A stretch of DNA of 62,289 nt, counting the filler, from an uncultured Methanosarcinales archaeon (GTDB taxonomy: Archaea; Nanobdellota; Nanobdellia; Woesearchaeales; CAYSVS01), in the NCBI GenBank assembly GCA_964589485.1. It is 2 parts of 2 records of this genome, joined end to end, with 100 filler letters (N's around TTAATTAATTAA, not from the genome) between each part and the next. Parts side by side here need not be neighbours in the genome. Positions count along the whole stretch, not along the records: positions 31,451 to 62,289 come from CAZPRK010000013.1; 1 more part is not named here. The stretch is one strand, 5' to 3'. The notes below the pieces were generated by a model. That model did not search any database. It was not told the origin of the DNA and worked only from the letters and a program-made list of their open reading frames with translations. The translations under genes were made by a program, and so were the position numbers. This document shows, one piece after another, positions 1 through 62,289 of the stretch; positions within the stretch are counted from its first letter, which is position 1, and every line of letters starts with the position of its first letter.

Positions 1-1
1 A

Positions 2-55
2 ACTGTCAAATGAATATTCAGGATGAAATAGTTAGTAAACTGTCAAACTTGGGTT
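2..55. repeat. 54-bp sequence present as a perfect reverse complement at the other window end; probable end of a multicopy element (IS-like)
   Basis: actgtcaaatgaatattcaggatgaaatagttagtaaactgtcaaacttgggtt is the exact reverse complement of 62236-62289; contains AACTGTCAAA twice (1-10, 38-47). Confidence 0.9.
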
Positions 56-504
56 GCATCTTTAATTGAATCAGATAATTCTTGATATATTCGGTTAAAT
101 GCTGTATTTTGTTCTATATACTTTCCTGATACTGTTTGTAATACATTAAGATTTTTATGATTTTTTTTAATTTCTATTCTTAATTTTTCAACAGTTTCAC
201 TTTGATAATCTAATGGAGTAAAATGATTTAGAAAAGATATTTGTTCTTCATTTTTAGAATAATTTTCATTTGTACCTAAAATAGTTGCTTCTTTTCCATC
301 AAATAATACATGTATTTCTTGTTCACCTACTTTATATAACTCAAAGTGTATTCCTTCTTTTTGACCTTCAAATGGACTTAACTCTACTATATCACTAAGT
401 TCTTCTAAATGTTCATTCTTAGGTGTTATTGGTGCTATAGTAGCTTCCTTTTCAGGAACTAAATAAGATGTAAATATACCTAATCTTTGTACTTCTTTAT
501 TCAT
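43..504 (-). CDS. hypothetical protein, possibly C-terminally truncated by the terminal repeat
   Basis: 153-aa ORF; last codons and stop (TQV*) lie inside the 54-bp repeat. Confidence 0.65.
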   Translation of the reverse strand: MNKEVQRLGIFTSYLVPEKEATIAPITPKNEHLEELSDIVELSPFEGQKEGIHFELYKVGEQEIHVLFDGKEATILGTNENYSKNEEQISFLNHFTPLDYQSETVEKLRIEIKKNHKNLNVLQTVSGKYIEQNTAFNRIYQELSDSIKDATQV

Positions 505-564
505 TTTTTTTAATAATTTAAGTTAGTTTATAAATCTCTCTATTCAGTACTCGCTCTGTAGTAG

Positions 565-1164
565 TTAATATTGCTCTTCTGTTGGAAAGTCGCCAAATAG
601 TAAAAATTCTGCTGCTATTTTTCCAAACATTGCTTTTTTCACGGGAAAGCATTTTAATTTAGAATTTGGTAGGTGTTTTTTTACTTTTTCGATTATTGCA
701 TTTCTATCTTCTGTATTAAATTCTCCTTTAAGTACAATGATTGCATGGTTAATTCTAGCTTTATTAAACCCTTCAAAAACATTAACTAAAGATTTTTCAG
801 TATCTTCTAGTTCTAATTCATAAGTTGCCTTTTTATTTTCTAAATCAATTATTTTTTTACAGCTAAACGAAGTTTTACAAATACTATAATTTTTTTCAAC
901 TTGCATAAGTTTATCTAAATGTTCTACAATTTCAGGGTTACTCCTTATTTCTTCAGAAAATTCAAGATTAAAAACAATATCTGGGTTTTCCAATGATGCC
1001 ATTTCATCACTAATCCTTTCTAATAATTCATTGTTTTTGTTTAAACCGTTAACTATACTTTTAAGTTCCTTTAAACATAATAAAGGTGTATTACTTTTTA
1101 GTTTAAGTTTAAAATTTGGATAAGATAAAGTCATTGAAATTACTTCATTTATTTTTTGTTCCAT
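565..1164 (-). CDS. hypothetical protein with weak FtsZ/tubulin C-terminal-domain-like tail
   Basis: 199-aa ORF; HAIIVLKGEFNTEDRNAIIEKVKKHLP...GKIAAEFLLFG pattern resembles FtsZ C-domain; no GGGTG motif. Confidence 0.6.
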   Translation of the reverse strand: MEQKINEVISMTLSYPNFKLKLKSNTPLLCLKELKSIVNGLNKNNELLERISDEMASLENPDIVFNLEFSEEIRSNPEIVEHLDKLMQVEKNYSICKTSFSCKKIIDLENKKATYELELEDTEKSLVNVFEGFNKARINHAIIVLKGEFNTEDRNAIIEKVKKHLPNSKLKCFPVKKAMFGKIAAEFLLFGDFPTEEQY

Positions 1165-1216
1165 GTAAATTTATAATAGGTAAATATTTATATTCTTTTC
1201 GTTTCTGAGCTATATT

Positions 1217-1366
1217 ATGCCAAAACCAAAGCCAATATGGGAAAAATGGAAAAAAGATCCCAAAAAATGGGAAAGGTTTTTTATCTTTACTAGAATTCTA
1301 ATTATTGTATTTAATCTACTTGTAGTAATAGGCTTCATAATGTTTTTAGTTCTATTAATTAAATAG
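1217..1366 (+). CDS. small single-pass membrane protein (49 aa, not in ORF track)
   Basis: ATG at 1217, MPKPKPIWEKWKKDPKKWERFFIFTRILIIVFNLLVVIGFIMFLVLLIK*, basic N-terminus plus one long hydrophobic helix; fills the intergenic gap. Confidence 0.65.
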   Translation: MPKPKPIWEKWKKDPKKWERFFIFTRILIIVFNLLVVIGFIMFLVLLIK

Positions 1367-1769
1367 TTCTACGAATTGTTTTAAATTTATGAGCCATTAT
1401 ATAATGTAGATTCTTAGATACTGTTGCGGTAGTAATTAACCCTATTATTTGTCCATTCTCAGTTACTGGAAGTCTTCTTATTCTATTTTCTATCATTATT
1501 TTACTTGCTTCTGTTAATGGTGTATCTCCTCTTACTGTAATGATTGGCGTTGACATTACATTTTTAACCAATGTAGATCCTGGGTTTAATCCTCTACTAA
1601 TTACTTTTCTAGTAACATCTCTTTCTGTGAAAACTCCTATTAAGTCTCCATTTTCTTCAACTAATATACTTCCTCTTTGCGCATTAGTCATAACTTCCGC
1701 GGCTTTTATTACTGTAGAATTTAAGTCGACGGTTTTTACGCTATGCATAATATCTTTTGCAGTCAACAT
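1359..1769 (-). CDS. CBS-domain pair protein
   Basis: LIGVFTERD, VKNVMSTP, IRRLPV, IIGLIT CBS motifs; likely start MLTAKDIM at 1769 after a G-rich RBS. Confidence 0.9.
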   Translation of the reverse strand: MLTAKDIMHSVKTVDLNSTVIKAAEVMTNAQRGSILVEENGDLIGVFTERDVTRKVISRGLNPGSTLVKNVMSTPIITVRGDTPLTEASKIMIENRIRRLPVTENGQIIGLITTATVSKNLHYIMAHKFKTIRRTI

Positions 1770-1837
1770 AAACAACACCCCCAGTAATAGGTAATAGAAG
1801 CAAAGTATATAGTTTTTGGGTATATAGATTATATGGC

Positions 1838-1999
1838 TCAAATCAAACCTTGTTCTTTCTTAGCTTTTCTTCTATACTCTCCATAATTATCATCTATGGA
1901 AAATTTAGCAGGTTTAGTATTAATTGTTTCAGAATTACAACATTTTTCATGCATTGTGTATTTTTTACATGTTATACATTTCATAATATGTCTTGCCAT
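1838..1999 (-). CDS. nop10: H/ACA RNP protein Nop10 (53 aa, not in ORF track)
   Basis: MARHIMKCITCKKYTM...PAKFSIDDNYGEYRRKAK; canonical position downstream of eIF2-alpha. Confidence 0.9.
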   Translation of the reverse strand: MARHIMKCITCKKYTMHEKCCNSETINTKPAKFSIDDNYGEYRRKAKKEQGLI

Positions 2000-2001
2000 T
2001 T

Positions 2002-2784
2002 TTAAGTTACTTTTTTACTATCTTTTCTCGTAAATTTAAAAACACCATTCTTCATATTTTTTTCAATGTGACTAGTTATTTCTTCTACAAATGTTTCTGC
2101 GGTTTGAAAATCATCTGCAACTATATTTAAAGCATACTTTCCTGCTCCTTGATATTTTATAATTTCTTCTTTTCCTTTTACAGAATCTACTAAAATTTTC
2201 TTTATTAGGTTAACTCCTTCAGGTTCATATGTAGTAAGTTCAATTTCTCCTCTAATTTGAACTTTAACAGGTTTGATTCTTATCTTAATTAATTCAGTTA
2301 ATTTTGTTGCTAACTTTTTTTCTATGCCTAATTTACTAAGATCTAAATCAGAATCAACAACTTCATAAAAACATTCACTAATAAGATCATATTTTGCAAA
2401 TACTTTTTCACTAATATCTTTATACATTACTTTAAGGTCAATTTTTAATTCTTTTGAAAGAGTTTCAATTATTTTTTCTGCTTTTTGTTCTTGTTTAATT
2501 TCTTCTACTTTTTTTCTTCTTTGATTTTCGTTAACTCTTCGGTAAGATAAATCAATATGTCCCTTTTCTTTATTAATTTTCAAAACTTTACATACTATTT
2601 TTTTTCCTTCAACAACAAAATCTCTTATATTTCGAATTCTTCCAGGTGAAACTTCAGAAATGTTAATCATTCCACCTTTATCAAACTCATCAAGCCTAGT
2701 AAATACAGAGTGAGGATGTACTTTTGTAACTGTACAAAGAACTAATTCACCTTCCTCAGGATAACCATGTCTTTGATATAACAT
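2002..2784 (-). CDS. eif2a: translation initiation factor 2 subunit alpha
   Basis: YPEEGELVLCTV S1 domain, RIRNIRDFV, KGHIDLS. Confidence 0.95.
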   Translation of the reverse strand: MLYQRHGYPEEGELVLCTVTKVHPHSVFTRLDEFDKGGMINISEVSPGRIRNIRDFVVEGKKIVCKVLKINKEKGHIDLSYRRVNENQRRKKVEEIKQEQKAEKIIETLSKELKIDLKVMYKDISEKVFAKYDLISECFYEVVDSDLDLSKLGIEKKLATKLTELIKIRIKPVKVQIRGEIELTTYEPEGVNLIKKILVDSVKGKEEIIKYQGAGKYALNIVADDFQTAETFVEEITSHIEKNMKNGVFKFTRKDSKKVT

Positions 2785-2954
2785 TAAGCTAAAACCTCTA
2801 ATACTCTTGCTTTAATTTTAGACTTTCCACCTGTTGGTTCAGCTAAAAGTTTATCACAAACTAAACAATTTAATTTTTGTGTATTTTTTCCATACATTAT
2901 TTGTTCATTTTTACACTTTGGACATCTTATTTTTACAAATTTTGATTCTGCCAT
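2784..2954 (-). CDS. rps27e: 30S ribosomal protein S27e (56 aa, not in ORF track)
   Basis: MAESKFVKIRCPKCKNEQIMYG...CLVCDKLLAEPTGGKSKIKARVLEVL zinc ribbon. Confidence 0.95.
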   Translation of the reverse strand: MAESKFVKIRCPKCKNEQIMYGKNTQKLNCLVCDKLLAEPTGGKSKIKARVLEVLA

Positions 2955-3010
2955 AATAATCACCTATTTAGTGAAAAATTGGGTTAGTTTATAAATATTA
3001 TGATTAGGAT

Positions 3011-3298
3011 TTAAAACAATGTCTTTAAATTATTTTGATGTGCATAAAGACGCAAAGAATTTAGATAAGTAGAAAAATTAGGGTCATATATTATTACATT
3101 TAAATTACCTTTTTCTAAACTTGCATACAATAGAGGAACTTGACTTTCTATTACCATTTGTACCTTTTCTCCTTCAACTTCTCTATTAACGATACATACA
3201 ATGTCAAAATCATCTGCAATTTCTTGTGCAACTTCCACTATTGCTTTTTTAAAAGGTGTATTATTTTTAGCTAATTTTTCTAAAATAAAAGGTAACAT
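3011..3298 (-). CDS. hypothetical protein
   Basis: 95-aa ORF filling the gap between operon genes. Confidence 0.6.
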   Translation of the reverse strand: MLPFILEKLAKNNTPFKKAIVEVAQEIADDFDIVCIVNREVEGEKVQMVIESQVPLLYASLEKGNLNVIIYDPNFSTYLNSLRLYAHQNNLKTLF

Positions 3299-3330
3299 AA
3301 ATCTCTATTAGTAGTAGTTTATTTATAAAT

Positions 3331-3612
3331 CTAATCAACAGTAAACAATCTACTATCATGTACATCGAATAAACCTAAACGAGCACCTGCATCTAACCAT
3401 CCATGTGCATAATTCAATGCAGCAAATGCGTTTATATAATCATCTTTAGAATAAAAATGTTTTGCGTCACTAATGTAACGCGAAATCATATCAAGAAAAT
3501 CTTCTCTAGCTTCTTCCATATCAAGTCTATTCTTACTTTTAGTAGCAAGATCCATTGCTTCCTCAGTAATTGAAAAGTACTTTTCAAGCTTCTTCTTTGT
3601 TATTTCCTTCAT
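3331..3612 (-). CDS. DUF357 family protein
   Basis: YISDAKHF...AFAALNYAHGWLDAGARLGLF signature; likely start MKEIT at 3612. Confidence 0.9.
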   Translation of the reverse strand: MKEITKKKLEKYFSITEEAMDLATKSKNRLDMEEAREDFLDMISRYISDAKHFYSKDDYINAFAALNYAHGWLDAGARLGLFDVHDSRLFTVD

Positions 3613-3817
3613 CTTCAATTGTAACTTTTGGCATTTTTTTAACAATTGATAAAGGAATAACGTCAGCTTCAAGTTCTAACTTTGCAATTTCAATTGGGTT
3701 AAACTTAACTGAGTTTAATTGTTCTTCATCCATTTTTACTAAAAATGGAGCACCCATTGAGATTTGTAAAGCTCTTGAACCTAAAATTCTTGCTTTTTCA
3801 TATTTAGTGTATTCCAT
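3584..3817 (-). CDS. rpoK: RNA polymerase subunit K (Rpo6)
   Basis: YTKYEKARILGSRALQISMGAP motif. Confidence 0.95.
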   Translation of the reverse strand: MEYTKYEKARILGSRALQISMGAPFLVKMDEEQLNSVKFNPIEIAKLELEADVIPLSIVKKMPKVTIEDEGNNKEEA

Positions 3818-3819
3818 TT

Positions 3820-4596
3820 TTAATCTCCAAGATATTTTCTAAGTTCTCTTGTTTTTTCTATTGCTAAATTAACCATTTTGTCAACATCATCAATTGTCAA
3901 AGCAGTAGCATTTCCTTTTTGTAAAGCACAAATTTCATCTTTTTCAGTTGTTGCAACTGTTAATCTTGAATCTGCAACTTTTTCTTCAGCATTTAATGGA
4001 TCAATAATGAATTTATCACCAATCTTTAATACTGTACAAGATAATGGTACTTTTGTTAATGGAAGAGTTTCATCAGTTTTTGTTTTAAAGTCAACTATTC
4101 CATCTTTTAATGCAGGAAGTCTTGCATTTCTGATTGCTGCAATTGTAGCTAATGCTCCTATATCAAATAAATTCCCTGCATCATTTATAGGGCAAATATC
4201 GACAATAACTGTCCATGCTTTTTCTCCTACAGTAACACAAAGTTTTTTGAAATCAATTGAATGACTTTCTCTTATTCCTCTATCGATAACTCTTGCTAAT
4301 TCGATAGCTTGAATTGAAGGAGGTCCTGGTTCAAATTTTGGTGAAGATAATGGTAATAATTCAACATTAACCATTAATGTTCCTTGATCTGGAGAATCAG
4401 GGTAGGGTGTTCCTAGTTCCATTTTAACTCCAGCCATTACTTTAGTTTCACCAATAGTTACTAAAGCACTTCCGTCTGCTGTTTTACTAACACCGTATTC
4501 AATAGATATTCCATCTCTGTATTGTTCCAGTTTTCTTCCATCTAATCGGTTGTCTTTTTCTAATAATTTATGAATATAGTCTGTCATTTTTTTCAT
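3820..4596 (-). CDS. rrp42: exosome complex component Rrp42
   Basis: RLDGR, ADGSALV, FEPGPP, ELARVIDRGIRES. Confidence 0.95.
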   Translation of the reverse strand: MKKMTDYIHKLLEKDNRLDGRKLEQYRDGISIEYGVSKTADGSALVTIGETKVMAGVKMELGTPYPDSPDQGTLMVNVELLPLSSPKFEPGPPSIQAIELARVIDRGIRESHSIDFKKLCVTVGEKAWTVIVDICPINDAGNLFDIGALATIAAIRNARLPALKDGIVDFKTKTDETLPLTKVPLSCTVLKIGDKFIIDPLNAEEKVADSRLTVATTEKDEICALQKGNATALTIDDVDKMVNLAIEKTRELRKYLGD

Positions 4597-5300
4597 TCCT
4601 CGTTATATTTTGCTTTTAGAGCATTTCTTTGTACATCATAAATTTCTTTTGCTGTTTTTTGTGCTACTTCTAAAGCTTCCTTTAAAATAGCAGTGTCAAC
4701 AATTCCGTCCATTTGTAATAATGAAATTTCTCCTGTTTGCGGTAAGATTGCTACTGGTATATCAGCAACACCGTTTTCACATTCTAATGCTTCTTCATCA
4801 TAGTTTAAATCTACAACAACTTTATCATCAACTTTACCAACAGCTACAGCTGCTACTAAATCTCTCATGATAAAACCTGCATCAGCTAATGCTAAAGATG
4901 CTGCGCATATTCCTGCACATCTACTTCCTGCATCTGTTTCAGGAAGTTCTATGTAAACATCGATTACTGAATTTGGAAATTCACTTAATTCCAATGTTGG
5001 TAAAAGTGCATTTTCTGTAACCATAGATATTTCTTTAGATCTTCTATTCGCTCCAGGTCTAACTCTATCGCCCATTCCGGAGAATGGCATCATGTTATAA
5101 TGACATCTTAAAACTGCTTTAGTTGGATCTGCTAAAAATTTAGGATAAATGTTTTTTGGACCATAAACAGCTGCATATGCTGTTGTTTTTCCAATCTTGA
5201 AGTATGCACTTCCGTCTGCATTTTTAATAACTCCAACTTTAGCTTCAATCTCTCTAAGTTCATCATGTTTTCTTCCGTCTAATCTTTTATCGTAACCCAT
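4593..5300 (-). CDS. rrp41: exosome complex component Rrp41
   Basis: RLDGRKHDELR, NADGSAY, RRSKEIS, DAGSRCA; likely start at 5300. Confidence 0.95.
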   Translation of the reverse strand: MGYDKRLDGRKHDELREIEAKVGVIKNADGSAYFKIGKTTAYAAVYGPKNIYPKFLADPTKAVLRCHYNMMPFSGMGDRVRPGANRRSKEISMVTENALLPTLELSEFPNSVIDVYIELPETDAGSRCAGICAASLALADAGFIMRDLVAAVAVGKVDDKVVVDLNYDEEALECENGVADIPVAILPQTGEISLLQMDGIVDTAILKEALEVAQKTAKEIYDVQRNALKAKYNEE

Positions 5301-5301
5301 T

Positions 5302-6018
5302 TTACTCACCACCTTGAACTTTAATCTCTGTTCCAGTTTTTTCTTCTAAGAAAGATTTCACTAAATCAGTTAATCCACTGGTATGAGCTTTTCTTTCAAT
5401 TAAATTAATTGTTTCAACTGCAATTAATTCTTTGTTAGGATCATCTCCTGCAAGCCAAACTAATCCGTTTTGACCAACTGTTAATCTACATCCTGTAGCT
5501 AACTTAATCATACTAACCATTGATCCTTTTTTTCCAATAAGTCTTGGAACTTTAGTAGGTGTAATTTTAACTATTCGTCCACCAACTAACTTTTTCAAAC
5601 CAGGTCCTTTCATTGATAAGTCAATTAATTTTTGACTTGTAACTGTTACAATTTTTGCAACAAGATAGTCATCAATTTTATAAATTTGACTTAAGTCTGC
5701 TCCTCTCTGAATAAAATCAGATGTAGCGTCTTTTACATTTAACATTGCTGTATACGCAGAATTTGTATCTGTGTTCCAACCAGAAAACATTATATCTCTA
5801 ACTTGAGCAATAATTGTATCTCCTTTTTTTGGAAGATACTTCCCAGCTAACGGAACTAATTTAATAGCTCTTCCATCAATGTATGTTAATCCTACTTTTG
5901 AAGCGAAAATATTCTCTCCACTTCTATAAGTTCCTATTCCAGGAAGGTAATCCATACCTTCGGCTACTTTTTCACCAGGAACTACAATTTCTTTTTCTTT
6001 TACTAATAATTTTCCCAT
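5302..6018 (-). CDS. rrp4: exosome RNA-binding protein Rrp4
   Basis: VVPGE, S1 domain, KH domain PRLIGKKGSM, VGQNGLVW. Confidence 0.95.
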   Translation of the reverse strand: MGKLLVKEKEIVVPGEKVAEGMDYLPGIGTYRSGENIFASKVGLTYIDGRAIKLVPLAGKYLPKKGDTIIAQVRDIMFSGWNTDTNSAYTAMLNVKDATSDFIQRGADLSQIYKIDDYLVAKIVTVTSQKLIDLSMKGPGLKKLVGGRIVKITPTKVPRLIGKKGSMVSMIKLATGCRLTVGQNGLVWLAGDDPNKELIAVETINLIERKAHTSGLTDLVKSFLEEKTGTEIKVQGGE

Positions 6019-6020
6019 TT

Positions 6021-6740
6021 TTAATTCACCATTTTACTATTTAATGTACCATGAGTTATTGAATTCAATTTATCAAAAAATTCTTCACTTAATCCCCCAG
6101 GAATTTCTATCTCTGTGATTAATTCTCCATCATTTCCCCATTTTTGATCTTTAATTTTAGACATACTCTTAATAATTCCCATACACTGTTGTGCGTAATT
6201 AGACTTTATTTGTAGTTCAAAAACTTTTGTATCAAATTTTATTGGTATGATTGGTCTTAAATTTTTAATCACATCATCTACTTGCTCTTCTGCAGAAGCG
6301 TACTCATTAATTCTAATTTTAGCTTCATCCATTGCGGCTTCAATTCTATTCTCAGGATGAGAATATCCAGTTTTTGGGTCAATTGCATTTGCATGGATAA
6401 TGTTAATCACTTTTCTTTTTTTTTCAGCTCTAAGTTTATCTCTATACTCAGAAGTTACTTGAATTTCACCTTGTTTTAAGATGATTTTTGCAATTTCTAA
6501 TACATCAGTAGTTCCAAAAAGCTCATTCATTTTTTCTTCAGATGCTAATAAACCTTTTTTAGCATTAGCAAATACTTTTTCGGCTTTTAAAACATCTTTA
6601 ATGTCAACATCTTTTCCTTGACTAAACTCAATAGCTAAATTAGGTTCTATATCTATTTCAAACTCTTCTCCGCCTTTTCTTAATTTTGCCAAGTTTAGAT
6701 TTCTAAACTTTTTTTGGTCTCTATCTACTTCGCCACTCAT
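6021..6740 (-). CDS. ribosome maturation protein SDO1/SBDS
   Basis: LRKGGEEFEI, ELFGTTD, NAIDPKT..HP..RIEAAM; position in exosome operon. Confidence 0.95.
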   Translation of the reverse strand: MSGEVDRDQKKFRNLNLAKLRKGGEEFEIDIEPNLAIEFSQGKDVDIKDVLKAEKVFANAKKGLLASEEKMNELFGTTDVLEIAKIILKQGEIQVTSEYRDKLRAEKKRKVINIIHANAIDPKTGYSHPENRIEAAMDEAKIRINEYASAEEQVDDVIKNLRPIIPIKFDTKVFELQIKSNYAQQCMGIIKSMSKIKDQKWGNDGELITEIEIPGGLSEEFFDKLNSITHGTLNSKMVN

Positions 6741-7471
6741 TTTTTCTTTTTCACTTCATTTAAAACTTTTTCAATTTTTGCTTTACTAAGTCTTTCAAAT
6801 GTTTTAGTTTTAGTTCTAATAAATGCAACATCTAATCTTTCTGCATTAAAATCATGATCTAAAACTTTTAATAATGCTTTAATAGATAACTTAATTCCTT
6901 CATCGACAGTTAAGTCATCCTTATACTCTTTTTGTAAAATTTCTTCAACTTCAGTTTCTGCTTCACCAATAATACTTACTTTATATTGAAAAAATATTCC
7001 AGTTGGATCTGTTTCAAATAACTTAGGTCCATCTTGATCTATTCCTGCAATTAATACTGAAACCCCAAAAGGTCGTAATCCTGCTGATTGCGTACAAATT
7101 TGTTTTAAGCTACTAATATCTTTAACAATAGATAATGTGTCAATTGCAGTATCGTAAGTAACTCTATGTTGTTGAGCTTTTATTTGCGCTCTTTCAATTA
7201 ATACTCTTGCATCTGAAATTATTCCTGATGCTGTAGCTCCGATATGTTCATCAATTGTCCATATTTTTTCAATTGCATCTGAAACTACAAATTTATCAAC
7301 AATTCTTTTATCAGTAATTAATATTACACCGTCTTTACAAACCATACCTATTGCAGTACTTCCTTGTTTAACAGTTTTTTTTGCATATTCTACTTGAAGT
7401 AGCCTTCCATCCGGGCTAAACATTGTGATGGCTCTATCATATCCCATCATTTGATGATTCATTGGTTGCAT
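6737..7471 (-). CDS. psmA: proteasome subunit alpha
   Basis: GYDRAITMFSPDGRLLQVEYA. Confidence 0.97.
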   Translation of the reverse strand: MQPMNHQMMGYDRAITMFSPDGRLLQVEYAKKTVKQGSTAIGMVCKDGVILITDKRIVDKFVVSDAIEKIWTIDEHIGATASGIISDARVLIERAQIKAQQHRVTYDTAIDTLSIVKDISSLKQICTQSAGLRPFGVSVLIAGIDQDGPKLFETDPTGIFFQYKVSIIGEAETEVEEILQKEYKDDLTVDEGIKLSIKALLKVLDHDFNAERLDVAFIRTKTKTFERLSKAKIEKVLNEVKKKK

Positions 7472-7472
7472 T

Positions 7473-7790
7473 TTATTCCCTCCCTTTTTCTCTTGCTTTT
7501 TTTAAGGTTCCACTTACATATTTACTCTTCAAAATTAAACCTTTTTTGTTAACTAAAGCTATTGCAGACTTTAGTTCATCAACATGCTTGTGATCTACTC
7601 TGATAATATTATCTTTTAAATATTTTAATCCTGCTTTCGCTGTATTTAGTTCACCTAGATAAGATCTAATTGAATCTTTTAATGAAGTTAAAACTTCTTC
7701 GTCATTTACTTTTTTCTTACTTAAAGCTTCATAAACAACATATCTTTTACGTTCCTTTAAGCTAGGAAGTAATTTAAGCCTTTTTTGCAT
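7473..7790 (-). CDS. rnp2: ribonuclease P protein component 2 (Pop5/Rpp14)
   Basis: LPSLKERKRYVVY, VSGTLKKA; upstream of psmA. Confidence 0.9.
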   Translation of the reverse strand: MQKRLKLLPSLKERKRYVVYEALSKKKVNDEEVLTSLKDSIRSYLGELNTAKAGLKYLKDNIIRVDHKHVDELKSAIALVNKKGLILKSKYVSGTLKKAREKGRE

Positions 7791-8014
7791 TTTATTTCAG
7801 TTTTTAATCACTTCATGAGTTTACATGAAGTTTAAAAATTTCGTTTTTGAAATTTTTATTAACTGAGAAAGAAATATTTGTTTTTCGTTCCTTTTCTCTC
7901 TCCACACTATTAGAAAAGTTAGTTTATTTATAAATGCTTCGGATTTATTTATTTCAATATTGAAATAAAAGTAAAAACGAAATATTTTTATATATGGTGA
8001 CTTATATACTTGTT

Positions 8015-8233
8015 ATGGCAACAACTATCTCCGTAAGTAAAGAATTGCTTACTAAATTAAAAGAAAGAAAGATGTATGATAAAGAATCCTATGAAGAAAT
8101 TATATGGGATGCTTTAGAAGATTCAATGGAGTTATCAGAAGAGACTAAAGTAAGAGTCAAACTTGCTGAAGAAGACGTTAAGGGAGGTAGATTATTTTCC
8201 CTTGAGGAAGTCAAAAAAGAGTTAGATTTATGA
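8015..8233 (+). CDS. putative antitoxin (ribbon-helix-helix-like) of the RelE pair
   Basis: MATTISVS...ESYEEII...SLEEVKKEL; overlaps toxin start. Confidence 0.8.
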   Translation: MATTISVSKELLTKLKERKMYDKESYEEIIWDALEDSMELSEETKVRVKLAEEDVKGGRLFSLEEVKKELDL

Positions 8234-8481
8234 CATTTGATATTTTTTTTACCAAAGAATCTAAGAAATTTCTAAAAAAATTAAATAAAGAAGACAAAAT
8301 AAGAATAATTTCAACTTTGGAAAGATGTAGAGTCCGGCCTTATTCTTATGTTAAAAAAATAGTTTCTTCTCCCTATTTTAGATTACGCGTAGGAGATTAT
8401 CGAGTTATTGTTGACATAAAAGCAGGTGAATTATTGATACTTGTTATTGAAATAGGTCATAGAAGAAATGTGTATAAATAG
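8230..8481 (+). CDS. relE: type II toxin, RelE/ParE family
   Basis: FRLRVGDYRVI...IEIGHRRNVY. Confidence 0.92.
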   Translation: MTFDIFFTKESKKFLKKLNKEDKIRIISTLERCRVRPYSYVKKIVSSPYFRLRVGDYRVIVDIKAGELLILVIEIGHRRNVYK

Positions 8482-8486
8482 AAGTA

Positions 8487-8966
8487 TTATTCAAACAATT
8501 TCAAATATTCCTCATAACCTTCTTCTTTTAGGTTTTCTTTAGGAATAAACCTTAATGCTGCTGAATTCATGCAATATCTTTGCCCTGTTGGCTGAGGTCC
8601 ATCGTTAAATAAATGTCCCAAGTGAGAGTCTCCTTCTTTACTTCTTATTTCAGTTCTAGGAAGAATTAATTTATAATCTTTTTTTTTAACAATGTTATTA
8701 TTATTAATTGGTTTTGTAAAGCTAGGCCAACCAGTTCCTGATTTAAATTTATCTTTAGAACTAAATAGCGCTTCACCAGAAACAATATCAACATATATCC
8801 CTTCCTTTTTATTATCCCAATACTCATTATCGAAGGCTGGCTCAGTAGCATCTTCCTGAGTTACTTTGTATTGTAATGGTGTTAAATGTGATAATTCTTT
8901 AGGCATCTCAGTTTCAGTAGTACAACCTATTAATAAAATTAATGAAAGTAGTAATAGTTTTTTCAT
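8487..8966 (-). CDS. msrB: peptide-methionine (R)-S-oxide reductase with lipoprotein-like signal
   Basis: [32 protein letters not shown]-terminal [11 protein letters not shown]. Confidence 0.95.
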
Positions 8967-9006
8967 GTCATTCTAATAGAATTTTAAGTATTTAATACTT
9001 ATCAAT

Positions 9007-9762
9007 TTAATGCTGATGACCAAAGAAAACACTAACAAAATAAATAATACTAATTCCAACTATGATAGCAATTAAGTGTAGTATCGTGTCTTTAACTTCG
9101 CAATCCCTATGTAATTGAGGTAATAAATTAGTAGCTGCAATATACAAGAAATTTCCTGCAGCGAAAGGTATCATAAAGTGAGTAAAACCTTCTATTCTAG
9201 AAACAAACATTAAACCCAAAATAGTTCCTATAATAGCAGAACCTGCAGATAATAAGTTAAACATCAAAGCTTTTTTCTTAGACAAACCAGAATATAATAA
9301 AACACTGATATCAGCCAATTCCTGAGGTAGTTCGTGAAATATAATGGATATTGTCGAAGCAATTCCTACAGAAACATTAACTGAGAAACTTGCTGCTATT
9401 ATAACTCCATCAATAAAATTATGAACTGCATCTCCTACTAGATTCACAGGTACTATGTGATAAGCATGACCGTGAGCTAAATGTTTCTCTTCACCCTTGT
9501 GATGCATGTGAACAAATTTCTCCAAAACAAACATTACCAAAAAACCTGATAAAATATACAAAGCAATGGTTAAATTATACCCGTCATGAATAGCTTCAGG
9601 AAGTAAATCCATAAATACGGTTGCCAACAAAACACCTACTGATCCACTTAATAATATAAACAAAGTTTTTTTAGAAATTTCTTTTTTAATTAATAAAGGC
9701 AAAGATGCTAATAACGATATTAATGAAACAACGATAACGCTGATTATTGCATATACTTCCAT
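9007..9762 (-). CDS. ZIP family metal (zinc) transporter
   Basis: HNFIDG, HELPQE motifs, His-rich loop, multiple TM helices. Confidence 0.93.
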   Translation of the reverse strand: MEVYAIISVIVVSLISLLASLPLLIKKEISKKTLFILLSGSVGVLLATVFMDLLPEAIHDGYNLTIALYILSGFLVMFVLEKFVHMHHKGEEKHLAHGHAYHIVPVNLVGDAVHNFIDGVIIAASFSVNVSVGIASTISIIFHELPQELADISVLLYSGLSKKKALMFNLLSAGSAIIGTILGLMFVSRIEGFTHFMIPFAAGNFLYIAATNLLPQLHRDCEVKDTILHLIAIIVGISIIYFVSVFFGHQH

Positions 9763-9865
9763 TTTATGTTACATAAATTTAATATTTATATATTTAACTG
9801 ATATACCCATACCCTTTTCAACCATCGAAAACTTTATAATACAAATATTAAACTCTTTAATATTA

Positions 9866-11188
9866 ATGAATAACGCAATTATTGAGGGGAAATTTGTTAA
9901 TTCTGATAGAACTTTTAAAGGTCAAATTCAAATTATAGACGGAGTAATAAGAAAAATAGGGAAAAATTTAGGTCAAGCAGATTACACTTTTGATGAAAAT
10001 CATTTAATTTTTTCTGGATTTGGTGATGTACACATTCATGCACGTGAAGATGAAACTGAAATACAAAATTATAAGGAAGATTATGATTCAGTATGTAAAG
10101 CTGCAATTAATGGAGGTGTAATTCATTTAACAGCGATGCCAAATACACCGCAACCATTAATTTTTCAAAAACATTTAGAATGGCATAGAAAAAGAACTAA
10201 AGAACTTCCATTAACTGTACTTAATTATGGTGGCATTGGCCCAGGAACTATTCCTTTAGAAGAAAACGTTCCATATAAAGCTTATACTGGACCAAGCGTA
10301 GGTCCTTTATTTTTTAAAAGTGAAGAACAGTTAAGACAGACATTAATTCATTATAAGAAAAAGTCAATTAGTTTTCATGTTGAAGATTATGATTTACTTG
10401 AAGAAAATAAAAATAATGATACTCATACAAATAGACGTCCAGTGGAATGTATTTTGGCAGCATTACATTATGTTTTAGATTTAATTGAAGAATTTGATAT
10501 TGATGCAAAGTTATGTCATTGGACGTGTGGAGATGAAAGTTTTGAAATGATTAGAATGCATAGATCTAAAGGATATAAAACTAAAATTGAAGTAAGTCCT
10601 TTAAATTTATTCTTCGATGCTGATTTATTAGAAGAAAAACCTGAATTGTGGCCTTATTTACAAATGAATCCCGCATTACAAAGTAAACATCATAGATTAC
10701 AACTTATTGAAGCTTTAAGAGAAGGATTTATTGATTTAGTTGCAACAGATCACGCTCCTCATAGTTTAAATGAAAAATTTAAAAATTTTGAATCAGAGGA
10801 AGAATATAAAAAATTAAAAGAAATTGATTTAGATAAATGTAAAGAATTAAGTAAACAAGATGGTACTTCTGGTACTCCACAATTAGATACTTTTGCTTTA
10901 ATTATGACTTGGTTGATAAAAGAACATAACTTTACTCCTGAAGATATTGCAAGAATTGCATCAGAAAATCCTGGAAATTTTATAAACCAGTTTCAAAATG
11001 AAAAATTTGGAAGAATTGAGGAAGGTTATGTTGGGTCTTTAACAGTTTTAAATATTAACAAACCAACTGAGTTTACAAGAAGTAATGTAAAATCAAAGGC
11101 AGGATGGAGTCCATTTGAAAATATTACATTTCCTGGAAGTGTAGCTATGGTGATGCATAAAGGGGTCGTGTTAAATGATGAAAGTTAA
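9866..11188 (+). CDS. pyrC: dihydroorotase (amidohydrolase superfamily)
   Basis: DVHIHARE, MPNTP, MNPAL, ATDHAPH, GWSPFE; adjacent to pyrD. Confidence 0.85.
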   Translation: MNNAIIEGKFVNSDRTFKGQIQIIDGVIRKIGKNLGQADYTFDENHLIFSGFGDVHIHAREDETEIQNYKEDYDSVCKAAINGGVIHLTAMPNTPQPLIFQKHLEWHRKRTKELPLTVLNYGGIGPGTIPLEENVPYKAYTGPSVGPLFFKSEEQLRQTLIHYKKKSISFHVEDYDLLEENKNNDTHTNRRPVECILAALHYVLDLIEEFDIDAKLCHWTCGDESFEMIRMHRSKGYKTKIEVSPLNLFFDADLLEEKPELWPYLQMNPALQSKHHRLQLIEALREGFIDLVATDHAPHSLNEKFKNFESEEEYKKLKEIDLDKCKELSKQDGTSGTPQLDTFALIMTWLIKEHNFTPEDIARIASENPGNFINQFQNEKFGRIEEGYVGSLTVLNINKPTEFTRSNVKSKAGWSPFENITFPGSVAMVMHKGVVLNDES

Positions 11189-12107
11189 TTTTTCCGGAAT
11201 ACAGTTAGATAATCCTTTTTTTAATGCTTCAGGTCCTCATTGCACAACAAAAGAAGAATTAGATATTTTAGGAAGATCAAAAGCAGCAGCAATAATGACT
11301 AAAAGTTGTACATTTGAACAAAGAGATGGAAATCCAGAACCTAGGTATGTCGATATGCCTCATAATTCTTCAATTAATTCAATGGGTTTGCCTAATTTAG
11401 GTTACAAGGAATATATGAAACTAATTCCTGAATTAAAAATTCATAATAAACCTATTTTTTCAAGTGTTTCTGGAATGAAGTTAGAAGAAAATATACAAAT
11501 GGTTTCTGAGTTATCTGACGTAAAAGAATTAGATGCTATTGAATTAAATTTATCTTGTCCTAATGTAATTGGTAAGCCTCAAGTTGGTTATGACTTTGAA
11601 CAAAGTGTTGAAGTAATAGATGAAGTAAGTAAAGTTTGTAAAAAGCCACTTGGTTTAAAACTTCCTCCTTATTTCGATTTTGTACATTTTGAATTAATGG
11701 CAAATATTATTAACAAAACAAATGTAAATTTTGTTACTTGCATTAATAGTCTAGGTAATGGGTTAGTTCTGGATGTTGCTAAAGAAGAGGTAGTAATAAA
11801 ACCTAAAGGTGGATTTGGTGGTATTGGTGGAAAGTTAATTAAACCTTTTGGGTTAGCTAATGTTAGAAAATTTAGAGAATTACTTAAACCAGAAATACAA
11901 ATTATTGGAGTTGGCGGCATATTCTCAGGAATTGATGCATTTGAATACATTCTAGCAGGAGCAGATATAGTTCAAGTTGGAACAATATTAAAACAAGAAG
12001 GTCCAAGTGCATTTCAAAGGTTAATTAATGAATTAGATATAGTAATGCAAACTAAAGGGTATTCTGATTTAAGTTCTTTTAGGAATAAACTGAAAACAAT
12101 GGAATAA
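11175..12107 (+). CDS. pyrD: dihydroorotate dehydrogenase (class 1A-like)
   Basis: NASG, GNPEPRY, INSMGLPNLG, ELNLSCPN, KPKGGFGGIGG. Confidence 0.93.
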   Translation: MMKVNFSGIQLDNPFFNASGPHCTTKEELDILGRSKAAAIMTKSCTFEQRDGNPEPRYVDMPHNSSINSMGLPNLGYKEYMKLIPELKIHNKPIFSSVSGMKLEENIQMVSELSDVKELDAIELNLSCPNVIGKPQVGYDFEQSVEVIDEVSKVCKKPLGLKLPPYFDFVHFELMANIINKTNVNFVTCINSLGNGLVLDVAKEEVVIKPKGGFGGIGGKLIKPFGLANVRKFRELLKPEIQIIGVGGIFSGIDAFEYILAGADIVQVGTILKQEGPSAFQRLINELDIVMQTKGYSDLSSFRNKLKTME

Positions 12108-12146
12108 CCATAATATTTATAAAATAATAAAATTCGAAGATTATTT

Positions 12147-12500
12147 ATGATCAATCATTTAATTTTAGAAAAAGATGAACGATATGCTGGAGTAAATCCT
12201 CCAAAAAGTGTACAGATTAAATTGGACTATTTAATTCAACAAGGAAGAGAAGTTGTTCTAATTGAACAAAAAAAACCTAATAATGATTCTTATGGAAATG
12301 CATTTATAATTTCAGAAATTAAATATGGAATTAGACAAGACCTAATTTATGAAACTCAAAGTGGACATGGAAATTATTATAGAAAAGATAAAGATGTTTT
12401 AAAAGCTGTAGAAAAATCTAAACTTCATCCTACTGAAATTAAAAAAACTAATTTTGTCATGACTGGTGTTAGAAAATCACTTGACTTAATTTTAAATTAA
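12147..12500 (+). CDS. hypothetical protein
   Basis: 117-aa ORF with AT-rich promoter-like upstream region. Confidence 0.55.
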   Translation: MINHLILEKDERYAGVNPPKSVQIKLDYLIQQGREVVLIEQKKPNNDSYGNAFIISEIKYGIRQDLIYETQSGHGNYYRKDKDVLKAVEKSKLHPTEIKKTNFVMTGVRKSLDLILN

Positions 12501-12614
12501 AAAAGAAAAAGAATTTGCATTCAAATTCGGAGGGGGAGTGAAATGAATGCAAAATTATCGAAGGTACAAACTGATTGACTTTTTCAAGTATCTAGTTCGT
12601 GTGCCTTGCGACAT
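12500..12614 (-). ncRNA. candidate small structured RNA (two hairpins plus U-tract)
   Basis: perfect 10-bp stem 12514-12523/12544-12553, long imperfect stem 12558-12611, poly-T 3' on minus strand, TATA-like sequence about 25 nt upstream. Confidence 0.4.
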
Positions 12615-12665
12615 ATATATAATGGTTAAATGATTACTTATAATTTATGTAAGGAATGTATATAC

Positions 12666-14930
12666 TTACTTTAAAGAATTAACAACTATATCATAAACTT
12701 CTGGGTATATTTCAGGATTAATCATTTTATTATGCATTTCCGTTTTAAGGTAATCTTCACACTTACCTTCAACATAAACATTTTCACCAAAGGATAAAAA
12801 CCCGTCTTCTTTCATTAATATACCATCACCATTGTTTGCACATCCTTGTCCTATTATGTTAACAACTGGAACTTCAATATTAGATTGTTTTGCATTTAAT
12901 CTATTCAAAAACACGCTACCTTTTGCCATATCTTCGCATTCTGAATTTGCACCAGTAATTTTACATAATTTAACAATATTTTCAGTAAATCCGTTATGTG
13001 GCACTGCAATAAATACAACTTTACCAATATTATTTTCTCCGAAAAGGTTAATAAATTCTCTTGTAACTAATCCCCCCATTGAATGTGCAACTATGTTTAT
13101 TTTTTCAGCTCCTGTTTTAAATTTAATTTGATCAATTATTTCTCTTAATCTTATTGCATAATTTTCAATCCTATCAGTTTTTTGTGCTGTTATTGTATAT
13201 AACCCAATGTCATAAGTATTGATAAAATAATAAGTACTTCTTATACTGATAGGAGTATTCATTCTTCCAAGGTAACCTTTTTTATCAAGATCATAATTAT
13301 CACCTATATTTATTTCACCTGCATTTATGTATCCGTCTTGTTCTAATTTTTGTTGTAATTTACTCATAGTTTTTAAGCTAGCTTCTACCTTATCATCAAT
13401 GTGAAAACTATGTCCATGTAATAATAAAACAGGGTATTTAGCTTGACAATTTTCAAAACAACATTCTTTACATTTTCCAAATGTACAACATTTTGTTTTG
13501 TGTTCGTTTAATGTTAAATTAATGTCACTTGGTTTTGAAACAACTTTTTTAATAATACTTTCTTTAGTAATTAAAGGCCTAACTATACTATGATTTTTCG
13601 TTGAGCATTGTATTTGAGATAATTCGTCAAAGTTAAGAATAAATTGAGTTCTGTTAATAAATACAGATTTATTTGATATTTCTAATAATTTTCGAGTTTT
13701 ATTATTTGCAATAATTGAATTTTCAAACATTTGAGATAATATGATTTGTACATTGGAGTTAGTTTCATTGTATAAAAAATTATGAGTTTCTACATCAGTT
13801 ATTAGTTGACTTTTTTCATTACAAATTCTATTTAATTCTTCATCATATACTATGTTTTCATTAAAGTTAAGTTCAAAATCATTTACACCTAATAAAAATC
13901 TAAATTTTTTCAAAATAAAATCTTTTTTTAATATATCCAAGTTAGCTTTTAAAGTATAGTTTATATTTAATTTCTCCAATTCATCAATAAAAATAGTATG
14001 AATTTTACTTAAATTTTCAATTTCTTCAACATTTTCATAAATATTAATTAATTTATTGTAAGGTTCATTAATATCTTTAAAATAACCATATTGATTTAAT
14101 GAATTATTTGTTAATACTTTATTAGACGTAAAAATAATATTATTATAAATGTCAATATCATCAAAAATATTTTGTCTCATATCAAAAATATAATTGTCAT
14201 CAAACTCATATCCTTTATACATTGAAGATAAATCTAAATATGCTTGTTTCTCCCATAAACTAACAAATTGTTCATTTTTTCTTTTAAAATTAAACCAATC
14301 TTGATTAATTTTATTTTGTTTTTTATTTAAGTTATCAAAAAATCTTTGAGTTTTATTTTGTAATAAAAATTCATTTTCTTTATTCAAAGTATCTATTTCT
14401 TTAATTCTAATAAAATCATTTTCTAACAGTTCTTTAACTTCTTTAACAATTGTTTTTTCTTGTTCAGAAATATCGTAACCAAGAGTAATCAATGAACTTT
14501 CTTGAACTTTATTTTCTTGAGTTCTACAAACAGTTGTTTTTTTATTATTACATTGAACATTAAATGAATAAATTTTTTGACCTTTTCCAATGTCAAAAGA
14601 GTTCAAACTATATTGTAAATCTACTTTAGTTTTATGTGGAAGAGTTATATCTTTTTTTTCAATTGATTTATTTCTACTTATATCAAACAATTCATAAGAA
14701 CAAAAACTTTCACACCATGCAAAATTTTCATTAACAAAAGAAATATTTATTTGTTTTTCTTCATTATAATGGGTGTTTAATAATATTTCTTTTGGTGTTA
14801 ATACTATTGCTAATTCTTCTTTTGTTAGAAAACTTATAGTATTACTTACAAAAAAAATTATTGTTACTGATATTAATGCTATTAAGATTAAAATTGTTAA
14901 ATTCCTAAATATTTTTTTATTTTTAGTCAC
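12666..14930 (-). CDS. membrane-anchored alpha/beta hydrolase (lipase/PGAP1-like) with long stalk
   Basis: N-terminal TM; C-terminal PVLLLHGH, IVAHSMGG nucleophile elbow, GDG..H; Cys clusters. Confidence 0.85.
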   Translation of the reverse strand: MTKNKKIFRNLTILILIALISVTIIFFVSNTISFLTKEELAIVLTPKEILLNTHYNEEKQINISFVNENFAWCESFCSYELFDISRNKSIEKKDITLPHKTKVDLQYSLNSFDIGKGQKIYSFNVQCNNKKTTVCRTQENKVQESSLITLGYDISEQEKTIVKEVKELLENDFIRIKEIDTLNKENEFLLQNKTQRFFDNLNKKQNKINQDWFNFKRKNEQFVSLWEKQAYLDLSSMYKGYEFDDNYIFDMRQNIFDDIDIYNNIIFTSNKVLTNNSLNQYGYFKDINEPYNKLINIYENVEEIENLSKIHTIFIDELEKLNINYTLKANLDILKKDFILKKFRFLLGVNDFELNFNENIVYDEELNRICNEKSQLITDVETHNFLYNETNSNVQIILSQMFENSIIANNKTRKLLEISNKSVFINRTQFILNFDELSQIQCSTKNHSIVRPLITKESIIKKVVSKPSDINLTLNEHKTKCCTFGKCKECCFENCQAKYPVLLLHGHSFHIDDKVEASLKTMSKLQQKLEQDGYINAGEINIGDNYDLDKKGYLGRMNTPISIRSTYYFINTYDIGLYTITAQKTDRIENYAIRLREIIDQIKFKTGAEKINIVAHSMGGLVTREFINLFGENNIGKVVFIAVPHNGFTENIVKLCKITGANSECEDMAKGSVFLNRLNAKQSNIEVPVVNIIGQGCANNGDGILMKEDGFLSFGENVYVEGKCEDYLKTEMHNKMINPEIYPEVYDIVVNSLK

Positions 14931-14962
14931 ATTAAGTATATATTATAAAACCATTTAAAAAC

Positions 14963-15643
14963 TTATTGTCTTGGTTTAAGCCGGCCATATCTATTTAAAA
15001 AGTAGTTAACTACTTTTCTTTCAGATATATCAATTACTTTAAGTCCGTTTAAGTAATTAAATACACTAACATATGTTGTATCTAAACTTTTTGCAAATTT
15101 TTCACTTATTTTTGCACCAACATAATCATTTTTACCATATATATTTCGATAATTTTTTGCCATTTCAATAGTATACCTGATTGTAGAATTACTTACTTGT
15201 AAAATCCCAAGAGGTATTGCACTTCTTTTTATTTTATTTGTATTAATTTTAGTTTTTCCGAGAAATAATCCATTCTTCATTATTGCAAGCATAAAAATTT
15301 GTTGTGCATACATAATTTTTTGTTCGTCATGTTTTAAATTAAGAAAACTTTGAGATAAAACTACTTTTGAATCACCATGTACATTTAATTCTAAGGAATA
15401 TATTGGTTCTGTTTCAATTTTATGAATATATTTAGGAACTAATTTATCTTCTACAATTATTGTAGATATTTCAAAATTATCAGGGTTAGGTAAATTTAAT
15501 TCTTTAGCTACATCTTGGCTATTCTTTTTTGCTTTATTTAATAAAATATCTTCCAAATTATCATTTTTAGGCGTAACTATATTTGAAAAAGCTTCATTTG
15601 CAAATAATAATGCACTTGTAATTAAAAATTCTCTCCTATTCAT
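14963..15643 (-). CDS. hypothetical exported protein with twin-arginine-like signal
   Basis: MNRREFLITSALLF N-terminus. Confidence 0.65.
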   Translation of the reverse strand: MNRREFLITSALLFANEAFSNIVTPKNDNLEDILLNKAKKNSQDVAKELNLPNPDNFEISTIIVEDKLVPKYIHKIETEPIYSLELNVHGDSKVVLSQSFLNLKHDEQKIMYAQQIFMLAIMKNGLFLGKTKINTNKIKRSAIPLGILQVSNSTIRYTIEMAKNYRNIYGKNDYVGAKISEKFAKSLDTTYVSVFNYLNGLKVIDISERKVVNYFLNRYGRLKPRQ

Positions 15644-16086
15644 AATTTAAACTCCATTATATCAAAACCTTTTCCTCTTTTTACAAATGTAAAATTATTA
15701 TTTTCATAGAATTGTTTAGCTTTATGTGTTCTTAGGTAAATTGATTTTAATTTCATTTTTTTTGCTCTTCTAATTAAACTTTGAATTAGTTTACTTCCTA
15801 TTCTTTGATTTCTTTTTTTTGGGTTTACTCCAGTAGCTGTAATGTATAATATTTTTCCCTTTTTATTATGGTGTCCTTTAGTATTAATTCTTGGAATGTA
15901 ATATTTAATCCATAATTCACTAGTAACATAACCTAATAATTTATTATTTTCAAAATATCCCAGACAACCTTTTGGAAAAGTAATTATTCTATGAAGATGA
16001 ATTTCTTTTTTTTCACTAAAATCAAATACTTTTTCATCTAACTTTTTTAATTCATCAATTATTGTTGGTTTTAATTGTTTAATCAT
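15640..16086 (-). CDS. GNAT family N-acetyltransferase
   Basis: GVNPKKRNQRIGSKLI motif A, AKQFYENNNF. Confidence 0.9.
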   Translation of the reverse strand: MIKQLKPTIIDELKKLDEKVFDFSEKKEIHLHRIITFPKGCLGYFENNKLLGYVTSELWIKYYIPRINTKGHHNKKGKILYITATGVNPKKRNQRIGSKLIQSLIRRAKKMKLKSIYLRTHKAKQFYENNNFTFVKRGKGFDIMEFKL

Positions 16087-16142
16087 TTAAGAATTTATTA
16101 TAACTAGTTTTAAATAGTTTTCTTTATTAGTAAAAATATGAT

Positions 16143-16526
16143 TTATTTATTAATATAAAATTCAGTAATAATTCTTTGACCACCAAAATATTTAACAACA
16201 TTTTCTAAAGGAACATTTTTTTCAATAGGAAATCTATGTCCATTTCTGTGATAAATTAACGCAGGTTCATCACTAACAACAAAACCCATATGTACAATAT
16301 TATCTCTACTAAGCACTAATAATGCTCCTTCTCGGGGGCTTTCTAATTTAATCATGCTTTCAAGCAATTTATGAATTTCTCCAGAATCCCAACGTTTTTC
16401 ACCTATTCCTATATATTCGTCTTTATTTGAAAAACCTAATATGTATAGAGCTGTTCCTATAGAGTTGGTAGTAGAAATAGTATTTTTAGCAATTTCCATT
16501 CTTTCTTTTTGCCATTTAGTAATCAT
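16143..16526 (-). CDS. hypothetical protein, NlpC/P60-like fold suspected
   Basis: NSIGTALY...PREGALLVL...HMGFVV...IYH. Confidence 0.55.
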   Translation of the reverse strand: MITKWQKERMEIAKNTISTTNSIGTALYILGFSNKDEYIGIGEKRWDSGEIHKLLESMIKLESPREGALLVLSRDNIVHMGFVVSDEPALIYHRNGHRFPIEKNVPLENVVKYFGGQRIITEFYINK

Positions 16527-16751
16527 TTATTTGTGAAAAGAAGATTCCTTTTAAATGTTTATTAGAAAATAAAACGCTGCGGCCCAAAGTAAAACGTTAA
16601 GTTTATGTTTTTACCTTTATCTGTTATATAAAATGTAGTCGGAGAAAGTATATAATTGTTTTGGTTTTTGATGTAACTTTAAATTCTTTATTTTATAAAG
16701 TCATAATTTAATATGAATATATTTATATAAACTTTAATTATTTGATAATAT

Positions 16752-17231
16752 ATGAAACATATTGGATGGTGTTTAGAAAGAATACAAATTGCAATGGCTC
16801 ACATACCTAAAGCAGTAAGTTCTCAAAAAGATAAACAAAAAGCTAACAAAATACTTAATGAAGTTCAAGAGTATGAAAAAACTTTAGTTCAATTGATATT
16901 ACACCCTAAATTCAAAAAATATTTATCTAAATTGGAAAATTCATCTATTGAAGGAATAAGGTTACAAGCAAATGAAATTGAAGGGTTATTTAAAGACCTT
17001 AAGCATATGTTATATATTTTAGATTTGTATATTAAGAATCTAAGAGAAATAATTGCGCATAACCCTGAACAATGGAGTATAAAGGCAGACCAGTTAGTTC
17101 TTATGATTCATCAAAAGTTTGGTAGCGAAACTGGTGAATTGCGAAAGGAATTTCAAGTTGCATTACATAAAGAAGAAGAATTAAAGCAACTTATAACTTG
17201 TGAAGAACATTTAGCAGAGTTTCTTAAATAA
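16752..17231 (+). CDS. hypothetical helical protein
   Basis: 159-aa ORF with TATA-like upstream sequence. Confidence 0.65.
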   Translation: MKHIGWCLERIQIAMAHIPKAVSSQKDKQKANKILNEVQEYEKTLVQLILHPKFKKYLSKLENSSIEGIRLQANEIEGLFKDLKHMLYILDLYIKNLREIIAHNPEQWSIKADQLVLMIHQKFGSETGELRKEFQVALHKEEELKQLITCEEHLAEFLK

Positions 17232-17249
17232 TATTAAAGCTAAATAAAC

Positions 17250-19394
17250 TTAAACTTTCAAAGAAATTCTATTATATGTTTCTGCACCTCCTTCTTCATC
17301 ACCAATTACTGCATCTAAAGAAATCTCTTTATTAGTACTTTGCATGAGTTTAAAGTATCTAGCTGCAGTATAAATGAAATTTGTTAATTTACCTACCCTA
17401 TCCACATTATACTTTAATTTTATTGCATAAACATCCATGTGAGAACTACAATGTGTAAGTGCTTCATCAATGAAAGGAACTTGATATTTTTCAGCAAAAT
17501 AGCTATGAGTTTTTATCAACCAAGAACTGGTTTGCTCTCTAACTTTCTCATCAAAGGAGTATAACAACCTACCTGCCTTATATAGAAGCTTTTGTTCTTC
17601 TGATTTAGAAATACCTTCAAAAGTTTCAATGGGCTTTAAAGTTTGTAGAACTTTGTAATCTTCTTTAATGCTATCCTCTATATGTTTCGAAGAATCTTTA
17701 TCCCCTGTAAATAGTTCAACAATATACTTTATTGCTTTTCCTGTACATGTCTTGGTAAGTAATTTTCTTAATCTAATATAATCTATATCTTCTTCAGTAA
17801 ATTTATCTTTAATATCAGGAAGACTTTTTCCTCCAGCTACTAAATTTGTGAAGTATTTTACTTCCGAAACCCATAGAGTAGGAGCTGAATATTTTTTCTC
17901 CCAGTTTTCCTCAAAAGTCCTATCTTCGTTAGAAATAAGTTGAGAAATGATTTTCCAATTTGAAAAAAAGGCATTAGAAGCATCCTGAAATTTTCTTTTT
18001 AAACCATATTTTTGTTTTAATTCTTCAAGTAAAACTATCAGCCCTGCTTTATTACCATATATTTCAAAAAATGAATCCGAATCCATGTCATACTTGAATT
18101 TCAAATAATCTACTGCAAGCTTAATAGTATCACATGAAACACCGATATTTTTAGGATCCCAATTTTCTCTAAATTGTTTATTATCTTGAACACCTAAAAT
18201 ATCTTTAATGATTTTCTTTCTTGTTACAGTATCTAATAAATGTTTACTTGCTCTGTATCCAGCTTCATTCAAAATATCATCATATAAATTAACTATTCCA
18301 CTTTCAATTCCATATCTTTCAAAAAAAAGTCTAGTATCTTGAAAATACTTTTTCTTTAGAAAATTAATTGTATTCATAACTTCATCGTATGTTCCTTCAA
18401 TTTGCCCGTGTTTCCAAGAAGTTCTAAACCTATCATCTGAAACTTCAAGTAAAGCTTCCAAAGTAGTTCCACTATTAAACATTGTTTTTAATAAAGTAAA
18501 ATTATGTTTAACGCCAGTTTTTCTTTTTATTAACTCTGTAATCTTTAGCGGGCCTAATTTTGAACCATATGCTTCAAAAAAGTGATCACTATCTCTTTGA
18601 TATTCTTCTCTAAATAAGTTCAAAATAGCAGTTTTATTATTTAATTCAGATGAAATATATCTTGGGTTATACCCGACCAAATCATTAGAATCAATATTCA
18701 ATATATATGCAAGAACTTCTGGGTCTTTAACCAAAGAGGTTATAGCATTAGCATTAGACCTAATTTGAAGTTCCTTTTTTAATCTATCTTGAAGGTTACT
18801 TATCCCCAATACTCCACCAAATTCTTCCATAAAATATTCTTTACCTTTAGCATATTCCTTTTTTAATAAATCAGAAATTCTATCTATTTGCTCTAAACTT
18901 AGTAATATAGATTTTGGGTTCCAATCTTTAAAATCATTTATATCTAAATCACAAACTTTAGCCATTAGCTCTGGATTTTTTATGAAAGAGTTTAGAATGT
19001 TTAAATTCATTCCATACCCCATCTTAGCTAAATCTCTAGCTAAAATTATTCCTCCTTGCCTACTCCCATATTTTAAAAAGAATGCTTCACCAAGTATTTC
19101 ATATTTCTCTTTCACTAAATGTAAAAAAGCATCTTTTTGCTTCCTTGTTAAAGTTACACGTGCTGGATTCCAATATTCTTTAAATCTTTTATCTTCTACT
19201 CCTAGAAAATCTTCTATGGTAGAGCTATTGAAAAAGGTCACAAGTTCTTGACCTACAGAGTTTATGTTTAACTCCTTCTTCAAGTCATCAGCTAAATTAA
19301 TCAATCCATCTATGGAACCATATCTTTCTATAAATTCATCAGAGTTTCTAGAATAAGCAGCAATTGCAAAATTTTGTATTTTTAAAACGTTCAA
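17250..19394 (-). CDS. C-terminal part of giant repeat protein (6 repeats plus sigma70-like tail)
   Basis: repeated F[FI]ExYG..G...L / F...W.P motifs; tail with KYNVDRVGKLTNFIY and EISLDAVIGDEEG. Confidence 0.75.
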   Translation of the reverse strand: MNVLKIQNFAIAAYSRNSDEFIERYGSIDGLINLADDLKKELNINSVGQELVTFFNSSTIEDFLGVEDKRFKEYWNPARVTLTRKQKDAFLHLVKEKYEILGEAFFLKYGSRQGGIILARDLAKMGYGMNLNILNSFIKNPELMAKVCDLDINDFKDWNPKSILLSLEQIDRISDLLKKEYAKGKEYFMEEFGGVLGISNLQDRLKKELQIRSNANAITSLVKDPEVLAYILNIDSNDLVGYNPRYISSELNNKTAILNLFREEYQRDSDHFFEAYGSKLGPLKITELIKRKTGVKHNFTLLKTMFNSGTTLEALLEVSDDRFRTSWKHGQIEGTYDEVMNTINFLKKKYFQDTRLFFERYGIESGIVNLYDDILNEAGYRASKHLLDTVTRKKIIKDILGVQDNKQFRENWDPKNIGVSCDTIKLAVDYLKFKYDMDSDSFFEIYGNKAGLIVLLEELKQKYGLKRKFQDASNAFFSNWKIISQLISNEDRTFEENWEKKYSAPTLWVSEVKYFTNLVAGGKSLPDIKDKFTEEDIDYIRLRKLLTKTCTGKAIKYIVELFTGDKDSSKHIEDSIKEDYKVLQTLKPIETFEGISKSEEQKLLYKAGRLLYSFDEKVREQTSSWLIKTHSYFAEKYQVPFIDEALTHCSSHMDVYAIKLKYNVDRVGKLTNFIYTAARYFKLMQSTNKEISLDAVIGDEEGGAETYNRISLKV

Positions 19395-21408
19395 GGTTTA
19401 GATAGAGTTTATTAGTTTTCCAATTATTAAAAAAAGCTTTATCTTTAGAATTTAATACTGTTGCAATAAATGCACCATCTTTGAAAAATGAAGAGATGTT
19501 TTGTAAATTTAAATATTCACCACTTTTTTCAAAAACATTTTTTACAAAGTGAAATGCTCCTAACTTTTTGTTGAATCTTTCAAGAAAAGAACCATTATCT
19601 TCATCATAAATTTCTTTTAAATGTTTAGTCATTATTTCCAAGTCTGATTCATCAATTTGCGAAGATTTAACCTTCCAATCTGTTTCGAAACGGGCATCTT
19701 CCCTTTCTATCATTTTAGCAACATCTTCTCCATTCTTAAAAACACCTGAAATTTTAGTTAACGTTGGGTTAAAATCCTTATTCATACCATAGTTTAAGGA
19801 ATTAAAGAAAGTTATAGCTTGTTCATCATTTTTCACTTCATTTAGAGTTAATAAAAAACCATATTTTGAACCATATTTCTCAAAAAAAGTATCTGGGTTA
19901 GAATCATACTTTCTTTTTAAGAAATCAATTATTGTTTCTGTTGTATGAAAATTAGTTAGTAAAGTGTTTGGTTTCCATTCCAAATTAAACCTTGGTGAAA
20001 AAATGTCCAAATAATGCTGAATAACTTCAGGTTTGTTAAAAGACCTTAAAGCAAGTAAATATATTGTAAATTTTGTTTCTTCAAATAAGTCTTTAGCCAG
20101 AAAATAATTTCCAATTCTTTGTCCATATCTTTTAAAAAAAAAATCTTCATCTTCCGCAAATTTTGATTTGAGAAAGTTAACTATTTCAACTTTTTTATGA
20201 CTGGTTGTGCCCACCTCTCTAACTTTCCATTCTCTCTTAAATCTATTATCTTCGATAGAAAGATACTCTGTTAGTGCTTCTCCATGTATCAAAAAATTAT
20301 TTAAACTCATAAATCTTAAACCTAGAGGAAACCTAGTTGAAATATCCTCCAATACGTTATCAATACCTACTTTTGAACCATACCTTTCAAAAAATAACTC
20401 TTTATTTTCATGATATTTAATTCCTAAATAATTCATTAAAAATTTCATATTCCGAAGGTTGTTTAACGACTTTTTAACTTCGATGTGTGGTTCAATTTCC
20501 ACCAAGTTAACGCCCAATTCTTCTTTTAACACATCTGGGCTTTTTAAACTCAAATATAACTCATCCAGTTTTGCATCATTAACACCTAAACGTTGAGCTA
20601 AATCTTCACCTAAGTATAAGGTACCTAGAACTCCACCATATGTTTTAAGATATTCTTCTTTTCCTAGAAGCCATTTAGCTTTAATTAATTCTTTAACCTC
20701 TGTATTAATGAAATCAATAGTATAACAGTTGCTTAATAATTTCCTGTTCTTTCTAGCTTGAACTTCTTTTTCTAAAAGTTCCAATTCAGCTTGAGATAAT
20801 CTATCATCAAAGGTTTTTGTTGCTATATCATTAGCTGTTGGTTTCATATCACTTATAAATTGCTGCTCAATTACTAATGTATGACCATCAACCCTTGTCA
20901 TCATAGAAGGTGAAACTTTAACCTGATGAAGTAAATCACTAAGAGTAGTGTTTGAAGAATAAATATCATAAGTATGTGCGTAATCTAAAAAGTTTAAAGT
21001 TTCTTCAATTTGAGGTTTACTTTCTTTTCGTTCAATAGAAGCTTTTACTTTTGAAGTTACAAATTTATCTGCTAGTAGAGATAAAACACTTGAATGTACT
21101 TTTAAAGTATGACCTTCTCTTTCAGATGTATTTTCATTCAAGACTTTGACCAAATCTCTTAAAGAATGCCCTCTTTCATACAATTTTAATTTATGAGCTA
21201 TTTCGATAATATCTAACTCTTCTTCTTGAACGTTACTATATAAATTATTTCGAATAGTTTCCAATGAGCTTTCTGGAATCATCCATGTATGTCCTTGAAT
21301 ACTTGAATTTTTATCATCAGAAATAACTTTAACTAAATCTCGCATATCTTTACCATTCTCATTTAATTCAAGTTTATGAGCAACTTCTAACAAAGTTAAT
21401 TCTGTCAT
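19348..21408 (-). CDS. N-terminal part of giant repeat protein (3 HTH-like repeats plus 5 repeats); frameshifted relative to 17250-19394
   Basis: same repeat family as downstream ORF; repeat register continues across the overlap. Confidence 0.75.
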   Translation of the reverse strand: MTELTLLEVAHKLELNENGKDMRDLVKVISDDKNSSIQGHTWMIPESSLETIRNNLYSNVQEEELDIIEIAHKLKLYERGHSLRDLVKVLNENTSEREGHTLKVHSSVLSLLADKFVTSKVKASIERKESKPQIEETLNFLDYAHTYDIYSSNTTLSDLLHQVKVSPSMMTRVDGHTLVIEQQFISDMKPTANDIATKTFDDRLSQAELELLEKEVQARKNRKLLSNCYTIDFINTEVKELIKAKWLLGKEEYLKTYGGVLGTLYLGEDLAQRLGVNDAKLDELYLSLKSPDVLKEELGVNLVEIEPHIEVKKSLNNLRNMKFLMNYLGIKYHENKELFFERYGSKVGIDNVLEDISTRFPLGLRFMSLNNFLIHGEALTEYLSIEDNRFKREWKVREVGTTSHKKVEIVNFLKSKFAEDEDFFFKRYGQRIGNYFLAKDLFEETKFTIYLLALRSFNKPEVIQHYLDIFSPRFNLEWKPNTLLTNFHTTETIIDFLKRKYDSNPDTFFEKYGSKYGFLLTLNEVKNDEQAITFFNSLNYGMNKDFNPTLTKISGVFKNGEDVAKMIEREDARFETDWKVKSSQIDESDLEIMTKHLKEIYDEDNGSFLERFNKKLGAFHFVKNVFEKSGEYLNLQNISSFFKDGAFIATVLNSKDKAFFNNWKTNKLYLNLERFKNTKFCNCCLF

Positions 21409-22088
21409 TTTTCATGTAACTTTTCAAATAAATATTTTTCAAACGTGTAAACTTTCAGATCCTGATTAAGTCCTTTATCAAAAACATTATAAGAATCTAC
21501 AAGTTCGCTTAAATTAATAGAAGATTTTTTTGGAATTATTGGAGCAAACAACCTGATTAATTCTTTTTTAGCAGCTTTTCTAACTTTAGGATCATAACTA
21601 GTTAAAAGCCTACCAAATTGAAATTGTAGATACTCACCAGAATCTCTTTCATGTGTTTTTAAATCAAAAATACTATGATATTTGGAACTTTGTCCAATAT
21701 AATTTTTTAAACCCTGTTTATCCCAATCAATATACCTCCCAATTCTTTCATATACTCTATCTTGCTCACTTTTTGAAACATATAACTCAACCATTTTAGA
21801 TAGAGCTTCCAAATTAGAATTTTTGGATCTACGGTGTTTCATAGATGAAAAGGCTCGGCCTATAACTTTTTTATAGTTTATTTTATTATCATTAAAAAGA
21901 AAAGCTATTTTTCCTGACTTATAACTTTTCAACCCAACTAATGTTTTAATTAAAGTTGATTTACCACTTCCAGACCTACCAACTAACCCTAATATATCTC
22001 CGCTATTTAATTTAAAAGTAATATGACTTATTCTAAAGTTACTATAAGTACTAACAAGGTTATTTACCTTAAGACAAACATTATCCAT
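21405..22088 (-). pseudogene. chimeric ORF: truncated ABC ATPase N-terminus fused to a paralog of the sigma-like tail
   Basis: Walker A GRSGSGKST but no Q-loop, signature or Walker B; GRLLTSYDPKVR matches GRLLYSFDEKVR of 17250-19394. Confidence 0.65.
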
Positions 22089-22177
22089 ATTAAGATAATA
22101 ATTATATTATACTATTTATATATTTTTAGATTATTATTTCACAAACTATATAAACCAGATTAACTATATTTCTCACA

Positions 22178-24787
22178 ATGTTCTACAAATTAAGCAAAAA
22201 AGAAACTTTGAATAAATTAGATACAAGTGAAAAAGGGTTAGATAATAAAGAAGTTGAAAAAAGAAAAAAATTCTATGGAGAAAATAAATTAAAAAAAGCT
22301 AAATCAATTTCTCCATTAAAAATATTTATTGCGCAGTTTAATAGTTTTCTTGTATATATATTAATTACGGCAGTAGTTCTTTCTACATTTCTTAAAGAAT
22401 ACATTGATGCAGCAGTAATATTTTTTATATTAATAGTAAATGCAATAATGGGGTTTGTTCAAGAATATAATGCAGAAAAGTCAATGGAAGCGTTAAAAAA
22501 ATTAACTAACTTAAAAGCTAAAGTTCTTAGAAATAATAAAGAAATTGAAATAGATTCAAAAGAAATAGTCCCTGGAGATATAATTTTTCTTGAAGAAGGA
22601 AGTAAAGTTCCTGCAGACGCTAGAATTATAGAAAACATCGGATTACAAGCCGAAGAAGCCTCACTTACTGGTGAAAGTACACCTGTAAATAAACATGATG
22701 AAATAATCAATAAAGAAGTTTCTTTATCTGATCAAAAAAATATGGTTTTTTCTTCAACTATTATTACTAAAGGAAAAGGTATTGCAATTGTAACTTCTAC
22801 AGGAATGAGAACAGAAATTGGAAAAATAGCTAAATTAATCGAACAAAGTGAAGAGAGTTTAACACCTTTACAAGTTAAATTAAAAAATTTAGGAGAATTA
22901 TTAGGAATATTTGTAATATTTGTTTGTATTGCAGTTTTTATAGCAGGGGCATTAAAAACAGGTGAATATGCAAAAATGTTTATTGCGGCAATTGCATTAG
23001 CAGTAGCAGCAATCCCTGAAGGCTTACCGGCAGTTGTTACAATTAGTTTATCTATAGGAGTACAAAAAATGATTAAAAATAATGTTTTAATCAGGAAACT
23101 TCCTAGCGTTGAAACCTTAGGTTCTACTACTGTTATTTGTAGCGATAAAACAGGAACATTAACAAAAAATCAAATGACTGTTACGCAATTATATGTAAAC
23201 CATGAATTTGTTAATGTAAGTGGAACTGGTTATAGTTTTAAAGGAGGATTTTCAAAAGCAATAAATAAGATTTCTTTATTATTACAAACTGGTGCATTAT
23301 GTAATAATGCTAAAGTAAACAATTCTAAAATTATAGGTGACCCTACTGAAGCTAGTTTAATAGTTAGTGCAGCTAAAGCAAAATTAAATAACTTAGATAA
23401 AAAATGTCCAAAAGTTAATGAAATCCCTTTTGATTCTAATAGAAAATTAATGACCACAATACATAAACAAGGAAATTCATTTGTAGCATATAGTAAAGGT
23501 GCACCTGATAAAATTATTGAAAAATGTAATAAAATTATCGAAAATGGAAAAGTAAGAAAAATAACTATTAAAGATAAAAATAAAATTCTAAAAGCAAATT
23601 CAGACTTTGCAAATAAAGCATTAAGAGTATTAGGGTTTGCATTTAAAAAAACTAAATCTAAGAATACAAAAGAAACAGATCTTATATTTATAGGATTACA
23701 AGCAATGAGAGATCCTCCAAGGAATAAAGTTAAAGATGATATTTTAAAATGTAAAGAAGCAGGAATTAGAGTTGTCATGATAACAGGGGACCATGAATTA
23801 ACCGCAAAAGCTATTGCAAAAGATTTAGGAATTATAGGAAAAACAATAGATAGTAAAGATTTGAAAAAAATTAATTTACTCGAAGAAGTTGAACATATTT
23901 CAGTTTATGCAAGAGCAACACCTGAAGATAAAATGAAAATTACTGAAGCTTTAAAGAAAAAAGGACATGTAGTAGCAATGACAGGAGATGGTGTTAACGA
24001 CGCTCCAGCTCTTAAACATGCAGACATTGGAATTGCAATGGGTATTACTGGAACAGATGTAGCTAAAGAGTCAAGTGATATGATTTTAACAGATGATAAT
24101 TTTTCAAGTATTGTTAGAGCTATTGAAGAAGGTAGACATATTTATAATAACATAAAAAAATTTGTAATGTATCTTATGAGTTCTAATATAGGTGAAGTAT
24201 TTACTATATTTACCGCCATAATTATAGGAATGCCAATGCCTCTTTTAGCCATACAAATTCTTTGGATAAATCTAATTACAGACGGATTACCAGCATTAGC
24301 ATTAAGTTTAGAACCTACTGATAAGAATATAATGAAAGAAAAGCCGAGAAATAAGACTGAGAATATAATAACAAAAAATAGTTTCTTATTTATGCTTTCA
24401 ATTGGCCTTGTAATGATGATAACTACTCTTATTGTTTTTAACCAATACATTAGTATTAATTTAATTTACGCTCAAACAATAGGCTTTACTACATTAATGC
24501 TACTTCAAATGTATAATGTAATTAATAGTAGAAGTGGAATGAGCAGTGCATTTAGCGGAATGTTCACAAATAAATGGCTAATACTAGCAATAATGAGTTC
24601 CATACTATTACAAATAATAGTAATTTATACACCACTTAGTTTAATATTTCATACAACTACAGCTACAAGTTTAGCAGAATGGTCATTTACTAACCCTATA
24701 ATGAATTTAAAGGATTGGATTATAGTATTAATAGCTTCCTCGAGTGTGTTAATATTTAGTGAAATTGTTAAGCTATTTAAAATGTAA
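22178..24787 (+). CDS. P-type ATPase, Ca2+-transporting type (P2A)
   Basis: TGES, PEGL, DKTGT, KGAP, TGDGVNDAPAL, WINLITDGLPA. Confidence 0.95.
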   Translation: MFYKLSKKETLNKLDTSEKGLDNKEVEKRKKFYGENKLKKAKSISPLKIFIAQFNSFLVYILITAVVLSTFLKEYIDAAVIFFILIVNAIMGFVQEYNAEKSMEALKKLTNLKAKVLRNNKEIEIDSKEIVPGDIIFLEEGSKVPADARIIENIGLQAEEASLTGESTPVNKHDEIINKEVSLSDQKNMVFSSTIITKGKGIAIVTSTGMRTEIGKIAKLIEQSEESLTPLQVKLKNLGELLGIFVIFVCIAVFIAGALKTGEYAKMFIAAIALAVAAIPEGLPAVVTISLSIGVQKMIKNNVLIRKLPSVETLGSTTVICSDKTGTLTKNQMTVTQLYVNHEFVNVSGTGYSFKGGFSKAINKISLLLQTGALCNNAKVNNSKIIGDPTEASLIVSAAKAKLNNLDKKCPKVNEIPFDSNRKLMTTIHKQGNSFVAYSKGAPDKIIEKCNKIIENGKVRKITIKDKNKILKANSDFANKALRVLGFAFKKTKSKNTKETDLIFIGLQAMRDPPRNKVKDDILKCKEAGIRVVMITGDHELTAKAIAKDLGIIGKTIDSKDLKKINLLEEVEHISVYARATPEDKMKITEALKKKGHVVAMTGDGVNDAPALKHADIGIAMGITGTDVAKESSDMILTDDNFSSIVRAIEEGRHIYNNIKKFVMYLMSSNIGEVFTIFTAIIIGMPMPLLAIQILWINLITDGLPALALSLEPTDKNIMKEKPRNKTENIITKNSFLFMLSIGLVMMITTLIVFNQYISINLIYAQTIGFTTLMLLQMYNVINSRSGMSSAFSGMFTNKWLILAIMSSILLQIIVIYTPLSLIFHTTTATSLAEWSFTNPIMNLKDWIIVLIASSSVLIFSEIVKLFKM

Positions 24788-24850
24788 AGACAAAAGATTT
24801 ATAAACGAATTTAACTTAATACATATCATTAAAATTAAGAGGTGAAATAA

Positions 24851-25324
24851 ATGAAAATGAAAAATTTATTAGCAATTTTCATGGTTATATTCTTGGTTGG
24901 TTGTGCTACACAAGTAGAAGAACCAGAAAATAAAGAAATGGAAACTCCTGAACCTACAACAGAAGTAATTGAGGAAGCTCCGCCAGAAGAAGCATCAAAC
25001 GAAAATGAAGAAATTAATGTTGGAGTAGAAATAAAACCTGAAGAACCTGCAGCAGAAGCAGATGTTCAACTAACTTCAAAAGGTTTTGATCCAGCTGAGT
25101 TAACAGTCTCTGCACCAGCTACAGTTATGGTGAAAATAATGAGTGGTAAAAAACACACCATTAGCCAAGTAGGTGGAAAATTTAGAAGCGCAGGATTAAC
25201 TGATGGTCAATCTGCAGAACTTGTAATTGAAGAAGCAGGAACTTTTACATACTTTGATGTACTAAGTAAAAAGAAGTTGATAATTACTGCTGAAGCAACT
25301 TCAGAAGAACCTGCAGCAGAATAA
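24851..25324 (+). CDS. lipoprotein with acidic linker and cupredoxin-like domain
   Basis: LVGC lipobox-like signal; GFDPAELTV, HTI, AGTFTYFD pattern. Confidence 0.7.
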   Translation: MKMKNLLAIFMVIFLVGCATQVEEPENKEMETPEPTTEVIEEAPPEEASNENEEINVGVEIKPEEPAAEADVQLTSKGFDPAELTVSAPATVMVKIMSGKKHTISQVGGKFRSAGLTDGQSAELVIEEAGTFTYFDVLSKKKLIITAEATSEEPAAE

Positions 25325-25338
25325 CTTTTTATTTTTTT

Positions 25339-26538
25339 TTATTTTTTAAATAAAGGAACACCATATTCTCCATCAAAACCTGGACTAATTTCAATCTTTC
25401 CTTCTCTATAATCAACAATTGCATTTGCAATTTCTTGTGAAGTTACTTTACTTAACTCTTCCCTAGAAATAGACATTAAAATATTAAATTCATTATTAAA
25501 ACTTAAAATTAACTTATTATATTCTTCCCAAACAGTTTTTGTTGATACAGCTCTTCCAACAATTGAACTAATAATATCAGACAAGGGTAAAAAACTTCTA
25601 TATGGAACTGCATTTCTTGGTTTAAATCCGATTGGTCTGTCTGCTAGTTGTTCTACCCTATACTCTACGCCAATTGTTAATGCTTTCTTACAAACAGGAC
25701 AAACTCCATTTAGTTTCATAGTTTCGCTTGGCTTTAAACAGACATTACATTTTCTATGTCCATCATAATGATACTTCCCATATGCAGGATCAACTTCAAT
25801 TGTTTCTTTAAACCCTTTCCTGGTTTTAATAATATTAAGAATATTATCATAAGTAATTTCTTTCATTTCAAAAACATTAGCTTCCCTTCCCATTCTCCAA
25901 GGCCAAAAACTATGTAAATCCGAATTACTCAATAAAGTAATCTTATCTAAAGCACTAACACGCCAATTCATTGCAGGGTCACTACTTAACCCTGTTTCAA
26001 TTGCATGAATATGTTTAGTTTGATCACCGTAACATTCCTTTAAACTATCAAACCCAGATTTTGACCCAAACACACTAAACCAAGGAGTCCATGCATGTGC
26101 AGGAATTACTTCAATATCTTTATCAATTGCCTTAAGTAACTCAACAAAATCTATACAACTCATTCCAAAGATAGGTCTTCCATCATAATCAACTCTTCCT
26201 ATTTTTAATAAAGCTTCAGTTATTTGTTCTACTACTTCAAAATTCTTAGCAAGAACTAAATTATGAACCCTTCTTCCCTTTCCATCTTGTGAATAAATTA
26301 AACTTATTTCTGTTTGTAAAATAAAAGGAAAATTAGTTTTAGTTCTTAATATTCCAGTACCATCTTCAGTTAAATTTTCTTTCAAATGTTTAATCCATTT
26401 AGGATGCGTAAAATCACCAGTTCCTAATAAATTAACACCTTTCATTCTAGCATATTTTTCTAAATTGTCAATAGTTAAATCTTTAGAAGTGGCTTGACTA
26501 TGTCTTCCATGAATATGAAAATCTGCTATAACTTGCAT
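25339..26538 (-). CDS. endonuclease Q family protein (PHP domain, Zn finger)
   Basis: ADFHIH, GTGDFTHP, PAHAWTPW, ETGLSSD, SNSDLHS, GKYHYDGHRKC, PGFDGEYG. Confidence 0.92.
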   Translation of the reverse strand: MQVIADFHIHGRHSQATSKDLTIDNLEKYARMKGVNLLGTGDFTHPKWIKHLKENLTEDGTGILRTKTNFPFILQTEISLIYSQDGKGRRVHNLVLAKNFEVVEQITEALLKIGRVDYDGRPIFGMSCIDFVELLKAIDKDIEVIPAHAWTPWFSVFGSKSGFDSLKECYGDQTKHIHAIETGLSSDPAMNWRVSALDKITLLSNSDLHSFWPWRMGREANVFEMKEITYDNILNIIKTRKGFKETIEVDPAYGKYHYDGHRKCNVCLKPSETMKLNGVCPVCKKALTIGVEYRVEQLADRPIGFKPRNAVPYRSFLPLSDIISSIVGRAVSTKTVWEEYNKLILSFNNEFNILMSISREELSKVTSQEIANAIVDYREGKIEISPGFDGEYGVPLFKK

Positions 26539-26586
26539 GAAAAAAATAATTTAAAATGATTTATAATATTTTATATTGTATAGAAT

Positions 26587-27009
26587 TTACTTAACCTTTA
26601 ATTCATTAACATCAAAATGTCTTTTAAGAATTGTTTCACTTGTTCTTAAATTTGAAGCATTTCTTCCAATTAAATAACCCCGAGTTTTATTATCAACTCC
26701 AGTTATGGTTAAAATTTTATCTTCTTCGTTAAACTCAATTTCACTTAATTTTGAAGGAAATACAATATTTCGTATAAACTCAGACATATTTTCATTAAAC
26801 TCTACAATTTTAATTTTCTTTTTTAGTTTATTTTCTAAAAGTTTAACATTAGAAAGATTTTTACCAAGAGCTTTACCAATTTGACCATTTGCAACTATAA
26901 AACAAAATTTATCTTCAAGGTCAAAAAAGTCTTTAACATCACATCTAGTTATAGATTGAAAAAGGCTCATAAATTTAATTGAAGTAAAATCAAATTTTAT
27001 TTTAGCCAA
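26587..27009 (-). CDS. nusA: archaeal NusA
   Basis: two KH motifs (GKALGKN, GYLIGRN); position after rpl30e. Confidence 0.92.
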   Translation of the reverse strand: MAKIKFDFTSIKFMSLFQSITRCDVKDFFDLEDKFCFIVANGQIGKALGKNLSNVKLLENKLKKKIKIVEFNENMSEFIRNIVFPSKLSEIEFNEEDKILTITGVDNKTRGYLIGRNASNLRTSETILKRHFDVNELKVK

Positions 27010-27011
27010 AC

Positions 27012-27296
27012 TTAAGCACCTATGCCTAAAACAGAAATAAAATGTTGTCTTTTACAAAAAACTCCAATCTCTTCATTAGAATATCCTATTTGAACCAAAT
27101 CAACTTTTGCTAATTTACAATACTTTTGTAAAATTTGCAATTTTTTATCTGGACAATTACTTGCGTAAAAAACTTTTTTAACTTTATTTTGTTTTATGGC
27201 CTTAAGAGTTGCTTCTGATCCGATAATTATTTTTTTATCTTTTATCGCAACTTTTATTTCTTTAACACTTTCGCCTAATTCTTGTTTTCTTGCCAT
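27012..27296 (-). CDS. rpl30e: 50S ribosomal protein L30e
   Basis: IIGSEATLKAI, ASNCP, EIGVFCKRQHFISVLGI; operon position. Confidence 0.9.
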   Translation of the reverse strand: MARKQELGESVKEIKVAIKDKKIIIGSEATLKAIKQNKVKKVFYASNCPDKKLQILQKYCKLAKVDLVQIGYSNEEIGVFCKRQHFISVLGIGA

Positions 27297-27307
27297 TTTT
27301 TTAATTC

Positions 27308-28429
27308 CTACTTAATTTTTGTAATCAATCCTGGTAGGCCTGTTCCTACAGGGACTGTTTGATTTAACATTACATTCTCAACTACTGAATCTAAAAGATC
27401 AACTTCACCTAATAAAGCCGCATTAATGATATGTTTAATTGGAGTTTCAAAAGATGCTCTTGCCAATACTGAGCTTTTATCACTAACTACACCATATCTA
27501 GTAATTCCTTTTACAACACCTGTAAAACACATTGTATCTGAAACTAACATAATATGCCTTATGTCTACATTTAAACCTTGAGTTTCTATAACTTTAAAAA
27601 CTTCATTTATAATTGCGTTTCTAGCAGCTTCAACACCCAAAACTTCAAAAACTTCATATACATCGTTACTTATAGTTCTAGTACTATCTACAAAATCTAA
27701 TGCATAAACTTCCTTTAAATTACTACCTGCAGTAATAATAATATATTCATCATCTCTCTTAACAGGAAGAACTTGCGTTACACCTTTAATACCAGCAACA
27801 TATATTTGTTTTAATGTTTCTTTTAATTTATAAATTTCATTAAGATGTTCTTCTTTTCCTTTTGGTTTTACTGTAAGTAAACCATTCTTTAATTTAACAT
27901 TAAAAGTTTTTAATGATTTTGTTAAAATTGCCAATAAACTATCTTCATTAAGTCCAACTAACTTAAGTTTATCATTATTAATTGTTACTTCAATTGAAGA
28001 ACTTGCAACATTAATACTAAACTCTTTTGCTACTTCTTTTAAAGTTGTTTCCTTAATTTTATAAGCTAATTTTTTAATATCTTTTCCTGATGAATATGGT
28101 TTTTTCAAATAAATTTCCATCATTGGAGTTTTTATTGTTTTTCTTCCATCTAAAATTTCAATAATTCTAGGTAAACCCATTGTAACATTCATTTCTGCAA
28201 CTCCTGCAAAGTGGAATGTATTTAAAGTCATTTGAGTTCCTGGTTCACCTATAGATTCTGCTCCAACTAACCCAACACTTTCACCAGGTTCAGCAAGAGA
28301 TGTTTTATATTCTTCATATGCTGTCTTTAAAACTTTCTTTAACTTACTTTTAGGACATTTTTCCTCTATCTCTTCTAAAATAGATAAAGGAAGTTTATCT
28401 TGATATTCTTTAATTAAATCTTCAGACAT
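27308..28429 (-). CDS. rpoA2: RNA polymerase subunit A''
   Basis: [34 protein letters not shown]. Confidence 0.97.
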
Positions 28430-28440
28430 ATTTAGTTCAC

Positions 28441-31035
28441 CTAACTATTCGCAATAATGTTATCCACATTAATCTTTCCACCTTCAGACTTAGATACATC
28501 TATTCCATCTCCACCATATCTAAACTGAATGATTTTTCCACTAGCTTCTCTTACTGTGTAATCATATTCAACCTTTACATCTTGTAAAGCATTTGCTAAT
28601 CTTCTATATAAATACCCTGATTTAGGGGTTCTTAAAGCAGTATCCATTAAACTATCTCTTCCAGTCATTGCCATAAAAAAGAATTCATGAGGATTCAATC
28701 CTGATTTAAAACCACCTTTAATAAAACCATGAGCATCAGGTCTTAAATCTTCTTTCTTAAAACAAGACAAAGTTCTGCCTTTATATCCTTTAATAATCCT
28801 AGCTCCTCTCAAAGCTTGTTGTCCTACACATGCTGACATTTGAGCTAAATTTAAAGGGCTACCTCTTGCACCAGAGTCACTCATTACTAAAGTTCCGCTT
28901 TGATTCAAAACTTTTCCACCTTGTACTCTAGTATATTCAGCAACTATTTTTCCAGTTTCGTTTCTTGCTAAATTTAATCTTTCTAAAACTCTTAATTCTA
29001 AAGTTTCTAACATAGTTTTACCTGGGAATGTTTCTAAAGCTTCATCGTAAAAATTCTTAATTAATTCATCTACATTTTTATATGCTTCATCTAAAATTTC
29101 TTGTATTCTTTTTTTTGCATCCACTGGTAAGTCAGTATCACTTATTCCAGTTGTAAATCCAATTTTAACTAAAGTTTTAGTCCCTAACCTAAATAATTTT
29201 CCAAGGATACCAATTGCTGTTTCTTGTCCATATTTTTTATGAATATTTCTCAACATTAACCCTTGACCTTCACCTAAATTTGCTTTATCCATAAACCCTT
29301 CCTTTAATAAACCGTCTTCAATAATTACTTTTTGTTTATCTCTAGATTCTCCTTTAAATTCAAAATCACTAGGCAAAACCATACTAAATACTTCTCGTCC
29401 TGTAATTGTTTCTTTTTTAGGTAACCTTGAAAAATCTTCAATTCCTGCAGAAAAAAGTAAATCAATTGCTTCATTTCTTGGCATGGATAATTCCTTTGTT
29501 AAAATATAATTCCCAGTAATTGCGTCTTGTACACATCCAATGATACTTAACCCATATCTAGGACTAATTAATTGAGTTTGTACCATCATTAATATTTCAG
29601 CTTCAGCTCTTGCTTCTTCAGTTTGAGGAATGTGTAAATTCATTTCGTCTCCATCAAAGTCAGCGTTATACGGAGCACAAACAGCTGGGTTTAATCTTAA
29701 AGTTTTATATGGAAGAACTCTAACCTTATGACACATCATACTCATTCTATGTAAGGATGGTTGCCTGTTAAAAATAGAAATATCACCGTCCATTAAATGT
29801 CTCTCAACTACATATCCTGGCTGTATTTCTTCAATTAATTGTTCTTTAGTCTCATCAGTTATTTTCTTTTTCTTACCATCTGGCCTAACTATATAGTTTG
29901 CACCTGGATATTTATCACTTCCATTGTTAATAAAATTCTTTAAATAACTTAAATTCCATTCAGTTACTCTTTCTGGAACTGTTAATTTTAATGCAATAAC
30001 TTCAGGAACTCCAACTTCATTTAAATCAAGCATCGGATCAGGACTAATAACTGTTCTTGCTGAAAAGTTTGTTCTTTTTCCTGCTAAATTATGTCTAATT
30101 CTTCCTTCCTTACTTTTAATCCTTTCAGTAATAGTTTTTAATGGTTGACCACTTCTATGTCTTGCAGGTGGCAATTGAGCTACTGCATTATCGAAAAAAG
30201 TAGTTACATGATACTGTAACAAATCCCATAAATCTTCAATAATAATTTCTGGTGCACCAGCATTAATATTTTCAAATAATCTTTGATTAATTCTAACTAT
30301 ATCTCCCATTTTATGAGTTAAATCATCTTCACTTCTTTCACCTGATTCTAAAGTAATAGAAGGTCTCATAGTTACTGGTGGAATAGGTAATACTGTTAAT
30401 ATCATCCACTCTGGCCTAGCGTTTTTATAATTAATTCCAAATAAAACTAAATCATCATCTGGAATTTTTTCCAATCTAGATCTTACTTCAATTGGACTAA
30501 TTCTTTTTTCATTTTCTAAATAAGAAGTTGGTTTTTCTACAGTAATTTTTTGTTGCTTTGCACTACAATGAGGACATTTATTAATTGTTTTCAAAGCTAC
30601 AATAATTTCTTTAATATGTTTTCTTCTAGCTTCTATACCCATCTCTTTTTGTAATGTATCTAATTCTTCATTATATTTATTAATTTTATTTTTTGGAATT
30701 AAAATATTACTACATTCTCTACATGTACTTCTTAATAAATTTGCAATTATATCCACATACTTAATATGAACAATAGGTCTAGCCAATTCAATATAACCAA
30801 AGTGTCCTACACATTCTTTTAATTTTGATCCACAAGTTTTACATTTTAATCCAGGATCAATAACACCTAATCTAATGTCCATTAGTCCACCATCAACAGG
30901 ATATCCTTCTTTATCATAAAGCTCAGGAGTTACAATCTTTGCTGTTGCCATTTTTTTAATTAATTTTGGACTTAAAACTCCGAACGAAATACTTGATACT
31001 TTTTTGAATGTATAGTCTTGACTCATTTTATTCAC
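28441..31035 (-). CDS. rpoA1: RNA polymerase subunit A'
   Basis: catalytic [30 protein letters not shown]. Confidence 0.98.
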
Positions 31036-31350
31036 CTAAAATTTATTGCTCAACTTCATCTTTGGATAAATTCCTAAACATTTAAACTCATCCATAATTA
31101 GTTTGAAAGCATAACTTATTTCAACGCTACTTATTTCTACATTATCTCCACAAATATTACAATAAGATTTATTTTTAAATTCATCATGTATTGCCAATAA
31201 ACCGCAACTTTCACAAATAGGGACTTTAGTTTTATCGGAGTCAAACCTTTCCTTTAACACTAATGATGCACCATGCGCCACAAAAGTATCTTTCTCCATT
31301 TCTCCTAATCTTAATCCACCTTCTTTTGCTCTTCCTTCAGTAGGTTGTCT
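31036..31350 (-). CDS. rpoB: RNA polymerase subunit B, C-terminal fragment (cut by gap)
   Basis: RQPTEGRAKEGGLRLGEMEKD read from the gap edge; zinc finger CESC/CNIC; SYAFKL. Confidence 0.95.
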   Translation of the reverse strand, partial: RQPTEGRAKEGGLRLGEMEKDTFVAHGASLVLKERFDSDKTKVPICESCGLLAIHDEFKNKSYCNICGDNVEISSVEISYAFKLIMDEFKCLGIYPKMKLSNKF

Positions 31351-31450
31351 NNNNNNNNNNNNNNNNNNNNNNNNNNNNNNNNNNNNNNNNNNNNTTAATT
31401 AATTAANNNNNNNNNNNNNNNNNNNNNNNNNNNNNNNNNNNNNNNNNNNN
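31351..31450. other. artificial contig-joining linker
   Basis: 44 N + TTAATTAATTAA (stops in all six frames) + 44 N. Confidence 0.95.
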
Positions 31451-34400
31451 CACTTACATTAATATGATAAAAACCAACAGGTAAGGTAAAGTTATGAGTT
31501 AAGTTGCCATTAGTTATATTAAATCTGAAAGTGTCATTAATAAAATACTGATCGATAGCTACATTATCACTTGCATTAAAATCAACTAAAAATCCACTTC
31601 CTAATTCAACAGTTATGTTATTTGGATATTCATCCCATGTTGGTTTCTTTAAGTCAGGTAACGGTTCTGTTAAAAAAATAGGGTAACTTAATCCATCATT
31701 CATTTGCCATACATTATTAAAATCCCAACCTTGGTTTGTAAATGTTGATTGTGTTTGCATGATTGCGGTAGTATTTCCACTCATTCCATCATCTTCACCA
31801 TTTCCTGTTGCATTCATGTTTGGATTTAAAGAACTATCAAAGAAAATTCCAGATGCATAACTATTAGGTATTGACTTTCCAACTATTCCACCAGCATTAT
31901 TAGTTCCATTTGTAATATTTCCAGCATAATAAGAAGTAGTAATATTAAAATTCTTTCCAAAAACATTTGAACTAATTTTTCCAACTAATCCACCTACAAA
32001 ATCATTTCCACTTACATTCATAGTACTATAAGTATTGTTCCAAAATTCTCTTGATTGTTCAGTATATCCATAAAAACCTCCGACATTATCATTTCCTTTA
32101 ACAATTCCTTTAGAATAAACATTTAATGCACTTCCTCCTTCATATTTATATCCCAAAAGCCCACCTACTTGATCACCTGTAGAATTTACATTTCCCTCAA
32201 AAGATACATTAATTAATGTACCCATAAATCTTGCATCTCCAATTAATCCTCCAACTTTCACATTAATTCCAGATCCAACTTTATTTGCACTTATATTCCC
32301 TTTAACATGAACATTTGTTAAATTAGCTCCTCCTGTAGTATCTGATGTTTTACCAATTAAACCCCCAATATAACCTGTTACAGTAGTATAAGAAGTTACA
32401 TTTAGTCCAGTTATATTGATATCTCTAAGAATTGGTAAACTATTAACTTCAGTATATCCTATCAATCCACCAGTATAAGATTTTCCTGCAGAAGTTAAAT
32501 TATGAAAACTAACATTGCTAATTATTACATTAGTTTCAACTTTTGTAAATAACCCTACATAATTTTGATTCTCATCCATAAGAATATCATTAACAATATA
32601 TCCTTTTCCTTCAAAACTTTTATTATATTTTGTAACTGCTCCATCATATATGTCATTATACCAATTTGTAAAACTTATGCCTGAACAGTTAATATTGTTT
32701 CTTAATTCAATCGCTTCATTTGCTCTTATTGCATCTTGCATTTGAGTACAATTTTTAATTGAAATAATGTGAGTACTTTCTGCAGTTAATGTTTTATGAC
32801 TTGGTTCGGAACAAGTTACTGAATAATCATGTTCAAAGCTACTACTAAAACTCATAGTTTTATTATATATCAAAGAAGTTGAGTTCCATGACATTTCATA
32901 AACTGTTCCATTATTGTTAAAAGTAATATTACAACTTGCTCCACTAATTCCAGCTCCAGTATTTGTATCTGAATAATTAGCAATAAAATTAATTACTTGG
33001 TTGAACCCTTCACTTCCTGTGTATGCTGAAGTAACTGTTAAATTAGAATTCATTGAAGCAATTCCTGAATGTGTTAACCCTGATAAAATGTAAGTATCTT
33101 CATAAGAACAAGTGATACTTTTTCCATTAATTGTTTTTGAATTTTCACCCATACAATCAGATATTTCAAACTTAGCTTCATCTGATTCAGAACAATCTGT
33201 TGAAAAATTATCTATACTTTCAACTCTTGAATCTTTTACACAAATTGCAGTATTATTTATTATTGCAGTTTTTGTTGTTTTATTCAAATATCTTTGAAGA
33301 GTTAATTCATTTACAACCATACCGTTTAATAATTTTTCAATTTTAATTTCTTCTCCTGTTTTTAATAATTCCAATTGATGAGTTGAAAAGTTATGATTAA
33401 ATGAAACAGTATTATTATCTCCATCAGTTATGTTTACGGTTTGTAATCCAGTATAAGTGTTGTTTAATGTTTCAGATCCAGATATTAATAAAGTAGCATT
33501 AAATCCTATTGCATTAATATTACTTTGATTTCCAATTAAACTATCTTTAATATCTTCAACTCCATCTCCATCGAGATCTTCCCAGAAAAAATAATGTATA
33601 GGATATGAACTTTCAGTTCTCCAAATATTAGTTAAATCCCAATTTGTAAATGTTCCATTTTGCTTTAATTGCCATGTTAATTTACCAAGGACGTTTGCGT
33701 TATTTGAAGGTTTACTACTTCCACCCATAGGTCCTTGAATTAATGAAGTGTCGTTATCATAAAAGTTATCTCCCAAATTACCACTTCCTGTATCTCCTAA
33801 AAAAGCTCCTACATATGCATTAGATTTGTTAATTATTCTACCTGCAAAATAATTTCTATATAAATTGCTAGATGTTCCGTATTCACCTCCGAAACCACCT
33901 AAATATAAACTTCCACTTGTTAATGTTGATTCTACAGTTGAATGAGAAAAACTATCATTAATTTCTGTATAATATGTTACCCTACCTGCAAAACCTCCTA
34001 TATAAGAGTTACTTCCTTTTACTTTACCTTTAGAAAAGGATCTAATGAAATAATTGTATTTATTGGATTGTCCATAACTATATCCTGTAAAACCTCCAAC
34101 ATATTGATCACCTTCTACATTACCAATAAATGAACTATCATAAACTGATGTATTATCGTATGCATAACCTATAAATCCACCAATGTAATCGTCAGATCCA
34201 ATAACATTTCCTTTAACATGAGAATTATTTACAAAAAAATATGAAGAATCTTGATTACTTCCTACAAGTCCACCTATATTATCTACATCAATGTCATAAG
34301 ATGAAATAGAAACTGTTAGATTGATACCTATTATATTAGTTTTTGAATAAGCTTTTCCTATTGCTCCACCAATGTCTCTTACTATCCCTACAACTGAAAT

Positions 34401-35087
34401 ATTACCTTGACTATCTACTAATTTTAAATTTTCAGAATAACCAACAAATCCTCCTACGTTAATTTCACCTTGTATTTTTCCAAAGACTCTAGAATTATTA
34501 ATTATTGTACCAAATCCGTTTGGTGAAGTTGCTCCGATGATTCCGCCATTTTTATCGTCTTTAGTAACTAAAGTACCATTAAATGTAACATTAAAAAATG
34601 TTGAATTTTCAGCATATGCTACAATACCCCCCGCATAATCTTGACTACTCCCTGTATGATTAATAGAAGCGTTAATATAAACATTAGTTATATTTACATT
34701 TAAAGCTTGACCGATCAATCCACCTGGAGATGTTCCTGCTTTTATTGTTAGATTTTGTAATATAATATCTCGTACTATAGAATTTTTAGCAATTGGGATT
34801 AATCCAACATATTGGCTACTATATGAGCTAGTAGTACCAGTTAAAGTTAGGTTAAATATAGTAAAATTATTTCCATAAAAATTTTCAGTAAAAGTTGCAA
34901 CATTTCCCGATCTCCAATCACCAAAATCTACACCAGCACAATTAAGATTTGAAGTAATATTTGTTTCATTATTATTTTCTATAGATGTTTTTAAATCTTC
35001 ACAATTTGCAACATTATTTATTCCTGCAAGAACAGTAGAACTACATAAAACTAATACAAAAACTAATAATACCCCTCTTTTCCTCAA
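31451..35087 (-). CDS. large secreted surface protein with two GLUG-motif domains; C-terminus lost in gap
   Basis: signal peptide; many VGG[LF]xG repeats; DLDGDGVED Ca-binding-like motif; ends in a cadherin/Ig-like repeat. Confidence 0.85.
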
Positions 35088-35236
35088 ACTATTACCCTTA
35101 TTTCTATCAAACTAAGAGAAAAAAAATACACCCCTCAAAATATGATAGTATTGTACTGTTGCTCAAAAGAAATAATACTACTCTAGTATATAAACTTTTC
35201 GACTGAAATATTTATTTTATCGTCGATACTACTTAT

Positions 35237-38200
35237 TTATTTCAATAATCTATTAATTACAGAAACTGGCCATTTTTTATTTTTAAGTTCACTATGTATT
35301 TTTTCAACACTATGACCTTTTTTTAAATGGTTTAATACATAATCTTTTGCTAAATTTAAGTGTTTTACGTCTAGTCCTGGGATTCTTCTAATTTTTAAAA
35401 CGTTAGTATATATAACAATTGATTCAATTAATTTATGTGAACACTTTTTTTCTTCCAATTTTCTTGATATTTGGTTAATTGTATGACCTTTTGCAAGCAT
35501 ATTTTTCACATATTTTAAAACTATTATGAAGTTATCTTGACTAAATTTACTTATGTGTGCATTGTTTATACTTTTTGTTGTTTGTATTAAATTACTAAAT
35601 TTATGTAATAAAGTTTGAAACTCTTTAGCTTCTTCATAAACTGTTTTTTTAGATGCTTTTTTATTTTTGATCATTATGTGTTGTTTTAAACTAATTACTA
35701 TTTTTTCAAAGTCGTGTAACTCTTTATTAACTAGTGAAGATGTTTTTCTTTTTTCAGTTTTAATGAAATCATGAACAAAATGTATTAATTTTTCAAAGTA
35801 AATTTTTTCTTCATTTAATACGTTAGCTAATTTATTTTTATCTTTTTTAAGTGTATTTTTAAGATACATACCTAATTTGTGTTTTAAATCATTAATATCA
35901 CTAAATATGTTTTCTTTTTTATTTTTAGGTGGTTTATTTAAAACTGAGTATAACGCAAAAATAATTCCTATTGTTAATAATATTACTAAAATAATAGAAA
36001 CGAATCCACTTTTAGAAGTTTTTTCTTCTATTAATTCTGGGCTTTCTATGATAGGTTCTTTAATTTCTTCAATAACTTCTTCTTCCTCCTCTTCTATTAC
36101 TTCTTCAACTATTTTTTCTGTTTCAGTATCTTTTAATGAAATTGCAAAGTAACTAAATCCAGGTGTTTCTGCTGAATAATATACATAAGTAGAATCTTCT
36201 TTAGTAACTTTAGTTTCTAATTTATTCCACTCATTATTATATCTAAATAATGCGATATCATCTTTATTTTTATTTCCTATCCATGACTTTTTAACTTTAA
36301 AATTAATTTCAGCTTTTTCTATTTTTACTGCGCTTTGTAAACTAATATCTTCATATTTGTATAGTTTACCTTCAACTGTTTCTGAAGTAGGATTTTTATC
36401 TAGTGTAATTACTTTTAATCTAACTCTTATCGTTTCTTCAGTTGGGAATACCTTTACTGATTTAATTGTAGATAGACTACTTTCTACATCAAATATATGA
36501 GGTGAATTTATTGTGTAATATTTACTATAAAATTCATTACTTTCTAATTTTGTTGGTGCGTTTGAAATTCCTCCTCCTGAGCTTCCTCCAGATGAACTAC
36601 TTGAACTTGAAGAACTACTACTTGATCCACCTGAGCTAGGAGCTTTACTTCCTTGGCTTTTAGTTGCAGTAATGAAAGTTGAGAAGTGACTTACATTTGC
36701 TTCGTATGTAATGAAATCTCCAACGTTACTTACATTAGTTGTATTTAATTCTTCAAATGAAGTAGTACTTCCTGATTGTGTTGAATATAATGAAATATTA
36801 TTGTATGAAATATTTTGTGCATTTAATTTTGCTTTAGCAACTTTAAAAGTAATTATTGAGTCCATACTTGTATTACTTGTATTTGATTCAATGTCAAAAG
36901 AAGTGAATGTTGGTACAGTATAAAGAGTTGTAAATTCAGATGGAACAGTAACTCTTACTGTTAAATTAATTGAAGCGTCTACAGGTAGGTCTCTTAATTT
37001 TTCAACAGTGTTTACTACAATTCCAGTGAAATTAGCATCACCTGATCCTAATGTTGGTGTTGCAGATAACCCAGTTCCAGATATAATTACAAAAGAATAA
37101 TTAATTATTCTTAAATTACTTTGATTATCCCATATTCTTAAGTATAATGTTTGGTTTTGAACTGAAGTGTTATAGTATGGTAATATATTTGTATTGTTTG
37201 AATTTATTGCACTTCCACTATTTAATAAATTAATTAATGTTCCATTTGTTGTTGTTAAAGTAATATTTGCATATTCATTAACTCTAATATTAAAGCTAGA
37301 TAATGACACTGAACTTGCGTTGATAACACTTCCATTTACTATATCTAAGACTCTTATTGCAGGAGAAGTAGTATCGTTAACAAATACAGTTATTAATGTT
37401 GAGTTTACATTATTACTTGTATCATTAACACTTACATTTATGTGGTATGTTCCTAAATTAATTATGGAAGCGTTTGTTAAATATCCTGAATTATTTATTG
37501 TAAATCTACTTGTATCATTTATAAAATATTTACTAATAGAGTCTCCATCTGAAGCGTTAATATCGACTGTTATTTTTCCTGTGTATAATTCAGCTGTAAT
37601 GTTTTGAGGAATTTGATCCCAAGTAGGTGCACTTAAATCTGAAACAACTAATGCAAATGTTAAACTGTTTACATTGTTGTATGTGTCATTTACTGATATA
37701 TTAATGTTATATGTTCTAGGTGATAATGCTGAATTGTTTTCAAAGTATCCACTTGAATTAATTTTAAAATTAGTTGAATCATTTAAGAAATATGTGCTAG
37801 TATTACTAATATCTGTTGAATTAATTTGAATAGCTAAGCTATTTGTAATATTAATAGTTTTATTACTTGGAATTTGAGTAAAGGTAGGTCCTGTTGTATC
37901 TTGTACGGTTATTATTAAGTTTAAATTGTTAGCATTGTTACTAGTATCGTTTACACTAACATTAATGTGATATGTTTGTATTGTTAATTTAGTTTTGTTG
38001 ATTAATAAACCACTAAAACTAATGTTGAAGTTAGTTGTATCGTTTACAATGAATTGACTAATTCCATTTGAATCTGTTGCATTAATATTAATTGATAATG
38101 ATTCTGTGTGAAATTCAATTGATCTATCTGCAGGAGTCTGAGTAAAGCTAGGTACTCCTACATCATTTACTGTTAATTTGAATGTAATACTGTTTACATT

Positions 38201-41200
38201 ATTGTATGTGTCATTTACACTTACATTAACAAAGTACACTTGAGCTGATAAATTAGTGTTGTTAATTAATACACCATTGAATGTAATGTTAAAGTTAGTT
38301 GTATCATTTATGAAGAATCTACTTATTCCGCTTGCGTCAGTTGCATTGATATCTAATGATAACGATTCATTACTTGATATACTTCTGTTTGCTGGAATTT
38401 GAGTAAAAGTAGGTGAAGTAGCATCTTGGACTGTAGCACTTAAAGTTAAACTACTCACTAAATTGTTTGTATCATTAACACTTATATTAATATAATATGT
38501 TCTTATAGATAATGCAGTTGAGTTGATTATAACACCAGATTGACTAATGTTAAAGTTTGTTGTATCGTTAATAAAGTACCTACTTAATCCGCTTGAATCT
38601 GATGCATTTACGTCAACTGATAAAGCATCAGTTAAATATTCTAATGTTAAATTACTCGGAATTTGGTCAAATGTTGGTACTGATGAATCGCTAATTGTAA
38701 CTGAGAAATGTAAATCTTTAATGTTATTTAATGTATCATTAACACTTATATTAATATGGTATGTTTTTGAAGATAAATTAGTGTTGTTTTCTAAGTACCC
38801 ACTTGAATTTATTTTAAAGTTAGTTGTATCGTTTACTTTGAATGAACTTAATCCTGATGAATCAGTAGCATTTAACTGTATAGCTAATGCAGTTGTAGTA
38901 TTTAATGTTCTATTTGATGGAATTTCTGTATAACTAGGTCCTGTAGAATCTTGAATAGTTACACTAAACATTAAACTGTTTACATTATTACTAGTATCAT
39001 TTACACTTACATTCACTAAAATTGTTCCTGTAGATAGTAATGTTTTGTTTGTTAATACACCTGATTGACTTATATTAAATCTAGTAGTATCGTTAATGAA
39101 GTATTTGTCTAATGCAAGATCTGTTGCATTAATATTGACTATTAATGTATCAATTCCATATTCTATAGTTTTATTTTGAGGTATTTCCGTGAAGGTTGGA
39201 GCACTTGAATCCGTTACAGTTAATGCAAAGTGTAGATCTTTAATGTTATTTTGAGTATCATTAACTGAAATATTTACGTGATATGTTCTTACACTTAAGT
39301 TAGTGTTATTTTCAAAGTAACCTGATGAATTAATTTTAAAGTTAGTTGTATCATTAACTTTAAATGAACTTATTCCCGATACATCCGTAGAGTTAATTTG
39401 AATTGCTAATGCACTACTTACATCAATACTTCTATTTGCTGGTATTTCTGTATAACTTGGAGTTGTTGTATCTTGGATAATAACGCTAAACATTAAGTTA
39501 TTTACATTATTGCTAGTGTCGTTGACACTTACATTTACTAAATATGTTCCAATAGATAATAATGTTTTATTAGTTAAAACTCCTGATTGGCTAATGTTAA
39601 ACCTCGTAGTGTCGTTGATGAAATACTTGTCTAAACTAGTATCTGTTGCGTTTATGTCAACTGATAAAGAATCTGTTGAATATTCTATTGTTTTATTTTG
39701 TGGGATTTCGGAAAAAGTTGGTGCAGTTGAATCTGTTACTGTTAATGCAAAGTGTATATTTTTAACATTATTTTGAGTATCATTAACTGAAATATTAATG
39801 TGATATACTTTTGAAGATAAGTTAGTATTATTTTCAAAGTAACCTGATGAATTAATTTTAAAGTTTGTTGTGTCGTTAACTTTGAATGAACTTATTCCAC
39901 TTGTGTCTGTTGCATTAATTTGTATTGCTAATGCACTACTTACATCAATACTTCTGTTTGCAGGGATTTCAGTAAATGAAGGACTTATTGTATCACTTAT
40001 AGTTACTTTGTATATTGTGTAATTTACATTATTTTGAGTATCATTTACACTTACATTTACTTCATGAGTACCTACAGCTAATAAAGTGTTATTAAGTAAT
40101 GTACCGGATGAGTTAATTACAAATTTAGTTGTATCATTTACTTTATATTCACTTATTGTATTTTGGTCAGTAGCAGTAAAGGTTACTTGTAAGCTACCTG
40201 TTAAATATTCTAAAGATGCATTTTCAGGGATAGTAAGCCAAGTTGGAGCAATGGTATCCTGTATAATTACTTGGAAGAATAAATAATTCACATTATTGTA
40301 TGTATCATTAACACTAACGTTAACTACATGAGTTCCGATAGCTAAAGGTGAACTATTTTGAAGATATCCTGTATTGTTAATTGTAAATTTACTACTACTG
40401 TTAACTTCCCAATGATCAATGTTAGATACATCAGTAGCATTAATTTGTATTGCAATGCTTTCTACTTCAAATTCTTGTGTTAGGTTTTGTGGAATCTGTG
40501 TAAATGAAGGAGAAGTTGTATCTTGTACGATTATAGATATTATTAATGAATTTACATTGTTGTTTGTATCATTAACGCTAACATTAACTAATATTGTTCC
40601 AATGCTTAAGTTAGTGTTATTTTCAAAGTAACCTGTTGAATTAATTTTAAAGTTAGTTGTGTCATTTACAAAGAAGTTTGAAATTCCACTTGCATCTGTT
40701 GCGTTTATATCTGTTGCTAAATTTTCACTAAAGTATTCTATAGTTTTATTTTGTGGTATTTGTGTAAATGTCGGAGCATTTGTTTCAGTAACAGTTAACG
40801 CAAAGTGTATACTTTTAACATTATTTTGAGTATCATTAACTGAAATATTTACATGATAAACAATTGCACTTAAATTAGTGTTATTTTCTAAGTAACCTGT
40901 TGAATTAATTTTAAAGTTAGTTGTATCGTTTACTTTGAATGAACTTATTCCACCTGCATCTGTTGCGTTTATTTGTATAGCTAAGTTAGTTGTTGAATCA
41001 ATGCTTCTATTTGCTATTGCTTGAGTAATGCTTGGAGAAGTTATATCTTGTACAGTTACTGAGAATATTGTACTATTTCTATTATTACTTGTGTCATTTA
41101 CTGTAACATTTACTAAAGTTGTTCCAACAGCTAATAATGAACTGTTAATTAATAGGCCACTTCCATTTATACTAAATCTAGTTGTATCGTTTACAAAATA

Positions 41201-44032
41201 TGTACTAATTGCTATATCATCAGTAGCATTAAAGTCAATTGATAATGAATCTGTTGAATATTCTAGAGTTACATTTGTTGGGTATTGAGTAAACGTAGGA
41301 GGGTGTATGTCTGAAATTGTTACCTTGAAGAATAAATAATTTACATTATTTTGTGTATCATTTACACTTACATTAACTACATGACTTCCTACTCCTAATA
41401 GAGTTGCGTTTTGTAAATATCCTGAATCATTTATTGTAAATTTACTTGTTCCGTTTAATGTCCAGTTACTTATTCCACTAGCATCAGTTGCATTAATTTG
41501 TAATGCTAAATTATTTTCTAAATAACTTAATGTTTGGTTTTGTGGAATCTGTGTAAATGAAGGGGAAGTTGTATCTTGTACGATTATAGACATTATTAAT
41601 GAATTTACATTGTTGTTTGTATCATTAACACTCACATTAACTAATACTGTTCCAATGTTTAAGTTAGTGTTATTTTCTAAGTAACCTGTTGAATTAATTT
41701 TAAAGTTAGTTGTGTCATTTACAAAGAAGTTTGAAATTCCACTTGCATCTGTAGCATTTACTTGTACTGCGAAAGCTTCAGTGAAAAATTCAACAGTTTT
41801 ATTACTTGGAATTTCATCAAACGTTGGAGGATTAGTATCAGTGACAGTTACACTAAATACAGTTGAATTAATATTATTACTTGTATCATTTGCACTTACT
41901 AATGCATACCAAGTTCCAACTGGCAATGTAATTGCATTATACAAACTTCCATTTGCGTTTATAATAGTAAATCTAGTAGTATCATTAATATAATATGCAC
42001 TTAATGCTACATCATCTGTTGCATTAAAATTTGTTACAAAACCAGAACCAAACTCTATTGATTTATTACTTGGGTATTGAGTAAATGTTGGTGAAACTTG
42101 GTCACTAACAGTTACTTTCATAAATAAATAATTTACATTGTTTTCTGTATCATTAACACTTACATTAACAATATGGTCACCTATTGCTAGAGGAGTTGTA
42201 TTTATTAAATAACCAGAATCATTAATTTCAAATATTGTGGTTCCATTTACGCTCCAATTTCCAATTCCGCTTGCATCTGTAGCATTTATTTGAACTGCAA
42301 AATTATTTCTATTCCAAGTAATAGTTTTATTTTGTGGGATTTGACTAAATGCAGGAGCTGTAGTATCGCTCACTACTACATTAAAATGCATTTGATTTAA
42401 ATTTCCTTCAGTATCGTTTACTAATAAGTTACCGTGCCAAGTACCAACAGGAAGTAAAGTATTATTTTCTAAGTAACCACTTTGATTAACTTTGAATCTA
42501 GTTGTATCATTTAAGTAATATGCACCTAAACCTGATGCATCTGTTGCTTCAGCATCTACAGCTAATCCTTCAGTGAAATATTCTGTTGTTTGGTTTGCTG
42601 GAATTACAGAAAATGTAGGTGGGGTATTATCACTATATACAACTTGGAAAGTTAATGTGTTTTGATTGTCGTATGTATCGTTAACTATAACTTGAAGATG
42701 GAATGTACCAACTGGTAAAGTGGTTGCGTTTTGTATTATACCTGTTGCTCCTGCTACACTAAATCTTACTGTATCGTTTGAGTAATATGCTTTAATTCCA
42801 GATGCATCTGATGCATTTACATCAGCATAAACTTGATTTGTTGCATATTCTAAAGATTGATTTGGACCAATTTGATTCCAAGTTGGCCCCGTAGTATCAC
42901 TAACTACTACATTAAAATGCATTTGATTTAAATTTCCTTCAGTATCGTTTACCAATAAGTTACCGTGCCAAGTACCAACAGGAAGTAAAGTATTATTTTC
43001 TAAGTAACCACTTTGATTAACTTTGAATCTAGTTGTATCATTTAAGTAATATGCACCTAAACCTGATGCATCTGTTGCTTCAGCATCTACAGCTAATCCT
43101 TCAGTGAAATATTCAATTGTTTGGTTTGCTGGAATTACAGAAAATGTAGGAGGAGTATTATCGCTATATACAACTTGGAATGTTAAAGTATTTTGATTGT
43201 CATGTGTATCGTTAACTATAACTTGAAGATGGTATGTGCCAATTGCTAGAGTACTTGCATTTTGAATAATTCCAGTTCCTCCGCCAACTGTAAATCTGGT
43301 TGTGTCATTTGAGTAATATGCTTTAATCCCGGAGGCATCTGATGCATTTACATCTGCATAAACTTGATTTGTTGCATATTCTAAAGATTGATTTGGACCA
43401 ATTTGATTCCATGTTGGAGAAGTAGTATCTGAAATATTTATTATATAAACTAAGTTATTGATGTTATTATAAGAATCGTTTACAACTGCTTGTACATGAT
43501 AATAACCAACTGTTAAAAAAGAATTGTTTGTTAGATTTCCTGTTGTTGGATTAATTGTAAACCTAGTTGTATCGTTTACATAATAAACACTAATTCCGCT
43601 CACGTCAGTTGCGTTTACATCAACTGACCATTGTTCAGTAAAGTATTCTACATTTTGAAGAGGGGCACCATGAAGAAAAGAAGGAACAGTAGTGTCGTTT
43701 ACATCTATTTGTATGTGCATTTGATTAGTATTGCCTACAGTATCATTTACATATGCCATTAAGTGATATCTTCCAACGGACATAAAAGTTTTATTTATAA
43801 CTGTACCTGTTGTATGGGTCACATTAAATCTTACTGTGTCATTAGAAAAATACCAACTTAAACCATCAGCGGGGTCACTTGCATTTAAATTTGTAATATA
43901 GGACTCTGTAAAATATTCAACAGTTCTATTTGGGACTGTTTGATTCCATGTAGGAGGATTAGCGTCACCTAAAGCAGATTGTGCTATCAGGATCAGAAAT
44001 AGAACATTAAATATTAACCCTCTCTTATTCAC
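35237..44032 (-). CDS. giant surface glycoprotein/adhesin: about 25 cadherin/Ig-like ~88-aa repeats, PGF-pre-PGF domain, TM anchor, cytoplasmic tail
   Basis: signal peptide; DTTxPxFxQIPxN...INATD...NDTTNFxIN...VNVSVNDT repeats; AETPGFSYFAI; TM GFVSIILVILLTIGIIFAL. Confidence 0.9.
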   Translation of the reverse strand: MNKRGLIFNVLFLILIAQSALGDANPPTWNQTVPNRTVEYFTESYITNLNASDPADGLSWYFSNDTVRFNVTHTTGTVINKTFMSVGRYHLMAYVNDTVGNTNQMHIQIDVNDTTVPSFLHGAPLQNVEYFTEQWSVDVNATDVSGISVYYVNDTTRFTINPTTGNLTNNSFLTVGYYHVQAVVNDSYNNINNLVYIINISDTTSPTWNQIGPNQSLEYATNQVYADVNASDASGIKAYYSNDTTRFTVGGGTGIIQNASTLAIGTYHLQVIVNDTHDNQNTLTFQVVYSDNTPPTFSVIPANQTIEYFTEGLAVDAEATDASGLGAYYLNDTTRFKVNQSGYLENNTLLPVGTWHGNLLVNDTEGNLNQMHFNVVVSDTTGPTWNQIGPNQSLEYATNQVYADVNASDASGIKAYYSNDTVRFSVAGATGIIQNATTLPVGTFHLQVIVNDTYDNQNTLTFQVVYSDNTPPTFSVIPANQTTEYFTEGLAVDAEATDASGLGAYYLNDTTRFKVNQSGYLENNTLLPVGTWHGNLLVNDTEGNLNQMHFNVVVSDTTAPAFSQIPQNKTITWNRNNFAVQINATDASGIGNWSVNGTTIFEINDSGYLINTTPLAIGDHIVNVSVNDTENNVNYLFMKVTVSDQVSPTFTQYPSNKSIEFGSGFVTNFNATDDVALSAYYINDTTRFTIINANGSLYNAITLPVGTWYALVSANDTSNNINSTVFSVTVTDTNPPTFDEIPSNKTVEFFTEAFAVQVNATDASGISNFFVNDTTNFKINSTGYLENNTNLNIGTVLVNVSVNDTNNNVNSLIMSIIVQDTTSPSFTQIPQNQTLSYLENNLALQINATDASGISNWTLNGTSKFTINDSGYLQNATLLGVGSHVVNVSVNDTQNNVNYLFFKVTISDIHPPTFTQYPTNVTLEYSTDSLSIDFNATDDIAISTYFVNDTTRFSINGSGLLINSSLLAVGTTLVNVTVNDTSNNRNSTIFSVTVQDITSPSITQAIANRSIDSTTNLAIQINATDAGGISSFKVNDTTNFKINSTGYLENNTNLSAIVYHVNISVNDTQNNVKSIHFALTVTETNAPTFTQIPQNKTIEYFSENLATDINATDASGISNFFVNDTTNFKINSTGYFENNTNLSIGTILVNVSVNDTNNNVNSLIISIIVQDTTSPSFTQIPQNLTQEFEVESIAIQINATDVSNIDHWEVNSSSKFTINNTGYLQNSSPLAIGTHVVNVSVNDTYNNVNYLFFQVIIQDTIAPTWLTIPENASLEYLTGSLQVTFTATDQNTISEYKVNDTTKFVINSSGTLLNNTLLAVGTHEVNVSVNDTQNNVNYTIYKVTISDTISPSFTEIPANRSIDVSSALAIQINATDTSGISSFKVNDTTNFKINSSGYFENNTNLSSKVYHINISVNDTQNNVKNIHFALTVTDSTAPTFSEIPQNKTIEYSTDSLSVDINATDTSLDKYFINDTTRFNISQSGVLTNKTLLSIGTYLVNVSVNDTSNNVNNLMFSVIIQDTTTPSYTEIPANRSIDVSSALAIQINSTDVSGISSFKVNDTTNFKINSSGYFENNTNLSVRTYHVNISVNDTQNNIKDLHFALTVTDSSAPTFTEIPQNKTIEYGIDTLIVNINATDLALDKYFINDTTRFNISQSGVLTNKTLLSTGTILVNVSVNDTSNNVNSLMFSVTIQDSTGPSYTEIPSNRTLNTTTALAIQLNATDSSGLSSFKVNDTTNFKINSSGYLENNTNLSSKTYHINISVNDTLNNIKDLHFSVTISDSSVPTFDQIPSNLTLEYLTDALSVDVNASDSSGLSRYFINDTTNFNISQSGVIINSTALSIRTYYINISVNDTNNLVSSLTLSATVQDATSPTFTQIPANRSISSNESLSLDINATDASGISRFFINDTTNFNITFNGVLINNTNLSAQVYFVNVSVNDTYNNVNSITFKLTVNDVGVPSFTQTPADRSIEFHTESLSININATDSNGISQFIVNDTTNFNISFSGLLINKTKLTIQTYHINVSVNDTSNNANNLNLIITVQDTTGPTFTQIPSNKTINITNSLAIQINSTDISNTSTYFLNDSTNFKINSSGYFENNSALSPRTYNINISVNDTYNNVNSLTFALVVSDLSAPTWDQIPQNITAELYTGKITVDINASDGDSISKYFINDTSRFTINNSGYLTNASIINLGTYHINVSVNDTSNNVNSTLITVFVNDTTSPAIRVLDIVNGSVINASSVSLSSFNIRVNEYANITLTTTNGTLINLLNSGSAINSNNTNILPYYNTSVQNQTLYLRIWDNQSNLRIINYSFVIISGTGLSATPTLGSGDANFTGIVVNTVEKLRDLPVDASINLTVRVTVPSEFTTLYTVPTFTSFDIESNTSNTSMDSIITFKVAKAKLNAQNISYNNISLYSTQSGSTTSFEELNTTNVSNVGDFITYEANVSHFSTFITATKSQGSKAPSSGGSSSSSSSSSSSSGGSSGGGISNAPTKLESNEFYSKYYTINSPHIFDVESSLSTIKSVKVFPTEETIRVRLKVITLDKNPTSETVEGKLYKYEDISLQSAVKIEKAEINFKVKKSWIGNKNKDDIALFRYNNEWNKLETKVTKEDSTYVYYSAETPGFSYFAISLKDTETEKIVEEVIEEEEEEVIEEIKEPIIESPELIEEKTSKSGFVSIILVILLTIGIIFALYSVLNKPPKNKKENIFSDINDLKHKLGMYLKNTLKKDKNKLANVLNEEKIYFEKLIHFVHDFIKTEKRKTSSLVNKELHDFEKIVISLKQHIMIKNKKASKKTVYEEAKEFQTLLHKFSNLIQTTKSINNAHISKFSQDNFIIVLKYVKNMLAKGHTINQISRKLEEKKCSHKLIESIVIYTNVLKIRRIPGLDVKHLNLAKDYVLNHLKKGHSVEKIHSELKNKKWPVSVINRLLK
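42361..43422. repeat. near-identical tandem duplication of 531 bp (two protein repeats)
   Basis: ttaaaatgcatttgatttaaatttcc at 42381 and 42912; 177-aa block repeated almost verbatim. Confidence 0.9.
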
Positions 44033-44211
44033 ACATATCCCTTAAATTAATAGGAGATTGGTATTACAAATACGTTTCCCCTCTTTTTTATGATATAAAC
44101 ACTAAAAGTGTACCCCTACACTTCTTTAATTTATAATTAAATCATATATAAACTTTTCGAATTAAAATAAAAATAGTTATGTTTTAATATAAATTATATA
44201 TTAAATGAAAT

Positions 44212-44829
44212 ATGGAAAAAATAATTACAAAAGATAAATCAATTACATATTATAATGAAGAATATAATGAACAGTATCATTCTATTTCTGGAGCAAAGGA
44301 AGAATCTATTAAAAAATTTGTTTTGCCTTGTGAAGATATAATTAAAACTTCTACTGATTTGGTTGTTTTAGACATTTGTTTTGGTCTTGGATATAATTCT
44401 GCGGCTTTTATAGATTATATGTTTAAAAATTATCCAAATAAAAAGTTTAAAATTATTGGCTTAGAAAATGATTTAGAAATTTTAAAAAAAATTAAAGAAA
44501 ACAATGAATCTGGGTTTGAAAATTATGATTGTATTAAGGATAAAAAAAATATTAAAATTATTTTAGGGAATGCTTTAGAAACTATTAAACAACTAAATGA
44601 AAAATTCGATATAGTTTTTTTTGACCCTTTTAGTCCTAAAAAATGTCCAGAGTTATGGGGTTTAGATTTTATTAATTATATTTTTTCTTTGATGAAAAAA
44701 AAATCAATTTTAACAACTTATAGTTGTGCGAGAATTGTTAGAGATAATTTGAAAGAAGTTGGGTTTATTGTTAAAGATGGTCCTTCTGTTGGTAGAAGAG
44801 CGCCTAGTACAATTGCTATGAGAAATTAG
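44212..44829 (+). CDS. MnmC/MnmD-like SAM-dependent methyltransferase
   Basis: YHSISGAKEES, LDICFGLGYN, FFDPFSPKKCPELW, LTTYS. Confidence 0.88.
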   Translation: MEKIITKDKSITYYNEEYNEQYHSISGAKEESIKKFVLPCEDIIKTSTDLVVLDICFGLGYNSAAFIDYMFKNYPNKKFKIIGLENDLEILKKIKENNESGFENYDCIKDKKNIKIILGNALETIKQLNEKFDIVFFDPFSPKKCPELWGLDFINYIFSLMKKKSILTTYSCARIVRDNLKEVGFIVKDGPSVGRRAPSTIAMRN

Positions 44830-44832
44830 AAC

Positions 44833-44990
44833 GGGCAAGCATCGCTTGCCCAACCTCTCTTTTTCCCTAAATTTCAATTTCCTTAAAGGAAATTGGTGTG
44901 TGTTAGTGAAGCCATTAGCTGTGATTATAAAAAAAAGGGGCTTTTCTGAGGGGTGTGTGAGGGTAGAAAAGAGCGAAAAGCCCATTTTTT
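44833..44990. terminator. intergenic cluster of three hairpins between convergent genes (terminators or small RNA)
   Basis: stems 44833-44851, 44875-44895, 44938-44983; the last is flanked by A- and T-tracts. Confidence 0.5.
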
Positions 44991-45373
44991 TATCTAAGAG
45001 TTTGAAGCCACATTATTCCTATTTTTATCATTAGTTTGTTGAATCTCTCTGATAATTTGTATGTTTTTCTGTACAAATCATAGTCAACTAAACCCATTGA
45101 TTTCATTGGAGTTAATATTCTATCATAAAATTGTCTTTTATTGTAGCTTAACTTTACTTTTTTTCCAGCAAAAGGTGGTGCATCGATTTCAGCGATATAA
45201 CTTCCTTCATGCAACTTAGTTGCAAAAGTTGACATTTCTGTCTTGTTTAGTTCGCCGTTATTGTCTTTAAAATTTTGAATTAATATTTTTGCAACAACTT
45301 GTTGTTGTTCTGTTGCAAATATTGTTTGAAATATATCCTTTGGTAAGTTGAATTGATCGAATAATATTACCAT
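44990..45373 (-). CDS. hypothetical protein, winged-helix-like
   Basis: SYNKRQFYDRILTPMKSMGLVDYD helix-wing pattern. Confidence 0.7.
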   Translation of the reverse strand: MVILFDQFNLPKDIFQTIFATEQQQVVAKILIQNFKDNNGELNKTEMSTFATKLHEGSYIAEIDAPPFAGKKVKLSYNKRQFYDRILTPMKSMGLVDYDLYRKTYKLSERFNKLMIKIGIMWLQTLR

Positions 45374-45499
45374 TTTTGTTTCACTTTCAGAATATATAAA
45401 GCGTAACTGATATATAAATGTTACGATTTGGTATACTGGTTTGTTTAATGTGGCATTATGTATTCTAGCATATTGTTATTGTTTTTTAAGAATTTTTTA

Positions 45500-47353
45500 T
45501 TAATTGATGAAATTTGTTATTAGTTTTTCATACTCTTTTGCAACAATTATTCCCGAATCATTAGGAAAACATCTATAATAATTTTTCCAAGCATATCTTT
45601 CATCTAAATAAATTACAATTCCTTTATCTGTCTCACTTCTAATACATCGTCCTGCACTTTGAAGTGTTTTGTTAAATGCAGGAAATAAATATCCATAATC
45701 CCAACCTTTATTAAACAAAGTATCGTAATATTTGATTAATTCTTTTGTTTCTAAATCTGGTCTTTGTAATGGTAAACCTACAACTACGACGCATTTTAAC
45801 AAATCTCCAGGTAAGTCAATTCCTTCTCCATAACTACCGCTACTGACTCCAAGTAAAACTGCACCTGTTTTTTTATATAATTTAAACCTCTCTAAAAGTT
45901 CTTGTTTTTCATCTTTACTTAGAGAAGAATCTTCTTTAAAATTTGTTTTTTTACTTAAAGTGAAAAAATGTTCATATACTTTATCTCTTAAGTAATATGA
46001 CGGAAAAAATATTGCACTATTACCGTTTACTATATTTGTAATTTTTGAACAAATATTAGCAATTTCTTTGTACATTGTTTCATTTCTTGAAGTATATTTT
46101 GTAGTAGTTTTTGGAATAATTAAACTTAATTTGTTATCCTTTGGAAATGGACTTTCAAACATTTTTTGTGTTGTGTTATCAAAACCTAACAAATCATTAT
46201 ACATAGATGTTGGTGTTAATGTGCCTGACATTAAAATGGTTGAATGTGAATTTTCATTTACAGATCTAGTTACTAAACTAGGATCTAAACATTGGTATGA
46301 TAGATTTAGAATAGGTCTTGATTTTGCAAAATTTCTAGAAAATATTCTTGCAAAACCTTTATTATCACCTAACCAAGTTTCTAAAAATAATGCAATTGAG
46401 AATGAAAAACTTCTTTTTTGTTTTTCTAATATTTCATCTGCAATATAATAAAGATCTTGTATAAACTCTTCATAACTTTTAATTGTATTAATTTTATTGA
46501 TAAAATCGTCTTTTTCAATTAAAATTTCATCATTTTCTTTAAGTTGTGTTTCGTATTCTAAGATTATTTTTAATAATGAATTTAAGTTATTATTTGTTTC
46601 ATTAAATCCATGTTTTTTTGTTTCCTTAATAGCTAAATCTATAACAAAATCACTTAATTTAGAACTCATTAATGATCTTACCCTGTTAGGTAAGTTATGA
46701 CCTTCATCTACAATTATTAAACAACTTTCTAATTCTTTATCTATTTTGTTAAAGAAATTGTTTCTTATTTTTTCATTATAAATATAAAAATAATCTGCGA
46801 TAATAACGTCCGCATCTTTTGCTAACTCTATATTAAGTTCATATGGACATAATTTTTCATAAATTCCAATTTCTACAATTTCTTTACTACTTTTTACATT
46901 TTGTTTTAAATCTTTAATTACTTTTTGAGCTTTAGGTTGTACTTTAGTACCAGATCTACAATTAGTATAAAATTCGCATAAACTATTTTCTCTTTGATTT
47001 TTACAATATTCGTTAAATTCACTGCTATTTAATACAGTTACACCAGGAACAGCACACATCCATTTTTTACCTACAATATCAACTACATTTATTTCTACTT
47101 TATGTTTATCTCTTATTAATTGAACAGTATCTATGGCTATTTTATGTTGTGTATGTCTAGAAGTTAAGAAAAATACAGTTAATTTGTTTTTTTTGGCATG
47201 TTCTATTGCAGGAGCTAATGATGCTGCAGTTTTTCCCAAACCTGTCGGAGCGTGTACAATTAAGTTACTTTTAGTTGAAATTGCTTTATCGATTTCATTG
47301 ATTAAGTCTTTTTGAATTGGTCTTATTTCATTATGTGGAAAGAGAATTGTCAT
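45500..47353 (-). CDS. XPD/Rad3-type Fe-S DNA helicase
   Basis: APTGLGKT, Cys cluster, DEGH, MSGTL, EGIDLPG, QSAGRCIRSETDKG. Confidence 0.93.
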   Translation of the reverse strand: MTILFPHNEIRPIQKDLINEIDKAISTKSNLIVHAPTGLGKTAASLAPAIEHAKKNKLTVFFLTSRHTQHKIAIDTVQLIRDKHKVEINVVDIVGKKWMCAVPGVTVLNSSEFNEYCKNQRENSLCEFYTNCRSGTKVQPKAQKVIKDLKQNVKSSKEIVEIGIYEKLCPYELNIELAKDADVIIADYFYIYNEKIRNNFFNKIDKELESCLIIVDEGHNLPNRVRSLMSSKLSDFVIDLAIKETKKHGFNETNNNLNSLLKIILEYETQLKENDEILIEKDDFINKINTIKSYEEFIQDLYYIADEILEKQKRSFSFSIALFLETWLGDNKGFARIFSRNFAKSRPILNLSYQCLDPSLVTRSVNENSHSTILMSGTLTPTSMYNDLLGFDNTTQKMFESPFPKDNKLSLIIPKTTTKYTSRNETMYKEIANICSKITNIVNGNSAIFFPSYYLRDKVYEHFFTLSKKTNFKEDSSLSKDEKQELLERFKLYKKTGAVLLGVSSGSYGEGIDLPGDLLKCVVVVGLPLQRPDLETKELIKYYDTLFNKGWDYGYLFPAFNKTLQSAGRCIRSETDKGIVIYLDERYAWKNYYRCFPNDSGIIVAKEYEKLITNFIN

Positions 47354-47544
47354 GATTCAAGGAATTATCTTTCTTTTAAATATCTATTTATAAGAAATAT
47401 ATTTTTACTTATTAATAAAAAATAATTTATTCTAAATGTGTCCACTCGCAGTAATAAATAATATAGATTCAAAGCATAACATTTAAATATATACTAATTT
47501 AAACTACATTTGTAAAAATATAGGTGTGTTAGGGGGAGTTTAGT

Positions 47545-47811
47545 ATGAATAAAGAAATTTTTAATGTATTTTTTAGAGAAAAACCTACAATGATGTTAGT
47601 GATTCTTAAGAATTCAAAGAATCCAATATATGCTTCAAGTTTAGCAAAGCAAACTGATTGTACTTATTCTCATGTTGTTAAAGTTTTACAACAAATGGAA
47701 AAATTCGGGTTAGTTAACTTTGAAAAACAAGGTAGGTTGAAACTATTAACTTTAACTAAAAAAGGAGAAGATGTTACTGATTTTATTAATAAAATAATTA
47801 GCACTTTGTAA
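47545..47811 (+). CDS. winged-helix (MarR-like) transcriptional regulator
   Basis: YASSLAKQTDCTYSHVVKVL...GLV...GR...LTKKG; RBS agggggag upstream. Confidence 0.85.
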   Translation: MNKEIFNVFFREKPTMMLVILKNSKNPIYASSLAKQTDCTYSHVVKVLQQMEKFGLVNFEKQGRLKLLTLTKKGEDVTDFINKIISTL

Positions 47812-48361
47812 TTCTAATAAGTGCTTCTTGTTTTGTATATTTTTCACCTGCATCTAAATTTTCAGGAATATTTACACAAGGTTTCATATCACTGATAACT
47901 TTTCTTTTAGGTGTAGAGTGTATTAATAAATATTGAAAGTTTTCAGATTGCTTTTCTTCTATTTTATGTTTTTTTCCTTTTGTAACGTCTTCTACCAAAA
48001 CTCCTGCAAATTTTTCATCATAAACAACTAATCCAAAAAAATTAGGTATTTCGATATTTCCTTTATAGTTTTCAAAAGCCCCTAACTCACCATAAAGAGA
48101 GAATAATTCAGGAAGAGTTTCAAAGTTATAACCCCAAAATTCATCTTGTGATATTTTTAGTATTAAATCTATACCATCATATGAAATTTGATCAAAAATA
48201 AATCTAGTTCTTCCATTATTTCCTTCAGTAACTAATCTAGTTGAGTTAAGAAAATCACTTTTAATTACGGCTTCAAAACACTCTGCAATTATAGAAGTTA
48301 ATTCTTTGTTTTTTTCTATTTTTTGTTTATTTTTTAATAACCATTCGTAATTTGATGACAT
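47798..48361 (-). CDS. hypothetical protein (weak kinase-like N-lobe)
   Basis: GEG-like loop, LILKI, IPNFFG, LVED pattern; no clear catalytic motifs. Confidence 0.55.
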   Translation of the reverse strand: MSSNYEWLLKNKQKIEKNKELTSIIAECFEAVIKSDFLNSTRLVTEGNNGRTRFIFDQISYDGIDLILKISQDEFWGYNFETLPELFSLYGELGAFENYKGNIEIPNFFGLVVYDEKFAGVLVEDVTKGKKHKIEEKQSENFQYLLIHSTPKRKVISDMKPCVNIPENLDAGEKYTKQEALIRITKC

Positions 48362-48439
48362 TTTATTAATAATACTTAACTTAGTTTTAAAACTTACTAA
48401 ACCAAAAAGTTAATAAAATAGTTATCTGCTTCTTATCAA

Positions 48440-49513
48440 ATGCATTCTAAAGAACATATCAAATGGCTTGAAGAAAATAATTTATTAAGTATTGCTAAAG
48501 ATAATGTACATCATTTTAAAAGAGTTTTAGAAAATTGTATGAAATTAGAGAATGAAACACTTTTAATTATTGGAGACCAGGGTTATAATAATAGAAATAT
48601 AGCGGCGTTAATGGCTGCAGGTTATTATTTTGCAGCTCAGGAAATGGGGATTAAATCAAATTTAATCATACAACAAGTTAAAAATACAAATGATAGTGCA
48701 GATGTTTCAGTGATTGAAGCTTTACAAGGATTAGGTGAAAGGAATGCAATTGCTTTATGTTTATCAAACAAATTAGGAAGTATTAAAGAATTAAGTTTAA
48801 GTTATCGGAATTTCATTAAAGAAAATGAACATAAATTTGTATCAACAACTAGTATTGGAAGTTTAAATACTGATTTTTTTCCTAATATGATTAATGCTAT
48901 TGACGTTGATTATGATGAATTAGCAAGGAGAGGGAATTTAATTAAAGAAATTCTTGATAGTGGAAGTGAAGTTAATGTTAAAACTGCATTAGGAACAGAT
49001 ATTTATTTTGATATTAAAGGAAAAGATGCAATTGCTAACATTGGAGATTATTATAGATTAGGTCATGGTGGAAATATACCTGCAGGTGAAACTTATATTC
49101 CTCCTAATGGGAAAAATGGAGTTAATGGAAAGTTTGTAATTGATGCTTCATTGAGACATAAGAATGGAACTTCTTTAGTAAAAAATCCAGTTACAATATT
49201 TGTAGAAAATGGAGATGTTGTAAGGTATGAAGGTGGAGAAGAAGCTAAATGGTTAGAAGAAACAATAGAGAGTGCAAAAGCAAGAGCAAAACGGCCAGAT
49301 AATGTCGGAAAAGTTTGTGAATTGGGAATTGGAATAAATCCAAGAGCAAAAATAATTGGATCTACAATAATTGATGAAAAAGTTTTAGGGACATGTCATA
49401 TTGCAATAGGAAGTAATAAATGGTTTGGTGGAGATATTAAAACCATAGTACATCTAGATCAAGTTATACACAACCCAGAAATATTTGTGGATGGTAAAAA
49501 ATTAGAGTATTGA
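48440..49513 (+). CDS. aminopeptidase (thermophilic metalloprotease M29-like)
   Basis: GNIPAGE, ELGIGINP, DEKVLGTCHIAIG, HLD. Confidence 0.88.
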   Translation: MHSKEHIKWLEENNLLSIAKDNVHHFKRVLENCMKLENETLLIIGDQGYNNRNIAALMAAGYYFAAQEMGIKSNLIIQQVKNTNDSADVSVIEALQGLGERNAIALCLSNKLGSIKELSLSYRNFIKENEHKFVSTTSIGSLNTDFFPNMINAIDVDYDELARRGNLIKEILDSGSEVNVKTALGTDIYFDIKGKDAIANIGDYYRLGHGGNIPAGETYIPPNGKNGVNGKFVIDASLRHKNGTSLVKNPVTIFVENGDVVRYEGGEEAKWLEETIESAKARAKRPDNVGKVCELGIGINPRAKIIGSTIIDEKVLGTCHIAIGSNKWFGGDIKTIVHLDQVIHNPEIFVDGKKLEY

Positions 49514-49824
49514 AAATGGAATATAATATGCCTGAATTTATGATTAGAATAAGAGAGCTTTTTGATAGAAAGGTAAATGGATGGTTTAAATTTCAACCAG
49601 GACAACAAATAAGTAATGGATCACAAGTGTATCAAGTATTGGGTGCATTTTCTCCTTTAAATGAAGATAGAGATGGGTTAAATTTATTCTATCGAGATGT
49701 ATTTGAAAATAGAAAAGAAGATATGTATCTTTTATTGGATAATAAAGGTCGCGAATTTTTATATTCTAAAAAAACAATAGAACCTAGATTTAATCAAAAA
49801 GTAAATTTAGAAGGTATGTTGTAG
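49510..49824 (+). CDS. hypothetical protein
   Basis: 104-aa ORF coupled to upstream gene. Confidence 0.6.
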   Translation: MKMEYNMPEFMIRIRELFDRKVNGWFKFQPGQQISNGSQVYQVLGAFSPLNEDRDGLNLFYRDVFENRKEDMYLLLDNKGREFLYSKKTIEPRFNQKVNLEGML

Positions 49825-49849
49825 GTTTAGTAAATCTTTTTAAATATGA

Positions 49850-50824
49850 TTGTATTTTCTTATAAATATGAAAGTCATATATCTTAAAGATAGTAGAGAA
49901 TTAACTTATTTTGGAAAAGATGCAGTTAGAGAAATACATAGAATTGCTGATAGGGAATTAACTCTTTCTAAAAATTTAACAATTGATATGGACGGAGTTC
50001 AAGTGTTTGATGATGCTTCAAAAATAACAGCTGAAATTTTAGCAGGTGAACCTGGTTTAGATTATTTTCTCGAAACTGCAAAAGATAATATTAATGCAGT
50101 TGAAAAAGGTGATACTGCTTATTGTTGGAATGTTGCACAATTTATGGCATATTTGTTAAAAGGAAATTCTACTGAGTTTAATAGAAATATTGGAAGAAGT
50201 ATAAGATTAATTCCTGATACTCAAATTTTTATTGAATATGTTAAACAATTAGAATATAATGTTGTAAGTGTTACTGCTTCAAATCAAGAAACTGCTGAAG
50301 AAGTTGCAAAAAGAATAGGAATTGAACAAGTTTTAGGTAATTTATATGGAAGAAAGAATGAAGTTTATGATGGAACCATTAAAAGGTTTGTAGGAGGAAA
50401 ACATAAAGCTAGTATTATAGAAGAATTGTTTTCTGAAAATTTACATATAGGAGATAGTTGGTCAGATATTGAATCTTTAGAAAATAATGGTTTAGCATTA
50501 AACCCTACAAATAAGTTTGTTATGATGAATGCAAAGGTTTCTGTTATAACTTCAAGTTTAATGAGTCTTTTGCCGTTTCTAGATGATAAGGGGATTTTTG
50601 ATGATGTTTATCTTGAAGAGCAATTGCCTGATACTGTTATAATAAGTGAAGGAGATTTTAGTCAAGAATTATTATATAGCTCTACTGAATTTAAACATCA
50701 AAGAATTTGTAAATTACTTCCTGGTTTAAAATTAAATGGTGATTTAGAATTAGTAAAACGTGAAATTCCTGATTTTAACTTTAGTTCATTTGTAAAAGAA
50801 GAATATGAACGGTTTGTAAAATGA
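49850..50824 (+). CDS. HAD-superfamily hydrolase (phosphoserine phosphatase-like)
   Basis: IDMDGV motif I, VTAS motif II, K, GDSWSD motif IV. Confidence 0.8.
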   Translation: MYFLINMKVIYLKDSRELTYFGKDAVREIHRIADRELTLSKNLTIDMDGVQVFDDASKITAEILAGEPGLDYFLETAKDNINAVEKGDTAYCWNVAQFMAYLLKGNSTEFNRNIGRSIRLIPDTQIFIEYVKQLEYNVVSVTASNQETAEEVAKRIGIEQVLGNLYGRKNEVYDGTIKRFVGGKHKASIIEELFSENLHIGDSWSDIESLENNGLALNPTNKFVMMNAKVSVITSSLMSLLPFLDDKGIFDDVYLEEQLPDTVIISEGDFSQELLYSSTEFKHQRICKLLPGLKLNGDLELVKREIPDFNFSSFVKEEYERFVK

Positions 50825-51423
50825 ATTTAAAGTTTTTAGGCCATAGTTCTTTTAAAATAAAAACAAACGAAAATAGAATTATTTATATTGATCCTTATGC
50901 TGGCGAAGATTATGAAGGATCTAATTTAATTCTTGTTAGTAATTCTAATTACGATCATAGTTCAAGAGATAAAATAAAAAAAATAAGACACGATAATACT
51001 GAAGTTATTACAACAAAAGAAAATGCAGGGAATATAAATGGAATTGTAATCATCCCGGGACAAGATTTAGTTGTTGATGAAAATATTGATATAAAATGTT
51101 TAAGAGCAGAATCTGATAATTATCATGACGCTGTAGGCTTTTTACTTAAAGTAGATAATATTGTTATATATTTTGCTGGAGCTACTAAAAAATTAGAAAA
51201 TGTTAAATGTGATGTAGCTTTAATTCCTGTAGGAAGTACTCATACATTAACTCCAACTGAAGCTTCACAAGATATTAGAATTATTAAACCAAAAATAGTT
51301 ATTCCTATGCATTTTGGTGATGTAGAAGGAACTTTGGAAGATGCAGAACATTTTTCTGAATTACTTTCTGATGTTGAAATTAAAGTTTTAATTATGAAAG
51401 AAAATGAAGATATAGATTTTTAA
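50821..51423 (+). CDS. metallo-beta-lactamase fold protein with degenerate metal motif
   Basis: FLGHSSF, IYIDP, SNSNYDH, IPVG, IPMHFG. Confidence 0.85.
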   Translation: MNLKFLGHSSFKIKTNENRIIYIDPYAGEDYEGSNLILVSNSNYDHSSRDKIKKIRHDNTEVITTKENAGNINGIVIIPGQDLVVDENIDIKCLRAESDNYHDAVGFLLKVDNIVIYFAGATKKLENVKCDVALIPVGSTHTLTPTEASQDIRIIKPKIVIPMHFGDVEGTLEDAEHFSELLSDVEIKVLIMKENEDIDF

Positions 51424-51426
51424 TTT

Positions 51427-53316
51427 TTATTCTTTAACTAATAAGATTTTATCTTTAGCTTTAATTATATATTTATCATCTGGAATTTGCATAAATTCTT
51501 TTTCAGTTTTGATTGCTATAATATTATAATGTTTACCGATAATTTTATCTGCATTAATTACACTTTTTCCAGTAAGTTTATTTGCTTTTTTTTCAATAAG
51601 TTCTATACCTTTACCAGTATGTGTAAGAGCGTCCATTATCCATTGAATTACATTAGGATAGTGTACTGAAATAGATAATAAATGTCCACCTAATGCACTA
51701 CTAGGAACAACAAAATTAGCTCCTGCTTTTTCTGCTATTGGAACAAATGCATCTCTATGAATATTTGCTATAATAACTACTTTATCTGATAAAGATCTTA
51801 TTAAATTAATGCATAACATTGTGTCTGAGTCATTCATTAATGAAACAAAAACTACTGTGTTATTTGTGATATATTTTTGAATTATGTTTGCTTTTAAGGG
51901 ATTTCCTTCTAAAAAATTTACATTATCTTCTTTTTTATTTTGTATATTTAAACTTATTACATTTATTTTATGTTTTTCAGCAGTTAATTCTTGAATTAAA
52001 GATTCGATTGTATTATCATAACCTAAAGCTAAAAATTTAGTTGATTTTGATATTTTACTTTTAATGTCTGTAAAGTTTGAAGCTTTAGTTTTATTTGGAA
52101 GAAATGTAAATTCAAATAAAAAAGAAGTTTTTTCTTTTGGAGTAAGTTTAAAATCATCATATGGCATAATTAATGTTGATTTATTATTTGCCATTAAGGA
52201 TTTTAAATTTTTAACTAAAAATAAAATTTTACTATAACTATTTTTTTGGAAAAGGTAATTTATTCCGTCAAGTAATATGATGGAGTTAGGCATATTTTTA
52301 GTAAAATCTGATATTGTTGAATATAGTTGTTGAACTTCACTACTTCCAATGCTTAATTCTTCTGTTTCCGAATCAGTTAACCAAATAATAGGAGTAGTTT
52401 TAAGATTAAATTCTTTTTTAATTTCTTTAGGTTTTCTTGAAGTTATAATTAATCCATAATTTTTTTTCTTAAGTTTATCTAATAAAACATTATAACTACT
52501 TTTTCTTGATTTTTCTGTACAAATTAAATATTGACCTGATTCTATTGGAAATTTTTTGATTTCTTTATTATTAACTTCTAACTTAGATTCTTCATGGAGA
52601 GGTTTAATGTTTAAAAACTTATACTTTAAAATTCCATATCCTATAAAAAGTGACATTAATGTAGTTAGAATATTATTATGGGGAAAGATTCTATAGCCAA
52701 TTAAAGGAAGTAAAACTCCAGTAGGAATACCAACTATTATAGGAATACTAATGCCTATAATTAAATATTTAAGTCTATTTTTTAATTCATTTAGTTTTGT
52801 TTTTAGATATTTTTTAGTTAAAATGTATAAACAATAAAATAATGCTAAACTTTGAAACCATAGGAAAAAATAAGTATACAATGGGCCATATTGGTATTGA
52901 AATAAATGTATACCTGAACCATAAGTTGATTCTAATGGACTTAATAATCCAGATATCATTGCATTTGTTGTCCATAAGAAAATTAATATAACAAACATTG
53001 GAATGTACCAAAATTTAATGTGTCTTGTTATTATATTATTTCTTTTTAGATATGCCCAAGCAAAATGTGGAAAAATAAATATTGAAATGATGTAACCTGT
53101 ATAAGATATTTTTCCATAATTTAGAGCTGTACTATAATCTCCACTCATCCACATAAATGCTTTTCCTAAGTCCCATATACCTTGAAAAAAGAATAATAAT
53201 GCAAATAATTTATTTATTTCAGAAGAATTATTTTTTTTATAAACAAGATATGCAATTCCAAATTTAAAGAAAACTGCTAAGAATGAAAATAAAATTACTG
53301 AATTGTTTGTTATCAT
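51427..53316 (-). CDS. fusion: 7TM sensor-type membrane domain + DUF835 + RCK (TrkA-N/C)
   Basis: about 7 hydrophobic helices ending YGILKYKF; GLIITS..P, PIIWLT, ILLDGINYL; LEGNP, AGANFVVP, RCK-C tail. Confidence 0.8.
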   Translation of the reverse strand: MITNNSVILFSFLAVFFKFGIAYLVYKKNNSSEINKLFALLFFFQGIWDLGKAFMWMSGDYSTALNYGKISYTGYIISIFIFPHFAWAYLKRNNIITRHIKFWYIPMFVILIFLWTTNAMISGLLSPLESTYGSGIHLFQYQYGPLYTYFFLWFQSLALFYCLYILTKKYLKTKLNELKNRLKYLIIGISIPIIVGIPTGVLLPLIGYRIFPHNNILTTLMSLFIGYGILKYKFLNIKPLHEESKLEVNNKEIKKFPIESGQYLICTEKSRKSSYNVLLDKLKKKNYGLIITSRKPKEIKKEFNLKTTPIIWLTDSETEELSIGSSEVQQLYSTISDFTKNMPNSIILLDGINYLFQKNSYSKILFLVKNLKSLMANNKSTLIMPYDDFKLTPKEKTSFLFEFTFLPNKTKASNFTDIKSKISKSTKFLALGYDNTIESLIQELTAEKHKINVISLNIQNKKEDNVNFLEGNPLKANIIQKYITNNTVVFVSLMNDSDTMLCINLIRSLSDKVVIIANIHRDAFVPIAEKAGANFVVPSSALGGHLLSISVHYPNVIQWIMDALTHTGKGIELIEKKANKLTGKSVINADKIIGKHYNIIAIKTEKEFMQIPDDKYIIKAKDKILLVKE

Positions 53317-54338
53317 TCTAACCCTCCAAATGAAGATTTATCAATGATACAAAGTAACATGTTTCCTTCAGATAAAATATATTCGTCTTTTGGAACTTTC
53401 TCTAATCCACTTGATGTATCAACTCCAATAATTTTAGCAGTATTTTCTAATTTTTTTCTTACATCTTTTAATTTTTTTCCTATTAATTTGGAGTTATGTT
53501 TAATATCATGTTCATAGAATTCATATTTAGTATCTGAAGATAGATTATTAACAATCCATTTAGCAACACTTGGTTGATTATGGTTCTCCCATAATAACCT
53601 TCCCGCTATAGCATTTGATCCAACAATATGATCTGCTCCTGACTTTTTTGCTAATTTAATGTGATCTGGATTGTTTATTTTTGCAACTATATTTACATAT
53701 GGGTTTAGTTGTCTAATTATATGAATTGCAAGAATTACTTCTGAATCATTATCCATTGTAAGTATAACTGTTCCTGTGTCTCTTATATTAGCATCTTCTA
53801 ATGAAACTTTTTCAACTGGACTTCCTTTAATGAAACTTACATTATCTTTTTGAGTCAATTCTTCTCTAGTTACTTCATCCAGAATTACTATTTTATGGTT
53901 ATATCTTGATAGTTCAGTTAGAGTTGCATTACTTACTTCATTCCAACCACAAATTAAATAATCAACTCTACTTCTTATTCTATTAACACCAAGAATAGCT
54001 CCTAAATTAGAACTTACTACTGTTGATAAAATTTCAGATGCAATGAAACCAATTGTAGTAACACCTAATATCATTACAATCATTGCTAAAACTTTTCCTG
54101 TAGTTGATATAGGCGTAACATCTCCATATCCTACTGTAGTTATAGTAGTTATTATCCAATATAAACCTTCAAATAAAGGCATTTCTTTTTGTTGTAATTC
54201 AATTTTAGAAAAAGCTATAAACGCTAGAAAAAATAAAAGTATTAAAATTAGTAAAATTAATTTTTTGTTTGAAATATTTCTTCTGACAAAGTCCATCAAT
54301 GAAAAATTACTTTTATTCTTTGAAATAGTTAATGCCAC
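53313..54338 (-). CDS. potassium channel with RCK domains (MthK-like)
   Basis: TITTVGYGD selectivity filter, 2 TM, ICGWN, SGADHIV. Confidence 0.93.
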   Translation of the reverse strand: MALTISKNKSNFSLMDFVRRNISNKKLILLILILLFFLAFIAFSKIELQQKEMPLFEGLYWIITTITTVGYGDVTPISTTGKVLAMIVMILGVTTIGFIASEILSTVVSSNLGAILGVNRIRSRVDYLICGWNEVSNATLTELSRYNHKIVILDEVTREELTQKDNVSFIKGSPVEKVSLEDANIRDTGTVILTMDNDSEVILAIHIIRQLNPYVNIVAKINNPDHIKLAKKSGADHIVGSNAIAGRLLWENHNQPSVAKWIVNNLSSDTKYEFYEHDIKHNSKLIGKKLKDVRKKLENTAKIIGVDTSSGLEKVPKDEYILSEGNMLLCIIDKSSFGGLE

Positions 54339-54413
54339 TATACACCCCTTATATAATATAAATATAATTAATAATATATAAACTTACATAACTATTTAGG
54401 AGTAGAGAATAGG

Positions 54414-54737
54414 TTATATTTTTTCTAAAATTTCATTTAACTTTTTCTTAAATCCTTCTTCAGGATAAGATCCAACAATTCTGTCTAATTCTTTACCATT
54501 GTGAAAAACCATTAAAGTAGGAATACTCATAACTCCATTTTCTTGAGCAATTTCTTCATTATTTTCAGTGTTTACTTTAACAAATTTAGCTTTTCCTTCA
54601 TATTCTGAAGATACTTTTTCGAATACTGGAGCAAAACTCATACAAGGTCCACACCAAGATGCCCAAAAATCTACCACTACAGGAATGTCATTCTCTAAAA
54701 CTTCTGACTGAAAATTTTCTTTATTTATTTCTTGCAT
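54414..54737 (-). CDS. trxA: thioredoxin
   Basis: [15 protein letters not shown]. Confidence 0.97.
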
Positions 54738-54739
54738 TT

Positions 54740-55951
54740 TTACACCTCAATGAATTTGTCTAGTCTTTTTAATGCAACAGCATATGATGCAATTCTAAGA
54801 CTAACTTTATTTTTTCTTTTAACTTCAAGAATTTCATTATAACTTTTATTTATTTTTTCTTTTAATTCATGATTGATTTTTTCAAGTGTCCATTTTTTAT
54901 TATCTTGATTTTGTTTCCATTCAAAATAACTTACACAAACTCCACCTGAGTTAGCTAAAATATCAGGAACAACATTTATTCCTTTTTTGTTTAATATAGT
55001 ATCAGCTTCTGGAGTTGTTGGACCATTTGCTAACTCAATAATTATATTGGCTTTTATTTTATTAACATTATCTAGTCTAATTTGGTTTTCCATGGCAGCC
55101 GGAACTAATATGTCAACTTCTAATTCTAATAATTCACTAGGAATTATTTCTTTCGCGAAACCTTTCACAGTTCCATTAGTATCTTTATATTTGAATAATT
55201 CTTTAATGTTAAGTCCTTCTTTATCAAAAACTGCACCTTTAGAGTCGGAAATCGCAATTACTTTTAACCCTGCTTCATTTGCCAATTCAGCCATAACTCT
55301 TCCAGCATTTCCAAAACCTTGTATTGCAATAGTTGTACATCCTATACATAAAGTTCCTAAAACATCTTGCAAGACATAAAATCCACCTTGAGCAGTAGCT
55401 TTATCTCGTCCTAAACTTCCTCCTTTATTTAGAGGTTTTCCTGTAATCATTCCAGGATCTTTTCTTTTTTCAACTTTTTCAAATTCATCTAACATTATTG
55501 CCATTATTTCAGGGTTAGTATAAACATCTGGAGCTGGACTATCTAAATGACTGCCTAAGTTATTATGCATAGATCTAATATAAGCTCTTGATAATTTTTC
55601 AATTTCATTTTTGCTAAGTTCTTTAGGGTTTACTATAATTCCACCTTTGCCGCCACCCATTGGAATGTCAATAACTGCAGTTTTAAAAGTCATCCAAAGA
55701 GCTAATGCTTTAACTTCATCCATAGAAACATTAGGATGAAACCTAATTCCTCCCTTAAATGGTCCCCTTAAATTACTATGTTGAACTCGGTATGATTTAA
55801 AAATTTTCACTTCACCAGAATCCATTTTTACAGGAATATTAGTTTGAATACTTCTTTGTGGCTTTTTTAAAATATCTATTTTATAATTTGGAAGTTTAGC
55901 TATTTTGTTTGCTTCACTTATTAAATCCAAAGATTGTTCGAATAATGACAT
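54740..55951 (-). CDS. gdhA: Glu/Leu/Phe/Val dehydrogenase (glutamate dehydrogenase)
   Basis: [41 protein letters not shown]. Confidence 0.93.
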
Positions 55952-56094
55952 GGATATTCGAATATGGTTTTTATTTATAAAGTTATCTTTTGAATGAAAA
56001 AGTAAAAGATTACAGTTAGTTAAAAATTCTGAATCTTTTAACCGCTGTTAGTTTCTTTTTCCATACGTAGTGTGGGAAAATTTCGACCGAAAAG

Positions 56095-57193
56095 TAATTT
56101 TTAGTGGCGTTCTATTAGGCGAACACAGTGAGCTATTAAGAACAAGTATCAAGGGGGACATTTCGTTAATCTTTCATTTATAGAAAATTTAGTAGAATTA
56201 TTTAAATACTTCTCATCATTACATATCTATATGAATGATTCAGTAAAAAGATGGATGCCATTAATAATAGCAATAGTTTTAATAATTTGTTCTTTCTTAT
56301 ATCTGAATAATAAGATTGATAACTTACAATTAATTAAAAAGGAGCATATAATAATGACAAATAATTTTTCAGAAAACGTTGTAAAAATAAAACCAAGTAT
56401 AGTGATGATTTTTGCTGAAACAACTAAGTCAGAACTCCCATTTACAGGTGGGGAATATATAAAGATGGATAATAAAGTTTTTTCAAAAGGAACTGGTTTT
56501 ATTGTCACTAGCGATGGATATATATTAACTGCAAACCATGTCGTTAAAGAGGCAAAGGATAAAATTCAAGTTCGAACAATTGAAGGAGATAAATTTAAAG
56601 TATATGAAGCAGAACTTATTTCTTCAAATAATGATGCAGATGTAGCATTACTAAAAATCAACGTAAACGATTTGCCTCATGTAGACTTAGGAGATTATGA
56701 TAAATTTGAAGATGGAATGAGTGTAGGATTTATCGGATTCCCCTTGTCTATGAATTTGCCATTAACCAATAATGGAATTATCTCAGGAAAGGGTAAATTC
56801 CAATATGAAAAAGATGGAGATGGTGTAGATATATATACATTAAATGCTTTTATTAATCAAGGTAATAGTGGAGGTCCCGTTTTTTCTGCAAATACTGGTG
56901 AAGTTATTGGAATAATAAATGCAAGAATGAATGTAGTTAATGAAAAACAATTCATCAAATATGATCCTACTGGAAGAGGACAAGCACTGATTGGGGGTGT
57001 GGATCCAATTGCTTTAGCAGTTGAAACATATAATACCAATCTACGATTTATTGGTGATGTGACTCAGGTTGGAATAGGATATTCCACATCTATAGAATAC
57101 GGTAAATCTCTTTTGAAAGAAGCAACTAAGTAATATTTTTCAACTTATTTTCTAGAAATGTCCCCCTATTAACTATTTAGCCACTAAAAATTA
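56095..57193. repeat. nested inverted repeats enclosing the protease gene
   Basis: taatttttagtggc 56095-56108 / gccactaaaaatta 57180-57193 (14 bp); agggggacatttc 56152-56164 / gaaatgtccccct 57155-57167 (13 bp). Confidence 0.9.
56231..57133 (+). CDS. trypsin-like serine protease (S1C/HtrA-like, no PDZ) with N-terminal TM
   Basis: GTGFIV, LTANHVV, DVALLKI, GNSGGP catalytic triad. Confidence 0.93.
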   Translation: MNDSVKRWMPLIIAIVLIICSFLYLNNKIDNLQLIKKEHIIMTNNFSENVVKIKPSIVMIFAETTKSELPFTGGEYIKMDNKVFSKGTGFIVTSDGYILTANHVVKEAKDKIQVRTIEGDKFKVYEAELISSNNDADVALLKINVNDLPHVDLGDYDKFEDGMSVGFIGFPLSMNLPLTNNGIISGKGKFQYEKDGDGVDIYTLNAFINQGNSGGPVFSANTGEVIGIINARMNVVNEKQFIKYDPTGRGQALIGGVDPIALAVETYNTNLRFIGDVTQVGIGYSTSIEYGKSLLKEATK

Positions 57194-57195
57194 TT

Positions 57196-57288
57196 GAACT
57201 TAACATCAGGATTTAGAGAAGTTTTTGCGAAGCAAAAATTTGGGTAAACGAGTGCAACGGAGTGAACCTCTAAATCCTTGTTAAGTTC
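57196..57288 (+). other. attC-like recombination-site hairpin
   Basis: ACTTAAC (RYYYAAC) 57198-57204 and GTTAAGT (GTTRRRY) 57280-57286; stem gaacttaaca-[tc]-aggatttagag / ctctaaatcct-tgttaagttc. Confidence 0.5.
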
Positions 57289-57414
57289 TTCCGTTAGGAA
57301 TGAGAAATAGTCTGCAAGACGGTTTTCACGAAGTGAAAAATTTCGAAGAGTTGGAAGAACAACGTAAAAATATAAATAACTTGCAAAGCAAGACTAAAAT
57401 TCAGAAAAGGGCAA

Positions 57415-57615
57415 CTAAAAATTATCTTTTATTTCTTGTATTATATTATCAATCATCTCAGAGTAAGTATATTCAGGAAGATTTAATTCTTTTAATACAC
57501 TTAGATCTTCAGAAAAAATTGGAGATTTATCTTGTTTATCTTCTGATTGAACTTCAATATTGAATGGAGTTAGAATATCTTTAGCTAAATCAAATCTTGA
57601 TTTCAATTCAGGCAC
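57415..57615 (-). pseudogene. probable 3' fragment of an unknown gene
   Basis: protein-like composition; 5' end collides with recombinase fragment, no RBS. Confidence 0.4.
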
Positions 57616-57616
57616 T

Positions 57617-57760
57617 GCATTTGGAACTAATTTAGTTAAACAAGGTGTAAGTGTTAAATCAGTTCAAGAACAAATGGGGCATAAGTCAGATAAAACAACT
57701 TATGGGTATGTTCATTATTCACCTAGAGAAGATATTCAAAAGTTTCTTAGAAATAATTAA
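57617..57760 (+). pseudogene. tyrosine recombinase/integrase C-terminal fragment
   Basis: AFGTNLVKQGVSVKSVQEQMGHKSDKTTYGYVH matches box II (F.T.L...G.....vq..lGH....T..Y.H); upstream HxLR missing. Confidence 0.8.
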
Positions 57761-57872
57761 GATAACAACTTTTAACCTCCACTGGACACACTGGACAGGT
57801 GCGCGTGAGGTATATAAAGGAGTAAAGACAATACATACATTACATTGATTAAAAATTTTGATTTTTGCCTAA

Positions 57873-58346
57873 ATGAGGTGGTGTAGTGTGTCGTTATTAG
57901 TTTCAAAAGATACTCCTCTAAGTGAAATTACTTTAAGGAGATATGAAAAACCTGCAAACTTAGGTCATCGTGACTTAATAAAAAAATTATGTCTTTCAAT
58001 TGGTTTATTACAACCGGGTGATTCGAGAGATGTTATAGTGGATGTTTTGTATATTTTATTACAAAGTAAAGAAGAATTGCCAAGTGAAGAAGTTCGTTTA
58101 AGAGTTTTAGAATATAGAAAAGATAATAAATTATCTTTGAAAGGAGTTGCAGGATCAAATATAAGAAGACAATTAAGACGGTTAAGAGAATTGTTTTTAA
58201 TAGAAAAAACTGTTAATAAATATAGAGTTTATGAAAATAGTAACTTAACTCCAACTTTTGAAGAAAAATTGGAAAGTTATTTGTTAAAATCTATTGTTGA
58301 AAGAGTTAAAGATTACTACAAACAAGTTGATTCTATGTTTCAGTAG
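57873..58346 (+). CDS. hypothetical protein, winged-helix-like
   Basis: LSEITLRRYEKP, GLLQPGDSRDVIVD, SNIRRQLRRLRELFLIEK. Confidence 0.8.
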   Translation: MRWCSVSLLVSKDTPLSEITLRRYEKPANLGHRDLIKKLCLSIGLLQPGDSRDVIVDVLYILLQSKEELPSEEVRLRVLEYRKDNKLSLKGVAGSNIRRQLRRLRELFLIEKTVNKYRVYENSNLTPTFEEKLESYLLKSIVERVKDYYKQVDSMFQ

Positions 58347-60762
58347 GTTCTGGTTCACTTGGAGTTGGTTCTTCTTCAGGTTCACTTGTTTGTTCTGGCT
58401 CTGGTTCGTTGCTTCCACTAGTATCTTCAGTATTATCTGGTGCTTGATCTGTGTTATCACTTGTATCCCCTGTATTAGTTTGATCATTTGTAGCATCGTT
58501 GTTATCGTGATCATTACTATTTGTATCGTCAGGTTCATTACTTCCACTATCAGGATTATCACCACATTGACAATTGTTATCATTACAACTCCAACTTCTA
58601 TCCCCACATTTATCAGCACAAGTTGAACATTCGTCTACATAATCATTACTTGATTGTTCATGACATTCGCATTGATTATCATTACAACTCCAACTTCTAT
58701 CTCCACATTTATCAGCACAAGTTGAACATTCGTCTACATAATCATTACCTGATTGTTCATGCTTTTCCTCATAGTAACATTCACATCTGTCGTTTACACA
58801 ATCAGTTCTATCTGCATTAGGACATTCTTGATGACATCCGTCTTTACATTCACTATCTTCTTGACATTTACAATCTCCATTACTACAGTCCCAAGCTTTA
58901 CCATTACATTTTTCTCTACAGTTATCACATTCATTGGAAACACAACCTTTTCCATTGATACAATCTGTTCCTTTAGGACATAGTATAGTTGCACAGTCAA
59001 CATCATTATGTTGTTTATTTTCCAGGTTATTCCTTATTTTATTACATTCATCCCAATCTCTTCTTCCGCTACCATCTAACCCTCTATCTAAACATTCTTT
59101 TGGAGCTTCTAATTTAAATTTAATTTTATCACATTTTCTCCAGTCATCTCTTCCACTTCCATCAATTCCTGCATCTATACATTCTTTAGGTGCGTCTAAC
59201 TTAAACCTAATTTTATCACATTCTCTATGATCATTTCTACTACTTCCATCTAATCCAGCATCTAAACATTCTTTAGGTTGTTCTGCTTTAAATTGTATAA
59301 CTTGACATTTTTTCCAGTCGTCTCTTCCTTCACCAGTTAACCCAGCTTTAAGACAATCTTCATGAGCTTCATTCTTGAAATTAATTACATCGCACTTTTT
59401 CCAATCATTTCTATTTTCTCCTGTAATTCCTGCATCTAAACACGCTTGAGGTGCATCTAGTTTAAATCTGATTAATTCACATTTTTTCCAATCATCTCTA
59501 TTGCTTCCATCTATTCCAGCTTCTATACATTCTTTAGGAGCGTCTAGTTTAAACCTAATTTTTTCACATTGTTGTCTATCATTTTTACTTTCTCCAGTTA
59601 ATCCTGCTGTTATACATTCTTCTGGTGCATCAATTTTAAACATATGTCTTTCACATTCTCTGAAATTTTTTATGCCAGCTTCAATACATTCTTTTGGTGC
59701 TTCCTCTTTAAACATAATTTGTTCACATGCTTTCCTTGCTTCGTTTTCATTTTTAATATTAAGTTTACCAGCTTCTAAAGCTTTCTGGCAAGGTTCTGGA
59801 GCATGTAGTTTAAACATAACTTTCATACAACTTTCTCTAGTTAATGCACCTTCTTTTACACATTCTTTTGGAGTATGTAAATCATGCTTAGAATCTCCAT
59901 ATTTATCTTCAACGTCATCCATTACATTTTGTAAATAATCAGGAAGTAACTTGATTGGATCTTCAACATCTTCCATTTTTTCACAAGCTTCTTCATCGCC
60001 TGCTTCACATTTAGCAGCTAAAGGTGCAATAACTTTACATTTTTCTGCAAATGGTTTAATAGAAATATCATCACATCTACATTTATCTGGACTTTTAAAA
60101 CATTCACTCATTATTCCAAAAAATTGTTTTGCTTCTTTTTCTTGATCTTTAGTTAATTTATTATCTAAATCTTTTTTCCATTTTGGTGAATCTTCATCTG
60201 TTTTACATCTTTTTGAATATTCTAATGGATCAAGTTCGGATAAAGTTTCACATAATTGTTTAATAGTTTTAGAAACTTTTGCAGCTAATGCTATTTTATC
60301 TTCATCTTTTAATTTTTCTTTAATAGTTTCTTTTACGTCTTCCCATTCATTTCCTTCTAAGTTAAAACTTTCTAATATTTTTTTAGATGCTTTACTACTT
60401 TGTCTAACTTTTTCTTCTATTTCAGGTGTTACTTCTTTTTTTAGGATATTATTATATTTTTCAACTCTTTCTAATGCTTTAGATGCTGCTTCGCTTTTAC
60501 CATCTTCAATCATTTGTTTAACTTCAAGAATTTTTTCTTCTTTATATTTTAAAGCAGTTTTTGGGTTTTTTCCTACTAGAATATTTTCAATTAAATTTTC
60601 TAATGCATATAATGGACTATCCGGAGTAATTCCAGCATTTCCTCCTATTTCTGTATCCTCAACATTATCATAAATTCCTTCTTCAAGAACATCAAATCCA
60701 GTAATTAAATTATCTGCTGAAACAGTAGTTGTTAATAATAAAAATAATAATAGTAACCTCAT
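58333..60762 (-). CDS. secreted Cys-rich repeat protein with DUF5667-like N-terminal domain
   Basis: signal peptide; AGITPDSPLY; seven 29-aa FKLDAPKECxxAGxxG...WxKC repeats; acidic tail. Confidence 0.85.
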   Translation of the reverse strand: MRLLLLFLLLTTTVSADNLITGFDVLEEGIYDNVEDTEIGGNAGITPDSPLYALENLIENILVGKNPKTALKYKEEKILEVKQMIEDGKSEAASKALERVEKYNNILKKEVTPEIEEKVRQSSKASKKILESFNLEGNEWEDVKETIKEKLKDEDKIALAAKVSKTIKQLCETLSELDPLEYSKRCKTDEDSPKWKKDLDNKLTKDQEKEAKQFFGIMSECFKSPDKCRCDDISIKPFAEKCKVIAPLAAKCEAGDEEACEKMEDVEDPIKLLPDYLQNVMDDVEDKYGDSKHDLHTPKECVKEGALTRESCMKVMFKLHAPEPCQKALEAGKLNIKNENEARKACEQIMFKEEAPKECIEAGIKNFRECERHMFKIDAPEECITAGLTGESKNDRQQCEKIRFKLDAPKECIEAGIDGSNRDDWKKCELIRFKLDAPQACLDAGITGENRNDWKKCDVINFKNEAHEDCLKAGLTGEGRDDWKKCQVIQFKAEQPKECLDAGLDGSSRNDHRECDKIRFKLDAPKECIDAGIDGSGRDDWRKCDKIKFKLEAPKECLDRGLDGSGRRDWDECNKIRNNLENKQHNDVDCATILCPKGTDCINGKGCVSNECDNCREKCNGKAWDCSNGDCKCQEDSECKDGCHQECPNADRTDCVNDRCECYYEEKHEQSGNDYVDECSTCADKCGDRSWSCNDNQCECHEQSSNDYVDECSTCADKCGDRSWSCNDNNCQCGDNPDSGSNEPDDTNSNDHDNNDATNDQTNTGDTSDNTDQAPDNTEDTSGSNEPEPEQTSEPEEEPTPSEPEPTET
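58577..58761. repeat. 99-bp period near-identical tandem repeat (33-aa Cys module)
   Basis: tatcagcacaagttgaacattcgtctacataatcatt at 58611 and 58710. Confidence 0.9.
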
Positions 60763-60831
60763 AAATATACACCTCTTTATAGAAAGGTGAATTTATATTA
60801 TTTAAATATATCTAAAAAAAAATAAAAAAAA

Positions 60832-61212
60832 TTATTCTTTTTTCATTGCTTCACTTAAAGCCATGAATAAGATTGGAACAGCTGAGAAAAACAAAAATCC
60901 AGGCGGTGGAGCTGTTGGTGGCAAAGTAAATGTGCTCATTATTTTTGGCCATGTTGCAATAATAGTTGAAGCCATCATTACAACTGCAATCCATGCTGAT
61001 TCTTTAGAATATTTATCCATAAAGAAAGATAATGCCATTGCTATTTGTACAATTCCTATTAACATAACTAAAAATACAGGAAAAGCCATTCCATAAAACA
61101 TTCCATATGGTCCTTCTACAAACCATTTTCCATTTATTAACTTTAACAAACCAAAAACCAAGAAGAATAAACCTAAACCTAACCTTCTTGAAAGTTCACT
61201 TGTAAATTTCAT
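60832..61212 (-). CDS. DoxX-like membrane protein
   Basis: RLGLGLFFLVFGLLKL; 4 TM helices; likely start MKFTS at 61212. Confidence 0.75.
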   Translation of the reverse strand: MKFTSELSRRLGLGLFFLVFGLLKLINGKWFVEGPYGMFYGMAFPVFLVMLIGIVQIAMALSFFMDKYSKESAWIAVVMMASTIIATWPKIMSTFTLPPTAPPPGFLFFSAVPILFMALSEAMKKE

Positions 61213-61339
61213 TTTATCACCCCAATTGTTTAGTAAAAAAAACAACCTTAGACTATATATTGTTTAGTTAAAACAATTAAAACATAATTTTAACTATCAT
61301 AAAGAAAAGTTTTTAAATAAAGTAATATAAAATAGTTTT

Positions 61340-62215
61340 ATGAAGAAAAGGCATATTTTATTTATTGTTATGATTATAATATTTGCATTGGCAATAGTTA
61401 ATTTTGAAGATAAAGAAAAAACAACAACTGAAATTAATATTACAAACATTGAAGGAACTTTATTAGGAAAAAATATTTGGGAAGGAAATATTCATATTAC
61501 TGGAGATGTTATTGTTTCTCCTTTTGCAACTTTAACAATTAAGCCGGGAACTAAAATTGTTTTTGAACAAAAAGATAATATAAAATCAAAATATGATATT
61601 GAAATTCCTGCAGATGGTTTTAATGATGATGATCCTAGTAGATTAAAAGAATATTCAGATGCTCATTCAAGTATAATTGCAATAGGGAGTTTAATTGCTA
61701 AAGGAAATATAGAAAATCCTATAATTTTCACTTCAAATAATAAAAAATATGCAGATTGGGGTGGAATTAATTTAGTAGGAATGCCTTCTGCTTTAGAATA
61801 TGTTGTAGTTGAATATTCAAGGAATGGGATTTCAGTTCCATCTAACAGAAAAGAAATTTATGTGAAAAATAGTATTGTTAAACATGCTTTATGGGGTTGT
61901 TTTAGTCTAAGAGGATCAAATGGACTTTATGAAAATAACCTTGCCGAAGATTGCGGTCATGAAGGCTTTGATGTAAATGGAAATGCTAGGTTAATAAATA
62001 ATGAAGTTAAAGATTCACATGCAGGAATTATTGTTTTTGGCGGTCAACCGGTAATTCAAGATAATTTAGTTCAAGATAAAATTGAAGTTGTTGGTGGAAA
62101 CCCTAGGTTAATTAATAATAAAATCTCTAGAACACTTAGATGTAATAAAAACAAAGAATGGTCTTTTGAAAGATATAGAATTCCATGTGAAGGAAAACCT
62201 TATTTAATAAGTTAA
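61340..62215 (+). CDS. secreted right-handed parallel beta-helix protein
   Basis: LTIKPGTKIVF, GSLIAKG..ENPIIFTS, WGGI, Asn-ladder repeats. Confidence 0.8.
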   Translation: MKKRHILFIVMIIIFALAIVNFEDKEKTTTEINITNIEGTLLGKNIWEGNIHITGDVIVSPFATLTIKPGTKIVFEQKDNIKSKYDIEIPADGFNDDDPSRLKEYSDAHSSIIAIGSLIAKGNIENPIIFTSNNKKYADWGGINLVGMPSALEYVVVEYSRNGISVPSNRKEIYVKNSIVKHALWGCFSLRGSNGLYENNLAEDCGHEGFDVNGNARLINNEVKDSHAGIIVFGGQPVIQDNLVQDKIEVVGGNPRLINNKISRTLRCNKNKEWSFERYRIPCEGKPYLIS

Positions 62216-62235
62216 TGTTAATAATTAATATTTCT

Positions 62236-62289
62236 AACCCAAGTTTGACAGTTTACTAACTATTTCATCCTGAATATTCATTTGACAGT
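62236..62289. repeat. reverse-complement copy of the 54-bp left-end repeat
   Basis: aacccaagtttgacagtttactaactatttcatcctgaatattcatttgacagt. Confidence 0.9.

Follow-up and report, generated by a model that had tools for sequence, protein, structure and literature searches.

A frameshifted gene for a giant repeat protein with a predicted sigma domain 2-like tail in a DPANN archaeon

What is a giant modular protein with a sigma-like end doing in an archaeon? The locus at 17250-21408 of the window (the whole stretch of 62,289 nucleotides that was analysed) raises this question, since an earlier note, made from the sequence alone, had described three N-terminal units, a long repeat array, and a sigma70-like tail there. 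Genes for eIF2-alpha, exosome subunits, proteasome alpha, Pop5, and a split Rpb1-type RNA polymerase subunit mark the gene content of the window as archaeal. The modular anatomy was borne out, with N-terminal units, repeats, and tail all present. These parts are distributed over two open reading frames:

19348-21408, minus strand: ORF A, 686 aa, first (N-terminal) half of the family gene, overlapping the ORF U stop by 4 nt at its start
17250-19394, minus strand: ORF B, 714 aa, TTG start, the C-terminal half of the family gene, an assignment whose basis includes P0003
19348-19394, minus strand: 47-nt overlap of ORF A and ORF B in different frames, containing the net +1 frameshift, which falls in the linker that joins repeat 5 to repeat 6

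We asked whether this arrangement represents two genes or a broken one. The repeat register runs unbroken across the A/B break. At the junction, 67 nt separate the last Trp of repeat 5 from the Tyr at the head of the next repeat, as opposed to the 69 nt (23 codons) counted by eye at three other repeat junctions. The continuous register and the 67-nt spacing imply one gene with a net +1 shift rather than two genes by design. The sequence at the frameshift site was identical, with no indel, in the Logan contigs of runs X1, X4, and X5, which were all of the covering runs (three of three) among the four compared. Taken together, 17250-21408 is a single family gene present as two open halves through a genuine +1 frameshift. 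The read-through product of A and B would be about 1,390 aa long, comprising three N-terminal units, 11 repeats, and a 211-aa tail made of an 83-aa linker, a domain of about 100 aa, and a short acidic end with SLD. This copy is probably decaying or at best working as two polypeptides. ORFs A and B are each open over 2.1 kb in a genome of 27% G+C; because both halves are still open at this base composition, the split may be recent or tolerated, which counts against decay. Run X5, which carries the identical frameshifted sequence, was a run not flagged as a possible source.

The array that forms most of the protein is laid out as follows:

19402-20721, minus strand: repeats 1-5 (20464-20721, 20209-20463, 19957-20208, 19657-19956 with a 15-aa insert, and 19402-19656)
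17886-19394, minus strand: repeats 6-11 (19152-19394, 18903-19151, 18651-18902, 18396-18650, 18141-18395, and 17886-18140)

Five of the 11 repeats lie in ORF A and six in ORF B; their lengths range from 81 to 100 aa, and they share only 18-31% identity with the first. We scored them with an independent profile, made from 120 repeats that came from 13 other proteins and not from the window, so that the check was not circular. This profile recovered all 11 units (E values of 1.8e-5 to 6e-19), confirming the earlier count of about 11 novel ~84-aa repeats and placing the array in the family. Elsewhere in the genome it found only two more units at E<=0.01, both in a weak paralog on contig C3. The 84-85-aa unit has the signature FF.RYGS..G ... 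LGI.D.RF...W.P and no sequence match in Pfam, NCBIfam, PHROG, PADLOC, or the PDB. Long tandem arrays of divergent helical units are also found in the HEAT, Armadillo, TPR, and Sel1 alpha-helical scaffolds, a likeness that ours may share. However, our unit has its own length and signature, and none of those Pfam families matches it. Each repeat position is individually conserved across orthologs (the closer family members), which resembles scaffolds whose units have position-specific roles.

Ahead of the array lie three further units:

21235-21408, minus strand: N-terminal unit 1, A residues 1-58, resembling an HTH in pattern only, without a Pfam match
21055-21222, minus strand: N-terminal unit 2, A residues 63-118
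20824-21003, minus strand: N-terminal unit 3, A residues 136-195

These units of about 60 aa (55-60) are mutually homologous, each scoring at E values of 1e-22 to 1e-26 with a profile of five rows that includes the three units themselves. Single copies of the unit also occur in the relative P0001 and in a paralog encoded on another contig. They had been labeled excisionase/MerR-like HTHs, and by eye they share with the excisionase-type HTH (HTH_17) a short helix pair followed by a strand-like Gly-His-Thr segment, although they are about 10 residues longer. A search of ORF A residues 1-203 at E values up to 10 gave no match to HTH_17 (PF12728), other HTH models, or any Pfam family. The relative P0029 does carry a true HTH_17, at the N terminus in the same position (28.5 bits against a cut-off of 27), and the profile of the window's units does not detect it. 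Thus, the units are real and homologous, and their HTH identity is a motif-level resemblance without statistical support.

To place the gene, we looked at its relatives. Among 1.84 billion proteins, the family comprises 38 representatives at E<=0.001, 17 of these at <=1e-30. Within the archaeal phylum to which this genome belongs, it was found in 7 of 401 genomes, this one included, and in none of the 40 nearest relatives, two of which belong to the same genus as this genome. In the relatives, the gene is an intact single ORF of 1068-1401 aa that encodes 9-10 repeats and the same tail; in five of the other family genomes, the ORFs are 1152-1315 aa long and have no internal stops. The giant gene sits in an operon, X-Y-Z-giant-W, that is conserved in three of the five other genomes examined and partly in a fourth. 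No known domains were found in X, Y, Z, or W. This genome yielded no homolog of X, Y, or W, and its one Z-like gene is on contig C3. The locus has lost its X-Y-Z-W partners, and the single intact ORF inside such an operon that typifies the family is not what is found here. No database name other than “hypothetical protein” was encountered for a member, and no description of the family was found in the literature searched. This is an uncharacterised family from DPANN-type (Nanoarchaeia) archaea.

The tail, which the earlier note had likened to sigma70, divides into three segments:

17637-17885, minus strand: tail residues 1-83, a conserved helical linker domain (..LP.. / YL.LR / ..veLf..), from family alignments and an AlphaFold model
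17334-17633, minus strand: tail residues 85-184, a predicted sigma-factor domain-2-like helical domain, carrying the GRLLYSFDEKVR motif, whose G, L, Y, S, and R are invariant in the family
17253-17333, minus strand: tail residues 185-211, an acidic C-terminal segment with SLD, pLDDT <50, at the protein terminus

The tail motifs quoted in the earlier note are present and turned out to be a family-wide signature (G.LLYSFD..[IV]R ... SLD near the C terminus). Nine columns are invariant in 14 sequences: L22, R40, L58, G105, L107, Y109, S110, R116, and S189. A family-tail HMM matched ORF B with an E value of 3.2e-62, so ORF B carries the conserved tail. An AF2 model from the 14-row alignment was all-helical with no strands (pLDDT 81.3, pTM 0.76), and its linker block contains helices at 2-17, 31-46, 49-60, and 65-83 with pLDDT values of 69-97. 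In an unbiased search of 48,161 chains, the best structural match of residues 85-188 was domain 2 of sigma factors. This domain made up 10 of the top 11 chains, and 83 of the 96 residues of 5h6x_B were covered; in a second structural look, the top four were likewise sigma chains. The predicted fold of the ~100-aa domain is thus closest to domain 2 of sigma-70-family factors. Foldseek, however, returned nothing from the PDB (best E value of 0.82) or from the BFVD viral models.

Sequence comparison was less favorable to the sigma assignment. Pfam Sigma70_r2 (PF04542) matched none of 24 family sequences, with ORF B and its tail searched at E<=10 and the 23 others at E<=0.05, and a PDB profile search gave no matches. 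Aligning the 14-row tail alignment to 37 archaeal sigma sequences by hhalign was not significant in local mode (P of 0.088, SLD segment only) or when relaxed (P of 0.054). The relaxed alignment is nevertheless colinear over 120 columns, running from the family motif through regions 2.1, 2.2, and 2.3 and from SLD to SLD. Two relatives have matches next to the domain-2-like part: P0007 a sub-threshold Sigma70_r3 match (E value of 0.0023) right after it, in canonical order, and P0005 a near-threshold Sigma70_r4_2 match (24.9 versus 25.7 bits) placed before it, the same family that is precomputed for P0005. Sigma70_r4 has no match in ORF B, which stops 22 residues past the SLD motif; region 4 is absent. 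The sigma70-like description of the tail is therefore partly supported, by the predicted fold but not by statistical sequence similarity.

In bacteria, domain 2 of sigma docks on the clamp coiled-coil of RNA polymerase. This helical domain (regions 1.2-2.4) binds the coiled-coil and the -10 element, and the region 4 HTH recognizes the -35 element and binds the flap. Examples of the domain are E. coli sigma-32 (8hkc), Legionella RpoS (5h6x), and pro-sigma-K (8vjl). Compared to these factors, our tail has no significant sequence match and no region 4, lacks regions 3.0/3.1 in most members, and ends a protein of 1100-1400 aa in an archaeon, whose polymerase is eukaryote-like. Phage T4 gp55 is a late sigma reduced to a domain-2-like core that works without region 4. 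It may share a working idea with our family, keeping only the clamp-binding part while other proteins supply the rest. However, gp55 is small, stands alone, and belongs to a bacterial virus, whereas our domain is fused to a giant repeat array; gp55 was absent from the match lists of the fold search.

Sigma-like modules do have company in these organisms. This genome has two genuine sigma-70 genes (G000:C7:4992-6137 and 6153-7100; Sigma70_r2 scores of 71.6 and 33.2 bits) in which regions 3 and 4 are visible by eye, and one sigma-70 gene in G260 matches Pfam Sigma70_r4. At least one genuine sigma-70 gene occurs in 20 of 41 related genomes. Such genes were already published for DPANN archaea as fam00359 (Castelle et al. 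2021, PMC8204110), a paper that leaves open what they do alongside TBP, TFB, and TFE. The statement that archaea use TBP/TFB rather than sigma thus needs a qualifier. The canonical genes share with our family the same organisms, indeed the same genome, and a bacterial-type sigma-like module in archaea. They differ in encoding 270-700 aa and in reaching Sigma70_r2 scores as high as 83 bits, whereas our family exceeds the threshold of none of these sigma models and has an entirely different body. A Sigma70_r2 gene is found in only three of the five other family-bearing genomes, close to the background frequency; the family does not track canonical sigma.

From these results we propose that the tail would be a sigma-2-derived module docking the protein on the RNA polymerase clamp coiled-coil. 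The N-terminal HTH-type units would anchor the protein on DNA or on another factor, and the operon partners would assemble on the repeat array as their scaffold, which would make the family a scaffold or regulator associated with transcription. We hold this explanation as a whole, with the split gene, the reciprocal exchange described below, the docking tail, the HTH tether, and the repeat scaffold, to be evenly balanced between right and wrong. A bolder version, which we think rather unlikely to be correct, is that a captured bacterial sigma domain 2 and a giant 84-residue array make a polymerase-docking scaffold in DPANN archaea. Its tail would sit on the archaeal clamp coiled-coil in competition with TFE or Spt4/5, its repeats would carry the four operon partners, and its variable HTH units would choose the DNA sites.

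The tail could also be an ordinary helical bundle with no link to sigma, with the family having no part in transcription and acting in the cytoplasm as a helical-repeat scaffold for a complex with its operon partners. This is possible but somewhat unlikely. The empty Foldseek searches of the PDB and BFVD, the missing Sigma70_r2 match, the nonsignificant hhalign result, the lack of known domains in X, Y, Z, and W, and the background-level co-occurrence with canonical sigma genes all agree with it. However, for sigma domain 2 to take 10 of the first 11 places among 48,161 chains, with nearly all of the domain in 5h6x_B covered, is hard to obtain by chance; the colinear alignment ends at the SLD motif in both; and region-3 and region-4 matches, though sub-threshold, lie beside the domain in two relatives.

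The very patchy distribution, which skips even two genomes of the same genus, could suggest a mobile element or virus of DPANN archaea, with the protein as a takeover factor redirecting the RNA polymerase of the cell like a phage sigma and the copy here as a decayed integrated remnant. The rearranged, frameshifted locus and, in one genome, an XRE-type HTH/CBS regulator beside the compact operon of orphan genes would fit. We consider this origin improbable, as PHROG and PADLOC gave no match for the giant protein or for its operon partners, the scanned neighbours included no integrase, capsid, or replication gene, the G+C of the locus equals that of its surroundings, and the viral models gave no Foldseek match. 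The earlier proposal of an effector, taken here as one secreted or injected to act on host-cell transcription through a degenerate sigma domain, went unsupported and is in our view very improbable. DPANN archaea are thought to be symbionts (PMC8204110), and the predicted sigma-2-like fold of the tail would suit such a role. By eye, however, no signal-peptide-like or membrane segment is present at the N terminus of ORF A or of the relatives inspected, the conserved operon has no secretion genes, and the gene is broken here. The known DPANN hosts are archaea, which lack a bacterial polymerase.

Just upstream of the family gene lies a further reading frame:

21405-22088, minus strand: ORF U, 227 aa, upstream of ORF A
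21849-22088, minus strand: ORF U residues 1-80, an ABC ATPase N-terminal head with Walker A, stopping just before the Q-loop
21522-21824, minus strand: ORF U residues about 89-189, a second family tail fragment with a partial linker and the start of the sigma-2-like domain (FGRLLTSYD..VR)

Residues 21-114 of ORF U match Pfam ABC_tran (1.5e-12; profile 2-90 of 137), and BLASTP against the closest intact ABC ATPase of the genome aligned reference residues 1-87 only. The rest of ORF U matches the family-tail HMM (E value of 1.5e-12; profile positions 68-160 of 240) and is 46% identical to the ORF B tail over 26 aa by BLASTP. On contig C3, the paralog has the converse structure: a family head fused to an ABC-ATPase body and followed by an ABC-2 permease. 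Its conserved ABC core begins again near reference residue 88 (the BLAST alignment spans 69-218, with 69-87 nearly without identities) and covers ABC_tran profile positions 58-137. A composite tail of the C3 and U parts has 36 residues versus 38 in ORF B, counted by hand, and the two junctions share an imperfect 9-nt stretch. By these alignments, ORF U is an ABC-ATPase head joined to the tail of a second family gene, and the C3 gene is its reciprocal chimera; a single illegitimate reciprocal exchange therefore broke both genes. True ABC parts occur only in these two. An ABC ATPase was separately considered as the identity of the ORF B tail and rejected; there is no ABC_tran match, the model is all-helical without strands, and the resemblance is an ungapped motif coincidence.

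Because it is broken, the local copy is less important for function, while it preserves a clean example of a reciprocal illegitimate exchange making two chimeric genes. For the family, the predicted tail represents a second, far more diverged sigma-2-like module in organisms with genuine sigma-70 genes. Some 1,000 residues of a repeat without known relatives are fused to it, and in other genomes its gene shares an operon with those for four orphan proteins. If the tail truly docks on the archaeal polymerase, the family would give a testable entry into the question of what sigma does in these archaea and would define a new repeat fold. If the bolder version described above is true, these archaea would have transcription machinery of a new class that incorporates a bacterial part, and the family would offer a first handle on what sigma-like proteins do in archaea.

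The giant repeat-protein gene lies on contig C12 (31,350 bases), the first contig of the window, where it is read as two minus-strand ORFs whose frames differ and which share 47 nt. The start of ORF A in turn overlaps its upstream neighbor, ORF U, by 4 nt.

Window 21405-22088, minus strand: ORF U, ABC ATPase head plus family-tail fragment
Window 19348-21408, minus strand: ORF A, 686 aa
Window 17250-19394, minus strand: ORF B, 714 aa, first start codon TTG

The repeat register runs unbroken across ORFs A and B, with 67 nt from the last Trp of repeat 5 to the head of repeat 6, compared to 69 nt at the three other junctions counted. ORFs A and B are therefore a single gene carrying a net +1 shift. 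Logan contigs of sequencing runs X1, X4, and X5 carry the same letters at the frameshift site, with no indel, and thus we took the frameshift to be real and not an assembly slip. Of the four runs compared, these three cover the site, stem from two studies, and include one (X5) without a possible-source flag; run X6 leaves the site unbridged.

The genes around 17250-21408 are archaeal: eIF2-alpha, three exosome subunits, SBDS, proteasome alpha, and Pop5, with a split Rpb1-type polymerase subunit and a NusA-like KH protein as further neighbors. G+C is ~27% in this genome (a 1.16-Mb assembly, 99.9% complete by markers), and there is no local anomaly at the locus. Compared to two same-genus genomes, no synteny was conserved beyond a P-type ATPase gene (52.9% and 48.6% identical). 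Window 31351-31420 holds N runs and a short spacer word and is the contig join; only positions 1-31350 are contig C12. Two other giant ORFs, of 2931 aa (window 35237-44032, minus strand, no Pfam match) and 1230 aa (window 31395-35087, minus strand, GLUG motif only), lie on a contig other than that of the A/B gene.

The earlier note had read three N-terminal ~60-aa units and about 11 repeats from the sequence, and both were borne out. Residues 1-58, 63-118, and 136-195 of ORF A mutually align, and the same unit is found as a single copy at the N terminus of P0001, a database relative, and at that of a contig C3 paralog in this genome. The repeats number eleven, each 81-100 aa long, with five in ORF A and six in ORF B. 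Repeats 2-11 share just 18-31% identity with repeat 1. With a profile made without the window, from 13 other proteins and 120 of their repeats, all eleven were recovered (E 1.8e-5 to 6e-19); the rest of the genome yielded only two more repeat units at E ≤0.01, both in the weak paralog. Using 131 family repeats, we arrived at the consensus l...e.i..FLk..Y.eDpd.FF.RYGS..G...LakDL..e.g....l..Lssll.dg..ls.lLGi.D.RF.t.WnPr.I. Positional identity of the repeats is preserved among close orthologs; a one-to-one mapping of the eleven onto the 9-10 repeats of relatives was rejected, as their best matches are scattered. Against PDB sequences, neither the repeat profile (best E 0.66) nor the N-terminal 200 aa (best E 0.36) matched anything meaningful, and three repeats gave no usable match in the ESM Atlas. 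Proposed links of the HTH units to sigma region 4, and of the repeats to sigma or to the HTH units, were rejected, with hhalign P within 0.05-0.24.

The repeat, which the earlier note had called novel, defines a family. Surveying 1.84 billion representatives with the repeat HMM in HMMER, we obtained matches to 38 proteins, including 17 at E ≤1e-30. No homolog came from word-index searches, whether ORF A (proteins of 377-1201 aa) or the tail alignment (116-665 aa) was the query, and extension to longer proteins matched ORF B itself and the relative P0005 only; no block of 7-10 conserved columns occurs in either of two family alignments. Members typically consist of one ORF, 1068-1401 aa in length, in which 9-10 repeats precede the same tail. 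P0029, at 466 aa, is a minimal member that combines a true Pfam HTH_17 with a single repeat and the tail. Shorter members (520-883 aa) lack the tail and have 3-4 repeats and a different N-terminal domain. Two proteins of 580 aa each, P0032 and P0037, matched the repeat profile weakly; they carry a different, more regular ~60-aa repeat in near-identical copies. This repeat could be distantly related to the 84-aa module, or the match could be due to chance. The repeat was absent from all 40 nearest-relative genomes, two same-genus genomes included, and present in 7 of 401 genomes from a phylum-wide sample, this one counted. Five of those seven hold intact frames of 1152-1315 aa.

In other genomes, the giant gene sits in a co-directional operon of orphan genes, in the order X (~279 aa), Y (~155 aa), Z (~272 aa), giant, W (~180 aa). 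Three of the five other genomes inspected conserve this order, and in a fourth Z is accompanied by a short family member and the giant gene. No match to X, Y, Z, or W was found in Pfam, PHROGs, PADLOC, or NCBIfam, and none to the giant protein in NCBIfam, PHROGs, or PADLOC. The present genome lacks X, Y, and W, and its sole Z-like gene is on contig C3.

The C-terminal 211 aa of ORF B form the tail, in which the earlier note had seen a degenerate sigma-70-like domain. The tail is indeed present, and its likeness to sigma failed by sequence and held, with qualification, by structure. The ORF B tail matched nothing in Pfam at E up to 10, none of 23 family proteins had a Sigma70_r2 match, and the family profile had no match among PDB sequences. 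With hhalign, a 14-row tail alignment scored P 0.088 against 37 archaeal sigma sequences from this and related genomes, the best local match being the SLD segment; relaxed settings gave a colinear alignment of 120 columns at P 0.054. A single-sequence AlphaFold model of the tail reached a pLDDT of 40, and with the family alignment the model was all-helical (pLDDT 81.3, pTM 0.76), with residues 185-211 disordered. Foldseek found nothing at E ≤0.001 for this model in PDB or BFVD. In a structural aligner run against 48,161 representative chains, the top match to model residues 85-188 was sigma-factor domain 2, and sigma chains filled 10 of the first 11 rows, with SigW, WhiG, and SigE further down. 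The predicted fold suggests a qualified yes for a sigma-like tail.

Genuine sigma-70 genes are also found in these archaea. Outside the window, this genome has two adjacent ones with regions 3 and 4 visible, and the pair is flanked by ABC transporter genes. One further sigma-like gene and a regulator were found in a family-bearing genome, G260, 1-3 kb upstream of its X-Y-Z-giant-W operon.

Contig C7 4992-6137, minus strand: sigma-70 gene, 382 aa, Sigma70_r2 71.6 bits
Contig C7 6153-7100, minus strand: sigma-70 gene, 316 aa, Sigma70_r2 33.2 bits
G260, L029 4418-5185, plus strand: sigma-like gene, 256 aa, Sigma70_r4 4.6e-8, r2 7.4e-6
G260, L029 5203-5793, minus strand: XRE-HTH/CBS regulator

At least one sigma-70 gene was present in 20 of 41 related genomes, 19 of them above the Pfam cut-off. 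Such genes have been reported in DPANN, especially Woesearchaeota, where no anti-sigma factors accompany them and their role is described as unclear (Castelle et al. 2021, PMC8204110). A Sigma70_r2 gene was found in three of the five other family-bearing genomes; the giant family does not track genuine sigma-70 genes. A scan for sigma-70-type promoters gave 27 sites compared to 30.3 expected, and a terminator scan gave 1 compared to 1.1.

ORF U is a chimera. An ABC ATPase head with Walker A makes up its first ~80 residues, which align to positions 1-87 of the genome's closest intact ABC ATPase, and residues 89-189 are a family-tail piece (tail HMM E 1.5e-12, profile positions 68-160). The counterpart is the paralog on contig C3.

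Contig C3 96091-98184, minus strand: family-head/ABC-body chimera, 698 aa

Its head has one N-terminal unit and a helical domain common to P0001 and the short members, followed by 2-3 weak repeats and the first ~25 tail residues. It ends as an ABC ATPase from the Q-loop on (reference ~88-218, Pfam profile 58-137), followed by an ABC-2-type permease gene. The composite tail (C3 plus U) has 36 residues, compared to 38 in ORF B. Since the two junctions are complementary in both parent genes and have an imperfect 9-nt stretch in common, the simplest reading of these sequences is that a single illegitimate reciprocal exchange made both chimeras. In it, an ABC ATPase gene would have recombined with another, shorter gene of the family, formerly upstream of A/B; this proposed ancestral order is the order in genome G189. 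A reading of the ORF B tail as the decayed C-terminal half of an ABC ATPase fails because the tail has no ABC_tran match and its all-helical model lacks strands.

Both halves of the giant gene are still open, which suggests that the break is recent or tolerated. Programmed +1 frameshifting was rejected: by eye, the shift window lacks a slippery site combined with a stop codon or a rare one, and relatives have intact frames. Given the frameshift, the absent operon partners, and the rearranged upstream gene, we lean slightly toward a copy in decay.

Full-text literature searches gave no description of such a protein, and the only name found for a family member was "hypothetical protein," for one in a Candidatus Nanoarchaeia MAG. 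No library searched contains a relative of the repeat module or of the operon partners. New here are the tail's fold result, the tripled N-terminal unit, the eleventh repeat, the frameshift, and the reciprocal chimeras. For the family, we infer a mechanism in which the tail, as a sigma-2-type module without region 4, would dock on the coiled-coil of the polymerase clamp. Tethering to DNA would fall to the HTH-type units at the N terminus, which vary between members, and the repeat array would be the scaffold that carries the operon partners.

Follow-up and report, generated by a model that had tools for sequence, protein, structure and literature searches.

Nested inverted repeats around an archaeal protease gene as candidate paired ends of an integron-like cassette

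Integrons are, to our knowledge, the only well-studied system in which folded single-stranded DNA is recombined for the collection of genes, and the integron integrase is thought to require a special insert in order to act on such sites. We know of no integron counterpart of the conserved 5' block and the cassette-spanning helices described below. Cargo units between recombination sites occur elsewhere as well: the dif modules of Acinetobacter plasmids are cargo units between inverted sites, arranged in series, and archaeal XerA/dif recombination, which has reportedly been studied (PMC2958812), serves here as the comparison system for Xer/dif. Long-range helices around an insert are familiar from archaeal rRNA processing stems, in which sequences 5' and 3' of an insert of 1-5 kb form two-part helices. 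Archaeal integrons and integrase-less attC clusters have been treated by Ghaly et al. 2022 (PMC9668308), and the rules that attC sites follow by Nivina et al. 2016 (PMC5027507). The elements analysed here resemble integrons in having short cassettes, with accessory cargo of great diversity, arranged in co-oriented arrays, in the imperfect hairpins between cassettes, conserved in structure rather than in sequence, in an outer box that holds the sole invariant letters (AAC/GTT included), in bulged bases and a hairpin top whose length varies, and in a tyrosine recombinase gene adjoining the array and site families common within an order. Integron cassettes with attC sites are the closest named relative, although several tests of integron membership failed; the sequence-only reading from which this work started, which recognised no named element, is in this respect incomplete.

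The locus lies in a window of 62,289 nucleotides, by which we mean the whole stretch of DNA that was analysed and along which all positions are counted. The genome encodes a TBP and is hence archaeal; its assembly contains no SSU rRNA. Two perfect nested inverted repeats, proposed earlier from the sequence, were recovered by an inverted-repeat search (I9 and I10; Table 1), and they bracket, as had been claimed, one trypsin-like protease together with a TATA-like motif, the protease gene being the sole long ORF between the arms. Its catalytic motifs were read by eye as TANHV, DADVALL and GNSGGP, which we take to be the His, Asp and Ser motifs, respectively. The inequality of the two spacers, of which only the left one contains the GTTCT/AGAAC stem, is equally real. 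One detail of the earlier reading, its neighbouring recombinase, needs correction: the left neighbour is not a recombinase gene and encodes glutamate dehydrogenase, and the sole tyrosine recombinase nearby is a remnant to the right. The attC-like hairpin (HP) that follows the outer right arm had been overlooked. The half-site at the left boundary is the equivalent of the TGTTA end of the hairpin family: left blocks of relatives begin in the alignments at TGTTA(A/G), right after a hairpin, and further minimal hairpins like the left-boundary palindrome also occur. The top of HP is variable and carries a GCGAAGC mini-hairpin; GCGAAGC-type loops are classic stable DNA mini-hairpins. The A'-like third copy is probably debris of the truncated second cassette.

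Table 1. Features of the protease cassette and its surroundings, in positions of the window
Feature	Position	Strand	Description and evidence
Left neighbour, glutamate dehydrogenase	54740-55951	-	domain search
Left boundary	56039-56055	+	minimal palindrome TAAC-CGCT-GTTA (56039-56050) overlapping half-site TGTTAGTTTC (56046-56055)
Small hairpin hp1	56057-56080	+	stem CCATAC/GTGTGG including a T.G pair, loop GTA
Small hairpin hp2	56081-56092	+	TTTC GACC GAAA
Arm A (outer left arm), TAATTTTTAGTGGC	56095-56108	+	I9, 14 nt, 100% identity; partner search
Spacer X	56109-56151	+	43 nt; sequence kept across families; stem GTTCT (56109-56113) / AGAAC (56139-56143)
Arm B (inner left arm), AGGGGGACATTTC	56152-56164	+	I10, 13 nt, 100% identity; partner search
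TTTATA motif upstream of protease ORF	56178-56183	+	read from the sequence
Cargo, trypsin-like serine protease	56231-57133	+	300 aa; Pfam Trypsin_2, 3e-26; hydrophobic N-terminus
Arm B' (inner right arm), GAAATGTCCCCCT	57155-57167	+	I10
Spacer Y	57168-57179	+	12 nt, T-rich, TTTA at end; sequence varies between cassettes
Arm A' (outer right arm), GCCACTAAAAATTA	57180-57193	+	I9; followed by TT, then the hairpin
attC-like hairpin HP (about 95 nt)	57196-57288	+	-20.7 kcal/mol, z -6.0; covariance-model match spans 57190-57294
HP outer stem, GAACTTAACA / TGTTAAGTTC	57196-57205 / 57279-57288	+	
HP 2-nt bulge, TC	57206-57207	+	
HP inner stem	57208-57218 / 57268-57278	+	
Start of second left block, other sub-type	57289-57352	+	ends after CGAAGAGTT, where arm A is expected; 87.5% identity to G001:C96:101-164
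Third copy, A'-like, GCAACTAAAAATTAT	57411-57425	+	one mismatch to A'; no hairpin after it (repeats D4, I4)
Tyrosine recombinase remnant	57560-57760 (approx.)	+	PF00589 positions 135-169 only

A DNA search with positions 55952-57420 gave a match in 23 of 40 relatives, or in 24 of 41 genomes once the genome itself is counted. Among the matches listed at E < 1e-5, all lay in flanks without coding sequence, with 70-98% identity and frequently with several on one contig. The conserved left block, about 125 nt long, consists of the half-site, the two small hairpins, arm A, spacer X and arm B. A model of this block (R2) matched 88 of the 151 genomes of the order and 9 genomes in other orders of the class, with more than 230 matches in total across the order and class searches, and a model of the hairpin (R1) matched 60 of the 151; both order tallies take in one unpublished genome (G133), and the distribution of left block and hairpin among families is patchy. 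Viral contigs scanned with two exact IUPAC patterns, one for the hairpin and one for the left block and both narrow, gave no match. A tRNA or rRNA origin of the conserved flanks was considered and ruled out by tRNA and Rfam searches: no tRNA was found in the window, only two tRNAs reached the Rfam gathering score at eight related loci, where no rRNA and no other Rfam family was seen, and over positions 52000-62289 nothing matched the element at E <= 1, the one microRNA match being at chance level and elsewhere.

In 83 copies of HP, 95.1% of cells are paired, compared with 78.6% in shuffled alignments and 25-50% when the partner is slid, and double changes occur in 187 cells versus 44 in the shuffles. 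Compensatory changes affect 10 of the 11 pairs of the inner stem (and 8 of 16 hairpin pairs in a separate count), while the outer TAACA/TGTTA is nearly invariant and the top varies in length between about 0 and over 100 nt. These substitution patterns indicate that the structure of the hairpin is under selection. The nearly invariant sequences (TAACA, TGTTA, ATTTGG and GAAGT) all lie within the hairpin and not in the arms. For the left block, whose structure was named by the analyst and then counted, the small hairpins are paired in 84.0% of cells (76.8% in shuffles, 34-53% with a slid partner); four pairs show changes on both sides, and the X stem pairs are conserved without covariation. RNAalifold recovered only hp2 from the left-block alignment, because two alignment rows represent another sub-type. 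Which strand of the hairpin folds is ambiguous: G.T pairs number 41 on the + strand versus 10 on the other, in copies collected by a model that rewards G.U, and they favour, unlike in integrons, the strand on which, once folded, the AAC arm carries the 2-nt bulge. In attC sites, the strand that is recombined has its extrahelical bases on the arm opposite AAC (PMC5027507).

The arms were compared in 38 left blocks (18 + 20), which were examined for downstream partners with exact matches alone being scored. Both arms have exact nested complements 0.1-5.7 kb downstream in 15 of these blocks, with 10-15 nt per arm in 14 of them and 9 and 11 nt in the remaining one; a single arm is matched in 8 blocks, and in 15 neither arm has an exact partner. 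Among the partnerless blocks, 9 had at most 1.83 kb of downstream sequence and 6 had at least 3.1 kb, and the arms are therefore not universal, or imperfect, or located farther away. Many array cassettes have the hairpin and lack the A and B arms, which makes the arms an optional addition that is inessential to the system. In the 15 cassettes with both pairs, the start of A' is 23-29 nt past B', except in one, where the distance is 72 nt. The arms fall into 11 distinct A types and 13 distinct B types, each complementary to its own partner; the mean longest complementary block is 12.2 nt within a cassette versus 8.0 nt with other cassettes for A, and 11.2 versus 6.8 nt for B. In one array of adjacent cassettes (G002:C43) the arms fit their own partner, with one T.G position, and not the neighbour across the hairpin. 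In the cassettes compared, A/A' and B/B' are thus shown to vary between cassettes yet to stay complementary within each. Fourteen further cassettes in other genomes have this two-arm architecture, spaced alike and with arms that fit their own partner. A fold of the hypothetical circle junction of the protease cassette with DNA parameters reached -52.6 kcal/mol (z -9.4), and every one of the 14 A pairs and 13 B pairs was predicted to form, around HP and the two small hairpins.

The cargo of the cassettes is diverse. Among its enzymes are an S1 protease, radical SAM enzymes, an Mrr nuclease, a nucleotidyltransferase, a LigT-like enzyme and a P-type ATPase; it further includes a papain-like protein of 1656 aa, TrmB regulators and toxin-antitoxin genes, besides many ORFs without a family. 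A folded multi-stem architecture with swappable cargo, as suggested by the sequence-only reading, is borne out by the different cargo in other genomes and by the covariation of the arms with their own partners; neither of the two outcomes that this reading had named as fatal, namely the lack of other loci or the recurrence of the same protease without covariation, was encountered. Cargo ORFs lie on the hairpin strand in 26 cases and on the opposite strand in 29, the protease cassette having the former arrangement and those of G003 and G039 the latter. In 70 HP copies at 29 loci, no locus carries hairpins on both strands, so that the arrays are co-oriented, and the hairpin-to-hairpin intervals have a median of 708 bp (n = 38); the hairpins are thereby shown to be co-oriented sites that separate the cassettes of an array. 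Folded sites with an AAC/GTT outer box, an inner box, unpaired bases and a variable top are found together with, in relatives, co-oriented sites less than 4 kb apart that separate short cassettes, as in integrons.

The recurrent neighbour of the arrays, among the proteins scanned, is a tyrosine recombinase; no adjoining transposase gene was found among them. Sixteen of the genomes G000-G040 bear hairpins; 8 of these also have a tyrosine recombinase gene, whole or fragmentary, on the hairpin strand and no more than 3 kb downstream, the arrays often standing just upstream of a gene for an XerA-type recombinase without the integron-integrase insert. Three array-linked enzymes have the archaeal XerA family NF040815 as their best family, slightly under its cut-off (217.3, 210.4 and 218.8 bits; cut-off 220). 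An integron integrase was tried as the enzyme of this system and ruled out by a search of 41 genomes with TIGR02249, in which none exceeded the 265-bit cut-off; the three array-linked enzymes score 176-197 bits, and the matches come as two stretches that skip model positions of about 181-237. At the protease locus only the last ~55 residues of the recombinase are recognisable, with the Arg-His of HxLRH replaced (SGT), and the fragment is too short for placement in a family; an intact copy of the array-linked recombinase family is absent from this genome. The suggestion that the repeats are served by a neighbouring tyrosine recombinase consequently stands for the family of elements, which is linked to such genes, and not for this locus, where a dead C-terminal fragment is left. 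In the literature outside subscription journals, no report was found of XerA-type enzymes acting on folded single strands, and the full texts contained no description of an XerA-type cassette system or of cassette-spanning arms.

Taken together, it is moderately probable that the nested repeats form the two pairing ends of a single mobile cassette belonging to an integron-like gene-capture system of small-genome archaea, a system that is apparently undescribed. Read 5' to 3' on the + strand, such a cassette would consist of a TGTTA half-site, two small hairpins, A, X, B, the cargo with its own promoter and in either orientation, B', Y, A' and a closing hairpin with invariant TAACA/TGTTA ends. 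The recombinase would act on the hairpin folded as a single strand, with strand exchange in the TAACA/TGTTA box, and HP is a likelier recombination site than the arms. An excised cassette would be circular and could be inserted at a different hairpin or half-site. Within such a circle, the 3' part (B'-Y-A'-hairpin) would adjoin the 5' part of the same cassette (small hairpins-A-X-B), A would pair with A' and B with B', and a four-way junction would be closed around the hairpin; on this reading the two cassette ends pair, probably in the excised single-stranded circle. Integration would cut this structure at TGTTA and leave its halves on either side of the cargo, which would appear as the observed nested repeats. 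In integrated single-stranded DNA, pairing of A/A' and B/B' would bring both flanking sites together. The mobility of the cassettes is proposed from comparative data, and no recombination product was seen. Only tentatively, and with more doubt than conviction, do we extend the proposal to a capture system distinct from integrons, in which a plain XerA-type recombinase would use folded single-stranded sites while in many cassettes two cassette-specific "zipper" helices (A/A', B/B') build, with the attC-like hairpin and the small hairpins, the four-way junction of the circle, or else draw the flanking sites together in the chromosome and so provide each cassette with its own excision handle. If so, structure-specific recombination would have been elaborated a second time and independently, in a form found widely in one archaeal class.

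Several features differ from integrons. The recombinase is of the XerA type and lacks the integrase insert; its gene follows the array on the hairpin strand, whereas intI is divergent at the entry end; and the cargo occurs in either orientation and seemingly with its own promoter, whereas integron cassettes are mostly promoterless and co-oriented. The hairpin, unlike attC, has no unpaired central spacer and only a 2-nt bulge, and many cassettes add the conserved 5' block and the helices A/A' and B/B'. Xer/dif systems come closest in the recombinase family (210-219 bits on NF040815, just under the cut-off of 220), but dif-type sites are short, duplex and recognised by sequence, whereas here the arms vary freely if pairing is kept, and it is a long hairpin, showing compensatory changes, that forms the conserved site.

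Chance deserves to be weighed at the start, since a genome of 28% GC holds many repeats: 365 perfect inverted repeats of at least 13 nt with spacers of 200-2000 nt were counted (377 of length 13-18), compared with 262-302 in each of ten Markov-1 random genomes. Two nested colinear pairs occur in the real genome, the protease locus and an AT-rich pair on contig C7, compared with 0,0,0,0,0,0,0,0,1,0 in the random ones. Arm B has the top G+C count among all 365 arms, and no second mismatch-free copy of either arm sequence exists in the rest of the genome. Within this genome alone the nested repeats are only mildly unusual, and the decisive evidence, which shows them to be functional, is the comparison with relatives. 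Functionless repeats of an AT-rich genome might be suspected from the roughly 370 single repeats of 13-14 nt and from the one random genome in ten with a nested pair, but the same architecture, spacing and cassette-specific complementarity in 14 other cassettes refute a chance origin, which is scarcely credible. A non-autonomous, MITE-like transposon with terminal inverted repeats, picked-up cargo and a transposase elsewhere is very improbable. Such an element would have inverted ends around variable cargo, and the elements are indeed multi-copy, often at contig ends and patchy among families; the arms, however, are not terminal, small hairpins lying outside them on the left and HP on the right, they differ by cassette while the interior X is conserved, the reverse of transposon ends, no target-site duplication is visible by eye at the ends of the protease cassette, and no transposase stands beside the arrays among the proteins scanned. 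The sequence-only reading had likewise set the arms apart from simple IS terminal repeats, and they do vary by cassette while conserved sequence continues outside them.

A double-stranded module between inverted recombinase-binding arms, of the dif-module or invertible-segment type, would invert or swap its cassette at the arms. Invertons and shufflons, with their tyrosine or serine invertases, share with this locus inverted repeats around a gene-sized segment near a recombinase gene, and cargo orientation varies between cassettes here (26 versus 29 ORFs relative to the scaffold), as it would if B x B' recombination flipped the cargo alone and left X and Y unmoved. The link to a tyrosine recombinase family and the two truncated platforms, here and at G004:C92, which both break where arm A begins, also agree with such a module. 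It is nevertheless unlikely: with 11 A and 13 B types differing between adjacent cassettes and between genomes, one recombinase could not recognise all arms by sequence; the near-invariant sequences are in the hairpin; the spacers of 43 and 12 nt are non-homologous and the arms, tied to cassette arrays, are cassette-specific. In all 12 cassettes compared at both ends, X occupies the left side and Y the right, and there is therefore no sign of A/A' inversion, one of the roles suggested earlier; no inverted form was observed in contigs of four runs, which cannot reveal rare variants. An element acting in RNA, in which the 5' and 3' ends of a transcript form a panhandle that processes, circularises, stabilises or insulates the RNA and the hairpin with its T-runs is a two-way terminator, would explain pairing across 1-5.7 kb, which is ordinary in RNA (rRNA processing stems are an established example with similar two-part helices around the insert), as well as the enrichment of G.U-type pairs on the + strand (41 versus 10), a conserved U.G in hp1 (7 of 12 sequences) and T5 runs in arm A, hp1 and the hairpin on both strands. 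About half of the cargo, however, is antisense to the scaffold strand, and RNA from that strand is therefore not the mRNA there. The same T5 runs should, from what is known of archaeal termination, stop the RNA polymerase before the panhandle is complete. Archaeal rRNA processing stems do not enclose protein-coding inserts in either orientation, as these putatively mobile, multi-copy elements with T-runs within their stems do, and no bulge-helix-bulge motif was recognised by eye. Adding the lack of an Rfam match at E <= 1 on the element, the DNA character of GCGAAGC-type loops and the recombinase link and cassette arrays, which it leaves unexplained, we regard an RNA-level role as quite unlikely.

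On the preferred reading of a mobile cassette, the protease locus is a fossil: a protease cassette that looks intact is followed by a truncated second one and by the remnant of a dead recombinase. The locus retains one full hairpin, with the 12-nt minimal palindrome as its left site. The protease cassette is accessory, to judge from its distribution: no protease homologue was found at E <= 1e-10 in two congeners, the best homologue among 200 genomes is 35% identical, and these 200 genomes contained no close homologue of the cassette in another context from which its boundaries could be mapped. In the congener G001, homologues of both flanking genes stand 138 nt apart without the platform between them, though in a different relative orientation, and the intergenic sequences cannot be aligned, so the exact insertion point is unreadable. 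In other contigs of the community, agreement with this locus extends over the left block as far as 56095 and over the hairpin beginning at 57186-57201, beyond which the sequences diverge. Logan contigs of four runs (two studies), which drop rare variants, present one arrangement in one orientation, and in these contigs, blind as they are to rare forms, no excision, inversion or empty-site joint was found at the cassette. In both truncated platforms the recombinase remnant follows a left block cut after GAGT, and the sequences between cut and remnant differ.

A large family of hairpin-bounded cassettes stands beside a plain XerA-type enzyme, in over half of the genomes sampled from the order, and many of its cassettes have covarying long-range helices that join both ends. 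If the proposed mechanism were true, it would constitute another route to structure-specific recombination, would offer sequence-free recombination sites for engineering, and would explain the exchange of accessory genes (proteases, nucleases, toxin-antitoxin pairs and transporters) among very small symbiotic archaea. In the genome studied here, it would identify the protease gene as an accessory gene of recent acquisition whose platform has since decayed.

Both perfect inverted repeats noticed in a sequence-only reading of this locus (outer arms A/A' and inner arms B/B') are present, their spacers are indeed unequal, with a short stem in the left one, and they enclose a single gene, accompanied by a TATA-like motif, for a trypsin-like protease with a hydrophobic N-terminus and what we take to be recognisable His, Asp and Ser motifs. 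The same reading invoked a neighbouring tyrosine recombinase; the left neighbour is a glutamate dehydrogenase gene, and the sole tyrosine recombinase near the locus is a C-terminal remnant to the right (~57560-57760). The observation stands, while its interpretation, a folded scaffold with swappable cargo or an invertible or excisable cassette served by that recombinase, is supported only in part. The locus lies on C13, the second of the two contigs joined in the window, in a genome of 1.16 Mb and 28% GC that is archaeal, as it encodes TBP. From left to right, a minimal palindrome is followed by the left block, the protease gene with its TATA-like motif, B'-Y-A' (Y being the right spacer), a full hairpin, the start of a second left block, an A'-like orphan and a dead recombinase end.

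Features of the locus (positions in the window)
Feature	Position	Strand	Description
Minimal palindrome	56039-56050		TAAC-CGCT-GTTA; chromosome junction, leftmost part of the locus
Left block	56046-56164		half-site TGTTAGTTTC, small hairpins hp1 and hp2, arm A, conserved spacer X, arm B
Arms A/A'	56095-56108 / 57180-57193		outer perfect inverted repeat, 14 nt
Arms B/B'	56152-56164 / 57155-57167		inner perfect inverted repeat, 13 nt
Spacers between arms			left 43 nt, with GTTCT/AGAAC stem; right 12 nt
Protease ORF	56231-57133	+	sole long ORF between the arms; Trypsin_2 match, 3e-26
Right block	57155-57193		B', T-rich spacer Y, then A'
Hairpin	57196-57288		attC-like, directly after A'; fold -20.7 kcal/mol, z -6.0
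Second left block	57289-57352		other sub-type, first 64 nt; ends where arm A should start
A'-like orphan	57411-57425		

Single inverted repeats of 13-14 nt are ordinary in this genome (365 in one count; 377 of 13-18 nt), Markov-1 random genomes containing 262-302. Nested pairs number two in the real genome, compared with none in nine and one in one of ten random genomes; this rarity within one genome is weak evidence by itself, and it is the comparison with other genomes that carries the case. The other nested perfect pair (GAACATAATGTAA and TAAAATAAATAAAT, C7:9166-10257) is AT-rich, its arms ~1 kb apart. In the count of single inverted repeats, each length from 19 to 99 nt is present twice, plus one repeat of 101 nt, a pattern typical of one or two long inverted repeats with arms of at least 100 nt whose spacing crosses the distance limits.

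When 55952-57420 was used as a DNA query, matches were found in 23 of 40 relatives; all those listed at E < 1e-5 lie in the non-coding flanks, with 70-98% identity across different families, often several per contig and 1-4 kb apart. Many fall at contig ends, as expected of flanks that are repeats. A covariance model of the left block matched 88 of the order's 151 genomes, with as many as 17 copies in one congener, as well as 9 genomes from other orders within the class. A model of the hairpin matched 60 of the 151, each of the two tallies for the order including one unpublished genome, G133. Sequence is kept in spacer X and not in Y. Structural support for hp1 and hp2 is modest (84.0% paired versus 76.8%; four pairs with double changes).

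For 38 left blocks, in two sets of 18 and 20, up to 8 kb downstream was searched for exact reverse complements of the arms. Both arms were matched, and nested, in 15 blocks, over 10-15 nt on each arm in fourteen and over 9 and 11 nt in one; the offset of A' beyond B' is 23-29 nt in 14 of these blocks and 72 nt in the other. One arm was matched in 8 blocks and neither in 15, 9 of which have at most 1.83 kb of downstream sequence and 6 at least 3.1 kb. Upstream controls, which come from the first set as the second offers little upstream sequence, gave one AT-rich match of 13 nt, in the own genome, all others being of 11 nt or less. The arms do not represent one motif: there are eleven A sequences (for example TCGGAAAAGAGGGC, TTTTTAGGGGGC, TAAATCTGGAGTCC and TTTTCGCAATCGCC) and thirteen B sequences (for example GGGCACACTC, GGGCAAGAAAAC and AGGGGTAATTTCTTT), each with a matching partner. 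Two adjacent cassettes on contig C43 of the congener G002 each have arms fitting their own partner (B 13/13 and A 13/14 with one T.G position in cassette 1; A 12 and B 10 in cassette 2), and no such fit exists, across the hairpin, between the right arms of the first cassette and the left arms of the second. This pattern is whole-helix covariation, which favours base pairing over recognition of the arms by one protein.

Among 83 copies of the hairpin, the outer stem TAACA/TGTTA is nearly invariant and followed by a 2-nt bulge, mostly TC, and the inner stem of 11 bp carries compensatory changes at 10 of its pairs. Paired cells amount to 95.1%, versus 78.6% in shuffles and 25-50% with the partner slid, and double-change cells to 187 versus 44 in shuffles. 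The top ranges from almost nothing (minimal sites of ~40 nt) to more than 100 nt and mostly carries GCGAAGC- and CTGCAAG-type mini-hairpins. As described in PMC5027507, integron attC sites follow the same logic as this hairpin, combining a conserved box (AAC/GTT) and an inner box with bases left unpaired and a terminal structure that varies, and in integrons a G.T asymmetry of the kind seen here marks the recombined strand. In the hairpin, G.T pairs are fourfold commoner on the + strand (41 versus 10). One reservation is that G.U scores favourably in the model with which the copies were gathered; another is that the + strand carries its bulge on the AAC arm, contrary to the arrangement in integron bottom strands. 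In a tally of 70 copies in 29 loci, all copies within a locus share one strand; intervals between hairpins, 38 in number, have a median of 708 bp, and mechanically called ORFs of at least 60 aa number 26 on the same strand and 29 on the opposite one.

The cargo between arms or hairpins includes the S1 protease of the window, a LigT-like enzyme, a nucleotidyltransferase pair, a P-type ATPase, radical SAM enzymes, an Mrr nuclease, a 1656-aa papain-like protein, TrmB regulators, ParE, PIN, Fic and AbiEii-like proteins and many ORFs without a family. At one related locus (L103, G078:C30, ~200-680), a complete scaffold of minimal hairpin, left block, B'-Y-A' and full hairpin surrounds only ~120 nt, possibly encoding a tiny hydrophobic peptide, and is thus a near-empty cassette. 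A hairpin hit was obtained in 16 genomes among G000 (the own genome) to G040, and eight of these (G000, G004, G008, G009, G019, G020, G030 and G040) have a gene or gene fragment for a tyrosine recombinase no more than 3 kb downstream of a hairpin and on its strand. Three array-linked enzymes fit the archaeal XerA model best (210-219 bits, cut-off 220). No integron integrase was found with TIGR02249 in 41 genomes, the model matching in two pieces that skip the part with the IntI-specific insert. The own fragment retains the GH...Y end and has lost the Arg-His of the HxLRH motif, and its best relative in the own genome is 24% identical, with no close full-length one.

Native chromosome resumes beyond 57779, at a promoter-like repeat also found upstream of the homologous gene in a congener. 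This ~45-nt motif, CCACTGGACACACTGGACAGGTGCGCGTGAGGTATATAAAGGAG (57779-57826), ends in a TATA-like box, has 8 copies in the own genome (86-100% identity) and at least 25 in two congeners (82-98%), stands upstream of the ORF at 57873-58346 and of its homologue in the congener G001, and has the look of a strong promoter or regulatory box that these genomes share. In G001, homologues of both flanking genes lie 138 nt apart in another relative orientation with none of the platform (cassettes, hairpins and recombinase gene) between them, and neither congener has a protease homologue at E 1e-10 or better. In G002 (C64:4397-6605), ~2.2 kb separate homologues of the thioredoxin and glutamate dehydrogenase genes that are adjacent in the window (54414-55951). 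In four metagenomes, further contigs have the left block up to 56095 and the hairpin from 57186-57201 onwards in common with the locus and differ elsewhere; the organism's own contigs there keep the one arrangement. Two genomes from different families show one and the same order, at 57289-57760 here and at L061 (G004:C92:2920-3560): after a hairpin comes a left block that breaks off directly behind the GAGT preceding arm A, and of the recombinase gene that comes next just the C-terminal part is there. Breakage may be favoured at the junction in front of arm A. Elsewhere in the window, two very long adjoining ORFs (1230 and 2931 aa) occupy 31395-44032 on the - strand, and one ORF at 51427-53316 (-) has a 7TM histidine-kinase N-terminal region, DUF835 and TrkA N and C domains, and is followed by a gene for a TrkA-type potassium channel. 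As for the nested repeats, they are genuine and have a function in the family, and in this genome they are a fossil.

Taken together, structure-conserved hairpins form co-oriented arrays linked to XerA-type enzymes and variable accessory cargo, with covarying, cassette-specific helices. It is highly probable that selection maintains the arms as the pairing ends of a family of mobile cassettes; we lean, with less assurance and by analogy, towards an integron-like cassette whose ends pair. By this analogy the recombinase would act on the folded hairpin, exchanging strands in its TAACA/TGTTA box; cassettes would excise as circles between two co-oriented hairpins, and insertion would occur at a hairpin or half-site. 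In the circle, B'-Y-A'-hairpin would be joined to the cassette's own hp1-hp2-A-X-B; the hypothetical junction of the own cassette folds, with DNA parameters, at -52.6 kcal/mol (z -9.4), with every one of the 14 A and 13 B pairs made and hairpin, hp1 and hp2 meeting in a closed four-way junction. Integration would split this structure at TGTTA, so that its two halves would bracket exactly the cargo with unequal spacers. Alternatively or in addition, pairing might draw together the sites on either side of the cassette while the chromosomal DNA is single-stranded.

A duplex invertible or dif-module-like unit would account for the variable orientation of the cargo, but the free variation of arm sequences does not fit it and we consider it unlikely. 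The long range and the G.U bias agree with an RNA panhandle or insulator, which antisense cargo and T-runs inside the scaffold nevertheless make quite improbable. Lacking terminal identity, target duplications and a transposase, the element is very unlikely to be a MITE-like transposon, and chance repeats, a vanishingly improbable explanation, are excluded by recurrence.

The system with pairing cassette ends appears to work like an integron but departs from the definition of one on three counts: the integrase, the position and orientation of the recombinase gene, and the orientation and promoters of the cassettes. Archaeal integrons with true IntI and attC are described in PMC9668308, where attC sites show order-level similarity, as do the hairpins here, some of which that survey may already have counted as attC sites. 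In the full-text literature searched, neither a XerA-type cassette platform nor arms that span a cassette were found to be described; what this window adds is the covarying A/A' and B/B' helices.

Follow-up and report, generated by a model that had tools for sequence, protein, structure and literature searches.

According to our analysis, the 93-nt hairpin at positions 57196-57288 is the main folded module of a linker of about 160 nt (57193-57351), and this linker is probably a folded-DNA recombination site, analogous to an attC, of an integron-like cassette platform driven by a paralogue of XerA and not of a canonical integron. The window, i.e., the whole stretch of 62,289 nt that was analysed, consists of the contigs C12 (1-31350) and C13 of a genome of 1.16 Mb (G000; 23 contigs, 99.9% complete), hereafter the source genome. 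The hairpin lies on C13, for which the window position equals the C13 position plus 31450. A preliminary description of this DNA had taken the hairpin for an attC or an analogous single-stranded DNA site; the analogue fits the fold, the arrays, the recombinase and the half-sites reported below, whereas a canonical attC served by an IntI integrase is unsupported. In the related genomes we observed a family of such linkers with a conserved fold, their ordered arrays, a clade of associated recombinases, a terminal site beside the recombinase gene and a regular pattern of half-sites. The window itself holds a decayed remainder of such an array.

Sequence and Fold of the Hairpin

The linker in the window comprises the following features:

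57193..57207, + strand: linker leader ATTG-N4 with the invariant TAACATC, the putative crossover region according to the leader and half-site pattern
57196..57288, + strand: the hairpin, module B1, characterised by its fold as DNA, by covariation and by a score of 101.4 bits with the covariance model R1
57284..57351, + strand: module B2, the second of the linker, made up of a small hairpin and a three-way junction (closing helix GAAAT/ATTTC), with the end CGAAGAGT

Folding as DNA together with the sequence bore out the 93-nt hairpin with its 21 pairs (10 + 11 bp, split by a 2-nt bulge on the 5' arm) and its branched tip, which contains the mini-hairpin TTTTTGC-GAA-GCAAAAA with a GAA triloop (57222-57238). 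The bounding motifs that had been reported, ACTTAAC (57198-57204) and GTTAAGT (57280-57286), are both present in the window sequence, and the outer inverted-repeat arm, said to stop 3 nt before the hairpin, ends at 57193, which leaves a gap of 2-3 nt. The remark that the geometry of the L box and the extrahelical bases is not clearly canonical was also correct, as there is no unpaired central spacer and the bulge is placed on the 5' arm. The hairpin as a whole is present, but its conserved part extends only from TAAC (57201) to TGTTA (57283). This conserved stem encloses a three-way junction formed by the mini-hairpin and a variable third arm, while the five outer pairs GAACT/AGTTC are paired in the window copy and in only about half of the relatives.

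Both strands fold far better than expected by chance. The predicted energy of the + strand is -19.8 kcal/mol (z -5.47) and that of the - strand -18.9 kcal/mol (z -6.09), and in each case none of 200 shuffled sequences was equally stable. Searches of Rfam returned nothing relevant for the hairpin region, either at the gathering cut-off or at E<=10, a tRNA scan of the window found none, and the window sequence shows no target-site duplication at 57195/57289. With respect to copy number, the preliminary description had seen a single copy and counted the lack of a second one among the results that would speak against its reading. BLAST and the model R1 returned no full copy in the source genome other than the locus itself, so that one intact copy stands there, but a decayed short-form copy was recognised at 56039-56050, and 22 of 60 related genomes carry matches to the model.

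A Family of Linkers With a Conserved Fold

A DNA search of the 60 related genomes with 55950-57870 as the query yielded many multi-copy matches to three stretches: the hairpin with the next ~65 nt, a region that precedes the protease gene (56030-56170) and, at 57779-57826, a motif resembling a promoter. The copies of the linker follow a common plan, in which the leader ATTG-N4 is followed by TAACATC, an 11-bp stem, AAGT, the mini-hairpin, TTTGGG, a variable hairpin, the return strand of the stem, TGTTA and the second module. The latter consists of a small hairpin and a three-way junction and terminates in ...RAAGT or ...AGAGT; between copies its closing helix shows the paired substitutions GGGAT/ATCCC, GGTTT/AAACC, GGGTT/AACCC and GAATTTT/AAAATTC. 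TAAC and GTTA alone are invariant across the family, and the wider RYYY/RRRY pattern is broken in many copies. The full linker measures 110-190 nt and has two three-way junctions within its ATTG...AAGT frame.

Pairing within the hairpin is maintained by compensatory changes. Among 13 hand-picked copies, 87.7% of the alignment cells were paired and 14 of the 28 pairs showed double changes, a value reached in none of 500 shuffles; control alignments that had been slid gave 37-52% paired cells. For 49 copies aligned by the model, 96.1% were paired, with double changes in 18 of 23 pairs and again 0/500 shuffles as high, an alignment that is fitted to the model and thus leans towards its pairing. 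The model R1 had been built from the window hairpin and 12 relatives. At E<=0.001 it matched the 22 related genomes mentioned above, and at E<=1e-5 it matched 64 genomes in a phylum-wide sample of 150 others of high quality, all 64 belonging to the same order or class. Identity within the family remains at 75-90% across many GTDB families of an order and class.

Besides the long linkers, short forms exist in which only the base of the stem remains as a hairpin of 20-28 nt. G001, which is of the same genus, and G022 have many of them. Loci with short forms are L039, L050, L051, L053 and L024, and the intact ones at L050, L051 and L053 read ATTG-N4-TAACATC...CCTGTTA. The distance between the invariant ends thus ranges from a 20-nt short form up to 177 nt, which suits a folded substrate, unlike a duplex site with a fixed spacer. 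At L034 (5042-5469; G030:C3), two near-identical neighbouring linkers read TAACAT and TATCAT, respectively, and both close with TGATA; either the base, invariant elsewhere, has undergone a paired change here, or a recent duplication has since been altered at a single place.

DNA mini-hairpins with GNA triloops closed by C-G are unusually stable. On the + strand of the linkers, triloop hairpins (stem of at least 3 bp, 3-nt loop) comprised 43 with GNA against 4 with TNC, and the + strand had the more stable fold in 45 of 48 copies. This asymmetry shows selection for the folding of one strand, and it fits RNA as well as single-stranded DNA. The inner sequence is conserved beyond what a mere recombinase-binding stem needs, and this leaves room for a role of an RNA or of an accessory protein.

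Cassette Arrays and Their Recombinases

In the relatives, matches to R1 cluster on the same strand at a spacing of 0.3-5 kb, with unrelated accessory genes in between. Examples are the arrays with five matches in G008:C2 and G356:C12, four in G019:C13, G053:C57 and G320:C24 and three in G030:C3. An integron platform is recognised by at least two sites less than 4 kb apart, in one orientation and with cassettes between them, and the arrays of three to five matches in the relatives have this arrangement. The cassette genes lie on both strands relative to the linkers. Their products include an AbiEii-like ATPase, SurE, TrmB, a ParE toxin with a neighbour gene, Fic, LemA and an SbcCD-like pair, and 12 of 27 cargo proteins have no Pfam family. 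The cassettes are bordered by private inverted arms, which begin directly after the ...AAGT end of one linker and stop directly before the ATTG of the next. When the DNA of all retrieved loci was compared pairwise, no cassette turned up in two contexts.

In 10 of the 22 R1-positive relatives, the array is closely followed, on the same strand, by the gene of a XerA-like recombinase:

Genomes with an array-adjacent recombinase: G004, G007, G008, G019, G020, G030, G031, G040, G053, G057

G004 has two recombinase loci, one of which (G004:C92) is a 3'-only fragment like that in the window. The other 12 R1-positive genomes have no adjacent recombinase, and many of their matches touch contig ends. 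The NCBIfam scan covered four of the ten array-linked proteins, which scored 217.3, 222.0, 210.4 and 185.6 bits against the XerA model NF040815 (cut-off 220 bits), a model that non-adjacent XerA copies match with 230-281 bits. Against the IntI model TIGR02249 the same four reached 152-197 bits, below the cut-off of 265, and the match consists of two stretches that skip approximately profile positions 180-240, the IntI-specific region. The best solved relative of the G008 recombinase is XerA of P. abyssi (4a8e), aligned in one stretch, while IntI4 (2a3v) aligns in two. A tree of 21 proteins unites nine of the ten array-adjacent recombinases in one clade (support 98/98), apart from the non-adjacent XerA. 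The tenth is placed on a long branch, and a single clade for all ten is not rejected (p-AU 0.21).

The source genome, at 99.9% completeness, has no high-scoring XerA. Its best match to NF040815 (80 bits, C19:1563-2387) is limited to the catalytic half, and for this reason the C19 protein was left out of the tree; the loci noted in the XerA search of this genome were C19:1563-2387 and C6:42-548. An IntI gene, which the preliminary description suggested looking for elsewhere in the genome, did not emerge, none of three matches in the source genome lying above the IntI cut-off. In G030 (3 contigs, 100% complete), the array-linked gene C3:103817-104575 is the only tyrosine recombinase found, and its product may serve both cassette capture and chromosome resolution.

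The non-adjacent XerA genes are associated with sites of another kind. Clean 11-6-11 dif-like sites were present within 60 nt upstream of five of the ten such genes inspected (in G019, G020, G007, G035 and G033), and for three more of the ten the site is incomplete or truncated where the inspected sequence ends. The dif-like repeats beside non-array XerA genes (L042, L060, L061, L063 and L067) have arms of 9-11 nt and a 6-nt spacer. According to Cortez et al. (2010; PMC2958812), the dif sites of Thermococcales do not adjoin xerA; a dif site beside xerA may be a trait of the present lineage.

Terminal Sites, Half-Sites and the Probable Place of Exchange

A conserved terminal site was found upstream of all ten array recombinases, at a distance of approximately 100-125 nt in eight of them, ~260 nt in G004 and ~700 nt in G053. 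It has a TAAC-type core in every case (TAACAT in five) and a clear ATT[G/A]-N4 leader in eight, and the core is followed by a distinct conserved hairpin of the TATTAAAC type, with no second module. The closing GTTA is absent in seven of the ten. A tRNA-like stretch upstream of the G053 recombinase was rejected as a candidate, since tRNA scans of L033 and L036 were empty. At the opposite end of the arrays, the leader is missing from the distal-most linker in all four arrays whose contig continues beyond it. By comparison, the 15 internal linkers have the leader ATT[G/A]-N4 in 13 cases and ATTT in two.

Metagenomic data, in the form of assembled contigs (Logan) of four public runs, show breaks at corresponding places. 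Summed contig depth over 56048-56178 and 57096-57357 was 10-100 times that of the flanks in the four runs. Matches to other contexts break behind 56095 and restart at 57186, 57200 or 57201, and contigs from other organisms end their match exactly behind 56095 (two in X3, one each in X5 and X6). One X7 contig matches up to 56095 and again from 57193, with a side of 27 nt. Its interpretation as a cassette-less junction was rejected, and the contig marks where similarity breaks. Neither an excision junction nor a circle appeared among these assembled contigs.

The terminal sites, half-sites, arms and contig breaks together point to a crossover between the leader and the stem, and as judged from these sequence patterns the exchange would take place within or next to TAACAT(C). 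The bulge of the hairpin sits on the arm that carries this predicted cut site.

A Fossil Array in the Window

The remaining features of the array in the window, in order, are:

56039..56050, + strand: decayed short-form site TAAC-CGC-TGTTA, with a degenerate leader (ATTC + 9 nt instead of ATTG-N4)
56051..56095, + strand: second linker module of the decayed copy, of a variant type, whose end ...GAAAAGT is the shared linker end
56096..56164, + strand: left private inverted arm of the protease cassette, in the blocks 56096-56108 and 56153-56164
56231..57133, + strand: cargo gene for a trypsin-like serine protease of 300 aa, secreted or membrane-anchored (Trypsin_2, E 3e-26)
57155..57192, + strand: right private inverted arm of the protease cassette (inverted repeat)
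57352..57425, + strand: vestige past the last linker, 59 nt followed by a 14/15 near-duplicate of the right arm (57411-57425)
57560..57760, + strand: 3' end of a gene for a XerA-like tyrosine recombinase, in the orientation of the linkers, comprising its last ~45-60 codons and the region of the catalytic Tyr

In the window, a single gene is thus enclosed by two sites at a distance of 1.15 kb, of which one is intact and the other decayed. The decayed copy is 83-90% identical to the short forms of the same-genus loci L050, L051 and L053, and its variant second module has matches in G001, G022 and others. The two arms of the protease cassette share a 14-nt perfect inverted repeat (56095-56108 / 57180-57193) and a second block, GGGGGACATTTC / GAAATGTCCCCC. 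Of 300 further genomes from the order, one has a homologue of the protease at E<=1e-25, and neither of the two genomes from the same genus does, a rarity as would be expected for acquired cargo. This one homologue, in G165, is not flanked by the linker family (best E 0.2 with R1, filters off). In the same-genus genomes G001 and G002, the genes flanking the array are on other contigs or reordered, and no empty site is definable from synteny.

The recombinase remnant matches PF00589 with E 3.4e-7 at profile positions 135-169 of 172 and corresponds to positions 221-256 of 263 of NF040815. Upstream of it stops occur in all frames, and the candidate of a split SSV-type integrase with its N-terminal half upstream was rejected, the frames upstream of 57560 being closed. 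The identity of the remnant to both recombinase clades is 29-42%, the fragment being too short for assignment to a clade. The terminal-site consensus of the ten relatives has no counterpart in the window. The platform is dead here: of the recombinase only the 3' end survives, the terminal site has been lost and one linker out of two has degenerated. This probably leaves one fixed cassette, that of the protease.

If the crossover lies as the half-sites suggest, the linker that goes with a cassette is the recombinase-distal one. Because of this, the hairpin would belong to the vestigial unit at 57352-57425, and the site of the protease cassette would be the decayed one at 56039-56095. The hairpin does sit 3' of the protease gene, as the preliminary description had it, but the half-sites would assign it to a vestigial cassette on the recombinase side. 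The stretch 57411-57425 repeats 57180-57194 in direct orientation (14/15) 231 nt downstream and may stem from a partial duplication or from the end of another cassette. For annotation purposes, 56039-57760 is best treated as a fossil cassette array with a fixed protease cassette, and neither as an RNA gene nor as the end of a prophage.

Two further elements were noted downstream of the array. A motif of ~45 nt (57779-57826 in the window) occurs six times in the source genome, each time upstream of a gene start (the other sites are at G000 C1:151781, C2:4193, C3:79165 on the - strand, C10:10438 and C14:28189 on the - strand). It is composed of two tandem CACTGGACA boxes, GGTGCGCGTGAG and one TATATAAA box. 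Relatives have it as well, in two instances before a recombinase gene, and the window copy precedes a winged-helix-like gene (57873-58346). The motif is probably the shared promoter-operator of a small regulon. The gene at 58333-60762 (- strand) encodes a secreted Cys-rich repeat protein of 809 aa with DUF5667 at its N-terminus; within it, an 87-nt unit is repeated five times in tandem (59036-59470) and a 99-nt unit occurs twice (58559-58756).

Alternative Explanations

Among the alternatives, a classical dif-like duplex site survives best, and we regard it as unlikely. According to this explanation, the site consists of TAACAT, a spacer of ~8 bp and TGTTA, and the long forms are palindromic insertions into the spacer that fold without any role. 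The abundance of the 20-28-nt short forms, the Xer-like nature of the recombinase and the ordinary 11-6-11 dif-like sites that adjoin the non-adjacent XerA genes would all agree with it. Tyrosine recombinases normally need matching spacers for a full two-strand exchange. In the linker family, however, the invariant ends are from ~8 to >150 nt apart and the "spacers" of neighbouring sites differ in sequence, which disfavours ordinary two-strand exchange between duplexes. Moreover, pairing in the inserted part has been preserved across many double substitutions, and its GNA loops are confined to one strand, indicating that the fold itself is under selection.

The second alternative is that the linker encodes a structured non-coding RNA, transcribed from the + strand, that acts as a processing or insulator element or as a cofactor of the recombinase, the array being built in another way. 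The two elaborate three-way junctions, the conserved unpaired stretches AAGT, TTTGGG and ...GAAGAGT, the preference for one strand and the fold of 57140-57420 as RNA (z -3.65) are what such an RNA would show. It is nevertheless still less probable than a duplex site, for several reasons. No Rfam family corresponds to it even at E<=10; the flanking genes occur on either strand, and the linker is therefore no UTR element of its cargo; and the short forms have lost nearly all of the putative RNA structure. The half-sites at both ends of the arrays and the terminal site by the recombinase call for the breakage and joining of DNA. Other RNA or repeat candidates, namely a C/D or H/ACA sRNA, a ribozyme core and a CRISPR repeat, were considered and dropped.

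A canonical integron attC, left as a CALIN remnant and recombined in trans by a classical IntI after the pattern of the archaeal integrons in Ghaly et al. (2022), is very improbable. The window copy does have ends of the form RYYYAAC and GTTRRRY, and the data file of PMC9668308 includes a few Woesearchaeales genomes with 4 attCs and no IntI; IntegronFinder may therefore catch some members of the linker family, and some of them may have been counted there as CALINs. The motif TAACATC has no match in that file, which may contain no site sequences. In that study (PMC9668308), the attCs were detected by HattCI, Infernal and IntegronFinder, and integrons are reported as rare, with 75 positives among 6718 archaeal genomes and only six IntIs, which have the IntI-specific domain. 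Against that figure, the present family occurs in 64 of 150 sampled genomes. The recombinases argue in the same direction, as the four that were scanned fall short of the IntI cut-off and skip the IntI-specific region, the closest solved relative is XerA, and the source genome has no match above the IntI cut-off. As regards the site, nothing beyond TAAC/GTTA is invariant, an unpaired central spacer is missing and the bulge is differently positioned.

Finally, inverted ends, an intergenic position after a gene and an A+T-rich genome might bring to mind a MITE, a terminator or a chance palindrome, but this can practically be dismissed given the lack of a target-site duplication, the single copy in the source genome, the ordered same-strand arrays by a recombinase in relatives in place of dispersed copies, the compensatory changes in the stem and the failure of all 200 shuffles to fold equally well.

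Proposed Mechanism

We return to the linker as the folded-DNA site of a XerA-paralogue platform, for which we infer recombination at the linkers. The + strand would fold as single-stranded DNA in vivo, so that TAACA and TGTTA meet in a short duplex. The recombinase would bind this duplex, cut within or next to TAACAT(C) and swap one strand with the terminal, attI-like site or with another linker. The product would then be resolved by replication, as in integrons and in the integration of CTX phage. In an excised circle, the two private arms of a cassette would flank the linker and might zip it into one long stem. If so, the zipping of the private arms would let the enzyme tell free cassettes from integrated ones.

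The layout of the arrays resembles that of integrons in one further respect. Integrons read along the bottom strand, which is the folding strand, show the sites, then the docking site and then the integrase in sense orientation. The + strand of the arrays has the linkers, the terminal site and the recombinase in sense orientation, and in this order the layout matches the bottom strand of an integron.

A more far-reaching reading, which is tentative and in our opinion falls somewhat short of an even chance, is that archaea of this class possess a second, independently assembled kind of integron. Here, a dedicated XerA paralogue would stack single-gene cassettes at its own docking site, the site would be a three-way junction formed by the + strand, the crossover would occupy ~7 nt at TAACATC, and the arms would zip only the excised circle.

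Comparison With Known Systems

The integron is the classic example of a device that acquires genes cassette by cassette, and the linker platform shares much with it: promoter-poor accessory genes between hairpins of conserved structure with an AAC...GTT base and a variable tip, a distinct site beside the gene of a tyrosine recombinase that putatively serves for docking, and a cargo with toxin-antitoxin genes and many unknowns. At the level of the site, the window copy has the RYYYAAC / GTTRRRY base of an attC, and the family combines a conserved structure (18 of 23 pairs with compensatory changes) with a terminal part of variable length (20-177 nt). The arrangement of R box, central spacer, L box and extrahelical bases is absent; in its place we found a 6-bp base, a TC bulge on the 5' arm and an 11-bp stem. 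The differences extend to the linker as a whole, which measures 110-190 nt, has two three-way junctions within an ATTG...AAGT frame and bears its bulge on the arm of the putative cut, whereas attC sites have it on the opposite arm. In contrast to integrons, the recombinase is a XerA paralogue, without the additional IntI-specific domain in the four array recombinases scanned, the cassettes have private inverted arms and genes on either strand, and the prevalence in the lineage is much higher.

Vibrio cholerae repeats (VCR) are the long, sequence-homogeneous sites of sedentary chromosomal integrons, and their homogeneity holds within a species. The linkers are likewise long, homogeneous sites repeated along a chromosomal array, but the family keeps 75-90% identity across many GTDB families. 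The IMEX, e.g., the CTX phage, have an attP that folds as a single strand and is recombined by the host XerCD with the exchange of one strand. The system proposed here would resemble them in the action of a Xer-family recombinase on a folded single strand and in the stacking of elements at one locus. Unlike the IMEX, the linker arrays have a dedicated clade of paralogues and a terminal site of their own, their cargo consists of single genes and not of phages, and the site is no mimic of a local dif-like sequence. The pdif modules of Acinetobacter plasmids are bounded by 28-bp duplex sites in alternating orientation. They share with the linker arrays the accessory genes enclosed by Xer-type sites, whereas the linker sites are folded, co-oriented and chromosomal. 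In comparison with MITEs, the linkers lack a target-site duplication and form ordered arrays.

Archaeal dif (Cortez et al., 2010; PMC2958812) is a single 11-6-11 duplex per chromosome. The recombinase family is the same, and the closest solved structure is that of P. abyssi XerA, but in place of one 28-bp site with 11-bp arms and a 6-bp spacer the hairpin family shows variable spacing and many copies per genome, and the 11-6-11 sites adjoin the other XerA clade. A survey of tyrosine recombinases (PMC8138268) places XerA in its Xer subgroup and defines "integron-like" recombinases by an insertion that is missing from the array-linked proteins described here. A full-text literature search found no description of cassette arrays linked to a XerA-type recombinase.

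If the proposed platform is real, Xer-type recombinases gave rise to integron-like gene capture on more than one occasion, and such capture is common, not rare, in these archaea: an analogous device with a simpler Xer-type recombinase and a different folded site would be present in about four of every ten sampled genomes of the whole class. It would explain the exchange of accessory genes among these tiny, host-dependent cells, would offer a compact new pair of recombinase and site, and would represent a natural experiment on the possible origin of integron integrases from Xer recombinases. The initial assignment of the hairpin is partly supported by this comparison, being right in kind, as the hairpin appears to be an analogue of attC, and wrong in family, as its relatives are the linkers of a XerA-associated platform and not the sites of canonical integrons.
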